Source: Rhizophagus irregularis (taxonomy: Eukaryota). Taken from it: a stretch of 64,000 nucleotides of DNA. The notes beneath the pieces are model-generated. The model did no database searches. It was not told where the DNA came from and saw only the letters and a list, made by a program, of their open reading frames with translations. Location: NCBI RefSeq assembly GCF_026210795.1, contig NC_089429.1, forward strand, positions 3,162,001 to 3,226,000, in the 5' to 3' direction. Made by a program: the position numbers and the translations under genes. Of this stretch, positions 1 through 64,000 are shown piece after piece; the stretch's first letter is position 1; every line of letters begins with the position of its first letter.

Positions 1-1721
1 GTATGGGTTTCTTAGATTCTGGCGAGGGAACAAACATATCATCATCTGCAAACATGTCAAATTCATCATTGGTTTTAATATTATTATTGTGATGATTTCC
101 GTTACGTTCGGTTAATGTTTCTTTATAATCTGCTGAGAACATATCAACATCATCATTCTGTATAACAGATTCTTGAGCATCTTTATTCTTCAGTAATTCC
201 AGATCTTTAACTGATTTATGATGAAGCTGCCGTTCATCATCCGCAATTCTGTCTTTTGTCGGATCATAATCTGCTGCAGAAAATCCTTGTTGATCTTCTC
301 CAGGAACAAAGTCTTCTGATGAAGCTTCGATTTTAGTCAAAGAGAAAGAAGTAGGGGAAGCAGTTGTCGGCGTAACTGGCGATACCAGTGTCGGAGTATC
401 TGCCGATTGAGTTTCTAAATAAAGTGTCATTAAAAAAAAAATTAACATACAATTCGAGCAATTACATCAAGAAATTTCGTATGCTACAAACCATGGATAT
501 CTAATTTAGGCTCTATTGTAGTTTCTGAAGATAGGTTATTATCAACTTTTACTGTAAGAGTTTCATTATTTTTATTTTTATACTTTTCCAAAATAGCATT
601 TCGCCGTTTGCGCCTTTCTTCTATTAGTTTTTCCTCATCTTCTTGAGTTTCAAAATTTATATAAAGAGAATCTTCTAATGATTGTTCATTCTTTGATTCA
701 TAATTTCTTGGTGGTTGTGAAGGATTTTGTACATCTCTATGGATTAAAAATATATTTATATATAGCCTTGGATAATCTAATATAATTAAAATAAAGACTG
801 ATACCTGTTTAATATTCCACTAGGGACAGAGCCACTAATTTCATATTCTATGATTTTTCTAGAACTTGATCCATTGGCTCGTTCTTCTCCGTATCGCCTA
901 GAAGATTCTTTGCGATTTCTTTCTTTATCATTAACACCGTCTCTTTCCTTACTATAACCCTTTTCTTTATCGTATCCCTTTACAGATTCTCTTTGATTAT
1001 ATCGATAATCTCGTTCATTATCATACCGATTGCGGGGTTCCTTGCTTCGCCGATTTACACTGAGACGTCGTTCACTGTGGTGAGAAGACGATCGATGACG
1101 AGAAGAATGGCGGCGAGATGTGTGATGACTTTCATCGTCAGAGGAAAAATCTTCTCTACTACGTTTAGGTTTACGGGAAGATGCAGGTGAAGGTTCAATA
1201 CGATTGGAGGAAAAATCGCTACGAGTTTCGTCGTCATCGACGACCATATGATCGGTCGAGTTTAAGTTGTTACCTAAACCATCCTTACGATGTTTTTCAC
1301 CTTCTTCTACACCGTTTTTTCTTTCAGACTCGTGACGTCGATGATGACCATGGTGGTTACGATCACGTTCTCGATCATGGTGTCGACGATGGCTATGAGA
1401 ATGTCTAATAGAGTGTCGTTTACGATCCTCTTTGTGTTTACGAACTCTTTCATGTGAGTTCCCCTTTTCCCTACCACTCGTTTCAACTGTAGAGTCATCA
1501 CGACTTCCAGCACTTAGCCTATGTTCCAGTGAGGATTCATCGGTAGCTTGACTTTGTGGTGAAGGTTGACCAGGGCCGGATAAAGCGGCCATACCAATTG
1601 TTACTTCCTCAACATTGCGCTTGCTTCTGTCATCTTCTTCACTGTCAAACGTCCCAGAATCATCAACAATCTCACCTTCTTCCGTTTCTGACAGTGACGG
1701 TCTTGTATCCATTAAGATCAT
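1..1721 (-). CDS. PRP4: PRP4-like pre-mRNA splicing Ser/Thr kinase, 5' part (runs off window start)
   Basis: R/S/H-rich low-complexity N-terminus (ORF 786-1721). GT-AG introns 804-737 and 491-415 join in frame to EDEEKLIEERRKRRNAILEKYK and DEFDMFADDDMF, motifs typical of Prp4 kinases. The kinase domain is outside the window. Confidence 0.75.
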
Positions 1722-3199
1722 TTTTTATAATTAACCGAATTTAGACAGATATTTTACGGAAAAGATTAAAAAAAAGTCAGTGGTTTTACTCAAACAAAAA
1801 AAAAAAAATCTCTCTCCTGAAGCCACAAACTTAAATGTAGTAAACAGTTTACTATAGAAGAATTAAAGGGGAAAACTCTAGATCGACAAAATATCTCGAC
1901 GAAAGTTAAAGCGGTGTTTATTCTGTCATAATAAAAATCTATTTTTATTTACGGGTAGAGAACCACTTTAAAACTAAAATTTGATCTTTATAGTTTGTAC
2001 CAAAAATTGATTTATAAAATCACGTGATTTAATATCGAAAATAATAATGCTAATCGCTAATCTGAAAAAGTTAGATTTTTGACAATATATGATCAATTCG
2101 AGATTTCATGATAGGTTGTCCTTTATAAGTGCACTTCATAAGTTTCTTTTTCGTTTTGTTACGTCGAGCATTATAAGCTTCTCTTTTTTGCTTATAAAGT
2201 TTTCGTTCTTCCCGTATTGACTACGCAGGATTAAACTAACATAAGACTTTCAATTTCATTAATTAATACAACAAATAATTAACTTACTTCTTTTTCGGCA
2301 CACTTCTCTCGGTGGATTCGTTCTCTTTCTTGAAAAACCTTGTAAAATGGGTTAGGCTTCGATTTTCTGCATTTAGTTAAAAAGGAGTTACTTTATGTAA
2401 AAAATTATACTCATCAAAGCAAAAAAAAAAGTATGAATTAAAATAACCTATTGCTTTTTGATTTCTAAAATATTAGCACTCGTTAGAAATAAGTTTTATG
2501 AATACATTCGTAAAAAAACACGACAGCCAACCTTTATTTCTATATTGTCTTTTTGATCTTTTCGCCCTTTTTCTACTTCTGATTCATTCCTTAAGGATGA
2601 TGCGAAAGTTTTTTCAATATTTGTGTCAAAATCGAAAATCTACATATATTAATCGTTACATTCGCTTAGTTTTTTATTTAAATAAGAATTCATAAATTTA
2701 CATACTTCACGATAAAACGTGGGAAGTTCTAGATTTTTCCCTTCCTTTACCAAGGTCTTGTAAAAATCTTTTTTTATTTTTGCTTTACGGATAAGTTTCT
2801 TTCGGATTTGTTTTGCTAGTTAAATAACTAAACATTACTACTATCATTAAAGTATTGTTACGTAATACATGAAACAAACCTTTGTTATGGTAAGAATTAC
2901 GCGTCCTATTTTTTGGAAGATTTCCCATTTTTCTAATACAGTAAATACAACAGTTCTAACAAAAAATTTTTTGTGACCAAATTTATGTTAACTTGTATTA
3001 CGTAAGGTTAAAGTTTATATAATTTAGGTAATAATCCTTAATTCTGGTCAGATTTATGCATAATTCTGGTTAGACTTAATTTAAGGGTCAATTGCTACTT
3101 CAAAAAACATTTTGAATGTATATTTTGATTAAGAATCTGTTTTATTTTATACAGCCTATATATAAGTTTTGGTTAAATTTATAAAAATCAAAATATAAT

Positions 3200-3700
3200 G
3201 TTAGAAATATTTGTAGTCAATTTTATTTATATTTCATTTTCTTCATTCTTTTGTTATTTTTATTTCCTTTATTTTTTTAGTGATTTTATTCCCTTTTATT
3301 CCCTTTCATTTTCCCTTTATTTTCTCATAGTATTTATTTCCTTTTATTTCTTTCATTGTTTTTTTTATTTCCCTTCATTTTTTTCATTATTTTTTCTATT
3401 CTTTTTTTGCTTCCCTTTATTCCCTTTTTATTTTTCTTATTTTTCTTATTAAATTTTATTTTCTCTTTGATTCTTTTATTTCTTTATTCTTTTACTATTT
3501 TTTACTTTTTTTTCATTTCCTTTAGTATGGTTATCTTCATTTTTCTTTATTCTTTTTTCTTTATTTTTGTTTTCCTATATCTTTTCATTTATTCATTTTT
3601 TTTATTCATTTTTATGTCTCTTTTGATTTATCTTTTATGTATTTTCATTATATTTTTGTTTATTTTTTATTATTTTTGTTTATCTCTCATTTCCTACTTT
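3200..3700. repeat. T-rich low-complexity tract
   Basis: Strong T/C skew; the poly-Phe ORFs here are compositional artefacts. Confidence 0.7.
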
Positions 3701-4543
3701 ACAGAAATTCAAGTTTCAAGTGATATTATTTTGATATTATTTTAATATTGATTCAATATTGATTTAATATCAATATAATATCAAAATAAAATATTATCAT
3801 TTTGATATAAAAATGACATTGAAATAACATATTTAAATTTAACTTAAAGATGTCATTACGATGTTATTTTGATATTATTTCAATGTTTTTTTTTTTTTTT
3901 TTTAAATGATTTATATATGCTTTATTGATATTAAGTTTTATATATCATACAAACAAATTATCATAGCCTATATCCACCCAACAGGATGCAATAATCAAAA
4001 TACAGGTAATAAGAGAAAAATAATAGTTGATACTATACCAATTAATTTGGACTACAAGATTTTAAGTTTTTTTTTTTTCCATCCCCCTTTTTCTTTCAAA
4101 ATTAATGAATTTAAATTCAGAGTAAAATTAATTATACTGGTCAGAATAGTCCATTTCGGCAAAATTTTAAATTGCTGAATGTTGGATGAAATTTGGTCTG
4201 ACCTTAACCGATCAGTACCAAAAAAATCAGCAACTAATTTTATGAACGATTTGCACCGTAACGCCTGCCACTCGCAATTAAAATTTGGCAAAGTTTTTGA
4301 ATTAGTTGAAAAAAATCGGCTGTACATATCAATAAAATTCGAACCTGCCATGCAAATGAAATTCGTCATAAACAATTGACTATTCGTCTAAAAATCGATA
4401 TTGATTTAAATTGCCGATTTGCGAAAATAAATAAAATCGACCATAATAATTTTAACAAAATTTAGCAAATTTAAGTTTTAAAACAGTAATTTTATTTCAA
4501 TTGATTTACCAATTATTTTAATTAAATCTAAAAATTTCTTACG

Positions 4544-4858
4544 AAAATAATACTAAAATAATACGAAAATAATAAAAATTTCCTACAACAATAATACAAA
4601 AATAATACAAAAATAATACAAAAATAATACTAAAATAATACTAAAATAATACTAAAATAATACTAAAATAATACTAAAATAATACTAAAATAATACTAAA
4701 ATAATACTAAAATAATACTAAAATAATAAAAATTTCCTATAAAAATACTACTAAAATAATATGAAAATCACGAAAATAATACGAAAATAATACTAAAATA
4801 ATATGAAAATAATGAAAATAATACAAAATAATACTAAAATAATACGAAAATAATAAAA
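4544..4858. repeat. 11-bp tandem repeat (AAAATAATACT)n
   Basis: Directly visible array with a near-perfect core at about 4620-4725. Confidence 0.9.
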
Positions 4859-6666
4859 ATTTCCTACAAAAATAAAAAATTCAATCCACAATTCCACAAA
4901 AAAACCCATAATTTTCAAAAAAAAATCCAAAAAAAATGACGAATTCACAATATTTAAATTTGAAAAAAAGTTAGTATAACAAAAACTCAAAATAAAAATC
5001 AAAGTACAAATTTATATCATTTGTCTGTTTCATCTTCCATTTCTGGTAATTCTTTCACTCCAATTGGTTCTAATTCTTTCACTTCCATTAGTTCCGATTC
5101 TTCTGTTAGTTCTGATTCTTCTATTCCCATTGGTTCTGAATCTTCTATTACCTCTATTTCATTCATCTTCGCTGACACTTCCACATTTTCTGCCATTATT
5201 AGATTCTCCATCGTTTGAATCGGTGTTTCCAGCTCAAAAAAGTTGGTATCAGTTAGCGTATTCTGCTCCACGTAGGTCCAATTTGAAGCACCTTGTGTAT
5301 GACGAGAGACGATATTATATATCTCATCATCATAATTTCGTGTTCGTATCAGTTGTGCAGATTGAAGAGAAAAAGCATGTTGGTCCAAAATATTTTGTAA
5401 AAAATCTATTAACTATTATTAGAAAAAAAATCAATCCTATTATGAAAAAAATAAAACAAATAAAAAATAAAAAATAAAAATACTACAAATAAGTTATTAA
5501 ACCTCTTCAGATCTCCAAGACGGATTATAAACATTGATATGTCTTTTACCGTCTGGTTGCTTCTCATCCGATTCAAAATACTCTGGAACGTGATATCGGT
5601 TATCGTTTAAAACATTCAAAAGTTTTTTTCGATCATAATTCTCTAGTTTTTCGTCATTTTTATCGAAAAGCGATTTTGCGTCTTTAACTCGACATACTTT
5701 TTTCTATATTTAAAGTTTTGACGAATGATGAAATTTTTTTTGAAATAATAAAAAAATTATTTACCTCATTTAACCGATTGTTTTGATGTAGACGACGATT
5801 ATCTTTGTCTAAAGTGCTGTGTTGTTTATATAGTAACAAACGCACTTTGCAATGTTTATGTAAAGCGGCAAGCCAAGACTTGACTTACCTTTATCGTAGA
5901 GTATACCTTAGCTTCATCGCTTCAATTAGTCAAAGTATAATCTGTTAAAAAATTTCATTATTCGACTCACTGCTAAACTTTTCATCGTATATTAATTCTA
6001 GTTCAATTGGAAAAGTTTTTAAAATTGTCTTCTTTTCAGCTTAAATTGAACAAAATATCAGTTTAGTGAGCGTTAAAAGCATACATTGAAAAAGGATTTT
6101 TAGACGAACCCTAGCTTCTTCTTCATCTATTTCCATTTCATCTCCAGAATCGCACACCATATTTTTTCCTTTCCTACGCTTTGTTGGTCATTGATTCTTT
6201 TCAAATTCGATATCTTGAAGGTCAGATGAACGTCAGTGACGCAAGACGTTGTTTTCCTGGCTAAGTATATTGTTATACGATTGTAATTGGTCGACATCTA
6301 GCCATAGATCACGCAACTTGCCATTTGCATTATTGAGTTGCCGATTTAATTCATCGATTTTTCACCGTAAGTAGACATTTTCTTCTCAGAGATTAACCGT
6401 TTCTAAAAAACATTAAAGTCGACCAGAACTCTAAAATGAATACAAAAATCAATTGTAGCTCACCATTTACATCTCTAGTCCAATTACTCCTATAGGTTTC
6501 AGTACGAATAATCAGCATTAATTTTCTATAGTGGACATTACTCTTATAATAAGGTTTGGTGCATGCTAGCGTTAATTTCCTATGATGGATATTACTCCTA
6601 TAAGGTTCAGTACGTGTAAATGGAGTTAGTTCTCTTTGTACGATTACATTACGAATTGGTAGTACC

Positions 6667-7069
6667 TATACATGTTGCCGAAATATTTCGGCTATTTCGC
6701 CCACGTGACAAACTCTTCAAAGCAAGATCATCTGATTTCATAGATTTGGCTGAAATTAGGCTTCAAATAGGTTAATCTGGGTCTGAAGAACCTATGAAAG
6801 AACTTTTGAGGAATTTCGACCAACTTACATAATTTCGGCAAGGCTCTGGAATTTCGGACAACATATATTTAATATATGGCCAAAACTTTAAAGTCCGATT
6901 CGAAATTATTGCAGATTATGCCAAAATTTTCTGAAGTCTGCCAAAAGTTGCTGCAGATCTGGCCCAAATTATCTGAGGTTTAAAAAATTTTATTGATATA
7001 TCTACAAGTAGCTATATTTTGGTGCCGAAATGCGGCCGAAATTGAAAAAAAGTTTCGGCAACATGTATA
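6667..7069. mobile_element. hAT-type MITE
   Basis: TIR TATACATGTTGCCGAAA / TTTCGGCAACATGTATA; perfect 8-bp TSD GTAGTACC (6659-6666, 7070-7077). Confidence 0.9.
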
Positions 7070-7154
7070 GTAGTACCATCCTGCTTTGTTGGTACAAGCT
7101 GGATGGTACCACTAAACGAAATAGCTCATTATCTTCTGAAGTTTCTAGTATCAA

Positions 7155-7680
7155 CATTTGCTTTTGGGATTTAGTAGAGCCAGAAGCTGCAGATTCTTGC
7201 TGTTTCGTCGCTTACTTTTGGGTTCTGGTAGAGCCAAAAGCTGCAGATTCTTGCTGTTTCATCACTTGCTTTTGGGTTCTGGTAGAGCCAGAAGTTGCAG
7301 ATTCTTGCTGTTTCGTTACTTACTTTTGGGTTCTGGTAAAGCCAGAAGCTGCGGATTCTTGTTGTTTCAACATTTGCTTTTGGTTCTGGTAGAGCCAGAA
7401 GCTGCAGATTCTTGCTGTTTCGTCGTTTGCTTTTGGGTTCTGATAGAGCCAGAAGCTGCAGATTTTTGTTGTTTTAACGTTTGCTTTTGGGTTTTGGTAG
7501 AGCTGGAAACTGTAGATTCTTGTTGTTTTGACGCTTGCTTTTGGGTTCTGGTAAAGCTGGAAGCTATGGATTCCTGTTGTTTGACATTTACTTTTGAGTT
7601 TTGATAGAGCTTGAAGCTGCAGATTCTTGTTGTTTCGATATCGACATTTGTTTGGGAGAATTGGAACTTGCAGATTCTGA
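7155..7680. repeat. 54-bp tandem repeat, about 9 diverging units
   Basis: Unit TTGCTTTTGGGTTCTGGTAGAGCCAGAAGCTGCAGATTCTTGCTGTTTC..; period 54 (7212 to 7266). Confidence 0.9.
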
Positions 7681-9243
7681 TTTTGTGCTGAAGTTTATTT
7701 GTGAAACTCTTGATGATTTTTTTCAACACTTTTTTTTTCAGATTGTTTCATTCTTTATAGTAGATTTTAATAAACAGAAGAATAGTAAAATTAGTAAATA
7801 AAGTAGAACTTTCTTTCGATTTATATAAAAGTTACGTTTAACGATCAATATAAAAATGTATTGCAGGTTTTATAAAAATTACGAGAATTGTTTATTGAAA
7901 AAATAAAATTATTTTTACGAAAAAAATTCGATTGATGGAGTTTTATAAGCAGATTTTATAAAAATTATAAGAATTATTTATCAAAAAAATAAAATTATTT
8001 TTGTGAAAAAAATTCGATTGATGGAGCTCTATAAAATTCAAAATTCAAAATAAGCTTCCTGGAAAAAAGTCTATTTGATAAAAATAAAACCAAAATTTGA
8101 TTTAAAAGTTAATTAATCGTTAAAAAAAGTTTAATTGAAATTAGACTTTTATTACTTTTATCAAATCAATTACTAACGGATCAAATTTAACCAAAAATTT
8201 TAAATTAAAAAAAAAAATTTCATGATTGAAAATTTAATTAATTGAAATCTCGAAATTAAACTTTTATTAAATCAATTACTAACAGATCAAATTTAACCGA
8301 AAATTTCAAATTAAAAAAAAAATTTCATAAAATTTTAATATCAAGAGAAAAATTGACTTCATTTGTCAAAATTTCGTTAAATTTTAAAGTATATATTAAT
8401 TATAACTGATTCTTTGTCAAATTTTATAAAACATGACTAGAAGAAGATCGATTAATCAAATTATGGGTTCGGAAAGGATAGCAAACTGACTATCTTCTAG
8501 AAGGTTTAGCAAAAAAAGAACCAAAGTCCAGTTCCTTGTTATTGTGACAAATGTAATGGAAAACTGGTTATATTACGAACCAAAATGCTTCATGAAGCGG
8601 TGGAAAATACAACTGACTCGAATCTTAATAGTAGTTTGGCTTTATTGTTACTAATTTATCAAGAAGAGGATTTGACAATAACTTCGTTAGAAGAAAATCT
8701 GATAAATGAAGATATTTTGATATCTCCATTAAATAAAGAAATTTCGGTAATAACTCCTTTTGAAGAAGATTCGACAACAACTCCATTAAATGAAAAAGAT
8801 AATTCAACAACTCCAGAATACAACGAAAACAAATATATTTTTTTACCTTGAAGCCGTACAAGAAGCTACACAAATCGCCCACAAATTATGCTCGAACATT
8901 TAGGAACAGAAGATTTGAGCAATTCTGATTATGAACAACATACTGATACTTCTTCCTCTTCTGATGGCAATGAGTCAGATGATGGAACTTTTGCCGATAC
9001 TTTTGAAAATTATTTACCGCCAGATTTTAAATCATATCAAGAGAAAGTAAAAATGACAATCGATGATAAATTTTCATGGATTTTATTGTGGATAATAACC
9101 TTTCAAAAAAAGTTCAATCTCCCTGAAACAGCAACCGAATCTCAACTAAAATTCATGAAAATAGTGTTAAAAGAAATTGGCGGAGATATTTACGATAGCT
9201 TTCCTGACTCTCTATATCTGGCAAGAATTCAACTTGGCCTGAA

Positions 9244-9703
9244 TAGTGCTCTGAAACGAGTCGAGTTGACTCGCGAGTTGGTCGAGTCGAGGTCGCGTTG
9301 AAAATTACAATCAAATCGAATCGATTCGAGTCGAGTTAATAATTTAATAAAATCGAGTCGAGTCGAGTTAAGCCGAATTAAACATAATTCCGGCCAAATT
9401 TATGGAATTTCCTTTTTTGGAAATTATGTTACACAAAATCCGAGACGAAAATTTTTTGAAAATTACAAAAATGGAATTTTGTAGAATGGCTATCGCCAAA
9501 AAAAGGAAATGATCAGCATAGCCGAATTAAAATCACGTGATTTAATTCAACTCGACTCGATTCGGTTTAACGGGCCAACTCGATTCGAATCGAGTCGAGG
9601 TTTATATTTTTATAATTTTAACTCGATTCGACTCATTCATTTAAGCTCGAGTCGAATCGAGTTTACATATAACTCGACTCGACTCGGCTCGTTCGGAGCT
9701 CTA
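9244..9703. mobile_element. hAT-type MITE with GAGTC/GACTC subterminal repeats
   Basis: Ends TAGTGCTCTGAA / TTCGGAGCTCTA; 8-bp TSD GGCCTGAA/GGTCTGAA. Removal restores the transposase frame IQLGL-KDRFYSF. Confidence 0.9.
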
Positions 9704-10013
9704 GGTCTGAAAGATCGTTTCTATAGTTTCGTGTCATGTCCGAAATGTCATAAATTATATAACAAGACAGACATGGACGAAATTCAAAAAAATGACAGTA
9801 TCGGTATCATAAGATGCAGTCACGTCGAATTTCCAAATTCGGCGTCTTGAAGGATGAAATCGTATCAAATGGTCTTGGCTGAAAAAGAGGTTAAAAAGCC
9901 AGAATTAATATATCCGTTTGTACTGATTCATCAACAATTGGAAGTTCTATATTATCGGCCTCACTTTGAACGGTTACTTCAACATGTATCAAATTGTCGA
10001 CGATTCGATAATA

Positions 10014-10289
10014 GGCCAAAAGAAATAAAATTATTCATTTCTCATGAAAAAAATTGCTAAATTTGATCTAGCCGTAGAAAAAAATATTTTTTAATAAAAA
10101 TTTAGCCGATTCCTAGAAGTTAATTGGTTGATTTAATAAATTTTGCGGGTCATCGAATGGAAAAAAAAATTATTTTTTTATGATTATGATTGGTCAAAAC
10201 TAAAATTACATGACTAAATAAAATATCTTTTTTTAACATTTACATGACCCGCCCAGTTATGGAAAATGAATAATTTTATTTACTTGGCC
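10014..10289. mobile_element. MITE with 3-bp TSD (PIF/Harbinger-like)
   Basis: TIR GGCCAA..AAATAAAATTATTCATTT / AAATGAATAATTTTATTTACTTGGCC; TSD ATA. Removal restores FDNILTDIYDG. Confidence 0.85.
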
Positions 10290-12342
10290 ATATACTGACC
10301 GATATATATGACGGTCAAATCTGGAAAACATTCAGAGAAGCTGATGATGAAAATTCAGCTAAAATTTTCTGACCAGAAGTAGCTGATTCACATCTAGGAC
10401 TGATGATAAACCTTGATTGGTTCCAGCCTTACGATGGTATATTTTATAGTATCGGGTAATTTACGTGGCTATCTGTAATTTACCCCCGTGATATTTGGTT
10501 CAAGTGCGAAAATTTGCTGGTTCTCGGTCTACTACCAGGACCGAACGAAGTAAGCTTGCACAAGATTAATCATTATATTGCGCCTATTGTCAATGAATTA
10601 GAGTTACTATAGAGTGGAATAACTTTAAATCGAACATTTGAGTGCCAAAACGGGAAAAATATTCGTGCAGCTTTAGTACTAATTTTATGCGATATTCCTG
10701 CTACTCAGAAAATATGCGGGCATATTTCAGCTTTAGTTTCTTGCCATCGGTATATGAAATGAACAAATTATGAAGATCACCAACATAATTTTGCAGGTAT
10801 GGAGGATATGGAGAATTAGTTCATTACTCGCGATTTGACCAAACATTATCGGAATGCTCTTGCATAGCGAAGTTGCAATTCCACCAATTTAAGAAAGAAT
10901 TTCGTTAGTGAAAAAGAAGTTAGATGGTCGGAGTTACTTCAATTGCCGTACTTTGACCTAATTCGTTTTATTATTGTAGATCCAATGCACTGCTTATTCT
11001 TAGGAATTGCAAGGTGGATAATAAAGAGGATTTGGATTGATAAGGGTGTTTTAATCCTGAATAATCTAAAGAAGATTCAAGAAAAATGAATCAATTCAAA
11101 GTACCGGCTGATTTGGGATGAATTCCTGGAAATATTGAGTGTAGAGAAGGGTTTTTGAACTATACAGCCGATCAGTGGCAAATTTTCTTTATGATCTACA
11201 CAACTACCTCATTGTGAGAACATTTACCATCAAAAGATCGAAAAATCTTAACACATTTCGTTAGAGTTTGTTCTATTTTAGTAAGCTGAATTTTAGAAAT
11301 TGAATTAATGGAAGAAGCTCATGAGAGGCTAATTAAAATAATTAAGCTTATTGAAGTACACTATGGAAGAGTAAAAATTACGCCTAATCTTCACCTTTTA
11401 CTCTATTTATGCGATTGTTTGAATGATTTTGGTTCATTATATGCATTTTGGTGTTTTTCATTTGAGCATATGAATAAAATACTCAGTAAGATATTCTTTT
11501 TTTTTACTTTTTTACTTTATTTGGACATTGTTAATCTTATTTTTAATAATTTTTAAGGCTCGTTGCCAACAAGTAATAGACAAATTGAACCGGAAATAAT
11601 GCGTCAGATAATAAATGATAATCTAATTGGAGATATCATTAGTTCTGACATTCAAACGAAAGGTTTAGAATTGCTTGAAGATCGACCCACAACTGGTTCA
11701 ATATCGGCTGCAGACCAATTTTCTTCAGATGAACTAGAGCAGTTTTGGCTAAATGCTAAAAACATACAGGAATCGACTATTACTGGATGCGAGCCATTTC
11801 CTGAAGAAATGCTAAAGCCTAGTTCTGAAGCAATAATGACTGAGTCAATGCTCGAACTGATGGTTACTTTTTATAATGCTTCTTATATTGAAACGTATAA
11901 GTTTAACAAATCAGCAGATGAAATTATCCAAGATTCTATAATAATTCAAGTAAAGATAAATCAATTTGGAAGATGCTGAATTGGTTCTGAAGTATTTGGT
12001 TTTGCAATGTCAGTTCGACATACAAAAAGCTCGTATGTCCTAGCCAAATTTATAACTAGTGATAGGGAAGTCGACAGTTATCCTGGACAAATTCAATACT
12101 TCTTTAAACATACAGTCAACTTGCCAAATGGACAAATAGAACATAATTTGGCATATATTCGTTGGTATCGACCAGCTAGTACGAGTAAAAGTCAATATTA
12201 TTTTCATATTAATGATTAAGACAAGAGCTGTAACGTCGAATTGTGGAAATCTGAATTTTATGATAAAAGCCGTGACTGTATTATTCCCGTACATAATATC
12301 CTTTGTCAATTTATACTATCAAAATATCAAATTTCTACTCGG

Positions 12343-12944
12343 TGTCACCTACGTCTGCCATCCGTGAGTAAACACAATTTCTTATATTCACTTTATTACG
12401 CTTAGTTTAGATTTTTCTTATTCTCTTATTTTCTTTCGTTATATCCTTTTTCATATATAACGTTCCATTCCTTTATTAACTCATAACTTTAACTTACGAA
12501 CTACAATAATTCCTTCTTACAGTAAATAAACTTCACATAATAACTTTTAATTTTACTTTGGACTGTTAATTTCATATTAGAATCATTAATTATTAATCGT
12601 TGTTCATAGTGAAACCACTATGATAACTCTTTATTAATATTAATTTCATCCTGAGTCAAGATACCAAATCGAGACTGCAGAATTCCTACTGAATTCCACT
12701 CTTATTTATATTTTTAAAAAAAATCATTTCTAATATTATCTTTAATCTATGACTCAACTTGAATAATTATAACTCATAGATTATCATCTTTCCATCTGAT
12801 TCCATCTATTTCCATCTAATCTTTAAGTCACGCTAAATTATTTATAGCCAAACTAAACTAAATATAACTAATCTAAATATAAATAACTATAAATAACTAA
12901 ACTATAAATAAATACTTATAAATAGATATTATATAATTATAACA
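12343..12944 (-). repeat. Putative 3' LTR
   Basis: Minus strand begins TGTTATAAT and ends GTGACA at the junction with the interrupted CACTA transposase. The partner LTR is not in the window. Confidence 0.5.
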
Positions 12945-13090
12945 TCATATTCTCTAATTATCTCGGTTAAATATTCTTCCATCGGTTAAATGTTTATCCA
13001 TATTCCATTTGGTCCTTTATTTATCCGATCACGTGATTATCTTGATTTCATAGGTTACAGTTATCTCTTCCAAGAAAAATTTGAGTCCCA

Positions 13091-14278
13091 TCAAATTCTA
13101 ATTATAACTTCAAAATTTGATCTATCGATATATTCCTTTAATAATTCTCTATTTACTGGTGTTTTCTGTATTCTTCCTTCCATAGTCTTGATTCTATAAG
13201 ATCCTTTAGAAACTTTTTCGTATATATAATAAGATCCTTTCCATTTTTCTTCTAATTTTCCAGACCATTGTTTTTCTTTTGCTGCATCGTAATATAATAC
13301 TTTATCTCCTATCTGAAATTTCTTCTTTATTTTATTTTTCTTATCATGATATAACTTTTGTTTCTCTTAAGATTTTTCAATATTTTCTTTAGCTTGATTT
13401 CTAATGCTTGGTAATTCCTCAATTAGACTATTAATTCTTTGTGTTATTGTAACATTTTCATCCTCTAAATTCAATAATGTCTTCATTTCCCTTCCATATA
13501 TTAAATATCCTGATTTTAACTTCATCGAATCATTCTTTTTTGTTCTATAAGCAAATAAAACTCCTGGTACTTTTAAATCCCAATCTTCAACATTACTTAA
13601 TTTCACCAATGATTCACATAATATCTTATTGAATCTTTCAATTAATCCATTCATTTTTGGGTGATAAAACATTAAAAAATTATGTTTTATCTGAAATTCC
13701 TCCATCAACAATTTTACTAATTTATTATTAAAATGGCTTCCCCTATCACTTAATATCTTCTTTGGATATCCATGTCTGCATATTATATCTTCATAAATGA
13801 ATCTTGCAATTTCTTTAGCATCTGCTGTTTCTAAAGCTCTAGCTTCTGGCCATTTCGTAAAATAATCCATAGCTGTAACTATGTATCTATTATTTCTTCC
13901 TGTTATTGGTAATGGTCCCACAACATTTATTCCAATCTGATAAAATGGTTCTTTAACTCTAATTACATTTAATTCATGTTTTCCAATCGGGTTTCCTCTT
14001 CTTTGACAACTATCGCATGATTTAACATATATTTCTATATCTCACCTTATTCCTTTCCAATAATATTTCTCTTTAACTTTTTCATGTGTTGCATTTATTC
14101 CAAAATGTCCAGATAATTCATGGTCATGTGCAATATACATTAATCCTTTGAACTCATATTTTCTTATTACTCTCAAATCTTTATTATCTTTTATTCTATA
14201 TAACAAGCCATCTTTTATTCTATAATGTTGTTCATTATCTATATTTTCAATTATCTCGTTATATTTATCTTCTTCCAT
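13091..14278 (-). pseudogene. Gypsy integrase (H2C2 zinc finger, rve core, GPY/F-like tail)
   Basis: HDHELSGHFG..YYWKG..VKSCDSCQ, GPLP..NRYIVTAMDYFTKWPEA, SDRGSHF and NGLIERFN; internal stops. Confidence 0.9.
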
Positions 14279-14586
14279 TAACTAATATGTCTTCTATTTC
14301 TTCTTCAAAAGGTAAAATAAACCTTATATTTTTATCTTCAAATAATACGCAATGATAACTTGTATTCTTATGTATAATATAAATATATATTCCTATCCCA
14401 ATATTTTCAGTAGTCATTTTACTTTTCCAATAGTTTTTTGACTTGTTTATATACATTTCTTTAACTTGTGTTTTCATTCCTAATCTTTATATTCTTATAT
14501 TTTTCCTTATTCTCATAAATGTTTAACATTCTTTAAATATCCTAATCATATCCCTATATTCTCCTCTATTTCATATTCCTAATATT

Positions 14587-15312
14587 TTAATCTCCCTGTT
14601 CCAAAAATCCTTTGACCCATTTGTATACTTTTTTCCAACTTTTGTCATCATTTTTAATTTTAATTCTTTTATATTTTTCTTTGTTCTCATAAATATTCTG
14701 ATGCTCTTTAAACATTTTCACCATATCCATATATTCCTCTTCATTTAACGTTTCATATGATGTTTTATGTCCTTTATTACTTTTCTTAGTTTCTCTTTCA
14801 ATATAGTTATTCCAACATTCTTTATTTTCTAAGAAAATTATTATCGCATTATCTATAATATCTTTATATTTAAATATCTCTTTTTCCATTTTATGATTCC
14901 TATATGGAGTAATATATCCTCTATCAAAACTTTTGGTCTTTTGATAAAAGTATTTACAATATGGTGACTTATCTAATATTATAATATCTTCATCCATAAA
15001 TTCAACTATTCTCTTATTAATTTCCTCTACTACTTGTTTTCTAAATAACCATTCATATTCCTTCAAAGGCTTTTCAAATCTTTTATCATCATTTCTTTTT
15101 CTTTTAAACTTATTAAATATTATTTTTAAGCCGTCCTTTTCTTCTAACCGTTTAATCATATTTTCTACTATAGTGGACTTTTCTGTACCATCTGGTCCGT
15201 CAATAATAACAACTTGTGGTTTATTCTTTCTTCCTAATTTCTTTAATAATTCTTTTTCTGTATTATCTTCTAAGTTCAACAATATTGCTTCTTTATCATT
15301 AAAATATTTCAT
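14587..15312 (-). CDS. Thymidylate / deoxynucleoside-monophosphate kinase-like P-loop domain inside Gypsy pol
   Basis: VIIDGPDGTEKSTI (GxDGxGKS/T P-loop with a G>E change), IILDKSPY..YFYQ (DRS..Y-like motif) and an IIIFLE strand. Same frame as the upstream RNase H ORF, separated by one TAG. Confidence 0.75.
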   Translation of the reverse strand: MKYFNDKEAILLNLEDNTEKELLKKLGRKNKPQVVIIDGPDGTEKSTIVENMIKRLEEKDGLKIIFNKFKRKRNDDKRFEKPLKEYEWLFRKQVVEEINKRIVEFMDEDIIILDKSPYCKYFYQKTKSFDRGYITPYRNHKMEKEIFKYKDIIDNAIIIFLENKECWNNYIERETKKSNKGHKTSYETLNEEEYMDMVKMFKEHQNIYENKEKYKRIKIKNDDKSWKKVYKWVKGFLEQGD

Positions 15313-15638
15313 ATTGTCCTATTTTCCTCTAAATCTTTTAGCTTCATACCATTTATTTTCAAATTTAACATATTTCAACTTTTTCTCTTTATTATACTCC
15401 ATTTTCATTATTCCTTGATCCAAGCTTTCAAAGTCCCTTTTTATAACTTTCTCCTCAAATTTTAATCTTGATAATGCATCTGCATTCTTATTTTCTTTAC
15501 CACTTCTATGTATCACCTCAAAATCATACTGTTGTAACTCCATTACCCATCTCGCTCTTCTCCCTGTAGGTACTTTAGCATTCATTAATCCTTTCAGTGC
15601 AGAATGATCTGTTATAACTGTAAATTTTCTTCCTGCTA

Positions 15639-16491
15639 CCCTATAAAAAGTATTTATATTTAAAATATAATTAAAAACTTTTTAAAATATATTTAAAATA
15701 TACTTAAAATATATTTAATTTAAAAATTGCGAAATACTTATAATATACTTAAAATGTATTTAAAATTATCTTAAAATATATTTCTAATATATTTAATTTT
15801 TGCCCAAATACTTAAAATATACTTAAATTATATTTAAATTAAAATTTAAGTATATTATAGATATATTTTTTACATACTTAAAATATTCTTATAATATATT
15901 TCATAATATATTTTAAGTATATTTTGAGTATGTAAAAAATATACTTATAATAATCTTATAATATACTTAAATTTTAATTTAAATATAATTTGCAAAAATT
16001 AAATATATTAGACATATATTTTAAGATAATTTTAAGTATATTTTAGATATATTAAAAATATATTACAAGTATTTTGCAATTTTTAAATTAAGATAAATCT
16101 AATTGTAACAGCCTGTTACGCGTCTTATTTGTAACAACCCCAATTTTATCCAATTAAAATTTAAGATCAGACGTAATGTAAACAAAAACAAAAGATCAGT
16201 TGTGTAACTAAGACAAAAGAATTTTTTAAAAATTTCAAGAAACTGCTTATAACTTAAAATTTTGTCTATGAAACTGTCTTAAGTACATTAAGTAAAAGTT
16301 TTTCAAATTAAATTTTGCATATAAAAATTTTATTTGTAAAATACACACTAAATTTATTATTAAAAAAAAAATAAAAAAAAGTTGTTACAAATAAGATATG
16401 TAACAGGCTGTTACAAATACATTTATTCTTTAAATTAAGTATATTTTAAATATATTTTAAGTATATTTTAAGTATAGTACTTTTTATAGGG
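15639..16491. mobile_element. Non-autonomous TIR element, CCC..GGG termini, 3-bp TSD
   Basis: TIR CCCTATAAAAAGTA / TACTTTTTATAGGG; TSD CTA. Removal restores HKFLA-GRKFTVITDH. Confidence 0.88.
16104..16415. mobile_element. MITE nested in the previous MITE
   Basis: TIR TGTAACAGCCTGTTAC..TCTTATTTGTAACAAC / GTTGTTACAAATAAGA..GTAACAGGCTGTTACA; TSD unclear. Confidence 0.75.
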
Positions 16492-17145
16492 CTAAGAACT
16501 TATGAAAATGTTTAATCCCCCAAAATATTGCTAAACATTCTAATTCCGTTATTGGATAGTTCTTTTCTACTCCAACTAAACTCCTACTAGCATAAGCTAT
16601 AACAAATTCTTTGTTTTCTTCATTTTTCTGGGATAGTACTGCTCCCAATCCTTCTTCTGATGCATCTGTTATTAATATAAACTCCTTCTCAAAATTTGGA
16701 TAATCTAATACTGGTTTTTCCATTAATTTTATTTTCAGTTCTTCAAATGCTTCTTGTTGTTTCTCTGTCCATTTAAATGGTACATCCTTCTTAACTAAGT
16801 GATATAAAGGCTTTGCTATTTTTGCAAAATTCTTTATAAATCTTCTGTAATATGAACACAATCCTAAAAATAATCTCACTTATGTAACAGTTTCTGGTAT
16901 TTTTATTTCTTTGATTTTCTCTATTTTCTTCACATCTGGTTTTAAACTATCCCTTCCAACTATATGTCCTAAAAATTCAATATTCCTCTTACCAAACTTA
17001 GTTACATTTCTTCAATTTCACAATCAGGTTATTTTCTCTTAATTTGTTCAATACTTTATCAATATATTCTATATATTCTTCAAAATCTTTTAAGTAAATC
17101 ATTATATCATCTAAATACACTATTACAAATTCTTTACTGAAACTT

Positions 17146-19350
17146 GGGGTTATTCGGCGACATCGATTCGATATCAAAATTACATCGAAATTACAACACA
17201 TCGATGTCTTAAAAATATTATAACAAAAATCGAATTGATGACGTTAAGTTAGTTTTTACTGGATCGATGTGATTTTGATTCACCATAACATCGCAGGAAT
17301 ATCATTCTGACAATGATATGACATATAATTTGATATTATATCTATATTATATTAATATAATGCTGATATCAGAATAACATTTGTTAGAATATTTTTCATA
17401 AATAAAACATTTAATTGATGTTATAACTGCAACATAGTGATTAAAATTAACATCAAAATAACATTAATAAAATATTGAATCAATATCATAACTGCATCAT
17501 AATGGTACAGATTAAAGTATTTAATTGATATCATATAATGATCTTAATAACAATATTATAACATTAAAATGATACTAAAATGATATTTTATTGATATAAA
17601 AATTTCTTTTATTTATTAAATTTTTTAAATTACATTCAACTCATCATATCAATTGATTGAATGGATTTGAATATATTTTTTTGAAAAGACATGAAATACA
17701 TTTACAATTTACTAATGGTAATTCCCGATATAATAATTAAAATTGGACTCGTAAAAGAGGATGACCAACTTTGATTTGATTATTATGGTTAAATAAAAGA
17801 CATCATGATGTTGGATGTGAAGCAAACGTCATTCATTAGTGCTGTTATTAATTATTACAAATTACAAAATACTTATAATTTTTGTTTCATACCTGCTATA
17901 TTTTACACGCTAAATAATAACAAGATATGTTCACATGCTTCACCCGATACCTAAAAAAAAAAAGAAAAAGAATAGTTAGAAACTGTCCATAATAATAAAC
18001 AAAATAAAAAAAATAAAAATTCGTACCGAATCTTTAGTTTTTTCCGTTCCTCAGAATCCACCTGAACCTATAAAAAAAAAGGAATGGTTAGCGACCGTTC
18101 CATAATATTAAAAAAAAAATAAAAACTAAACCATTCATTCATTAATAGTTCACAATATATCAGACTATTTTTGATCACCTGATATCGCCTATGTTTAAAA
18201 TACTGCGGTAAAACACTAAAAACATCACCAGAAGATTAAATGTTGAATCGATTGATCTTTTACCATTCTGTTGTATTTCAATCAAATAAGGTTTAACAAT
18301 ATGATTCATAACATAATTGAAACTTGACAATTTTTAAAGAAACAATAAATACATACTTACGTGTAAAGTTTATTCACAAAGGCGGTCTGTATTTTATGAG
18401 CTTCAGCCACAAAGTATTCCTAAGTACGTAAACGCACATAAAAGTGATAAAACATTCTTATAGGTAATTTAATTATTTTGAAAGATGCTACAAAATGTAA
18501 AAAAAGGAACGTTATCATTGATTGTCAAACTTAAGTATCAATGTCTATATATCTGAGCTAGCTAATATTACAAGAGATGGCTACAAAATATGCAAAAAAA
18601 AGCGCTCGCCTCAGAATTGCTAAAATTATTTGGAAGCTCTTCTGTTTTATACATTTTCATTTTGAGAGGTCGGCCAGTTAAGATTTCCCGATATCAGTCT
18701 TATCAGTCTCTGGCAATCCACTTAACTTGATATTTCAATTATAAATTAAGTCTGACGGTGCTACATAATAATTACAATCATAAGTAAATTCCTGACCTTC
18801 AAAATTAAATGTGTTCAGCTGGTTATATATTATATATAATTAATATTGTATTTTTACAGCAGTCACAATAATATAATAATCAATAGCTGACCGTTATGTT
18901 TAGTATCTTACAACAGCAAGCCAAAAGATCCATATGGTAAAACACGTATTTAGTATTTGCGCACCTATTTAATAGCTCTATCTAATAAACCGTTACTATT
19001 TAATATAAAGTTTCTTCGTATTACTATAACATATATAATAAAATATTAAAAATCACTTAACAAAATGTTTTTGATAAATTTTGATAAAAAATAAGCAAAT
19101 TACTTCAGTTTGCGTTCGAAAGAAAAACACCAGAACGCATTTTTGAAAAATAGAAAAATAAACAAATCGTATATATTTAAGTAGCTATTTTTAGATGCAT
19201 ATGGCAACTGATTTTTTATTGGTCAATTTTTAAATTCAAATCATATATATTTGAGTAGCTATTTTTAGGTGCATATGACAACTGATTTTTTATTGGTCAA
19301 TTTTTAAATTGCGAATCTTAGCTTATAGTTGGGTTTCTTCTGAAAGATAT
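17146..19350. mobile_element. Unclassified degenerate transposon-derived segment truncating the Gypsy RT
   Basis: Abrupt junction with RT, TGATAT/ATATCA-rich subterminal-like motifs (resembling 3715-3885), and decayed spliced fragments on the minus strand. Confidence 0.35.
19163..19310. repeat. 74-bp direct duplication
   Basis: CAAATC..AGTAGCTATTTTTAG.TGCATATG.CAACTGATTTTTTATTGGTCAATTTTTAAATT occurs twice. Confidence 0.85.
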
Positions 19351-19489
19351 ATAGTGTTGTAGGTAAGGATGGCGCCGAAATTGCTTTTCCAAATCTGCAG
19401 TATTGCGGATTTAAGAATTGAATTGCGCATATGAGTCCGCATATCCGCAATGAATCCGCATATCCGCAATGAATCTGCATATCCGCAAT

Positions 19490-19733
19490 TAAGGTTGCTT
19501 GTCTAAACCTCTTCAAAATCCTACGATTAGTTTCGTCAAAATTTTACTATAGATTTATTATAGTTTCGGCAAAGTTTCGGCAGTTTCGGCATTTATAATA
19601 AGTTTCGGCAGTTTCGCTTTTCTCCAAAGTTTCGCCAGTTTTTTAATATAACTTTAATATAGTTTCGGCAGAATTTCGCTTTTCGGCGAAACGCCATCTT
19701 GCCTAAACCCCTAGGTTTCAGCAAGCAACCTTA
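19490..19733. mobile_element. hAT-type MITE (TAAGGTTGCTTG family), copy 1
   Basis: TIR TAAGGTTGCTTG / CAAGCAACCTTA; perfect 8-bp TSD TCCGCAAT. Confidence 0.92.
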
Positions 19734-20152
19734 TCCGCAATGAATCCGCAAATCCGCAATGAATCCGCAAATCCGCAATGAATCCGCAAGTCCGTAATGA
19801 ATCTGCAAATCAATACTGTATCGCAAATCCGCAATGAATCCGCAAGTCCGTAATGAATCCGCAAATCAATACTGTATCGCAAATCCGCAATGAATCCGCA
19901 AGTCCGTAATGAATCCGCAAATCAATACTGTATCGCAAATCCGCAATGAATCCGCAAGTCCGTAATGAATCCGCAAATCAATACTGTATCGCAAATCTGC
20001 AATGAATCCGCAAGTCCGTAATGAATCTGCAAATCAATACTGTATCGCAAATCCGCAATGAATCCGCAAGTTCGCAATGAATCCGCAAATCAATACTGTA
20101 TCGCAAATCCGCAATGAATCCGTAAATCAATACTGTATCGCAAATCTGCAAT
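19734..20152. repeat. Subterminal tandem array built from GAATCCGCAA units (~56-bp period)
   Basis: Repeated GCAAATCAATACTGTATCGCAAATCCGCAATGAATCCGCAAGTCCGTAATGAATCC. Confidence 0.9.
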
Positions 20153-20388
20153 GTTAAATAAAATAATATCAAGTAAAAAACCATCAATTCAAAATAAAGA
20201 ATTCGTCATCCCGACATATTAAAAATTGTTAAAATTAGAAGTGTTATTTTTATAATTTTTTTTTGTCAAAGTTATTATACTGAATTAAACATACTATTTA
20301 TTCATCACAATCAACTTCGTCTGATGATGATATCATGCTATACCAAGACTTCTTTGATTCAATTTTATACACTTTTTACTCGTAATAT

Positions 20389-20815
20389 TTCTGGACAATT
20401 TTGTCCACTTTTTTCTATCATTTTTGGACATCCATCGCTTCTGGACAATTTTGTCCACTTTTTTTTCTATCATTTTTGGACATCCATCGCTTCTGGACAA
20501 TTTTGTCCACTTTTTTTTCTATCATTTTTGGACATCCATCGCTTCTGGACAATTTTGTCCACTTTTTTTCTATCATTTTTGGACATCCATCGCTTCTGGA
20601 CAATTTTGTCCACTTTTTTTTCTATCATTTTTGAACATCCATCGCTTCTGTCCACTTTTTTCTATCATTTTTGGACGTCCATCGCTTCCGGACAATTCTG
20701 TCCACTTTTTTTCTATCATTTTTGGACATCCATCGCTTCTGGACAATTTTGTCCACTTTTTTTCTATCATTTTTGGACATCCATCGCTTCTGGACAATTT
20801 TGTCCACTTTTTTTT
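20389..20815. repeat. ~51-bp tandem array containing the palindrome TGGACAATTTTGTCCA
   Basis: About 8 units of TCTGGACAATTTTGTCCACTTTTTT(T)CTATCATTTTTGGACATCCATCGCT. Confidence 0.9.
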
Positions 20816-21042
20816 CTTGTATCATTTCTGGTCACCTTATTCCTCGTATTGTTTCTGGACAATTTTGTTCAATTTTTCTCGTCCAGTTAAATTTACAAAT
20901 TTTCACATTATTGAAATTTAAACTTCACAATTTACAATTAGGCGTGATCTTAATCAATCAACATCTTGTACTACTAAATCAAACTTTAAAACGATATTGA
21001 TGACAAACTCTTTTAATTTCAAGTTTTGCTCTTTATAACGTC

Positions 21043-23408
21043 ATGTCAAGCGGTCCTTCTAAGGTAAGCAAAGTCGACCACCATCAGATGTATGGTGTAA
21101 TCATATGATACAAGGTAACATGCAGTCGAGAGGACACTATTCAGCGACGTGTAGTTACTGTCGACAATACTGGAGACAAGGAAGGCCCCAAGTCCTCAGT
21201 GCACATTTGGCAAACCACTGTAAAAAATGCCCCGATGATGTTTCATTGTATTTTGCCAAAATTGTCGGGAAAAATCTTGCTAAAGAAGAGGAAAAAGCGC
21301 AGATGAAGATGAATCAGATTATCCTAACAAAAGGGTTCGACAAACGGGAATTAAGAATTTTTACGGAGGAGGTAAAATAGAAAAAGGACGGAGTGATGAA
21401 TTAGACCGGAGGGTGATAACGAAAGCCTACGTGATGTGCAACATACCGCCCTTTTAGCACAATCGATAATCCTTGGTTTATCGACATGATAAAAGCGCTG
21501 GAGCCAGGATACGATCCACCTTCGCGACGAGTACTAAATGGTACTTTATTGGAGGCGGAATTATCCAGAGTCAATGCACGAGTCAACAATGAATTAGAAA
21601 AAGAGTCTAATTTTACTATCGGTAAATCTATAATTTCTATAATTGCTTCAAAATATTTTATTAAAAAAATAACTATCCATATATTTTTTATTAGCTCTTG
21701 ATGGTTGGACAGACCCTCGAGGGAATAGCTTATGGGCGTTTATTTTGCTGGACACCATCGAGAAAGGAATATCTATTACAACTTGAAGACCTTTCTAAAA
21801 ATTCACATACCGCTGAATATTTATCAAAAGTTATAAATGATATAATTTGTAAAGTGGGTATAAGCAAAATTGTCGCTATTGTCAGTGACAATGCTGCCAA
21901 TGTCGCAGGTGCCCGTCGATTAATCACGAATGAATATCCATCCATTATCAATATACGATGCATCGCCCATTGCATCAATCTGATAAGTAGTGATATTGTC
22001 AAAGTAGATCAAGTTAAATGTCTTGTAAAACGAGCAAATATTTTAACAAGATACTTCAAAAATTCAACCCTTGCCAGCACTTGGCTTAAAGAAGCGATTG
22101 ATGCAAAAAATATTGCAGGTGGAGGGCTGAAAACGTACATCGAAACAAGATGGACGACAGTCCATGAATGTACATCTTCGGTGTACAGATTAAAAGATGC
22201 TTTATTACATGTACGTATACTTTATATTTAAATTAATAATAATTAAACCTAATACAAAAATGTTTATTCAATTAGGTCCTGGACAATCATGAACGCGAAA
22301 TCTCTAATGAAGCTGTAAAAGCAATTTTGAAAAAAAGAGGGTTTTTTGATGACATTCGTATTTTATCGGATATTTTGGAGCCGATAAAAAAAGCAATTCT
22401 CATGTTAGAAGGAAGTAATGTAACTTTAGCAGATTGTTATCTGCATCTTCTTCGTATCGCAGCATTTTTTAAGTCAATGCCAACTGATGATTATAAAGAG
22501 TTAAGAAACTCTTGTATTAGCATTTTTAATAAGCGGTAATGTATTAAGTTAGTATCTTTAATAGAAGATTCAAAATTAATGTTTAATTTTAAATATTTTT
22601 TTAATAGATATAAAGAGTTTGACGAGGATATCTATTTGTTAGGTTTCTTCCTTCATCCTAAATACCGAGGTAATTATTTTTTTTATTGTTATTTAAATTC
22701 ATTTAATAATATAATTTTGCAAATTTGTTAGGACATGGAATGCGTAATAATCAATTTGAGCGTCTTAGAAAGTGTGCCCTTCGAATCTGGAAAAACCTTG
22801 GGCATAAAAAAAATTCTGGATTAGAACTTGATGCACAACTTCGTGCATACTTTGATAATTCTGAACCATATAACACGTCTTATTCAGTTCATGACACAGC
22901 TTACCATTGGTGGAATTCCATAGTTGATGGGAAATTTTCTTCTCTTTCGCGGCTAGCTAAAGTAATATTTTCAATAACCCCACACTCGGCAAGTTGTGAA
23001 AGATTATTTTCAGCCATAGGATGGCTCTTTGGTAAGAGACGTATAAATTTGCAACCAGAAACTATAGAGACAATGGCGAAAATATATCTTTATTCTCTCA
23101 AACATGCTAAAAAAGACTTAAATTATACAAGTAACGGTGATAGCAATTCAAAGTTAGATGATGATATTCAACTCATGCTGAATACAGTATTTGAAGAAGA
23201 AGAAGAAATTATGAGTGAGAATGATGATGATGATAGTTTTAATGAACATCAATCTGATGAAACAAATATGAATGATGAAACATTAGATATTGAAAGCACG
23301 GTAGATCTAGGACCATGGGTCTTTATTGATAATTCTATACTTCCAACTATTACTCGAAGATATGATAGTGATGGCGAAGAGGAATGGGATCCGGAACAAT
23401 TAAACTAA
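21043..23408 (+). pseudogene. hAT transposase (BED zinc finger, DUF659-like, RNase H-like core, dimerisation domain), spliced, frameshifted
   Basis: SDVW..ATCSYC..HLANHCKKCP, VSDNAANV, RCIAHCINL, ETRW, FLHPKY and WWNS..LSRLAKVIFSITPHSASCERLFS. Short GT-AG introns near 21622, 22211, 22536 and 22669; apparent frameshifts in the first exon. Confidence 0.9.
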
Positions 23409-23868
23409 TTCTTTTTTTGACTTTTATTTTGCCTATATAATATTCATATTTGTACTTATTGTGAACATTTAATATCTAATAAATTTGATAGTATTTTATA
23501 ATGCATATCAACAATTTTGTCCTCCCTTTTTATTTTGGACAAAATTGTCCACTTTTGTATTCAGAAAACTTTATTATTTATTTTGGACAAAATTAAGTTA
23601 TCTTTGTATTCAGAAAACTTTATTTTTTATTTTGGACAAAATTGTCCACTTTATAATCAGAAAACTTTACTTTTTTTTGCTTTAGAAACTTTGGACAGAA
23701 GCTTCCCTGTGCAATTTGAAAATATGTAAATGTTACGTTTAATTATCTATACATTTAATTATCTATCTAACGCGTATAACTTATGCCAACTGAATATAAA
23801 ATACATGCTTCTTTGTTGATAATGATATTACCCACTAACCAACATATTCAATGTATTCACTATTTTTT

Positions 23869-26381
23869 TTATTTATCCGCTATATTAATGAATTCCTCCC
23901 CCATAAATTCAACTCTTCTCTTTTTTTTTTGTGCAGTACTATCTGGATTAGCAGTAGACAAGATTTCAGAAAGACGTTCGTTCGACAAACTTGAAATTGA
24001 TCGACGAGTTTCTAATGTAGGAACTTGGGACAAAAATACTTCATAATATTCTTGTTTAACGAAAAAATCGCACTTACGGCACCCAGCTTTCGCAAGTTGC
24101 GTACTCGTGATTCCTTCATTAAATAACCTTCGTAATCGATCACATCCTACCCTATTCCTTTGTTCCATTTTGTCGCCAATTTTAAGCACAGACCGCATGA
24201 ACTGAATAACCCAAGATTTTGTAGTTTTTATATTATTATTAGGGTCAGTTCTTAATTTTTCTCCAAGTTCAAATAGATCATCATAAATTTGGACCAAGGA
24301 CACCAAATGTAATAAATTAAAAGACTCAGCGGCTATAACAAAATTTTCACATTGTAATTCTTGCCTTCGCCATTGATCGATTCGATCTTTAGCGGATTTC
24401 TCATCAACGATTTTGACTGGGTCATCTTTCAGCATTTCATTTAAGTCATTGGATATATCTGATACTTTTAATTCTTCAGAAGCAATGAGTTCGCCATTAA
24501 ACGATGAATCTGCTAACAAAATATCGTGAAGTTTTTTCTTTCCTTTTTGAATAATAACAATTGGGTAGAATTTAATAATTTGGCTTTATCATCGTCGTCG
24601 TCATCATCATCTGAGAAATTACGTTTTCGTACAATGGATTTTGATAACGACACAGATGTTGATGCTTCTAATTCTTCTGATTCCTCCATTTCTGAAGCTA
24701 GTGCTTGTGATTCTGCTGATTCTGCTGATTCCTCCACTGCCATTTCTGAAGGTACTTGTGATTCTGCCACACTTGATTCCGCTGATTTCGCCAATGTCAT
24801 TTCTGGAGGTACTCCGCCGATGACTTCATTTCTGAAGTTGGTACCCGTGGTTCTATAGATACTATCACTTTTCTAGTTGGCACTTGTGTTGCTAATTTTA
24901 CTTTAGATGTTATTGATCTTGTTGGTGGTTTCATCGATGTTTCAACTTCTGTGGTTGATGCTCGTGCTCTCAATCTTGATGCTGGAACTACTTTGTATTG
25001 TGAAGGTGGGTTAAATTCATTAATTTCACTGTTGCCAGATTCATCCCTAGTAGAACTTAAATTTGCAGCTTCAGTAGGTTGAAAATTGTTATCCTCATCA
25101 TCATTAGCAGTACCTAGAAAATTTAGATATAAATATTATAAGAAAAATATAATAATCAAGAACAATTTCAGAATTTGATAAATTTAACTTACAGAAGCTA
25201 CTAATTTTTGCGATCCATTTATCAATGTCATCATAATAATTCTTCATTGTGTTCCAGCTGCGGTACGCAGGTAAGGTTGTACTGGCCCACATTATGTCAG
25301 AAATAGAAACATCATTTTTTATGTGATCTTGTCCGCCAAATTTTTCGATACAGCGTATATTCAAATTCGACCAAATTTTTGTTTCAGGTGTCAGAAGTAG
25401 AAAGATTATTTATGGATAAATCGCTGTTTAACACACGGGCAAGTTCTGAATCGTTGGGTTTAAGATATAATGACGAGCTGGGAGAGGATTCTAGGCACGT
25501 GTGTTTGGGTGTTGAATATTGTAACAATTCTCTTAATGATTCATTCACGCTACCAGTTGTACCAGATGTATGTAATGAACGTGTATTTTCTGGCTATTAT
25601 TAGAATATATATAAATAAACAAATAAAATATAAACAAAATTAAGATATAAATATTAAAATTCATTCACATATTTACCTGTAAACGAATTACTTCGTATCT
25701 ACCTTTATATAATTCATATAGCGATTTGTAGCGTTCAAGTTCAGCCAAATTACCCTAAAAAGTAATGAATTTTGTTCAGAAATGAAATCATTTGTTCTAA
25801 AATGAAATGGTTCTGATACCAAGAGAAAAAAGTGGTCCAGAAACGAAAAGTGGACAAAATTGTCCAGAAACGGAAATTCAAGGGAAAAAAGTGGAACAAA
25901 AAAAAATAGACAAAATTGTTCAAAGAGTAAAACAAAAGTAGAAACAGAAAAAAGTAGACAAAAAAAAAGTTGTCCAGAAACGAGAAAAAGGTAGAACAAA
26001 AAAAAGTGGACAAAATTGTCCAGAAACGAAACAAAAAAAGTGGACAAAATTGTCCAGAAACGAAAATTCAAGGGAAAAAGGTGGACTGAAAAAAAAATTA
26101 TAAGCGAAATCAAAATCATTTAAAAAGGGCCTTATGGAATACCTTATTGATGAATGTAAAATCTAAAGCCGATTCTTGCAAGTCAAAATAAACGCGTCCT
26201 CATTCTTTTTGAAAGATAATCTTACTTTATCTTGGTCAAAATTACATGATTCAATTTTTTTATTAGACTTAGTCCAAATAATTGACAGTGCTAACGAAAT
26301 TAATTCTTCGTCTTCAGGCAATAGCTCAACTTTTTTTCCACGAATCTTTAAATTAAGAGCCGAAGAAGGTGTTTTTGACAT
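23869..26381 (-). pseudogene. Second (accessory/cargo) gene inside the hAT element, unknown function
   Basis: ATG 26381 (MSKTPSS), introns, an S/E-rich linker and a helical C-terminal domain (ORF 23869-24519). Frameshift near 24515 and an internal stop. Confidence 0.55.
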
Positions 26382-26700
26382 TTTAATAATAAATTGTTGA
26401 AAAAAGTAAATAGAAAAAGAAGAATTTAGATACAATTGTTTTGATGTTTTGATGCATTATAAATTGATTATATTATAATAGAGTGAGTAATAATACTAAA
26501 TTTGATGATTTGATATAAATATATAGATTGAGTAATGATCATGATACAGTATTTAATTGGCTAATTTGCGGATTTTTTACGGATTTGCGGATAATTGCGG
26601 TTTGCGGATTTGCGGATATTTGGACTTCTGAAATCCGCAAATCTGCAATATTGCGGATCCGCAATTAATCCGCAATTGCCCAATTACGGCACCATCCTTA

Positions 26701-27622
26701 ATTACTAGGACAAAAGTAGCAGACCTTATATTTATGTTAATTACTCAAAATCGTACATAATAACAATACTTGAAATTTTAATTTGTTATAATATAGATTC
26801 CAAAGAACATATGTTCAAAATTTGATGTTCTTAGCTTTTATACAACTTTATAAATTGAAAAAATTGTTTTGATAATTATTATACTAACTTAAATAACTCC
26901 TTATTTTATTAATTAATCAAAATTATATATAATAAAATTACTTGAAATTTAAATATGTAATAGCATATATTCAAAAGAATATATAATCAAAATTTTATGT
27001 CTTTAACCTTTATATAGCCATGTCAATTAAAACCAATTTAAAAATTTCTAATAATCATTAAATTAAAATTTTCTGAATGGTATTTTATGTTTTTAAATTA
27101 TTAGCTTTCTAGGAATGATATGAATATAAAAATTCACATATTTATTCTCCAAAATTATGGCTTTCAAACAATATAAAATTAAAATATTTTATTATATAAA
27201 ATTTTTAGAAAATGAAAAAGAATCATGATTTTTAAAAATTAATCATCTTTTTTACAATTTTTTTTGTTATAACCCATATAAAATCAAAACTAGTAAAGTA
27301 AGTTTATATATATATATTAATCAGAAATCTGTACTAACACATATTTAAAATTTCAGGCATCATTATTATGTATAATTTTAAATAAACTGGCAATGTATTG
27401 AACTATTTGTACTATTTGTTAAATTTATATGAATAGGTGTAATAATTATTAAAATTTCTTTCTAAGTTTAATATAGTTATATGAAAGCTAGAACTATAAA
27501 ATTTTAAACATATATTCTTTAAAATCTATATTCCTACATATTAAAATTTCAAGTATTGTTATTATGTACGATTTTTTGTGATTAACATAAATATAAGGTC
27601 CGCTACTTTTGTCCTAGTAGTG
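26701..27622. mobile_element. Tc1/mariner-like MITE
   Basis: Long TIRs ACTAGGACAAAAGTAGC.GACCTTATATTTATGTTAAT.. / ..ATTAACATAAATATAAGGTCCGCTACTTTTGTCCTAGTAGTG, followed by TA. Confidence 0.75.
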
Positions 27623-29476
27623 TATATATAATATAATATATATTTTACATTTTTCACATTAAAAAAATCTAATAAAATATGTAAATAAAGTTATAAACAT
27701 ATTTGTGTAAAAAGAATTTACTATTTTTAATATAAAGATTAAATTAATTGTATATGTAATACAGGAAATATTTTTAGACATGATCATATAATATATTTTT
27801 GATAAAACAAATACGTGTCTGTGTAACATTAAAATTATAAATCATATACGTGTCCATATAATATTTAAAAAATATATATTAAAAATGAGAGTAACGGGTA
27901 GGTGAGAAGTGAAAAATAAGTGTTTTTCTGTTTTTTTATAATTTTACACTGATGGCGTTACAAAAAACATGAATAAATCCATAAATATCTATTCAATTGT
28001 GATAAAAATTTATATATAAGTAGATTCGAACCTGCTGAACAACTTTACTTAAGAAGGTTTTGGATGTTTTCTTTGACTAAAGGGTTTAAATTACGCTCTG
28101 AATTCACAGAATAGATATACGAAAATATTAATAAGAAATATTTATAAAGTTGTAATATTACAAAAAAAATAATAATAGCTTTATCCATACACTATTTCAA
28201 AAATTTTTGTTTTTTTAGTTTTTTTTATATACATATTTTATAAAAAAAATTATATATAAATATATATATGTTAGCTTAGCAATGTAAAAAATTTATAGGT
28301 TAGATAAAAGTTTGCTTAGCAGACATAAAAAATATTTGCTTATTGACTTTAGTAAATTTTAAATTTTTCATCTGACCTATATATATATATTGTTTGGGTC
28401 CTATTACATTACCTGGGTATATTTTCCAAAACCAGTAGAATTAAGGTGCTAAAAAAAAACTAAAAAGAAAAATAAAAAAAAATATTTTTTTTTTGTTATT
28501 TTGTTAATTTGGTAAAGAAAATAATATATATTTTTTTAATAGTGTAAAAAAAAATCTCATAAAATTTGTATAAAAAATCTCTACTTAACTAAAATATAAG
28601 TTGAAATGGTAACTTCCTCTAAGGTAAACTTGTTAAATTTTATATCAAATGATAAAAAATTTTTTTTTTATAGCTTATTCACATTTAATGTTATTGATTG
28701 GTGAGTTATTGTTACATTTAGACATGATCTTATGAGACAGAATTGACATCAAAATATGCCAATTAACATAATTCATATAAAATCTGTACCAGATCTACAA
28801 ATTAATTTTGTACTGTTGAATGACGGACCGGCAATTAATTTAATTTGATTTGAATTTAGTGAATTGTTAATTTGATTTGATTTAATTTAATTTGTATCAG
28901 ATTACAAATCATAAAATATATAATTTGATTTAATTTATTTTGAATTAGATCTATAGATACAAATCAGATCAGATTTTTTTTAGAATACTAAATATATTGC
29001 ATATGATATATAAAAATTATATTCTTTATACTACCAATCTGCAAATTTAGCAAAGTTTTTAGTAGTAAAATTACTGATTATTTGCATATTTTAAATTTTG
29101 CTGTTAATAAAAAAAATAAAAAATAACAATTTTACAATTATTTTTTTTTTTTAATGATTTATATATGCAATTTTACAATTATTTACTAATAATCAAAATG
29201 AATTATTTAATAATAAATTGTAAAATAAATATATCTAAAAGAACAAAATAAAAAAAACAAAAAAAAAGAAATAAAAATTAAAATAAAAAAAATAATGGAA
29301 AAATAAAAAAATAATGGAAAAAATAAAAAGAATTAATGGAAATATGATTTAAAATTTAAAATTTAAAATTAAATATATATAGTGAAAGTAATATCAAATT
29401 TTATATAATTTTATACAAAATTATAATATAATTATTTTTATTTTATATTTTAAAATATTTAATAATCAAAATATTT

Positions 29477-31640
29477 CTATTTAATAGCTTTTTTATTTTC
29501 TTTAAAACTTTTAATTTCTCTATGAAGTGCAACAAGTAAAGGTACAGATATTGGAACAAATAAAGGCATATATATAGCATATTTGTGTTCATCTGGAAAA
29601 TAGAGCATTGATACCATTGTAGGATCAAAAAATGCAGATTCAGCAAGTTCGATTGCTTTTTTTGAATGGTATAATGCCAGATTATATTGATTATTATGCA
29701 AATTTGCACAGGACTAAATTTTAATAAATAAAATATTTTAATAAAACAAACTAAAAAAAAAAATTATAATATTAAATTAAATAAAAATACCTTTGCCAAG
29801 TTATCCAATGCCAAAAAAACCTTTTATTATAAATAATAAATAATAAGATTAAAAAATTAATTAAAATTTATTAATTTGAATATTATATAAGCATTAATAC
29901 CTCAGTTTGAATATGATCTAATACAACCATATTTGGAATTTCTGTTACTAATTGCGACAATGATTTTAATGTTGTTATCGAAGTTATAATGTTTTCCGCT
30001 ATACGTCTCCTTGTTAAACTGTCAAACTCCCACATTGTGACTGCTGTATTTGGAGGTGTAACAAATTCAATATTAGTTGTAACATCCTATAATTGAAAAA
30101 TAAATAAATACATATATACAAATTTCATAAATTTAAAAGTATTTATGTAAGAAAATATAAATACCAAGGCATGCTTCGCTTCAGTCCAAACATCATGAAC
30201 GCCTAATAATCCTCTTAGTTGTGTTATAAATATTGACATGATTGATTTTAATTCCTCAAGTGAAAAATTATGGGCTCCAGTAGATCGATCTGGGTTTTTA
30301 ATAATTACTCCGCCCCATCTTGGTATTAAAAAGGCATTGCTTTCCATAATATTACCTACAATTGTTGATGAAGTTAGTAACAAATATTTAAAATACATAA
30401 ATTTATGATACTTTTAAAATACCTTTAGAATCTTGAATATACAATGGACTTTGATCTTTTGAAGGAACATACAAAATAAAGTTCAGTGTTGGATATGATG
30501 ATACAGCAGATGCAAGATTCCATTCAGCTGCATTTATGAAATGAGGCAGCAATTCCGGTGTCAAATAAAAATAATTCTCATCTGCTTTATGAAATGGCTC
30601 AAATGTTAATCTTGCATAATGCTGAATTTGCGAATCTACTGTCAAATTTGAAATCACGGAAATTTTATTAACAAACAGTTGCAGGTATTTATTTACTGCC
30701 TCCTCTATATCCCAATTTACAAGTAAATCTGAAGGATCTCCATTCATAAGACTAAATGTTACTTGATATTGTGGTGAATATTTCATTGTTCTCATGCTAT
30801 CTAATTCAACCTTTGAATTCGATAATGGTTCCATTATAAATTTTTTGATCGCAGCTTGTTCTGGCATGAACAAACTAACTATGAGATCAGAAACTGTTTT
30901 TTCAATTACTTCTAATAAATTAAAATTTGTTAAATACAACATTCTCCTTCAATTAAAGTAGCCCGCATTTTAAATCATACTTACTTATATCCCATTGATT
31001 TATTTCTATAACTGCTTGTCTTTGATTTCCCACCAAAACTTTGGTATTTGGATTTGAATTTGTACTTGGCAAAATGTAAAGTATATATTGTCCATTTTCA
31101 CTTACCACATTTAATTTTTCAAGATTTCCTATAAAATATTCCACAGAGGAAAAAAAAATTAGATGAAAAAGTGCAGATTATCAACATATATTATTTCTTA
31201 CCATATTGAAGGCCATTTCTCCAATTATTCCAATCTAATGATCTTACTTTAACTGGAAATTGCATCGATTTTTGATATTTTTCATTGCTTGCTTTAAAAT
31301 TATCGACATTGTATCTTGATGCAATAGAATTTTCCAAATTTGAAGATAAGTTTGCAAAATTAATTGTACTTGATTCAACACTAGCAACATAAATTATAAA
31401 GAGTGTTGGAAACTCAAGATCAAATGCCTATTAAAAAAAATATATATATAATTATTTTACACTCGAGTGAAAGTTTTACCAGTTACTAACCTCCCAATTT
31501 GACCACTCTTCAATTTCAGCAAAAGGTAGTTGCGCTCGATATACTTCAGTAGTTTTCCACCATAAAGGTAAACCAAATAAAATAACAATATAAAAAGATG
31601 CTATAATTAAACGGCGTATTTTATCATTATTTTCTTCCAT
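29477..31640 (-). CDS. GPI17: GPI transamidase subunit PIG-S / Gpi17 (multi-exon)
   Basis: N-terminal TM segment GLPLWWKTTEVYRAQLP, FINAAEWNL, AFLIPRWGGVII, and C-terminal AESAFFDPTMVSMLYFPDEHKYAIYMPLFVP; GT-AG introns. Confidence 0.95.
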
Positions 31641-31793
31641 AATGAGAAACTTTCAAAATCAGTGATTCATGATCAATGGTTTGATTGGTAAATTAAAATT
31701 TCATCGATTTCATCACGTGCCTGCCGGGTGACAAAGTCAAAAAAGATGTATCGTACTATACATACCATTTTTTTTTTTGTTCTTTTAACAACA
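31641..31793. promoter_or_regulatory. Compact bidirectional promoter between GPI17 and DOA1
   Basis: 153 bp between divergent ATGs; ATTGG 31684-31688, CACGTG 31714-31719, GGTGACAAA 31727-31735. Confidence 0.5.
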
Positions 31794-34700
31794 ATGAAGC
31801 AGACAAGTCCCTTTCAGCTTTCTTCGATTTTAGCTGCCCATGATTCAGATGTAAGAACTAAAGTTGATATCAGTTTAAATTTTGTAGCTTTCTAAATGGT
31901 GCCCTTCATTTAATATAAAAGATCAAGGCTGTCCGAGGACCAAATGAAGATTTGGTTATTTCCGCGTCTCGAGACAAGACAGTACGTAGCTGGTTGAGAA
32001 TCGGCGCAAACGCTTTTTCCGAGAGTAAATTGTATTTGGGACATGCAAGTTTCGTTAACTCGCTTGCATTTCTTAATCCAACTGCTGAATATACTAAGGG
32101 TATTATTTCAAGAACTTCTTGACTTTAATATTGATTAAACTTGTACTTCTAATTTAACAATTTATATCGGAAATTATTATAAAGGTCTTGTAGTTAGTGG
32201 TAGCAGTGATAAGACCATAAATGTTTTTGATCTTGAAAATGCACAAGATCCAATTTATTCGTTAATTGGGCATTCTGATAATGTTTGTGCGTTAGATGTT
32301 ACACCATCCGGTTATATTGTTTCTGGTTCTTGGGATAAGTATGTTTGAAGAATTTTTCTTTATGGAATGAAGTTTCTAAAATTTCTCTTAATGTATCATC
32401 ACCGTAGGACAACTAAAATTTGGAAAAATTGGCAAGAAGCGTGTACTTTGGAAGGACATTCCCACGCTGTATGGGCAGTTTTAGCTGTAGATGATGACTT
32501 AATATTTACCGGTGAGTGTGATTCAATTAATTTCTTCTATAAACAAGTTATTAATTATATGAAAATACCGATTTTTAGGATCAGCTGACAAAACTATCAT
32601 AAAATGGCAGAATGAGAAACGCGTTCAAACTTTATATGGTCACACTGACTGTGTTAGGGCGTTAGCATTACTACCAGATATAGGTTTCGTTTCATGTGGA
32701 AATGATAGGTATGATATTGGTATCAATTACAATGAATTCAAGTTTTAGTTGATAATATTAAAAAGTGCTTTATTAAATTTTCGATTTACAAACTCATCTA
32801 GCACTCTTCGTATATGGACATTAGATGGACAATGTATTCATGAATTAAATGAACATACATCCTTTGTGTATAGCATTGACGTATTACCTACAGGTGAAAT
32901 TATATCAAGTGGAGAAGACCGATCAGTGAGAGTTTGGAAAGGTATCTTCAAGATTTTAATCGTTTATTTATTTAATATATATATATAGTTTTTTAATGAG
33001 CAATGTGATGATTTTTAGGTGGCGAATGTATACAAACTATTCTACATCCTGCAACATCAGTATGGTGTGTAGCTGCAATGCCTAATGGAGATATCATTAG
33101 TGGCGCAAGCGATGGTGTGATTCGTATTTTTACAAGGGCCGAAGAACGTATTGCAGAACAACCTGTACTAAAGGTATGCAGAATTTTTACCAGTTAGTAA
33201 AAACATTTGCCAAAATAACGATTTATATTATGAATAGGATTTTGATGAACAAGTTTCAAATCACGCGATTCCTGCGTATGTAAAATTATATGATCACACA
33301 TTTATATATTTTATTCTCATAATGATATTCTTATAATTCTTAGAAATCAATTGGGAGATTTAAAGAAAGATGAGCTTCCAGGATCGGAAGCATTGCTTCA
33401 ACCAGGTTGCTTATTTATAAAGTTGAAATTTTTTTTCTTTCGAAGCAATTAGATTGCCTTATTTCGATTTTATTAAATTCTAGGCAAAAAGGAAGGACAA
33501 GTTATTATGGTGCGAGTACATGATAAAGTTGAGGCTCATCAAGTACGTATATGTATAATGGTGATAATTATTTAGTGTTGGAATTATCATTTAGATTCTT
33601 ATTAATTATAATAAGTGGAGTCAAGTCGATCAAACATGGCACAAAGTGGGCGATGTTGTTGATGCTGTTGGTCAAGGTCGAAAACAATTATATAATGGAA
33701 AAGAATATGATTATTTGTTCGATGTTGATGTTGGAGATGGAGTCCCACCTTTAAAACTTCCATACAATGCTTCTGGTTCGTAATGTATAATTATACACAT
33801 ATATTCGCATTTAATTAATATATTTACTTGTTAACAAAAACAAATTATTTTAGATAATCCGTATAAAGCAGCTCAAGATTTCATTTCGGCTAATGAACTT
33901 CCACAAAGCTATTTAGATCAGATTGCAAATTTTATAACTAAAAATGCACAAGGTGTTTCGTTGGGCACGAGTTCACAATACGTTGACCCATTTACTGGTA
34001 TAAAAATAATTTTATTTGATATTTAATTTAACTTTGGAAGACATCCGATTTACTTGTAAATTTGCAGGCTCATCAAGATATACTCCTTCAGCATCATCTT
34101 CGAACATTCAAGTAAGATATTAAAATGAACTCTATGTGATCCCAATTAAATAATCATTCAACTTCCAGTATTTAACATATTTGGTTTAATTATAGAATAC
34201 TTCCACTACCGGTATGGATCCTTGGACTCGTCCAGGAACAACGTCAAATATGCAACCTAAGATAATTCCACAAGTGATTATGAGCTTTCTTTATTTAATT
34301 TAATTTATTTATACCTCGAAATATTTTACACGGGTTATTTCTGTAAATTTTAGAGAACTTATCTTACTTTTCGGCAAGCAAATATTCAAGGCATCTTAAA
34401 AAAAGTTGACCAAATTAACGAAGCCTTATTGATCAATGAAGAAACTCAAAAAATTGCGTTGACAACTAATGAACTTTCAACTTTAAAAAAATTGGGTCAA
34501 TTTCTACAAAATCCTTTAACCCATACATGTGATCATCAAAGCGAATTTGATGTAATTCGTAAAATAATTACTAAATGGTCATTTAAGAATCGATTTCCAG
34601 GTATAAATAATTATTATAAATTTAATCTCAACTATTATTATAGTAATATACTATTCACTTTATTTAATTAATAATCATAGGCATTGACTTGCTACGTCTC

Positions 34701-35560
34701 CAAATTCTATATACTCCAATCCCCGCTAAACATATTGACAATGATGAGAGTATCATAAATTTGATCACTAATTTTGCTGGTATTGTTACCTGGCCTAAAG
34801 ATAGCACACCTGATAAAGATCAAGATACAAATGTAATGTTAGGTTTAAGAGCATTATCAAATCTATTTGAAATTAAGGAGGGAAGAGATGTTTTAGGTCG
34901 TGAGGCTTCCAAGGTAATTGGAAATCTTAACGGAAAAAATTTTCAAATAATTCAAATTATTAACATTTGATATATTATATTATTTTAGATTTTAGAATTA
35001 CTATCATCCACATGGGATAAAAGCTCAAGTAAAAATAACCGTGTTGCTCGAGCAACAGTATTTCTCAAGTAATTTAATATTTTATAATTATAAGCTGTGC
35101 CATTTTTACACCCGAATACTTATAAATTTTTATTTATTTTACTTTGTTTAGCTTTGCTGTTTTATATCAAACAAGTTCAAATAAAAATGAGGATAATATT
35201 CTTCAATTAATAGCAATACTAGCAGAGGTATGTAACAATTGGTATTGTAAATATTAGCATTTTCAAACAATTAAAAATTTTTCTTTTTTTTAATTCTTAG
35301 CTTCTTAAATCAGAGATAGATTCTGAAGTTATATATAGAGCTCTTATTACTCTAGGAACATTGGTAAGAATTAAACTATTTACTATTGTATGTTAATTTA
35401 AATTTTTATACTAATGCTTAAATAATTACTTTAGATTTATCAAAATCAAGCTGCTAAAGATGCTGCTAAAGTTTTTGATATAGAAAGTATTTTAAAAATC
35501 ATATCTATTAAAGCAAAAGAAGATAGAATCAATCAAGCTATTAATGAAATTATATTTTAA
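31794..35560 (+). CDS. DOA1: Phospholipase A2-activating protein / Doa1 (Ufd3, Lub1): WD40-PFU-PUL (multi-exon)
   Basis: WD repeats (SASRDKTV, SGSWDKT, GHTDCVR, SSGEDRSVRVW); PFU (YNGKEYDYLFDVD, LKLPYN, AAQDFI, YLDQIANFI, DPFTG); PUL (RFPGIDLLRL, LRALSNLF, YRALITLGTL); stop TAA 35558-35560. Confidence 0.95.
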
Positions 35561-36552
35561 TTATTTTATTATATTTAATAATTAATAAAAAAAAAATTAT
35601 GAAAATATATAATAAATAAATTTTTTTTTATATAAAATATTGATATTTATTATTGTTTTTGATTTATTTTAGAATTGCATTTTATTAAATTGTTTTTGAA
35701 GGATTTTTATATTTATGTAAAATTATAACTTTTTAATAAAGCTATTGCTTTTAGTAAAATTAAACAAATAAAAAAAAATTCTATTTATAATTAAATTACA
35801 AATATAACTGTAATTATTAAAGGGAATTCTTTCTGCCAATTGTATAAATCATTTTTTCTCAAGAAATTATCAGCAACTTTTTCAATAAAAAATGGCTTTA
35901 GCAATAACAAACAACTAGTAGTTAACTACAGTCAACTCTCTTTATAGTCACACATTTGGAACAGTTCATATTTGGTGATTATAAAGAGATGTGACTATAT
36001 AAAAAATTTCTTATATTAGTATATCATAATTCCAGCCAAAAATTAACCTAATTTTAGCCAAAATTATACTCAAAACTTTATTGTATCGTAACTCCACCAA
36101 TATTAATTGTAGAGAAACATCAAATCCAATCACTAGATTAATTTCCAAAATTAAAAAAATATTAATGGTTTTGTGTAATAACTCTGCCAATATTGATTCT
36201 AGAGAGACGATCTTACTACCATTCGATTCGTCTTGATGCGACGAATCTAATGGTATAAAATACATCCAAATCCAATCACTAGATCAATTTCTGAAATTAA
36301 AAAATATTAAATGGTTTTTAAGTAGTAACTCCGTCAATATTGATCACAGAGAGATAAGCTTACTACCATTCGATTCGTCTTGATGAGGCGATTTCAACGA
36401 GCTATTAATCGTCTTTTTACAATTACTAGGTACCGAGAAATTTAGCAAAATGTTAAATGGCGCAGTAAACGTAAATTAAGAAATATAATAATGCCAATAC
36501 TTAACATTTTGTTGAATAACTCATCAGCCAGTGATTGTAAAAGGATAAAACT

Positions 36553-37538
36553 AGGGGTTGGTCACCCTATCTCAGTGGTTAGTCACTGAGACCCTCATTA
36601 AGCCTGAGTATGGTGAGGTCGCAGGTTCAATTCCCATGACCACGGAAATAAAAAGAATTTTACTGCGGACGCTACAACCAATAGCGTGAAGGTACAGGGA
36701 TTAGTGTAGTTGGACTGCATCATGGTGAATTAGTGTGTACGGTTAGGCCGCACATTTCAACTAAGGGTCATGGTGTCCTTCTAACGTTCCCTATGCGGCC
36801 ATTGGCACGCGCGCAGTCCTGTCCTCGGCGTCACTACTATACTCGGGACTTCCTGTCCGGGTGGTCACTCTACGATACCACCTGGGGTCAGTAATGGCTA
36901 GATGGTCGTCCTAGATGGTAAAGCTGAGGGTGCAATGTCTTAGTGGTAGTTAGACCTTCTGTTAGGTCTTAGACCAACCAAGGTGTTCGTGCACGGAACA
37001 GGTAGCTGTACGGCCATAAAAGGGTTCGATTCCCTACTTTCGGGTCCTGGTTGGTGATCCCTGGTGGTTGATACCCACCATAAGGGGTGATCCTGGACAG
37101 ATGCCTGCTACTTCCTGTCTGAGTGGTCACTACAATGTATACCACCTACAGGGTAAACAACTGTACTATCGGTGTTAAGTAATCGCGGGCTGTAGTGAGC
37201 GGCTTTAGTGAGACTTAGTACCTAAAATGGTGGTATGGAAGGGTACTAGATGGTTGATGTTACCTGTTGAAAGTCCTCCATGAAAGTAGATGCTCTCTAA
37301 AGGTCGTAAAATAAATTGAGTATCAGTATCATGCAATGGATATAGGATGAGTAGGCGGCGTGTACCTAGCTTCAGATCAGCCTAAAATGGCCCGATGGGG
37401 GATGTCTTCTAAAAGTGGTGCTGTTACCTGAGGAATTAAGTACTCGGTATAATGGTTGCCCAAATGAAGATGATAGGACACAGACCCGAGATTAGTCTCA
37501 TAAGAGGCAATGGGTGGTCTGGCCGTAAACATAGCAAA
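36553..37538 (+). mobile_element. Long tRNA-headed SINE-like retroelement
   Basis: 16-bp TSD GTAAAAGGATAAAACT (36537-36552, 37539-37554). tRNA-like head with A-box TATCTCAGTGGT, B-box GGTTCAATTCC (36624-36634) and a TGGTCA/TGACCA acceptor-like stem; second B-box at 37023-37033. GC much higher than flanks; no long ORF. Confidence 0.8.
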
Positions 37539-37554
37539 GTAAAAGGATAAAACT

Positions 37555-37990
37555 CGGCCCTTCTACTGTTTCCTTTTCTACTATTTCTCCTCATCATCAT
37601 AACTCTTCTTTGGCGACAGTTTCTCAGGATTCCTAGATTTCTTGGATATCCTCTTCTATAATTCAAGATGGACCTTGAATCTTGCACTTGGATTTTCTGC
37701 GCCGCTTAACAGTTCAACCTCTTATGGTCTCTTTCTGGTAACGGACTGGATTTTTGGATGTTAAATAGTTGACTTACACTGGCCTTCAGGTAAAGTTGGG
37801 ATATGCGATTCTGTAATAGTTTAATTTTCTTTGCTTTAATTTATTTTAGTATAGTTTTCTTTACTTGTATGAGTTGTGAAGCTACTCTTTTTATTTTTTA
37901 TTAGTTTATTTTCCTATTTGTAATATTGTTCGATCCTTTTTGATTTTAAAATATAAAATAAAAGATAAAGTCAAAAGACTGTTTGCACAA
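37555..37990 (+). mobile_element. 5'-truncated LINE-like 3' end
   Basis: Bounded by 15-bp TSD TAAAAGGATAAAACT (37540-37554, 37991-38005). Begins mid-frame with a S/T/H-rich then S*ISWISSSIIQDGP*ILHLDF..W* peptide, followed by a T-rich 3' UTR-like tract. LINE identity is inferred. Confidence 0.6.
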
Positions 37991-39635
37991 TAAAAGGATA
38001 AAACTACCACCATTCGATTTATCTCAGTAAGACGATTCTAACAAACTATGGTACATCTTTGTATAATTATTAAATGCCAAGTTATTTAATATATTCTTTA
38101 TATAACTGTAATTATAAACGGTTCTTTTTAATATAAGATTTTTGAGGATAGGTGTGATAGTGACTATAGATAGATTGTGACTATATAGAATAAATTTTAA
38201 TAATAAAGTGTTTTGAACATTCAACTGGTGTGACTATATAGTAGAATGTGACTATAACAGGAGTGACTATAGAGGGAGTTGACTGTATTTAAAAGTCAAA
38301 CAACTTATTAATAATATTAAAGATAGTTCTTTTCTTAAATTTTTAAAGGTTGGCCTAAATAAATGAAGCATATATATATAGTAAATACTGTTAAACTTAT
38401 TAGCAGAAAAAACTAGGACCCTGCTTATTCATAAGATAGGTCATCCCATGTCTAAGTAAAAATCATATATATAATTCTTTGCAGATCCTATTATAAAAGA
38501 AAATTTTATGTTACATTGTTACAGTGTTACTAAAGTTGCTTGTTGAAATTAGTGAATTTTGTTATGTTGAAATTATCAAAATTATTTTTCTATTTTGTCA
38601 TTTGCATTTTGATCAATTTTAATAATGGAGTTATCTGGATGCCATCCAGGATGGTATTTAATTTTTTGCCACCCCCTTTTTTACTTGCATAACTTTTAGT
38701 AAAAATTGAATTTAATCAAAAAATTTTTCAATATATATCAATTTTATAAATTGTATAATTATAACACATAAAATCGCAAATTATTTGTTACTTTCTTTAA
38801 TATCTTTATTATTGTAAATTTAATACAATTTTATAGGTTATATCTTTGCATTAAATGCGCTTGAATTAACACATTATTACAATAAAAACTACGATCAGCA
38901 AAAATTAAAATTATTGCATCTCAATATTTATGGTACATGTGATGGAATTCTTTAAATTTTTATCAATTCTAATTAGAATTACTACCTCCCACATTTTTTC
39001 CTTTACACTTCAAATAAGTATAACCTTACTTGTTACATAATTTACATGATGCTATGCATCGTCTAATGTTATGATTAGATGCATTACAATTACTACATGT
39101 CTTTGATCCTTTACCTTGTAAACTGCTGCTTCCATACACATTATTATCTTGAATAAAAGTATTTGAACTAATACTCTTATTGGAATTTTTGCATGTTTCA
39201 ACAGAACTTTTAAATCTTTTATTTCACAGCCTCCCCTTGAATTTAACCACATGTGGATTAAGAATTTTTCTTAAATCTGATTCATCAATACTTTTATCTG
39301 TGTCATACAATTCTTCTAGAACCTAATTTAAAACATTTAAGACGTCAAATCATTTTTTTTCAGTAGCAATTTAAGCAATTTTACGACCAATTCTAAACAA
39401 ATTACTATACAAATGCCATACTTGGATTTTCATGTTAATATTATCTATTGAGTTCTCTTCTCTAAGTACATCTAAAATTGTTGGTAGTTGTACGTGTAAA
39501 AGATTCCCATTTACATTCATAAATGCGTTTAAATTACTAAAATTCTCTGAATCATTAAATGTGTTTCCATAAATTTCTAACTTAAACCATCGCTTTTTAA
39601 TTAAAGAAATACTAAACTGTGCTTATTAACTGCAA

Positions 39636-39879
39636 TAAGGTTGCTTGCCAAAACCTAGGGGTTTAGGCAAGATGGCGTTTCGCCGAAAAGCAAAATTCTG
39701 CTGAAACTAGATTAAAGTTATATTAAAAAACTGGCAAAACTTTGGAGAATGGCGAAACTGCTGAAACTTATTATAAACGCCGAAACTGCTGAAACTCTGC
39801 CGAAACTATAATAAATCTATAGTAAAATTTTGACGAAATTAATCGTAGGATTTTGAAGAGGTTTAGACAAGCAACCTTA
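39636..39879. mobile_element. hAT-type MITE (TAAGGTTGCTTG family), copy 2, opposite orientation to copy 1
   Basis: Same TIRs; perfect 8-bp TSD AACTGCAA; near-identical reverse complement of 19490-19733. Confidence 0.92.
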
Positions 39880-40359
39880 AACTGCAAATCATGACCTGGA
39901 AAAAATTACGGCACACTAATTCACAGTTCAAAATCATTAAACAGTTGCAAATATATCCATAATCACATAAAAGAATCACAAAATGTGGTGTTGAGTTTGA
40001 TCTATATATAAGATAAGTAATATGCCATATTTCCATAATATCTTCCCAATCTACTTGATTTATCAGTAATTTTAGAGATATTTGAGCTATATTAACTTGA
40101 TAATCAATATTTGAATCACTATTTTCATGCTCAGCATCCTAAAAATTCAAAGTAACTAATATTAATATGCAGTATGATCAAAAATAAATACATGCATTTA
40201 ATAATTAAAATTCCAATATTATCATTGTAAATTTATTAAATGCGCCAATAAATGCTTACCATAACATTATTATATTCTTTTAGTAAAATTAAAATAGCAT
40301 TATATTCAAAACTTACATCAAGTTATGCTTTTTGAGATATTTCTTTAGTTTTTTAATTA

Positions 40360-41804
40360 CAGTCAACTCTCTTTATAGTCACACATTTGGGACAGTCCAC
40401 ATTTGGTGATTATAAAAAGATGTGACTATATAAAAAATTTCTTATATTTGTATATCATAATTTCGGCCAAAAATTAACATAATTTTAGCCAGAATTATAC
40501 TTAAAACTTTATTGTATCGTAACTTCACCAATATTAATCGTAGAGAGATGATCTTACCGCCATTCGATTCGTCTTGATGAGACGGTTCTAATGGTATAAA
40601 ATACGTCGAAATCCAATCACTAGATTAATTTCCGAAATTAAAAAAAATATTAATGGTTTTTGTGTAATAACTCTGCCAATATTGATCCTAGAAAGACGAT
40701 CTTACTACCATTCGATTCGTCTTGATGAGACGGTTCTAATGGTATAAAATACGTCGAAATCCAATCACTAGATTAATTTCCGAAATTAAAAAAAATATTA
40801 ATGGTTTTTGTGTAATAACTCTGCCAATATTGATCCTAGAAAGACGATCTTACTACCATTCGATTCGTCTTGATGAGACGAATCTAATGGTATAAGATAC
40901 ATCGAAATCCAATCACTAGATCAATTTCCGAAATTAAAAAATATTAAATGGTTTTTAAGCAATAACTCCGTCAATATTGATCACATAGCGATGAGCTTAC
41001 CACCATTCGATTCGTCTCGATGAGGCGATTCCAACGAGCTATAAATCGTCTTTTTATAATCACTAAGTACTGAGAAATCTAGCAAAATGTTAAATGGCGC
41101 AGTAAACGTAAATCAAGAAATATTATAATGCCGATGTTTAACATTTTGTTGAATAACTCGTCAGCCAGTGATCGGAAAAGGATAAAACTTACCTAAAATG
41201 GTGGTATGGAAGGGTACTAGATGGTTGATGTTACCTGTCGAAAGTCCTCCATGAAAGTAGATGCTCTCTAAAGGTCGTTAAATAAATTGAGTATCAGTAT
41301 CATGCAATGGGTATAGGATGAGTAGGCGGCGTGTACCTAGCTTCAGATCAGCCTAAAATGGCCCGATGGGGGATGTCTTCTATAGTGGTGCTGTTACCTG
41401 AGGAATTAAGTACTCGGTATAATGGTTGCCCATTGAAGATGATAGGACACAGGACCGAGATTAGTCTCATAAGAGGCAATGGGTGGTCTGGCCGTAAACA
41501 CTTGCAAAGGAAAAGGATAAAACTACCACCATTCGATTCGTCTCAGTGAGACGATTCTAACAAGCTATGATACATCTTTGTACGATTATTAGATGCCAAG
41601 TTATTTAATATATTCTTTATATAACTGTGATTATAAACAGTTCTTTTTAATATAAGATTTTTGAGGATAGGTGTGATAGTGACTATAGATAGATTGTGAC
41701 TATATAGGATAGATTTTAATAATAAAGTGTTTTGAACATTCAACTGGTGTGACTATATAGTAGAATGTGACTATAACGGGAGTGACTATAGAGGGAGTTG
41801 ACTG
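40360..41804. mobile_element. pogo/Tc1-type MITE copy B, carrying one retro-insertion
   Basis: Same TIRs as copy A with TA flanks; internal tandem hairpin modules. Confidence 0.92.
41190..41508 (+). mobile_element. 5'-truncated copy of the SINE-like element
   Basis: Near-identical to 37219-37538; own 16-bp TSD GGAAAAGGATAAAACT (41174-41189, 41509-41524). Confidence 0.88.
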
Positions 41805-42946
41805 TATATGTAGAAAAATATATTGTGATGCTGATGTTGACGTATTTATATAAGGTAGTAATTCAACCCAGTCCCGATATTCAGCCTTGGTGGTTTGATT
41901 ATGAAGAAAAGACTGAATTTCTTGAAAAAAGTTCACTAAACTACTTTGAGAATTAATGTACTTTTTTATGATGACATTAATACCTTCAACACGTTGAGTT
42001 GACATTATACCTGCAGTAAAGAACTGCTAATAAATAAGTAAAAATGTAAATTGTTTAACAATTATTGCCATAAAATTTATCATCAGGTAAACGTTTTTGC
42101 CCATGATTTCTTAATTTTATCTAATGTTCCCATTAAATAATTACTAGTAGAAGGAAATGCTTCAATTAATTGATTTCATCTAATTTTAAATACAGCTTCA
42201 TTTAAACTATTCTGGACTGAATAAAATTTAAATAAGAAATTGCGATAATTTTCACCCAAAGAACTTTGTATATGACGATCCAAATTTTGATGGATATGAA
42301 GTATATAATGAATATGTTTAATATGGGGTAAAAGTGTTTTTAATGCTGCATTCAAACCTGTAAATAGCATTTGGTGTAATTCTATTGTTTGCTTCTAATA
42401 GTTGTTCTAAAACTTAAATATAAGATGCTGATATTTCATCAGATAATAATACTTGTGCAAAAACTTGTGTATGATTTCGATTGTCAATATCAACAAATAA
42501 GTAAAGAGCCATGTGGTATTTATTCGTCCTTGATGTATTATCAGTTATAATAACATTATGGTAGTACTGATGTAAATCTTGTTAATTTAATTCCATTCAG
42601 AAAATATTAAATAATCTTTCTTGATAGATTTTTTTAGCAATAAACATTCCAGGATCCTCTTTTTGCTAATTTTCAAGTTTCTCTAATAGCCAGAATGCAT
42701 TATTATCTGGATTATTAGCTTCACAATGAGAATTATCCTGTTTAAAGGATTGAATCGCATTTATTACATCTCTTTCCAAAAATATTTGCTGTGAAAATTC
42801 AGCAATTAAAAGATTCCAAATTATAAAGCTGCCTATTCTAGGTGAATTATTAACATAAAACTTTATTCAACTCATTACTGTCTCAGATAAATTATGATAT
42901 GATAACACAAATACTGCTGTGGCAATGTTAAGATTATGATTCTTAT

Positions 42947-43198
42947 GTGGGTCCTGTGAATGCCTTGTGAAAAAAGTAGGCATTTATGCTAAGAATGACC
43001 GTTTCAAAATGAATCATACCCTCTGAGCAAAAATTTCATCCGACAGTGCACACGTGAGGTGCTTTCATGCATGACGAGTGGTTTGGTAATTAATAATATT
43101 AGATAGTGTAGATTTAGTTTTTGTTATAATTGTATTCTCTGAATCTTGTTTTCTGTTTAATAAACTATCAAATGCATTGCAGAAAAAAAAAAAAAAAA
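42947..43198 (+). mobile_element. Poly(A)-tailed retro-insertion
   Basis: AATAAA at about 43159, A-tail 43183-43200, 17-bp TSD AAGATTATGATTCTTAT (42930-42946, 43199-43215). Confidence 0.85.
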
Positions 43199-43365
43199 AA
43201 GATTATGATTCTTATACTGTGGTTCAAAGGTAGTTATCCTGGGATTTGATTCAGTTTTTGTCCAACAAATATTTATATAACATGTACATTCAATGTGAGA
43301 AGATGTGGTAATACGTGTTATATTTGGATCATTGCCTTTATATGATTTTAGCTTACCAGCATGAT

Positions 43366-44315
43366 TAAAGTTGCCTGCCGAAATTAGGGAGTTTTGGCAT
43401 GTCGAAATTGTCAAAACTATTTCGACATTTCGACACTGGCTCTCTGATTTGTTGAAATGCCAAAATAGTTTCGACATGTCGAAATTGTCAAAACCTAAAA
43501 ATATTACGTTTTACATAATAACTCGGCATCCAATGATTGTAGAAAGATGCGCCATAGCTCGTTGGAATCGTCTCATAACGACGAGTCGAATGGTGGTTAG
43601 ATCGTCTTTCTTTCTACGATCACTGGATGCCGAGATATTTAACGAAACATCAAAAATCGGCATTTTGTATTTTGCGATACTGCGCCATTTGACGTTTCAC
43701 ATAATAACTTGGCATCCAATGATCGTAGAAAGATGCACCATATCTCATTGGAATCATCTCATAACGACGAGTCGAATGGTGGTAAGATCGTCTTTCTACG
43801 ATCACTGGATGCCGAGATATTTAATGAAACGTCAAAAATCGGCATTTTGTATTTTGCGATACTGCGCCATTTGACGTTTCGCCTATTATCTCGGCATCCA
43901 GTGATCGTAAAAAGATTATTTAACCACCATTCGACTCGTCGTTATGAGACGATTCCAACGAGCTATGGTGCATCTTTCTATGATCATTGGATGCCGAGTT
44001 ATTATGTGAAACGTCAAATGGCGCAATATCGCAAAATACAAAATGCCGATTTTTGATGTTTCGTTAAATATCTCGGCATCCAGTGATCGTAGAAAGACGA
44101 TCTAGCCACCATTCGACTCGTCGTTATGAGACGATTCCAACGAGCTATGGCGCATCTTTCTACGATCATTGGATGCCGAGTTATTATGTAAAACGTAATA
44201 TTTTTAGGTTTTGACAATTTCGATATGTTGAAACTATTTCGGCATTTTGGCATTTTGACAGGTTTTAGTTTCGACATTTCGACAATGGCCTGTAGAGTTT
44301 CGGCAGGCAACTTTA
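43366..44315. mobile_element. hAT-type MITE with internal direct and inverted hairpin modules
   Basis: TIR TAAAGTTGCCTGCCGAAA / TTTCGGCAGGCAACTTTA; 8-bp TSD AGCATGAT/AGCGTGAT. Confidence 0.9.
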
Positions 44316-44710
44316 AGCGTGATTATATTCAAATATCTTTTTACTAATATCTTTATCAACTCGATAATAAGTATTTTGCAACAACCTCCAGGAAAAACCT
44401 TTTATTTTTGCATATGTATGTAATACTTGGTCTACATGTTTCCAACTTTCAAATTTATAACCAACCATTAACTCAAGTGCTTATTCTTTTAGATTGTCAT
44501 TAATCTGAAGTTCTTGAAAAACTCTTAAATGGTTTTTTCTGGAGATTACAGATTTTGACATAGTGTTTTCCTTATTTAAATCAGCGTTGTCCATTTTTGT
44601 TTTAAATGTTACATTAAAATAGCAGTATGAATAGTACAAATAGTATGAATTAAAAAATTTTTTTTTGTTTAATATGAAGTATTTACACATGTGATGTATC
44701 ATATGATGTA

Positions 44711-45449
44711 CACAGTGAAATTTGATAAACCAGATCTTCAATAAACCGGATTTGGGCCTAAATCAGACTTTTTTGCTGAAATCAAATCACGTATATTAAA
44801 ATAGATTTGATATACCAGAGTTTACTAGTAAAAGCTCAATATTCGCTATAATGAATCAATTTTCTAACCAGCTATAGTAAAAATGATTCGATAAACCAGA
44901 TCATGTGACTGGGAACCAATAAAATTTAAGTAACGTGATGCGGTAAATCTTAAATTTAGCTGGAATTATAAAAATCTTAATTCCGGCTGAAGTTATGTAT
45001 TACTTATATATTCAATTAAAATATTTTATATTCATTTTCATGACCTCTATGACTTAAAACTAGACGAAAAAATCAAATTATAATGTATATTAGTTTGGAA
45101 TTGTCAAATTTTCACTGGTAGTGATTTTCACCGGTCATGTGATCATGTGATTACTTATGTTATACAATATAACATATATTTATCATATTTATGAAATTTG
45201 TTTTTGCTTTGCTTGCTTTGCTTTTCTTTTATTTTGGCTAAATCATATTTCTGCCAACATTAATAACGGTGAAAATCACCACCGGTGAGATTTAGCAATA
45301 CCCTATTAGTTTTATTAGTATGAAAATTTTTTAAAAATTCAATATAATAGATTTTCAATATATCAAAATTTTTTCGCTAAACCAGATATCCCGATAAACC
45401 AGATATTTTTAGTGAAACCAATAGATCTGGTTTATCGAATTTCACTGTG
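44711..45449. mobile_element. pogo/Tc1-type MITE
   Basis: TIR CACAGTGAAATT.GATAAACCAGATCT / AGATCTGGTTTATCGAATTTCACTGTG; TA flanks. Confidence 0.85.
45097..45303. mobile_element. Small nested MITE with 9-bp TSD (Mutator-like)
   Basis: Imperfect ~40-bp TIRs; TSD TATTAGTTT (45088-45096, 45304-45312). Confidence 0.7.
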
Positions 45450-45926
45450 TATATAGTACATAACAATAATATCACATGTAGTAGGGTAGGTGGCAAAAAT
45501 CATGTTACCACCCCAGGTGGTATGAGGACTTTTTCATAATATAATTGAATAAATATATATAATATAATAAATATAGTATATTCATATACTGTAAATCACA
45601 TGCTTATTATTTTATTAGTCAAATTTTATATAATGGACTATTTATTATCATAGATAACAGCTATTTAGATAAGTAGAATTATATGCTTTTAAAATTATAT
45701 TATTAAAAATTTTTTTTTTTAACTTTTTAATAAAATCACATGATATATATATATAAACATACAGATTTTCCCCAGTAACATAATTAAAATTTCACTATCA
45801 CATGATCGTGAAAATATTCATCACAACCATTATACCTACTGCGTTTTCTTATTTGAGGGACTCAGTTTTTTTCAAGTAGTTAAAAACTTATTCGTCACAC
45901 ATTATTCATCATGGTTTAATTTCACG

Positions 45927-46387
45927 TATTACAGCTATTTTCTAAATTATTGACCTCCTCCCTGTTATTTTTAAAAAATTTTTCAGACACAGTCAGACGC
46001 AGTCAGACAGTCAGACACAGTAATTCGGGCTGACTTATAGTGCCGGCCGGAATTATGAGTCATGTGGTTACACAAATTCCAAAAAAGGAAATTTTTGAAT
46101 TTGCAAAAATCACAAAAAATATTTTTTTTGTGGAACGGGTATCGCCCAAAAAGGAAATTTGACACGATATTATTCCTTTTTGGGCGATACCCGTTTCACA
46201 AAAAAATATTTTTTGTGATTTTTGCAAATTCAAAAATTTCCTTTTTGGAATTTGTGTAACCACATGACTCATAATTCCGGCCGGCACTATAAGTCAGCCC
46301 GAATTACTGTGTCTGACTATGTCTGACTGCGTCTGAAAAATTTTTTAAAAATAACAGGGGTCAATAATTTAGAAAATAGCTGTAATA
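45927..46387. repeat. Near-perfect ~460-bp palindrome (foldback element)
   Basis: Arms mirror around ~46168, e.g. TATAGTGCCGGCCGGAATTATGAGTC.. / ..GACTCATAATTCCGGCCGGCACTATA. Confidence 0.9.
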
Positions 46388-47066
46388 TATAATGGGCCAA
46401 ATGTCATGTAATAGTAAAATTTTAATGGTGTTACTGGGAGCATAGCGAACATCCCTTATACTGTCACATTATTGCCGATCATTTGCTGATCATTTATTAA
46501 TCATCTTTTCAATATTATCTGGTTAATATATAAAGCTGAAATGATGTTTGATTTGACAATTTTGAGGGTAAAATTGATCAATATTAATAGAAATTATATC
46601 AATACATGTAAATTTTTATAATTAATAAATAAAATGAAAATTCAAATTTTATAATCTTGAGATCCAGTGAACATATTCTAATGAATTATATACTATTGGA
46701 TATACTATTAGATTGGTCTTAATGAGAGGATTCAAATGGTAGTAAAATCATTGCCATCAGATCCATATTGGCAAAGTTATTGCATTTTAAAATTTTGTAC
46801 TAAATTAAATAGTAATATTATTAGTGGTTTTGTTTTTTATCGCCATGGCGATGCATCGCCAGTGTCACATGATTTTATAATTCTGGTCGGAATTAAAAGA
46901 TCGTCAAAGAAATTTCCTTTTTTGGAAGTTTTGTGTAACAAAAACTTGAATTTTGCTGAAAAATAAAATTGCCTTTTTTTTGGATTGTATAACGTTACCT
47001 AAAGCTCCAAAAAAGGATATTTTGGCCAGCGTTATAAAATTTGGCCGAGATTAAGCATGTGATGTA

Positions 47067-49251
47067 CAGTCGCCACTGGATATAACGAACCAGCCGTTCC
47101 AAGAGATTTGGTTCAGTATATAACGAATTCGATATATAATATTTATGTTATATACCGAACTGTTCGGTATATAAATTTTATCCAATAGTTTTAGCTGCAC
47201 ATGACCATTATATTTAAATTAAAGTTAATAAAATGCGCGATGTACTACAATATTATTTTATTAACGACTATAATTATTAACCAGCTATTTAAACATTATT
47301 ATTATTATATTAGAAGTAATGAAGATCAAGCTGTTTAAGATTATTTACAACTAAAAGTTTTACTTTTTTATGTAATTTTCTTAAAACCTTTAACTCTTCA
47401 TTTACATCACCAAATTCCGGTCTCTGTTCATACAAAAATTTTATAGTTTTATCTATAGCCTTTTCTGCATCTGTTGGACTCACTTTTTCCGATATAGGTG
47501 TAAATTCAGTCTCATCCATCATATCTTCCTCTTCCTTATCTGCATTTCGTATAGTATCAACTATTTCAAAATCTGTAAGCCCACCTTTCGGCATCTCATC
47601 CTCAACATGAAGGTATTCATACGCATTAAGATCACTATTTGGAAGCTGGGAAATTAACGCTTCAAGTTCATCAATATCCATATCAAAACTAAGAAAAATA
47701 GAAGTTAATGTTAATTTTAAAAAAATTATATTATATAATTTTGCATACCTATCATCAGAAAATGCTGAATCATTATCAGGAAATTCTCCAGTTTCGTTAA
47801 TACTTGGTGGAAGAATACCCGTTTTCTTCCAACAGTTTGAAATCGTTTGAGAAGATACTATTGACCATGCTTCAGCTGCATTCTGTAGAGCATCATAAAT
47901 GGTATAATCTGCAAGTTCTTCCACAATACCGTCCTGCACATCATCATATGCATCAATCCTATTCTGAATGAAAAGGCGTTTGTAATGACACTTAAATGAA
48001 TGAATGATCCCCGCATCACAAGGCTGAAGTTTAGTGGTAGTATTTGGTAGAAGAAATTTCACATCTATACTATCCAACTTTTCTCGAGTTTCATCTAAAA
48101 TAAGATGTACTGGTGCATTGTCAATTAAAAAAATTATTTTTCGTCTTTTTCGTCTCATTATTTCATTGAGTTTAAGAAGAACTTCATTAAAAATGCTAAC
48201 TTGCATCCATGCTTTTTTATTCTAAAAGTAATAAACTGGAAGGTTTTTATAATTAATGTTTTTCATAACACGAGGAGTTTTGTATTTGTGAATAAATGTT
48301 AGCGTCATTTTCTCACTGCCGGTTGCATTTGTTGCACAAAATATTGTAACACGGGATTTCTCTTTTTTATGCCCTGATAGAGAATTACGTGCCAAAACTC
48401 TAAAAGGTTCCATCTTCCAGAATAGGCCAGTTTCATCACCATTCCAAATGTCTTCAGGGTTGTAAAATGCAAGGAGCTGTTGTAAAGCAAAACGATCTCT
48501 TTCTATCAATTCAGCTGAAGGAGCACTTTCAGCTTCACCTTGCTTTTTAAATTGACGCAAACCATGCCGTTTTTTAAAGCCACCTAACCAACCCTCTGAA
48601 TGATGAAAATCTTCTATTAAAAACTGTTCGGCAAAATAGCTTGCCTTTACCTTTAAGATATTACCATCAATATCTTGTTTAGTATTAAGTGCGTTGTTAA
48701 CCCATAAACCAAGTGCACCTTCCAGTTGTGGCCATTTTGGTCTGCGAAATTTTTTAGTATTTTCTTAGCTTTCTGTAATTGTAAGCCAACGGTCACTTTC
48801 TCTTAAAATGTCAGTAATTGTAGACTTCCCAACATTATATTTTTGCGCAAGTTCTACATTTTGGAGTGTTGGGTCTTTCTCTTTCATTTCACAGATTTCG
48901 CGCTTTTGTTTAGCAGAAAGACTAACTCTTTTTCTCTTTGTCAGCATTATCGGAACTTTTGAAGAAATTTATCTGATTCAGACTAACGGAAATTGGAAAA
49001 GTATTTACGCGTAATGGTGATGTGATCATCTTTTATATTAGCCCATATAAGTCACATGACAGTTCGATATACTAAATATGCAGCTAATATATTTGGGCTA
49101 GCTATAATGAGTTCGGATGCGGTATATAGCAATTTATTATGTGATTTCGTTATATTCAATGTAGTTTATTATAAAAAATTAGTTCCGTAAAACTTAGTTC
49201 ACTATAACAAGTTTTCGGTACAAACAGGTTCGTTATAACCAGTGGTGACTG
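47067..49251 (-). mobile_element. pogo/Tigger DNA transposon, full length
   Basis: TIR CAGTCGCCACTGGATATAACGAACC / GGTTCGTTATAACCAGTGGTGACTG; TA TSD. Confidence 0.93.
47310..48947 (-). pseudogene. pogo/Tigger transposase (CENP-B-type HTH + DDE_1)
   Basis: KRKRVSLSAKQKREI, SEGWLGGFKKRH, NGDETGLFW, KAWM, IDNAPVH, PNTTTKLQPCDAGII and ISNCWKKTGI; in-frame stops at about 48765 and 48222. Confidence 0.92.
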
Positions 49252-50458
49252 TATAGGGAGTGACAAATAGTATTTTTTGCACTGAAAAAATTCTAAGTCC
49301 CCAGAATAAATAATAAAAATGGAAAACTAGAGGATGTGATGCAGGGTGACAAATTATTCACATATGTAAAGTCACGTGATACTTGCGACACATCGCTATG
49401 GGGATTTTTTATAAAATCCTTATTCACAAGCCGATGCAACCGGCACATTCGGCAAAACTCGTAAAACTCCGAATAGGGAAAATTATATCGCTAGAGAGCA
49501 CTCATTCCTCAGGACCCCGGATATCTCCAAAACAGGTCATAAGTCACACTTTCGGCAGATTGGCCCATTTTTCAGGGGACTCAAAAAATCGTTTTTTGTA
49601 AATATCTCGGCATCCAGTAGTCCAATTTTGATGAACTTTTTTTTAAATTGTAGAGCTAAATGAGGGCTACAAAATAAAAAAATGTTCATTAAAATTGAAT
49701 TACTGGATGCTGAGATATTTACAAAAAACGATTTTTTGAGTTTTAGCAAAAAGGGGTGTTTTTGGCCAAAAGTCCATTATGACCTTTATATTAGATATCC
49801 GGGGTCCTCATTCCTCCGATTTGCAGATGCTAATGTATCATATTCACAGTATTAATAATTGCAAATATTAATTTGGCCATAACTTTTGTGTTACCTAAAA
49901 TTATGCTGTATTACTTTAGCCATTAATTTTAAAGACATTAATCTATACTCATAAAAATTTCAAGTTTCGCCCGAACTTCTGTGGCTTCGTCCAAAACTTC
50001 AAAGTTGATGATCGGCATATATTAATTAATTGAAAAATTTGGCCTAAAACTAACTTTGGCATTACATTTTATTTTGGCACAAAATTTTTAAAACTGTTAA
50101 TACTTTAAACTATTAAATAAAATAATTTAATGTGATTTTTTTACACATTTATGGTTTGAAATAATGCTTCAAAGTTAATGTAATGTCACATATATTATGA
50201 TCAGCAAATGATCAGCATGTGATAATAAGCATGTTCGCTATGCTGTTACTGGGGAAGTTATGAACACTGTGTAAATTAAGAAATTTTCTTTTTAAATGTT
50301 TTTGTATTAAGGTAAATTTATATAAAATAATTATATTTTTTGTCTATTTGCAGATAATCATTCATACAAATAATTCTTTTTATTAAAATACAAAAAATTT
50401 GGGTTAAAAAAAAGTTTATAAGAATTTCTAATATTTTATTGCATAGTAATATTATATA

Positions 50459-53400
50459 TTATATATGAGTATCACGATTATCGTGACGGTTATTGTGATA
50501 AGTACGGTTATTGGGATAAGTGCGGTTATTGGGATATGTACGATTATCTTGATAACTATGGTTATCGTGATAAGTGCGGTTATTGTGATAAGTACGGTTA
50601 TCGTGATAAGTGCGGTTATTGTTGTGATAAGTACGGTTATCGTGATAAGTGCGGTTATTGTGATAAGTGCGATCATCTCTTGGAGAACCTCTTCCCCTTC
50701 CTCTCCCTCTTCCTCTACTACCACTTCTCACGCATTCATGATCCTCCCATCCTAAAACTGGAGGATCCATTCTGACGTTTCGTAAAAGGATAGACTTATG
50801 TGCGTTGCCAGCTGTTTTAGCAGGAAGATAATAGAATATACTAAAAATATACAAGTGAATTGGTCAAGGTTCTTAATTAAATCAAATAATGAGTCAATCT
50901 AAGGAAATATACCTCAATGATCTATCAATAATATCTGGCATGTTTTTTTCAACAAAAGGTGAACGAAACGTACTTTTAGGTACAAAATTTGGATCTTTTG
51001 AAACAAATCCAATCATCTTGTCGCTAATGGTTGGATCCAATGGTATAGGCTGCCATAAATTTCAATTAAATTAATAAAATTCACTCTAAATCTCAAGGAA
51101 TTATTAAATCTCACCTTGTCCGAGTCCTGGTTTGAATATAAGGGGCATAATATATTATATAATTTATGACTGTTGCTAAAGCAGAGGACTTCGGATCCAC
51201 ATGTGTTTCTCATAGTTTCATCGGTTGTTAACTGGGGATAAACCGATTCCATGGCTCTAAGCAAACGTGGTTCATCAATGAAAGGAAGTAAAGCAACTCC
51301 TATAAATCATTAAAAAAAGTGTATTTAAGTATATGAAGAACGATATATAAAGGATACAATAATAAGTATATATTACCTTGCCACGCGTATCTTTTCCCGT
51401 TTAAATCTATTTTGAATTTTTCTGGATAAAAGTCTATTATATCACTAGCTTCATCAGTCATAAGTTTATGAAAAGGCACTGGTAAAAATTCTTTACTATA
51501 ATTTATTTAAATTTATTAAATAATATAATTTTTGTTTAGTTAATTAACCGATAAAAAAATCGTAACTACCTTTGTGCTGGCAGTACACCCATTAATTGTT
51601 CGAATGGCTTGAAAGGTTCGCCCAATTCGAATTTAATTTGAATGTCACCAATATCAACGAAGTCTGATGCGAATGGCGAATAATGGTAAGGATAATACCA
51701 TTTCCAAGAGGGAACACCCTATAATTATGTATAAGTGTTAATAAAATTAACAAAGTTACTTTTAGTAAAAAAGATTATACCTGATAATAATATTGTAGAA
51801 CCCAAGATAGGCCTTCAATATAACTCTTCACGAGACTGTTCAAGAAAAAATAAATATATAAAATATAAATCGTTAATATGAAAAAAAATTTTCATTACTG
51901 AAATAAGTGAACTTACTTTTGTTGGAATTCTTTGTCTGGTAGGTCAATACCAAATTTCTGTTTATAATATCTCTCTTTAAATCCTGTTTCCCATAATCTA
52001 AAATTGTTTTGGCGTTAAACAACTACATTTGTATCAAGGAGTCGAATTTACGATATATAATTACCTAATTGGATCAACAACATCCTCACTATCTTTTGAT
52101 ACGCTCGGTGAGTCATCGTCATCATCATTAACATCGTCATCCCTTTCGGAAGTAATTGGAATTTCATCGTCCAATATATCTGCTTTTCTCTTTGTAGCTA
52201 ACATAACCTTATCACCAGTATCTCGTTTAATTGTCTCAGAAACAGAAATATCAGAATCCACGTTTTTATTGATTTGTATATCAATATTTGCTGTTGAAAC
52301 AGGGGCACTGGAACTATTTAACTCTGCCTTCAATGATTGTGCAGCATTTATATTAGCTATCCGTAATTCTTGTCTATTAGTAACAACTTCTTGATTTGAT
52401 TTTGCACGTAGTTGCGAGTCAAATCCTTTCACTGGGAGTAAAGGCATTCCAATTGGTAAATGAGGCAGGCTAGGTGTAACACATTCATTATTCAAGTTTT
52501 GTAAGTTATCAATTTCGTTTTGGGATGATTCTGGTGGCTGATTGACGTCAGTGACTTTATTCGGTTTAGTCTTTTGACGTTTTGGAGGTGGAGGTGGAGG
52601 TGCTCGCCTTTGCTCATCTATCGACGAAAATTATAGTAGTTACCAGTGAATAATAATAAATAATCTGAATGCATAGAATAATGATGAATTAAATGATATA
52701 ACACTTACTTCTATGTCGTCGAATAAAAATATCATCTTCTTGTTTGCCAAGTTCTGTGACTAAATATTGTAACCCTTTTAAATCCACCTATATATGAAAT
52801 AGTAACTAGTTTTAAGTATCTTGAATTTTTATACAACAATAGCTAGATAAAACTTACATTTCCACTATTTGTCAAATAACCACCCATTAATGAGAGACAA
52901 CGTTTCCATATAGTTATCAAAGTATCTATTGCACCTTCTCTAATCTCCAAAGACGGCAAGTGAGGAAGAAAATCATTACCTACGAAAAAGCAAAGAAATA
53001 CCCAATCATCAATCGCATTCTCCAAATTAAATGGCCAAGGTATGTTAGATACTTTAAGTTCAATTTCCAAATATTCTCGAAGAACTTGAACATTTAGAAA
53101 AACATATGGTTTAAGAGCCGTGGCCTTTCCTTTCTCATCATATTGCCCCTGTTTCTGTTTTGCACGACCTATGAAAACATGTATCATGAGATTAAACAAT
53201 CAATTATATTTCAATACAAAACTTTCAAAAAAACCTGTGCATTGATTAGCCATATGGTCAGATTGACCACAAATAAAACATCCTCTATAAATTCCTTCTT
53301 GAAAGAAGATGTCTTCTCGTAGAACTTTAAAATGAGGTTCGTGCGTAGCTAACGAAAGCATTATAAGATCGGCATCCTACAAATTAACAAGAATCGTGAG

Positions 53401-54661
53401 CAGATTCAATTGTCGTAAATAAAGACAAATTTTTTTAAAAAGAAACCGACCAAGCCGTATATTACGTGACGAGTATTAGGATCGTGATATGGACTAGCAC
53501 GTTGCGCACGAATAAAATCCATAATTTTATGTTCACCTTCACCTGGTACACTTGCATCAGAAAGTATGACTTTTAACTACGAAAATAAACGTTAGTGTTT
53601 AAATTTTTTTAACAAAATGAATACAATAATTTATTAAAATCAAAACAGAAATCCAAAGACGAAAAATTGTGACATACATTTTTCCATCCTGGCTCTGTAT
53701 TGAGTTTATCTGCAATCCAATATCGCAAACAAACTGCAAGACGTGCCATAAAAGGTGTACCTATTATTTTAATTAAACATAATTAATGAACTGACAATAA
53801 GCTTAGCCATTTACAAAATTATAAAACGATAGATACCTGGTGTTATACAATTACTATCAAAAGACTTCTTTAATTTAACATCTTGGTCTATTGATTGACC
53901 TGACGCTATTATAGGTAAAATGTATTATAGAAGGTTAATAAAATTCAAATCTATTGAGAATTATTTAATTATACAACAATAAACACACGATACCCTCAAG
54001 TTTTTCTATTGCTTGAGCTGCTTCTTCTGCCTTTTCTTTGGCTTCTTGTGCTGCTCTAAATCTACGAGATCTCTGTTGATTCATCTTAGCACGAGGTGCA
54101 ACGCCATCTAATATATAATGATTTTGTCAAAAAAAACCTCTATCCGCAACTTGCCAAATTTTATCTTTACAGAATAAATTATTGTTATTGAGTATAATAA
54201 TTACCAATAGCGAGATATAAAACTTTTCTAGGACGAATCATAGCAACTATTCGCTCTGTATATTCCATTATTTCGACCATCATATCTTCTTCTGTAGCTG
54301 GAGCAGGCTTATAAATAATAAAATAAAAACTAAATTATCCAATCAAATATAATCTTGAAAAGGTTGATATATCGTAGATTTAAAAAGTTTACCTTGTTCT
54401 CCGGATGACAACAAGGATGAATAATACCATTCATATCTAAATATAAATTGTCAAACTCAATATTATTTGGATTTGGTTTAGAAATATCGACTGGAAGTTT
54501 TACTCCATTAACTTCAGTAGGAGTCTCTTCAATGACTTGCTCGATGATCTTTGGATACTTTTTGGATAACCATCTAAAAATTAATAAATAAATAAATAAG
54601 TTCTGATCTAGCGAACCAACCAAAATTGAAACTCATACCTAAAGAGAGCTGGAACCCCCAT
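50459..54661 (-). CDS. RAT1: Nuclear 5'-3' exoribonuclease 2 (Rat1/Dhp1/Xrn2), multi-exon
   Basis: [67 protein letters not shown] knuckle [36 protein letters not shown] and [14 protein letters not shown]. Confidence 0.95.
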
Positions 54662-54754
54662 GGCGATAAGTTTAGTAATAAGGTAGAATTGCAGTATTAT
54701 ATTTCTATGAATTACTAAGAATCTCTGAGTACGTTAAGTATGAGCATCGCTATC

Positions 54755-54919
54755 GCAAAAATATGAATCTTTGACCCGTCACATGGATTAATCTTGACCC
54801 ACTGCATGCACGTTGTCGATCACATATATTTTACAATACACCATGAATAGGATCGACAACGTGCATGCAGGTGGGTCAAGTTTCACGTACGTGACGGGTC
54901 AAGATGCATATATTTGCCT
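54755..54919. mobile_element. Small foldback/MITE just upstream of RAT1
   Basis: ~70-bp inverted arms (TTGACCCGTCAC..TGCATGCACGTTGTCGATC / GATCGACAACGTGCATGCA..GTGACGGGTCAA), flanked by direct repeat AGCATCGCTATC (54743-54754, 54920-54931). Confidence 0.75.
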
Positions 54920-55882
54920 AGCATCGCTATCAGGTAATGCCGAAATATTACGTAATTCAGGTGTGATGATCGACATTTCTATATTTTTTAATTAAATCGA
55001 CACAATTATATAAAGTCAGATCCACTCATATGGAAGGCTGTAGTGACAATATTTAAAGAATATAATATTACAATCTAACATTTTAAGTAAAATAATCATT
55101 AGTTTTTAAAGTAATTTAATAAATTAATTTAATAATCCCCTGTCGCACTAAGTGTCACTCATGATCACCATACTAATTTTATAAATGACCGGAAATCTTC
55201 GTTTATTTATTTCCCGGCCTTATAGATAGCCAGGAAATTACTAATTTTTAGCTTAAAATAGTTAAGTTTAAAATATTAATATTTAATGAGTGGCACACTC
55301 CAGGAGATTACCCATTTATTTCATGGAGAACATCAGGGTTTTTTTCCCTCATATGGGCGGATTTGTTCACCCTTTAATTAACATGTTTATTTAAGGTACT
55401 TTTGTTACACAAATTATTACATATGGCGCAGTAGGACCTGGGACGAACATTAAAAAAATTTTATTTGGTTTTATTAATACAATAATTTGATAAATTTGAT
55501 AAATAGTTCTTTTAAGCCAAAATACAATAAATATTATTCTTAGCAATACTGATAATATCTGTTGTGGAATCTCACTTTATACAATAGCTTCTAAATCTTT
55601 TTTGTGTAAAAATCAATAATACATATGCTTACAATTTGTTTGAATATAAAAGTTCCTATTTTGTCTACAGCAAGATAAATAAGAATTAATAATATGTTTT
55701 GAAAAATGCAAAAAATGGACAATTTTATGAAAGTTATTATAAAAAAAAAAATTTTTTAAATATTAAATGAGTCTTAGAATACTTTTATAAATATTCATAG
55801 CTATTGTGTCTATATAAATTTTTATTTTACTTTTTGTAACATACTTACTTTCTAATAATACACATTAAAAATACTATGCAGG

Positions 55883-57312
55883 TAAGGATGACGCCGCAAA
55901 TAGGCAATTGCGGAATAATTGCGATTTGCGGTATTGCAGAACATTGCGGATTTAGAAGTCTAAATATCCGCAAATTCGCAATTCGCAATTGTTAGCAATT
56001 CTGCAAATATTCCGCAATTCCGCAAATGATCTAAAGTACCGCAATTCAATTGCGGTACAATTGCGGTACTTTATGAAATTGCGGAACATTTGCGGATTTG
56101 TGGATTTGCCAATTATAGTCCGCCAGTCCAACACAGATTATCAGATAAATTGCGTATCTGATGATTTTTTTTTCTTTTTTATTGAAGTTTCCGGACAAAA
56201 ATTATGACTGAACTTTTTAAAATGGAGTCATGTAGATAAGAAGAAACTGGACAGCAAGTTGTTTTTTTAATAAATTTTTTTTTTTTTTGATTTTGTAGAG
56301 TTGCCAAACGAAAAGTATGGCCGGACTTTTGAAATTGAGGTAATAGAAGAACCGGGAAGGATTTTTGTTATTTTTTTTTAATTTATTTTTTTTTTCATTT
56401 TTGTAGTGTTGCCGGATGAAAAGCTCAAGATAAGGGAAGACCGGGAAGGGTTTTTGTTATTTTTTTTAATAACTAATTTATTTTTTTTTTGTTTTTGTTG
56501 AGTTGCCGGAAGAAAAGCATGACCGGACTTTTGAAATTAAGGTAAGGAAGGACTGGGAAGGGTTTTTGTTGCTTTTTTTTTAATATTTTCAAACTAATTT
56601 ATTTTTTTTTCATTTTTGTAGGGTTGCCAAACGAAAAGCATGACCAAACTTCTGGAATTGAGGTAAGGGAGGACCGGAAAGGGATTTTGTTACTTTTTTT
56701 TAATAATTTTCACTAATTTATTTTTTTTTTCGTTTTTGTAGAGTTGCCAGACGAAAAGTATGACCAGAATTCTGGATTGAGGTAAGGGAGGACCGGAAAA
56801 TTTTCGTTATTTTTTTTTGATAAATTTAATTAATTTATTTTTTTTTCTTTTCATAGGGTTTTAATAATTAAAGACACGACCAGAATTTTGAAATTGAGGT
56901 AAGGGAGAACCGAAGGAAAAGATGTTTATTGCTAATTTTCTTTAAAAAGAAACGTCACTAACATTTCTTTTCTTTTTATAGAGTTGCTGAATGAAAATAT
57001 ATATAGTATGGAGACTTATTTTAAAAATGGACAAAATTGTCCAGAATTTTTTCTAAGAAACGGCACAGTTATGCAATTTAGAAAAATATCGGTCTATGTT
57101 TAAGACGAATGATAAACAAATAAATAAATAAATTTATTATATTGATTTAAAAAACATTTTTATTTATTTATCGTTATAAATGTTTAAAAAATAATTTATT
57201 ATTTAAAAACATTAGCCAATCAGAATTGTGGAATTGCGGATTACTAACCGCAATTTGACTTCAAAATCCGCAATATTGCGAATTTGAAAAATAATTTGAG
57301 GGCCCATCCTTA
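55883..57312. mobile_element. Non-autonomous hAT element related to 19364-26700
   Basis: TIR TAAGGATG / CATCCTTA, TTGCGG/CCGCAA subterminal repeats, perfect 8-bp TSD TATGCAGG. Confidence 0.9.
56285..56995 (+). repeat. Tandem ~120-bp units, each resembling a mini-exon plus intron
   Basis: Repeated TTTTGTAG|AGTTGCC..GAAAAG.ATG.CC.GA.TT.TG.AATTGAG|GTAAG..CTAAT..poly-T. Confidence 0.8.
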
Positions 57313-57899
57313 TATGCAGGTGAGAATGGGTTTTTTGTTAACGAAATAGGTTTTTTTGTGTCTATTTTACATTAAATAATTTAAGTTTCGCAAATATAAA
57401 TTTTCACTTGACTTATTATTTAGTCAAGTGATATTCAATCAAGTGATTTCATGACATTACAAACCGGTTTTGGGTGACAGATATTATGAAAATCATTCAA
57501 AATTTAGCATTATGCAAAAGTAAACAAATCCGCCAATATGCCTTTGAGAAAAAACCCCTATTATTCCCAACTCCTTATAAAATAAACTCTTATAGAATTT
57601 CAGATACCTAATATACAACTAGTATTCTTGAATTGATTCAGATTTATAATATTACTAACCTATTTGACTTACTTAATCCATTTATTAAAATGTTAAAACT
57701 CAACATTTTTAAATAATAAAAAAATAAATGTTTTTAATTAGGGCTGTGATATATAATAGATAATATTTGGAAGTATCCAACCTTAAATTACATATACTAG
57801 GAAAATGGTAAACTGTTATGTAAGTCCAGAGCTTATCATATGATCTGTGACGCTGAAGAGAATAATTAGCTAAAAAATGTAACAGTCAAAGGGCTAAAC

Positions 57900-58060
57900 T
57901 AGAGCTCTGAAAATGACTTGCATAAACTCGCATTTTTGACTCATATAATTGTAAATTTTTGTTTAATTATATTCTAACTTAATAAAAAGTACTTTAAAAT
58001 TAAAGTTTTTGATTCGTGACTCGACTCAACTCGACTCAACTCAACTCATTAGGAGTTCTA
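57900..58060. mobile_element. Internally deleted hAT MITE related to 9244-9703
   Basis: TAGAGCTCTGAAA .. ACTCGACTCAACTC..GGAGTTCTA; degenerate TSD GGCTAAAC/GGCTGAAT. Confidence 0.6.
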
Positions 58061-58160
58061 GGCTGAATTAATGTATTGAGAAAAAGGTTAAATTAAAATT
58101 TAATTTATCCAAATACAGCATAGAGTATAAAATAATTAATAAATTTTATTAGATAATCAT

Positions 58161-58390
58161 ATCAGCTGAAAAACTAAGAGTTTTGGCAAGTTGGCGAAAT
58201 GCAACTTTGCCAAAACTATATAAAAGTTTTATTAAAAAGTTGGTAAAACTCTGGAGAAAAGCGAAACCTGACAAAACTTATTATAAATGCTGAAACTACC
58301 AAAACCTTGCCAAAATTATAATAAAACTAATAGTAAAATTTTGGAGAAACTAATCGTAGAATTTTGGTGAAATTTAGGCAGGCAACTTCA
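58161..58390. mobile_element. Degenerate third copy of the TAAGGTTGCTTG MITE family
   Basis: Aligns by eye with 39636-39879 (AAACTTATTATAAA.GC.GAAACT, TAGTAAAATTTTG, AATCGTAG.ATTTTG). Confidence 0.65.
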
Positions 58391-59149
58391 GTGTCAGCTA
58401 ATAATAAAATAAATTAAACAATTAGATTATTGCATCAGCTAGTAATAAATTGGATCAATTAATGTATGAAACAATCATATTTTAATAAATATAGAACAAT
58501 TAGAACAGAACAATTTAATCAATTTGAATGTTAAAGCCACAAAATCATGAAGCAAAGTCCCATATAACAATAAAATCACATTCAATCCAATAATTTTTAT
58601 TTTTTCACTATAAAATAAAAGATAAAATATAAATAAGATGAATAAATTTATTAATACAGGTATTTCGATAAGGACAAAAAAAAATTAAACGTCAACTGAC
58701 CTATCTGAAAAAAAGATATAAAATAAAATTATAAAAATGAATGGTTCCACTAATACAAAAATAAAATAAAAAACCAAGAAACTAATGAATAATGAACAAA
58801 ATGACTTGTACGAGAATGAGAATTAAAATGGCAAAAAAGAAAGAGAAGCAGAATAACAACATGAGAAGTGTCTTCAAAGTGTTCGCGAAAGAAGAAAAAA
58901 AAAGATGACAGAAATTAACAGTGATCAAAAAAATCAGAAAAATTAGGAAAACTAATATAGATAAGCTACGCGTAAATAAACCTGTAAATTAAAAAACTGA
59001 AATATATTAAAAGAACAAAACATCAACCAACAAACATGATAAGATCATGAAAAACAAGAAATAGAAAAAACTTACGTGAAAAATGATAACATAGATTTAG
59101 ACTCACAGTCTACATCACATTCAGCCATCACTATAAGTGAAAAAGAAAT

Positions 59150-59555
59150 CAGTATGTTGCAGGATTTCTGCATAAAAATGGATAATATATGTTATAATAT
59201 TCACCAAATATGTCAAAAGTGAATACCTTTATTACTGCTTGTTAAAGGAATATGTAAACGCTGTTATTATAAAAAGAATACAGACAGCACCTAAAAAAGT
59301 TTTTTAAGGGTAATAATATGCATCTAGATGATGTTTCTGATAAACTTAAAGGACTTAGTGAAATAGAAAAAATGCTTATTTTCCAGATTTTCATTATAAT
59401 GATAGTATACTGACTGCATAGTGGAAAAAACGACTATAGAGGACATGTAATAAATTTTCCTCAAAATATTCAGAGTTTTACAAAATGACTTTTACAGGAT
59501 CCGTTATCTTTAGATGTTCTTGTTGTATAACAGAAATTATCAAACGATCTAACAG
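59150..59555 (+). pseudogene. Helitron-associated (DUF6570-like) fragment
   Basis: Translates LKGLSEIEKMLI..YRGHVINFPQNIQSF..PLSLDVLVV, a motif found upstream of the Rep domain in Helitron-like proteins. Confidence 0.6.
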
Positions 59556-59596
59556 AACCCCAGAAAATACTTATATATGTATAAAGGTACCAAGGT

Positions 59597-59821
59597 AGGA
59601 CTCCGCTTACTTATAATAAAGGTTACCGTAGAAAATTAGTCTTTACTAATAGTTTTTACCTTACTTTTTTCTTAAATTCTATTGGTTAATTAGCCAAAAA
59701 GGAAAAAAATCATAACAATGTAACATAAAATTTCCCTTTATAGTAGGATCTGTAAAGAATTTTATATATGATTTTTACCTTAGGCCTGAGAGTGACTTAT
59801 CTTATATATAAACAAGATCCT
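59597..59821. mobile_element. Small MITE; related sequence in reverse at about 38412-38525
   Basis: Flanked by direct repeat ACCAAGGT; ends AGGAC / ATCCT. Confidence 0.55.
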
Positions 59822-60420
59822 ACCAAGGTGCTTAGCTAATATAGAAAAATTTTATGATATAAGAATTTTATAATGCTTAATTTTAAGAAAATTTATACTA
59901 TGTAAGATAATTAAGTTGCATATTTTTGGTATTATTTTAAAATACTAAGAGTTTTTAGTTGCTTATTTTTCGTATTTATAGAACTCTTTAAAATATTATA
60001 TATTGAATTTATAATTAATTTTTATAATGCATTCATGTGTCTGGTCTCAAGAAGGGTACATTTATAGAGAGTTGACTGTATATAAGTAGTTTCGACCTTG
60101 CTGAATAACTTTCAATTAATTTAAAAAGTCGATTTCATTTGACTGGAGTGGTGTAATTATGCTCTGAAGTTATAAACGAAAAAGTGAAAAATTTAAAAGT
60201 TATTACCATTATATAAAAAAGGTGATTTCTATTTGTATACAAGGTGTTTGAACCCGGATCACGTGACATCAATTTTTATAATATTTAAGAAGGAACATGT
60301 GACTTTAACTGTGGTATTTTTTATTGTAAAATCGTGTAACATAAATCACGTACAAGAGCAGCATATACATACATGCTATGAATGCTAAACAAATATGTTA
60401 TATATGCTATATAAAATGTG

Positions 60421-62920
60421 TTAGTTTTGACACGTCTTTGAGTAATGTCCATACTGCTTACACTTCCCGCACCTTCTCCCCTTTGTTTTATCTATAACAC
60501 CATGATCTATTATGTTAACCTGTGTACTATTTTTCAATACTCGATTAGATTCCTTAGACGAAGACAATTCAACATTTGACTTAAATCTTTTTGGAGGCCG
60601 TCCTTTGTGCTTGATAATAGCTGGATTATTAACATCAGCAAAGAGTTCTACTTCCTGAACATTCTTATTCTGTGCATTATAGATAAAAGCCTTGAGTAAG
60701 TTCACTAATTCATTTTGCATATTTGTCTTAAATGCACAATCAATACCCGTCTTTGATAACCCAAATAATTTCGCGTGAATAGCTTTACTTGATTTTACAG
60801 GTAGTTGGGAACCATGTGAATCAACTCGAAACAAAAAAAAGTGCTAAAAGTTGATACTTTTTTCTGTTTCTACATTTTCTACATTTTCTTGTGTTATGCC
60901 ACATACCGGAATAGAAGGATGTTATTGCAAAAGATCATTTGGATGAATATTGGTATTTAAGTACCATCAGTTTGGGATTATGCTTATATGAAATGTTGCA
61001 TATTGGGAATAAATACCAACATGAAAAAAGTGATGGCATACCAACTCTTTATTGATTAAAAGAAGGCAAGTACATAAATGCATTCCTTTATTAAGCAGGA
61101 TCACATAATGACCTATTCCTTTAGTCCCAGTTGCTTGTACATGCCATACTTCCATGATAGCTTCTGGTGGAATAGTTTTAATTAGTGATTGGAAGAGGAT
61201 TTGTCGTGTATCTTGCTCCTGTTCTCTAATTCCAATACTCATTTCTTCATTATCAATTTCCGTCTAGAAGTGTCAAAAATATGATTTAATCACAAAATCA
61301 CATATGGACGAAGTACAAAAATCAAAATTACTTGCCTCCATTAACTGTTGCCATTCTATAACCTGATTGGCATCATAGCATACTGATTGATTCATTTGTG
61401 ATCGCTGTTTTCCAAGCATTACCAGCGTTAAGAAGTCTTTGATAACAGCATCCATTTGTCCAAAAAATCTCGTATTCAACATTGGCATTCCAACTTTAGG
61501 TAATGCATTTCGTTCAATTTCAAACTTTTCAAGATGTTCTTCATTTTTAACATAATCTTTAATACTATGTAATAGATCACATAATGAAGTAGCTCGATCA
61601 ACTTTATCATGTATATGTTTATTAATTGATTCAATTCGTTGTGTGCTTTGGGCTCCAGTAGTGAATTGTTTGTATACCCAGGGAATTGCCTATGATTCCT
61701 TTTTAACATAGAGTGATTCAGAAAGATATTTTGCTGCTGCTGGATATTGATTTACTAACTGATTCCATCTGCATTCAAATAGTTTCTCACAAAGAGAATT
61801 ACGACATACATAGAACTTATGGTGAAATTCCTTAAACTGACTACCCAATTTTCCTTTAAGCTTTTTTCTGAGATTCAGATCAATATGGAAAATGCACAGC
61901 AGGTGCTGGGTATTGGAATAAATCTCTTTAATTGAATGAATCATTGAAGGATCTGAATCAGTGAAGATAACTCTGGGATAAACTCCTATTTCAGTAAGTA
62001 TTGTATCAAAGATCCATCTATAGGTGTCTAATGTCTCATCTTCAATGATAGCACTTGCCACAATTCTAGTCTTATAATTATTATCAATTACTGTTAAGAT
62101 GCATAGCATCATTTGAAACCTATTCGTATTATATGTTGTATCAAGTATTACAAAATTATTGTATTTGCTATATACAGTCAGCCCCCTTTATAGTCACACC
62201 CCTTGGAACCGAAAAAAAAGGGTGTGATTATAAAAAAAGTCATATGTTGTGATTATAGAGGAGGTTTTTCTAATATATTTATTAGTACATTGGGCCAAAA
62301 TATGGTATGCTTATAAAGGGGAATTTTATATGTTGTGATTATACGGGGGGTGACTATATAGGGGGTCGACTGTAGTTCCCTTTGTACCGGTGACATCCAA
62401 AAAAGAGAGCTTAATTTCCTTGAAATTGGGTCTAGTCTAGGTTTAACTATCCAGAGTGGCTCATCATCCTTCCATTCTAGTAATTGCTAAAGCATCTGGG
62501 ATGCATCAGTGGCACCTAGATTGTTTTTCTGACAAAATTGATATACCGCGTTATATAAGTCTTTTTTATGAATAGGTTTGTCTGGATAATCATATCTAAG
62601 CAAAGGATATATAGATCCTGAGTCTATTCGTCCTTAATTAACATACTTCTCTATATCTTCTAACATTTTAGGTGTTAATTTACGAAAACGTGATACTATT
62701 TCACGAATAATTGGAGTAAAAGAATGATTATGATGATTGTTAAATGAATTGATCTTTACAACACCATTTTTTTTTGGACAGGTGACATTAAGTTTTCAGG
62801 AATAGAGTACTCGTAAAGAAAAAGCATTACAGCACTTAATTAGATCTGAAGTGATTTGTGGATTATGTGAGCCAGACTTGGTGCATTCTATACATGCTGC
62901 CCAAATTATTTTGGGATGCC
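60421..62920 (-). pseudogene. FAR1/MULE-type transposase 2 (MULE, SWIM, C-terminal CCHC), decayed
   Basis: ILDTTYNTNRF, IEDETLDTYRWIF, FTDSDPSM, CIFHIDLNL, AGAQSTQRIESIN, CTCLLLINKELVCHHFF, KGRPPKR and CGKCKQYGHYSKTC. Confidence 0.88.
62175..62372. mobile_element. pogo/Tc1-type MITE
   Basis: TIR CAGTCAGCCCCCTTTATAGTCAC / GTGACTATATAGGGGGTCGACTG; TA flanks. Confidence 0.88.
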
Positions 62921-62925
62921 ATAAT

Positions 62926-64000
62926 TAAAGCTCTGAACGGGTCGGTTTGGTCCGGATTATAGACGGTTTGGATTAGAGTCGAAATCTGTAATAACCGAAC
63001 CGAAAAACTGGCGGTTCGGTTCAGTTTAATCCGATTTTTATAAAAATGCGAAAAATCGAATAGCCAGCAATCTAGCGATCGTATAAAGTCGAGCTATATA
63101 TCATTGGATTCGTCTTGACGAGACGCATCGAATGGTGGTAAGAACATGTCTCTAGCATCGATAGATCACATGTTAACCTACGCTAAATGATTTATCAATA
63201 ATTGGAATTAGCAAGCTATCTATCGGTGCTAGAGACATGATCTTAGCACCATTCGACTCGTTTTAGTGAGACAAATCCAATGAATATAAATTCGTTCGTG
63301 TACGACCACTAGATGGCGAATAATATCAAGTTTCGCATTTTTTTAAAATTTTCGAGCGTTAAAAATTAAAAATTCCGATACATGAATTTATTCCTCGTCC
63401 AATAGTCCTACAAATATGAATTAGGACTCATTGGATTCGTCTCAATGAGACGAGTCGAATGGTGGTGAGATCATGTCTCTAACATTAATAGATCGTAGGT
63501 TAATTCATGCTAAATAATTTATAAAAAATTAGCATTAGCAAGCTATCTATCGATGCTAGAGACGTGATCTTACCACCATTCGACTCGTCTCATCGAGACG
63601 AATCCAATGAGTCCTAATTTATATTTGTAGGACCATTGGACGACGAATAAATTCATGTATCGGAATTTTTAATTTTTAACGCTCGAAAATTTTAAAAAAA
63701 TGCAAAACTTGATATTATTCGCCATCTAGTGGTCGTACACGAACGAATTTATATTCATTGGATTCGTCTCACTGAGACGCGCCGAATGGTGCTAAGATCA
63801 TGTCTCTAGCACTGATAGATAGCTTTCTAATTCCAATTATTTATAAATCATTTAGCATGGATTAACGTGTGATCTATCGATGCTAGAGACATGATCTTAC
63901 CACCATTCGACGCGTCTCATCGAGACGAATCCAATAATATATGGCTCGACTTTGTACGATCACTAGATGGCCGGCTATTCGATTTTTCGCATTTTTATAA
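62926..64000. mobile_element. hAT-type MITE/foldback element with dyad modules (runs off window end)
   Basis: Starts TAAAGCTCTGAAC with AACCG/CGGTT subterminal repeats; long inverted arms around ~63520 built of CATTCGACTCGTCTC..GAGACGAATCCAATG modules. Confidence 0.75.

Follow-up and report, generated by a model that had tools for sequence, protein, structure and literature searches.

A thymidylate/deoxynucleoside kinase-like gene carried as stable cargo by a Ty3/Gypsy retrotransposon lineage of Glomeraceae

A Ty3/Gypsy retrotransposon lineage of Glomeraceae carries, as stable cargo and as a feature of the family, a predicted kinase gene that is under purifying selection like the core enzymes of the element. 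The copy described here lies in a 64,000-nucleotide stretch of Rhizophagus irregularis DNA (hereafter the window; contig NC_089429.1, positions 3,162,001 to 3,226,000). The encoded domain looks, as judged from a structure model, and probably works like a deoxynucleoside monophosphate (dNMP) or deoxynucleoside (dN) kinase, yet it stands outside the canonical dTMP-kinase family. The reading that we favour, at a probability of roughly 55%, is that of an NTP-dependent dNMP/deoxynucleoside kinase delivered together with reverse transcriptase (RT) or integrase (IN), which would raise the dNTP supply for reverse transcription. The nucleotide-metabolism enzyme described so far as cargo of LTR elements is dUTPase, and no report of a nucleotide kinase in an LTR retrotransposon was found in the literature searched, with subscription journals, Repbase and supplements (possible TE libraries) lying outside that search. 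In the accessible portions of two sources, PMC3248453 contains no occurrence of 'kinase' and PMC11075540 uses the word for expanded host genes only. Another captured domain, an m6A demethylase, has been described in orchid Gypsy elements (PMC9289625). The kinase is a real, selected and apparently unreported cargo in an unusually organised Gypsy lineage.

Throughout the 64-kb window the features of the element are oriented on the minus strand, and they are listed below by position.

12343..13059, minus strand: putative 3' LTR, 717 bp, TGTAACC...GGTGACA with TG...CA ends; a contig diverges behind 12342
13060..13071, minus strand: stretch resembling a polypurine tract, immediately ahead of the initial TG of the LTR, a layout common to loci L006, L010, L013 and L020
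13091..14278, minus strand: integrase, encoded in an ORF apart from the others and with its own Met; Pfam matches over the cut-off to Integrase_H2C2 (39.8 bits) and rve (39.1 bits)
14265..14417, minus strand: 50-codon ORF (MTTENIG...) between kinase and integrase, its stop overlapping the integrase ATG; no Pfam family
14422..14523, minus strand: degenerate second copy of the 3' end of the kinase, 75% to 14596-14697
14587..15318, minus strand: kinase domain, assigned to the thymidylate/deoxynucleoside kinase superfamily and continuing the reading frame of the RT-RNase H C-terminus; Gly>Glu lesion in the P-loop; fold taken from homologue P0013
14941..14976, minus strand: DKSPY..(F/Y)YQ motif LDKSPYCKYFYQ, at the position of the dTMP-kinase DRX motif (alignment)
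15172..15210, minus strand: P-loop strand and loop VIIDGPDGTEKST, family form GxDGxGK[ST] (motif scoring)
15319..15321, minus strand: premature TAG interrupting the linker from RNase H to kinase; close homologues have Trp
15322..15638, minus strand: C-terminal part of RNase H to NADALSR, plus linker; Pfam RT_RNaseH 33.7 bits
15639..16491, no strand assigned: MITE inside RNase H, 853 bp, with a 14-bp perfect terminal inverted repeat, a 3-bp CTA target duplication and AT-rich 11-bp repeats
16492..17140, minus strand: remains of RT (C-terminal half) and the N-terminal part of RNase H; one frameshift falls near 17000, one stop at 16880-16882

The original prediction had followed the RNase H frame through one TAG into a domain of about 240 residues, and this layout is borne out: the frame passes NADALSR (15486-15466), meets the TAG at 15321-15319 and continues into a 243-codon ORF, counted stop to stop, that contains IIIFLE at 14844-14827 and ends at 14589-14587. 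The TAG was taken to be a mutated TGG, in agreement with the Trp at that column in close homologues (KGKWDDMKYF in P0001), and the integrase expected downstream is present at 14278-13091. In Pfam searches of the window, RT_RNaseH_2 is matched at 122 bits, whereas the integrase gave no chromodomain match. The window copy is a dead element, as had been proposed. The P-loop carries Glu where the homologues align with Gly, RT and integrase contain stops (in the integrase in-frame at 14042-14044 and 13367-13369, together with Asn at the first catalytic Asp position), the linker is interrupted by the TAG, RNase H is split by the MITE (contigs from two runs jump over 856 bases at this site), and the element is truncated at its 5' side, where RT homology stops near 17132-17140. 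Protease (PR), gag and a 5' LTR were absent from the window, as were a second copy of the putative LTR and the other flank of the insertion site; among the metagenome loci introduced below, none contained an LTR pair or a clear PBS. Over 12200-17300, transitions make up most of the differences between the window and related copies, and C-to-T decay of one strand or the other is compatible with the disabling lesions; one homologue, P0232, has the P-loop Gly>Glu change too, independently or by descent. A polyA RNA run yielded 161 matching reads from 11 million, of which 97% continue into unlike sequence, at a mean depth below 4 over the coding parts, so that these reads have no firm bearing on expression.

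The summed contig depth of the MITE is about 10 times that of the retroelement, and an inverted pair within it (16093-16138/16381-16426) suggests a nested element. Broken plus-strand ORFs at 8500-12342 resemble a decayed DNA transposase, a label given by eye without a Pfam match; since they end exactly at the LTR edge, the retroelement probably inserted into this transposase. Tandem arrays occupy 19412-20213 and 20357-20868 (19/56-bp and about 51-bp periods), and a hAT-like transposase remnant (DUF659, 66 bits) lies on the plus strand at 21063-22231.

That a Gypsy lineage had captured a nucleotide-metabolism enzyme was the central claim of the original prediction, and stable capture of the predicted kinase is supported across copies. 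Of 155 candidate stretches in a metagenome scan, 23 were confirmed as loci, and in 21 of these the kinase has RNase H upstream and/or integrase downstream, the remaining two being short. Homology searches with the window domain gave 75 members out of 601 candidates close to it in length and another 35 out of 2619 longer candidates, making 110 proteins, for which the only organism names given are Rhizophagus irregularis, R. clarus, R. diaphanus and Glomus cerebriforme; in 36 of the 110, a single protein contains both the RNase H end and the kinase. Copies with an intact P-loop, which the prediction had suggested seeking, are common, with 75/110 homologues retaining GxDGxGK[ST], 7 altered and 28 unmatched by the pattern. 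The proposed dN/dS comparison was made by the Nei-Gojobori method on the loci and the window (pairs with 0.03<pS<0.6) and gave a median of 0.27 for the kinase (132/276 pairs unsaturated; range 0.045-0.62), indicative of purifying selection, beside 0.29 for RT (7/15 pairs), 0.22 for RNase H (23/36) and 0.27 for integrase (70/105), in a setting where pairs are non-independent and AT-rich third positions saturate early. Between the window and L001, the values were 0.12 for the kinase and 0.13 for the integrase. Kinase identity also tracks integrase identity (rho 0.64, 15 loci, p 0.001, 999 permutations) and RNase H identity (rho 0.48, 9 loci, p 0.004, permutation). The window copy, broken and with a real nested insertion nearby, might by itself pass for a one-off insertion or a passively carried host fragment; this extremely improbable explanation is refuted by the position beside RNase H or integrase in 21/23 loci, by dN/dS values equal to those of the core enzymes, and by identities that follow both of them.

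Even relatives at about 25-30% identity keep the P-loop Asp, Gly and Lys without exception. The DR(S)..Y motif that had been expected does not occur: DKSPY is present family-wide instead (95/110, with 4 variants, 11 unmatched and DR in 0), Lys being found in 99/99 scored homologues and kept in relatives at 25-30% identity. The DK motif is in register with the DR of other TMK-like matches, and its YQ end with DRYxxxxxAYQ. Because every scored copy carries DK, the enzyme is not a canonical dTMP kinase. Deoxynucleoside kinases have a catalytic Glu after strand 2 and an ERS/DRS Arg; compared with these, the family shows NxFKRxR behind strand 2, and where the dNK-like rows P0171/P0160 have their ERS/DRS position it carries DKS. 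The basic residues K72, R73, R75, R93, R103, R133 and R175 are invariant. P-loop, DRX and LID are the conserved motifs of dTMP kinases (PMC8679000, accessible portion), and dTMP kinases and PPK2 are reported to depend on the DRX arginine for catalysis, which is replaced in an inactive PPK3 subunit (PMC12995831, accessible portion). One R. irregularis family, with 47 cluster members, looks young on sequence grounds: nine 593-aa kinase-IN copies are 96.6-99.0% identical to P0101, and 8/9 have an intact P-loop.

The assignment to thymidylate/deoxynucleoside-type kinases is upheld by fold, but by neither the DR motif nor curated cut-offs. A structure model (pLDDT 90.6) was built from P0013, which is 64% identical to the window domain, and compared with 48,161 representative chains. 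S. aureus TMK was the best match (Z 15.2, rmsd 3.3, 181 aligned; in another comparison Z 15.7, rmsd 2.9, 178 aligned), with human dGK (Z 14.6, rmsd 3.4, 196 aligned) and Giardia dAK (Z 14.5, 3.8, 200) close by, and NadR-type kinases (Z 13.3-13.4) and PPK2 (Z 11.7, 10.4, 9.6) ranked lower. Foldseek likewise returned deoxynucleoside and thymidylate kinases, and BFVD viral dTMP/dN kinases with phage dTMP kinases ranking high. Structural identity to dTMP/deoxynucleoside kinases is 10-18%. As TMK and dNK folds tie, with NadR-type kinases next, the fold does not fix the substrate. Pfam Thymidylate_kin was detected at E<=0.1 in 35/35 aligned members, although most Pfam matches are confined to the P-loop; the window domain alone reached E 0.4, with weak P-loop matches in Pfam and PDB sequence searches, and P0013 scored 24.1 bits against a cut-off of 27. 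TIGR00041 gave 19-30 bits in five homologues against a cut-off of 83.25 and no match in the window copy, and Pfam dNK gave a full-length but weak match (E 1e-3, 19 bits vs cut-off 27). FtsY headed the PDB profile search on its P-loop alone and was rejected, fold searches not being in support.

For the viral origin that had been raised as a possibility, there is modest support from the best profile. PHROG 761, a phage thymidylate kinase family, ranked highest for 5/5 proteins tested (E 1e-7 to 8e-15; P0013 E 2e-13 over residues 46-184, P0182 E 8e-15). Against this, tblastn of phage records gave no clear match: the best was E 0.02 for P0013, P0206 had none at E 0.1, and none covered over 80% of the query. 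A search of the ESM Atlas gave only generic TMK/dNK/NadR-like clusters and Nudix-plus-P-loop clusters. When 1.84 billion representatives were searched with a profile, 83 matches came up at E<=0.001, Nudix-kinase fusions included, and a further search gave 31 matches among 5548 candidates. The fusions are relatives at 28-43% identity (P0206 has 43% to the window domain over 235 residues), and P0121, P0122, P0142, P0182 and P0193 match the Nudix box (PF00293) at 36.7-43.8 bits against a cut-off of 21.1; a model of P0193 (pLDDT 91.4) matches both Nudix and TMK structures. The window protein lacks the Nudix box, and the Glomeraceae form keeps only the Nudix tail: its N-terminal extension of about 50 residues aligns with the Nudix-to-kinase linker, and a strand-helix-helix pattern is common to both. 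From this alignment and pattern, we infer that the kinase derives from a Nudix-kinase fusion by loss of the Nudix part. In the tree, the Nudix forms lie outside the Glomeraceae-type clade (support 0.95 with P0053 left out), the basal nodes being weak (0.36 and 0.22). No relatives were found in viral contigs, and prokaryote genomes gave 115 candidate stretches with 0 confirmed. Many versions of the Nudix-kinase proteins in the P0182 cluster and its neighbours are 86-96% identical and often truncated, which would fit a multicopy mobile element.

The picture of a single RT-RNase H-kinase-integrase polyprotein is not supported: the integrase frame is closed upstream in 15/15 loci. In the window, the kinase ends in its own stop and the integrase is a separate ORF, with the 50-codon ORF between them, so that the kinase is not a mid-polyprotein domain. 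In all 15 loci showing an integrase start, a stop lies 0-17 codons before the Met at the homologous position. The integrase ATG falls -14 to +8 nt from the upstream ORF stop in 14/17 cases, in all three frames (exceptions L004 at -20, L017 at +32 and L008 with none), and an ORF-opening ATG lies within 12 nt of the kinase stop in 14/18 scored sequences (exceptions the window, L001, L003 and L008), against about 3% expected at random positions under a roughly matched null; these counts come from loci related to one another, many of them short and some broken (e.g. L014, L019, L020), so that some 'separate ORF' junctions may be decay. The junctions take the forms ATGA, TAATG, TAAATG and short overlaps. 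Among 20 proteins with RT and kinase, none includes integrase, and RNase H is fused to the kinase in 5 and separate from it in 6 of the 11 loci showing both. The placement of the kinase thus varies, being fused to RNase H in some lineages, to integrase in the P0101 family and free-standing in others. In a single example, L013, the protease also has its own ORF, in the order PR-RT-RH-kinase-IN. Kinase-integrase fusions in P0042, P0059, P0084, P0086 and P0091 were excluded from the fusion counts as probable gene-prediction joins because the junction residues are absent.

An integrase ATG abutting the upstream stop suggests stop-restart translation, in which integrase would be made by termination-reinitiation rather than from one Pol polyprotein; overlaps of the UAAUG/AUGA type after long ORFs occur in termination-reinitiation in viruses and SART1 (PMC10275272, accessible portion). 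Programmed frameshifting as the sole link from kinase to integrase is the less favoured option, given a constant Met position in loci that between them use all three frames, and splicing may join the two as an alternative to stop-restart. The slot before the integrase holds further small ORFs. An ORF of 47-52 codons is conserved in the window, L001, L002, L004, L005 and L010 (56-86% identity, 21 invariant columns, no Pfam family) and is joined to kinase and integrase by stop-start overlaps in most loci, and L003 and L012 have a coiled-coil-like ORF in this position. In a sister lineage, an F-box ORF directly follows the kinase and precedes the integrase (L017:670-1086, 24.7 bits vs 20.5; L016:945-1127), suggesting that the slot takes host-interaction cargo. 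Free-standing P0013-type kinases in L007:3-386 and P0147 are preceded by a coiled-coil-like or cysteine-rich ORF, not by RNase H, and may belong to larger elements or to a different element type with the same kinase-integrase pair. In L013:4240-6288, integrase and a purine tract are followed after about 1.6 kb by an ORF resembling the start of gag-containing proteins (e.g. P0103), the arrangement that a collapsed LTR should give; L013 yielded no PBS.

Under the supply reading, separate ORFs would be translated from one RNA by termination-reinitiation, and the kinase would reach the particle through its RT or integrase fusion. There it would phosphorylate a deoxynucleoside or its monophosphate from NTP, with Lys in place of the Arg clamp and with dTMP as the first guess in an element of about 27% GC, and would raise the local dNTP supply for the reverse transcription of the element. 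The dUTPase of fungal Gypsy elements provides a precedent for nucleotide-pool cargo (PMC2864245; also PMC6431247, both in their accessible portions). Points against this reading are that the DRX Arg is Lys in 99/99, that scores are far under the curated cut-offs, and that a single kinase step alone would not yield a dNTP. The DK in place of an essential DR is also what would be expected of a weak or dead nucleotide-binding module with a structural or RNA-binding role, for example as a tether of RT and integrase to particle RNA; the invariant basic residues could bind nucleic acid, and the domain swaps between the RT end and the integrase start. This is nonetheless rather unlikely, given the invariance of the P-loop Asp, Gly and Lys at about 25-30% identity, the partnership of relatives with Nudix hydrolases and the lack of RNase H fusion in 6/11 loci. 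The Nudix boxes of those relatives, intact in the fusions, lend themselves to a different and quite unlikely role as a counter-defence or nucleotide-sanitising enzyme, with or without a Nudix partner, acting on NAD precursors or on nucleotides (damaged, modified or signalling) that would otherwise stand in the way of the element. The structural matches include AbmG, a kinase of modified nucleosides, and NadR-type kinases (Z 13.3-13.8); these and the F-box ORF at the same site in sister loci agree with such a role, but the Glomeraceae form has only the tail and not the catalytic box of Nudix, and TMK/dNK folds outrank NadR.

AM fungi are rich in polyphosphate, and a polyphosphate-dependent kinase could regenerate (d)NTPs from these stores. 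Polyphosphate kinases with a basic cleft have arisen by exaptation of dTMP-kinase paralogues (PPK3; PMC12995831, accessible portion), and the kinase family has an invariant basic cluster; the idea is improbable, however, as PPK2 folds score below both TMK and dNK and as PPK2 and active PPK3 need the DRX Arg (same source and portion), which is absent here. The basic cluster might also serve a polynucleotide 5'-kinase processing primer or cDNA ends for the element, and Nudix-kinase relatives do weakly match phage enzymes of this kind (PHROG 505 E 6e-5; tblastn E 3e-3 over 72 residues), but none appeared in the top 50 representative folds and PHROG 761 scores far higher, which leaves this proposal very improbable. 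A broader picture, speculative and rather unlikely in its entirety, would make the Glomeromycotina Gypsy lineage a polycistronic virus-like retroelement, in which protease, RT-RNase H, a phage-related kinase, accessory proteins (F-box) and integrase are stop-restart cistrons, and a DK kinase from a Nudix-kinase module regenerates particle dNTPs, possibly from polyphosphate.

Comparison with known systems separates what is shared from what is particular to this lineage. One pol ORF for PR, RT, RNase H and integrase is usual in Ty3/Gypsy elements, though not strictly defining. The RT-RNase H of P0076 has Ty3 Gag-Pol as its best PDB match (E 2.9e-103), with a caulimovirus next (3e-65). The element resembles Ty3/Gypsy (e.g. 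yeast Ty3) in the order PR-RT-RH-IN (in L013; RT-RH-IN in the window), the H2C2 and rve integrase, and a putative TG...CA LTR with a purine tract, but it differs by its extra kinase, by integrase (in L013 also protease) in ORFs with their own Met, and by small ORFs before the integrase. Lentiviral dUTPase sits at the RNase H-integrase position. With dUTPase-bearing LTR elements (Postia, Phanerochaete, Tuber; planarian Burro) and retroviruses, the lineage shares a nucleotide-metabolism enzyme at a variable position in or beside Pol (PMC2864245, PMC6431247, accessible portions), the enzyme here being a P-loop kinase, not a dUTPase, and either RNase H-fused, integrase-fused or free. The modelled kinase matches dTMP kinases (PF02223, TIGR00041) and deoxynucleoside kinases (PF01712) in fold (Z 14.5-15.7), and GxDGxGK[ST] and the YQ end of the motif are shared; unlike them, it has DK for DR, lies under all curated cut-offs and bears an extension of 50 residues at its N-terminus, alignable with a Nudix tail. 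PHROG 761 is its best profile, but no phage record spans over 80% of the query. In comparison with polyphosphate kinases (PPK2/PPK3), there are invariant basic residues, no DRX Arg, and a PPK2 fold at Z 11.7. The UAAUG/AUGA-type overlaps recall stop-restart systems (caliciviruses, influenza B, CHV1 and the non-LTR element SART1; PMC10275272, accessible portion), although here, as read from sequence, they would separate the enzymes of an LTR-element pol.

Many of the genes that databases label 'thymidylate kinase' in Rhizophagus and in soil metagenomes are, by this finding, genes of transposons. The split pol raises the question of how RT and integrase are packaged without a Gag-Pol polyprotein, and the invariant DK site lets one ask of a natural protein whether another residue can stand in for the 'essential' DRX arginine. 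An active kinase would mean that a retrotransposon controls the supply of its own nucleotides, in the manner of large DNA viruses, and would let one small soluble enzyme test whether dNTPs limit retrotransposition in the multinucleate hyphae of mycorrhizal fungi.

Follow-up and report, generated by a model that had tools for sequence, protein, structure and literature searches.

Two copies of one pogo/Tc1-mariner-type MITE (hosts A and B) lay in the Rhizophagus irregularis window, by which we mean the whole 64-kb stretch of DNA that was analysed, and both were split by retroelement sequence at one identical site. This was as proposed in a preliminary description of the locus, and its coordinates were confirmed on rechecking. 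The features were as follows:

35929 to 38285, + strand: host MITE copy A, pogo/Tc1-mariner type, with a TA duplication, CAGTCA TIRs and an array of hairpin modules
36537 to 36552, + strand: target copy 1 in host A, 16 nt, GT variant
36553 to 37538, + strand: full-length SINE-like element, 986 nt, GC about 47%, with box A-like (36568 to 36582) and box B-like (36624 to 36634) motifs and a 3' stem-loop with an AUAA loop
37539 to 37554, + strand: target copy 2 in host A, 16 nt
37555 to 37990, + strand: 5'-truncated LINE, consisting of a decayed ORF2 C-terminus and 3' UTR
37556 to 37738: the decayed ORF2 C-terminus of this LINE, with two in-frame stops
37969 to 37980: LINE stem-loop, with an AUAA loop in most of the public-run contig depth (A>T at 37974)
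37991 to 38005, + strand: target copy 3 in host A, 15 nt, host-variant T included
38006 to 38050, + strand: rest of the interrupted hairpin module, with a ACCACCATTCGA...GAGACG-type stem
40360 to 41804, + strand: host MITE copy B
41174 to 41189, + strand: target copy 5' of the insert in host B, 16 nt, GG variant
41190 to 41508, + strand: 5'-truncated SINE in host B, starting at copy A position 37219
41358 to 41507: chance ORF within the SINE of host B, annotated by gene callers
41464 to 41477: stem-loop of the SINE in host B
41509 to 41524, + strand: target copy 3' of the insert in host B, 16 nt
43357 to 44325, strand not given: a second MITE family that shares the hairpin module, unfilled here

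Host A read GATT, target, SINE, target, LINE 3' end, target and ACCACCATTCG, and host B read GATC, target, 3' part of the SINE, target and ACCACCATTCG, the SINE of B being 96.6% identical to positions 37219 to 37538 of A. The TIRs of both hosts were CAGTCAACTC.CT.TATAGTCAC, flanked by TA. Five exact copies of a 14-nt core, AAAAGGATAAAACT, occurred in the 64-kb window, exclusively at junctions, a count matched by none of 100 shuffles (shuffle mean 0.00). The TA duplication, the lack of a transposase and pogo-like TIRs mark the hosts as pogo/Tc1-mariner MITEs, although the likeness to an autonomous pogo element's TIRs goes no further than the terminal CAGTCA plus a TATA(G/A) motif. A similar CAGTCA TIR was found at 49251, next to the remnant of a Tc5/DDE_1 transposase.

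The insert at 37555 to 37990 is the 3' end of a R. irregularis LINE encoding an APE endonuclease, reverse transcriptase (RT), RNase H and CCHC motif. Exo_endo_phos and RVT_1 domains were present in all six full-length relatives scanned (profiles PF03372/PF14529 and PF00078), and RNase_H, the absence of which is expected of the Tx1 clade, in five of the six. The choice between APE and RLE endonucleases raised in the preliminary description thus falls to APE, and an RLE nuclease of the R2/CRE type was rejected because APE domains were detected. In the protein P0027, the RT spanned residues 594-875 and was followed by RNase H (1314-1452) and, further downstream, by CPQC...HLWTC; the RNase H between RT and CCHC was of the His type, with a KVPAHG motif. 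Human L1 ORF2 was the best solved-structure match of the LINE protein (E 7.5e-21), with R2 close behind, while searches of PDB and NCBIfam pointed to no clear LINE clade and an Atlas search returned generic RVT_1 clusters only. Single-sequence fold prediction of the endonuclease domain gave a mean pLDDT of 35.8. With an ORF2 carrying APE and RT domains, variable 5' truncation, a fixed 3' end and a TSD, the element is an APE-type non-LTR retrotransposon. Glomeromycotina LINE subfamilies fell into two ORF2 types that were approximately 70% identical. Assignment to Helenus/Ajax was rejected, as the insert had no LTRs; Rhizophagus is not mentioned in PMC10886601. In scans for the LINE C-terminus, none of the pattern matches was confirmed in viral sequences (0 of 129), prokaryote genomes (0 of 39) or metagenomes (0 of 102), and searching viral and metagenome contigs for the DNA pattern of the SINE 3' end likewise gave no stretches.

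The SINE had no long ORF, was flanked by a TSD and was present at high copy in four of four public runs, in which thousands of contigs matched the stretch. Its tail resembled that of the LINE, both having an AUAA-loop stem followed by TTGCA(C/A)AA, a similarity that was short, and the tail stem-loops did not exceed shuffled sequences in stability (z 0.41, 0.13 and -1.10). Non-coding sequence, high copy, a TSD and a LINE-like 3' tail are among the features of a tRNA-derived SINE (SINE2). The SINE head contained a box B-like GGTTC(A/G)ATTCC, in which most public-run contig depth had G at 36629, giving GGTTCGATTCC, and its cloverleaf-like fold was not significant (z -1.5). Neither ARAGORN nor Rfam identified a tRNA or ribozyme; there was one chance U8 match outside the elements. 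The name SINE is based on the box A/B-like motifs and cloverleaf-like fold, and the element, of about 1 kb, is likely to be tRNA-derived.

To what extent the elements are confined to one site was evaluated from their 3' flanks in gene models and contigs of public runs, an indirect sample rather than a genome-wide count. Gene callers annotate the chance ORF lying at the 3' end of the SINE, which makes the junction visible in protein models. A SINE-only query found 22 protein clusters, 14 of which read through the SINE 3' end unspliced; all 14 ran on as translated target (RKRIK/KDKT), and the remaining eight exited upstream of the junction. Per sequence, the target peptide followed GNGWSG in 30 of 39, in gene models that are biased to long ORFs, come mostly from one strain and are mutually non-independent, compared to a chance rate of target-like peptide of 0.00075 per window position. 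The other nine exited at a likely GT splice donor, seven of them rejoining a SINE head. An antisense search gave two matches, of which P0099 was a repetitive chance match. At the LINE 3' flank, a depth plateau extended across the target in four of four runs, and the word spanning the junction had a depth step 0.65-1.04 times that of words within the LINE end, a rough figure; summed contig depth does not equal copy number, and contigs with unique flanks may be under-represented. Off-target LINE ends do exist, as loose ends at 37986-37990 in at least three contigs each of X7 and X10, at least five of X1 and at least four of X2. With most copies in these indirect samples at one position of a multicopy target, and with unfilled sites present, the LINE behaves as a sequence-specific non-LTR retrotransposon, and the proposal of a LINE and a dependent SINE at one site is supported by 3' ends that nearly always enter the target.

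Unfilled MITE copies with a single target, anticipated in the preliminary description, were seen in contigs of three runs (joints 36532, 36535 or 36539 to 37993 in X1, X2 and X7; none among the joints listed for X4). LINE 5' ends behind the target were located at ORF2 residues ~959, 991 (out of frame), 1663, 1675, 1701 and 1718, and at window positions 37555, 37586 and 37607; SINE 5' ends were located at 36569, 37101, 37219, 37222 and 37346, or the element was full length. Since these truncation points, at least nine for the LINE and at least five for the SINE, all follow the target, the insertions are independent. The target copy was intact at each of the at least 14 distinct 5' junctions, some of which carried extra non-templated bases. 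Duplications of 14-16 nt accompanied the insertions. Tandem arrays occurred in three orders (SINE-SINE, SINE-LINE and LINE-SINE), although MITE movement or duplication could also have multiplied tandem junctions; one annotation of DAOM 197198 includes 21 GET/GBC accessions that encode SINE-target-SINE. Copies A and B diverged less in their inserts (8 differences in 318 positions) than in their host sequence (49 in 746; Fisher p = 0.007), which fits insertion after the two hosts had split. Independent target-primed insertion is supported by unfilled sites, varied 5' truncations, three tandem orders and 3' ends that run into the target. The earlier argument from target variants, which track each host (GT in A, GG in B), held for both hosts in the window but carries little weight alone, and the Ser codon expected of a GT junction was absent from all 30 gene models that read through.

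As DNA, the modules form long hairpins, with the target site a few nucleotides from the module stem. The window holds approximately 20 modules, and insertions were confined to the AAAAGGATAAAACT variant. A diverged, related SINE occupied the same register in a relative of the second MITE family (P0098, CAB4426110.1), where the junction was the second family's own module sequence and the 16-mer differed. Because of this shared register, we take the hairpin module as the target; the single fixed position first described stands, but it belongs to a common module and not to one MITE family. In public-run contigs, SINE heads were also joined to the opposite arm of the module.

Our preferred reading, to which we give a probability of roughly 85%, is that an abundant APE-RT-RNase H LINE family and a SINE of about 1 kb share one hairpin-module position in several MITE families, and that the LINE protein likely inserts both by target-primed reverse transcription. 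Based on the junctions and on R1/Tx1 biology, the APE domain would nick the bottom strand at GATC^G(T/G)AAAAGG, within 2 nt. ORF2p may then bind the 3' stem-loop and start copying the RNA at the nick, frequently breaking off before completion, and a second nick past ...AAAACT would produce the target duplication, which could be recut so that arrays build up. Insertions here would come at little cost, because the multicopy DNA that holds the target is dispensable, and the MITE module may act as a safe harbour.

Alternatively, the site preference could be real but arise mainly from RNA-DNA pairing rather than from the nuclease, with read-through transcripts ending in ...AAAAGG annealing to a primer from a loosely specific, L1-like nick. 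The L1 nick consensus is TTTT/A, and the bottom strand at the site is CCTTTT/A in the GT variant. The 2 nt ahead of AAAAGG also look typical of the element (28 of 30 SINE gene models encode Arg or Lys there; LINE ends mostly read ...CAAT), whereas in the window they match the host on both sides in both hosts, GG stands at one LINE end (joint 37990 to 36539), the P0098 junction consists of module sequence proper to the second family in the same register, and the second nick past AAAACT is equally fixed. Although co-transcription with the target can strengthen specificity (PMC4494074), we regard pairing as an unlikely main cause; it is compatible with the preferred reading, in which it may act as a helper step. 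Somewhat less likely still is a nuclease that recognizes an extruded hairpin or cruciform beside the site and not the 16-nt sequence. The position close to the stem of modules that form long hairpins, and insertions in the opposite arm and in a second MITE family with a different 16-mer, would suit such a nuclease, but the restriction to the AAAAGGATAAAACT variant among the window's modules and the frequency of tandem copies, in which the stem is lost on one side, speak against it. That one or a few ancestral insertions hitch-hiked on the MITE and were later trimmed by deletion or gene conversion is highly improbable and, as sole cause, largely refuted: the host MITE can itself move, gene models share near-identical SINE-SINE junctions and truncation points 37219 and 37222 are only 3 nt apart, but the many distinct 5' junctions with intact target and, in some, non-templated bases, the three tandem orders, inserts younger than their hosts and a second host family filled at the same register all contradict it.

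R1 elements target rDNA, telomeres and microsatellites in arthropods, and Tad1 is not known to be site-specific. The kind of system described here is already known, since crocodilian Tx1-Mar LINEs and SINEU-3 target Mariner-N4_AMi, with 313 of 347 SINEU-3 copies adjoining the target and hitch-hiking excluded by truncated copies (Kojima 2015, PMC4494074). As in Rhizophagus, a LINE and dependent SINE prefer a non-autonomous element of the Tc1/mariner superfamily, the TSD is 16 nt and tandem SINEs occur around it; in contrast, our host is a fungus, its SINE is tRNA-like and about 1 kb long rather than U1/U2-derived, its LINE has RNase H before CCHC and its target module is common to several MITE families. 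Xenopus Tx1L in Tx1D (cited in PMC4494074) is likewise an APE-type LINE at a fixed site of a non-autonomous DNA transposon, although one of the piggyBac family in an animal. The order APE-RT-RNase H-CCHC and the His-type RNase H (as in PMC5348765) are those of R1- and Tad1-clade (I group) LINEs, a His-type RNase H between RT and CCHC being in line with the I group (R1, Tad1, LOA and I) or Proto1, and Tx1 does not appear in the list of RNase H-bearing clades in PMC4640811, which names Tx1 and R1 as the only APE-type clades with target specificity, with examples from animals. A R. irregularis TE library (Oliveira et al. 2024, PMC11075540) lists SINE, L1-Tx1, L1-R1, I and other LINE families, so the LINE and SINE are probably included as consensus sequences; its main text mentions neither target-site preference nor MITE or nested insertion, and the word 'target' does not occur in its supplement text. 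We found no description for fungi of a LINE/SINE pair targeting a DNA-transposon site, and the novelty originally claimed is to this extent upheld, but the arrangement as such has been published for crocodilians (PMC4494074) and frogs; a fungal host and a LINE that bears RNase H set the present case apart from precedent.

A high-copy, strict case in a mycorrhizal fungus broadens the rule of PMC4640811 that confines specificity to Tx1 and R1, and may represent an independent origin. It is plausible, if short of probable, that this is a third, fungal origin of APE-LINE specificity outside R1 and Tx1, with Glomeromycotina LINE and SINE subfamilies each tuned to a module variant of many MITE families. 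If so, self-renewing insertion arrays would number in the hundreds, and a fungus without routine transgenesis would have a natural tool for site-specific integration; should an intact ORF2 keep its specificity, it would be a candidate means of adding DNA to the dispensable repeats of R. irregularis. The system also accounts for some of the repeats of this species that had been left unclassified. Dozens of annotated 'hypothetical proteins', such as the RIR_jg9455 family, are translated SINE-target junctions and not genes.

A and B are two copies of a single element, flanked by TA and bearing CAGTCA TIRs, and both were split immediately 5' of ACCACCATTCG. The preliminary description had reported two MITE copies split at one site with duplications in between, and we confirmed its coordinates and five target copies. 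The relevant features are as follows.

35929-38285: copy A, a MITE with a 986-nt GC-rich insert (SINE) and a 436-nt insert (LINE 3' end); target copies of 16, 16 and 15 nt lie between and around them
40360-41804: copy B, a MITE with the final 319 nt of the long insert, bounded by two 16-nt target copies
43357-44325: a second MITE family, whose hairpin module has 80-87% identity to that read in protein P0098
47313-49251, minus strand: a broken pogo/Tc5 gene, the remnant of a Tc5/DDE_1 transposase, with CAGTCA at one end

The 14-nt core of the target occurred five times in 64 kb, confined to insert junctions, and was absent from shuffled sequence. The CAGTCA end of the nearby Tc5/DDE_1 remnant fits a pogo-type host, an assignment which the TA flanks and TIRs also bear out, and this gene is a possible relative of the MITE's mobiliser. 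Further CAGTCA ends were seen at 12113, 60078, 62175 and 62372. The window also contains Gypsy-like pol fragments (13367-16879, by eye) and hAT (21695-23408) and MULE (60421-62187) remnants. Copy A differed from most other copies in contigs chiefly by C>T and G>A, a pattern that methylated-cytosine decay could produce.

The 436-nt insert had been taken for a LINE 3' end, and this was borne out by its relatives. Translation of 37556-37738, with X placed at two stops, gave 53 protein matches with identity of up to 82% across the entire query, and all 52 that were named came from Rhizophagus irregularis. Full-length relatives (~1,700-1,800 aa) formed two groups, with 93-96% and 68-70% identity to P0027, a full-length ORF2 protein. 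All six scanned possessed an APE endonuclease, settling the endonuclease type, and reverse transcriptase; RNase H was present in five of six, followed by a CCHC motif. L1-type APE domains carry QET, with Glu binding metal, at the position where P0027 (residues 52-54) and its relatives have NDT, so Asp occupies the place of the metal-binding Glu. One gene model, P0008, fuses a transposase-like N-terminus (by eye) with a LINE RNase H fragment, which may be a sign of a LINE within or next to an autonomous element.

The SINE was without a long ORF. It had motifs resembling boxes A and B, and its head was cloverleaf-like, though ARAGORN and Rfam made no tRNA call in it. It was high-copy, with 2,423-12,050 contigs per run on a 1.8-kb stretch. 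SINE and LINE 3' ends were alike, each with a short stem and AUAA loop (read in the LINE from the majority T at 37974 in contigs), then TTGCA(C/A)AA, in equal register to the target. Stringent LINE/SINE pairs typically have a common 3' stem-loop (PMC3747384, available text); here the stems were no more stable than shuffled sequence, so the tails show likeness only. P0061-P0063, P0073, P0074 and P0098 belong to another SINE subfamily, whose 3' region differs (WHDDASQE frame); P0061 and P0073 run on into more SINE sequence, which suggests that this subfamily also forms tandems.

A chance 50-codon frame at the SINE 3' end (41358-41507) is annotated by gene callers, so predicted proteins preserve the flank sequence. 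A query of SINE residues only returned 22 protein clusters, mainly from strain DAOM 197198; 14 read through the 3' end and 14 of 14 went on as target (lower 95% bound 77% if clusters are independent, in a sample skewed to long ORFs). Among the remainder, P0071 and P0072 exit at a likely splice donor, five represent a SINE variant whose tail differs, and one exits earlier. With cluster members included, the target followed in 30 of 39 sequences with GNGWSG; the other nine make up the two spliced clusters, and seven of them rejoin a SINE head. Downstream of the target in the 30 lay a SINE head (16), module (two), or truncated LINE, four in frame and one out of frame (24/28 residues compatible vs 16 for the next best place); P0067 had a truncated SINE, and P0043 a short stretch of SINE together with a second target and LINE. 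The continuation in the last five is unassigned. Peptides resembling the target 3' end behind the target in P0066, P0096 and P0069 (KLKLKL, KTKTK, KRIKL twice) suggest that this end is repeated at 5' junctions, as by template slippage. At least 30 annotated R. irregularis hypothetical proteins at NCBI (clusters P0058, P0072, P0066 and others; 21 GET/GBC accessions in P0058 alone) are translated SINE-target junctions, and likely spurious genes. Pattern scans yielded no SINE 3' end in viral and metagenome collections, and no confirmed LINE C-terminus in these or in prokaryote genomes.

For the LINE, contigs from four runs of four studies were compared with 37919-38008. Depth dropped where short contigs stop, then stayed near-flat over the target in all four; the step for junction-spanning words was 0.65-1.04x that of words within the LINE end, a rough figure; depth added up over contigs does not measure copy number. 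Past the target, loose ends led to module, to mixed inserts or to SINE heads (4, 1, 7 and 4 contigs per run). Few of those listed were off-target (3, 3, 5 and 4 contigs per run), one resembling a degenerate module and one being the MITE's own end reversed.

A fixed site was upheld, but its restriction to one MITE family was not: P0098 (CAB4426110.1), an antisense reading, passes from the second family's module into a diverged SINE in copy B's register (SSFY|FAS vs LSFS|FAS), a single case inferred from protein. Some SINE heads in contigs are joined instead to the other arm of the host palindrome (36403/36409), and insertions in the window's ~20 modules are confined to the AAAAGGATAAAACT variant. 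Judged from these junctions, the target is the module. Two further MITE-like families (43357-44325 and ~63070-63970) are composed of this module in inverted arrays and form long DNA hairpins.

Inserts carried along by a multiplying MITE may add copies, but as the source of the pattern such hitch-hiking is ruled out by truncation points, joints and divergence. At least nine LINE and five SINE truncation points lie behind an intact target (contig joints, gene models and window), and inserts differ between A and B by 2.5%, hosts by 6.6% (p = 0.007), in agreement with the independent insertions proposed earlier. Listed joints pass from target to LINE at 37586 and 37607, from target to SINE at 36569 and 37346, and through tandems (SINE-target-SINE; LINE-GG-target-SINE). 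Empty MITE copies were found as joints from 36532/36535/36539 to 37993 in at least three of four runs. Two SINE truncations fall 3 nt apart (37219, 37222) beside an arm able to pair with 36867-36882, and 37219-37244 is possibly a site of reverse transcription stalling.

From the observed positions, duplications and truncations, we postulate that the APE domain would nick at GATC^G, to within 2 nt, on the bottom strand, and that ORF2p would bind the element tail and prime reverse transcription. The target duplication would arise from another nick, placed after AAAACT, and a copy of it could be used again for insertion. The nuclease would read either sequence or cruciform, and read-through RNA might help.

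We consider a target-specific LINE/SINE system in R. irregularis real and well supported (probability about 0.85). As the preliminary description had supposed for Glomeromycotina, no account of this fungal system was found in the literature searched; Repbase Reports, subscription papers, supplementary figures or the authors' TE library may contain one. In the available text, Oliveira 2024 (PMC11075540, including supplement) lists R. irregularis SINE and LINE families without target terms, and PMC13465315 mentions nesting in general terms only. The kind of system is already known: accessible parts of Kojima 2015 (PMC4494074) describe the same LINE/SINE-in-DNA-transposon arrangement in crocodilians and cite Tx1 in Tx1D, and the R. 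irregularis case is a variant of it. By analogy, its LINE would work in the same way as Tx1-Mar, but it departs from the no-RNase-H feature, and the likeness is not a clade assignment. According to portions of Kojima and Jurka 2015 (PMC4640811), APE clades with target specificity are Tx1 and R1, and RNase H is carried by the I group, plant L1, Proto1 and Dualen. CCHC lies upstream of RNase H in plant and oomycete L1 and downstream in others (Ustyantsev 2017, PMC5348765, in part); unlike plant and oomycete L1, the R. irregularis LINE has its CCHC downstream, with His. That this LINE falls outside R1 and Tx1 is a tentative placement, somewhat short of even odds; if true, the significance of the system would be greater.
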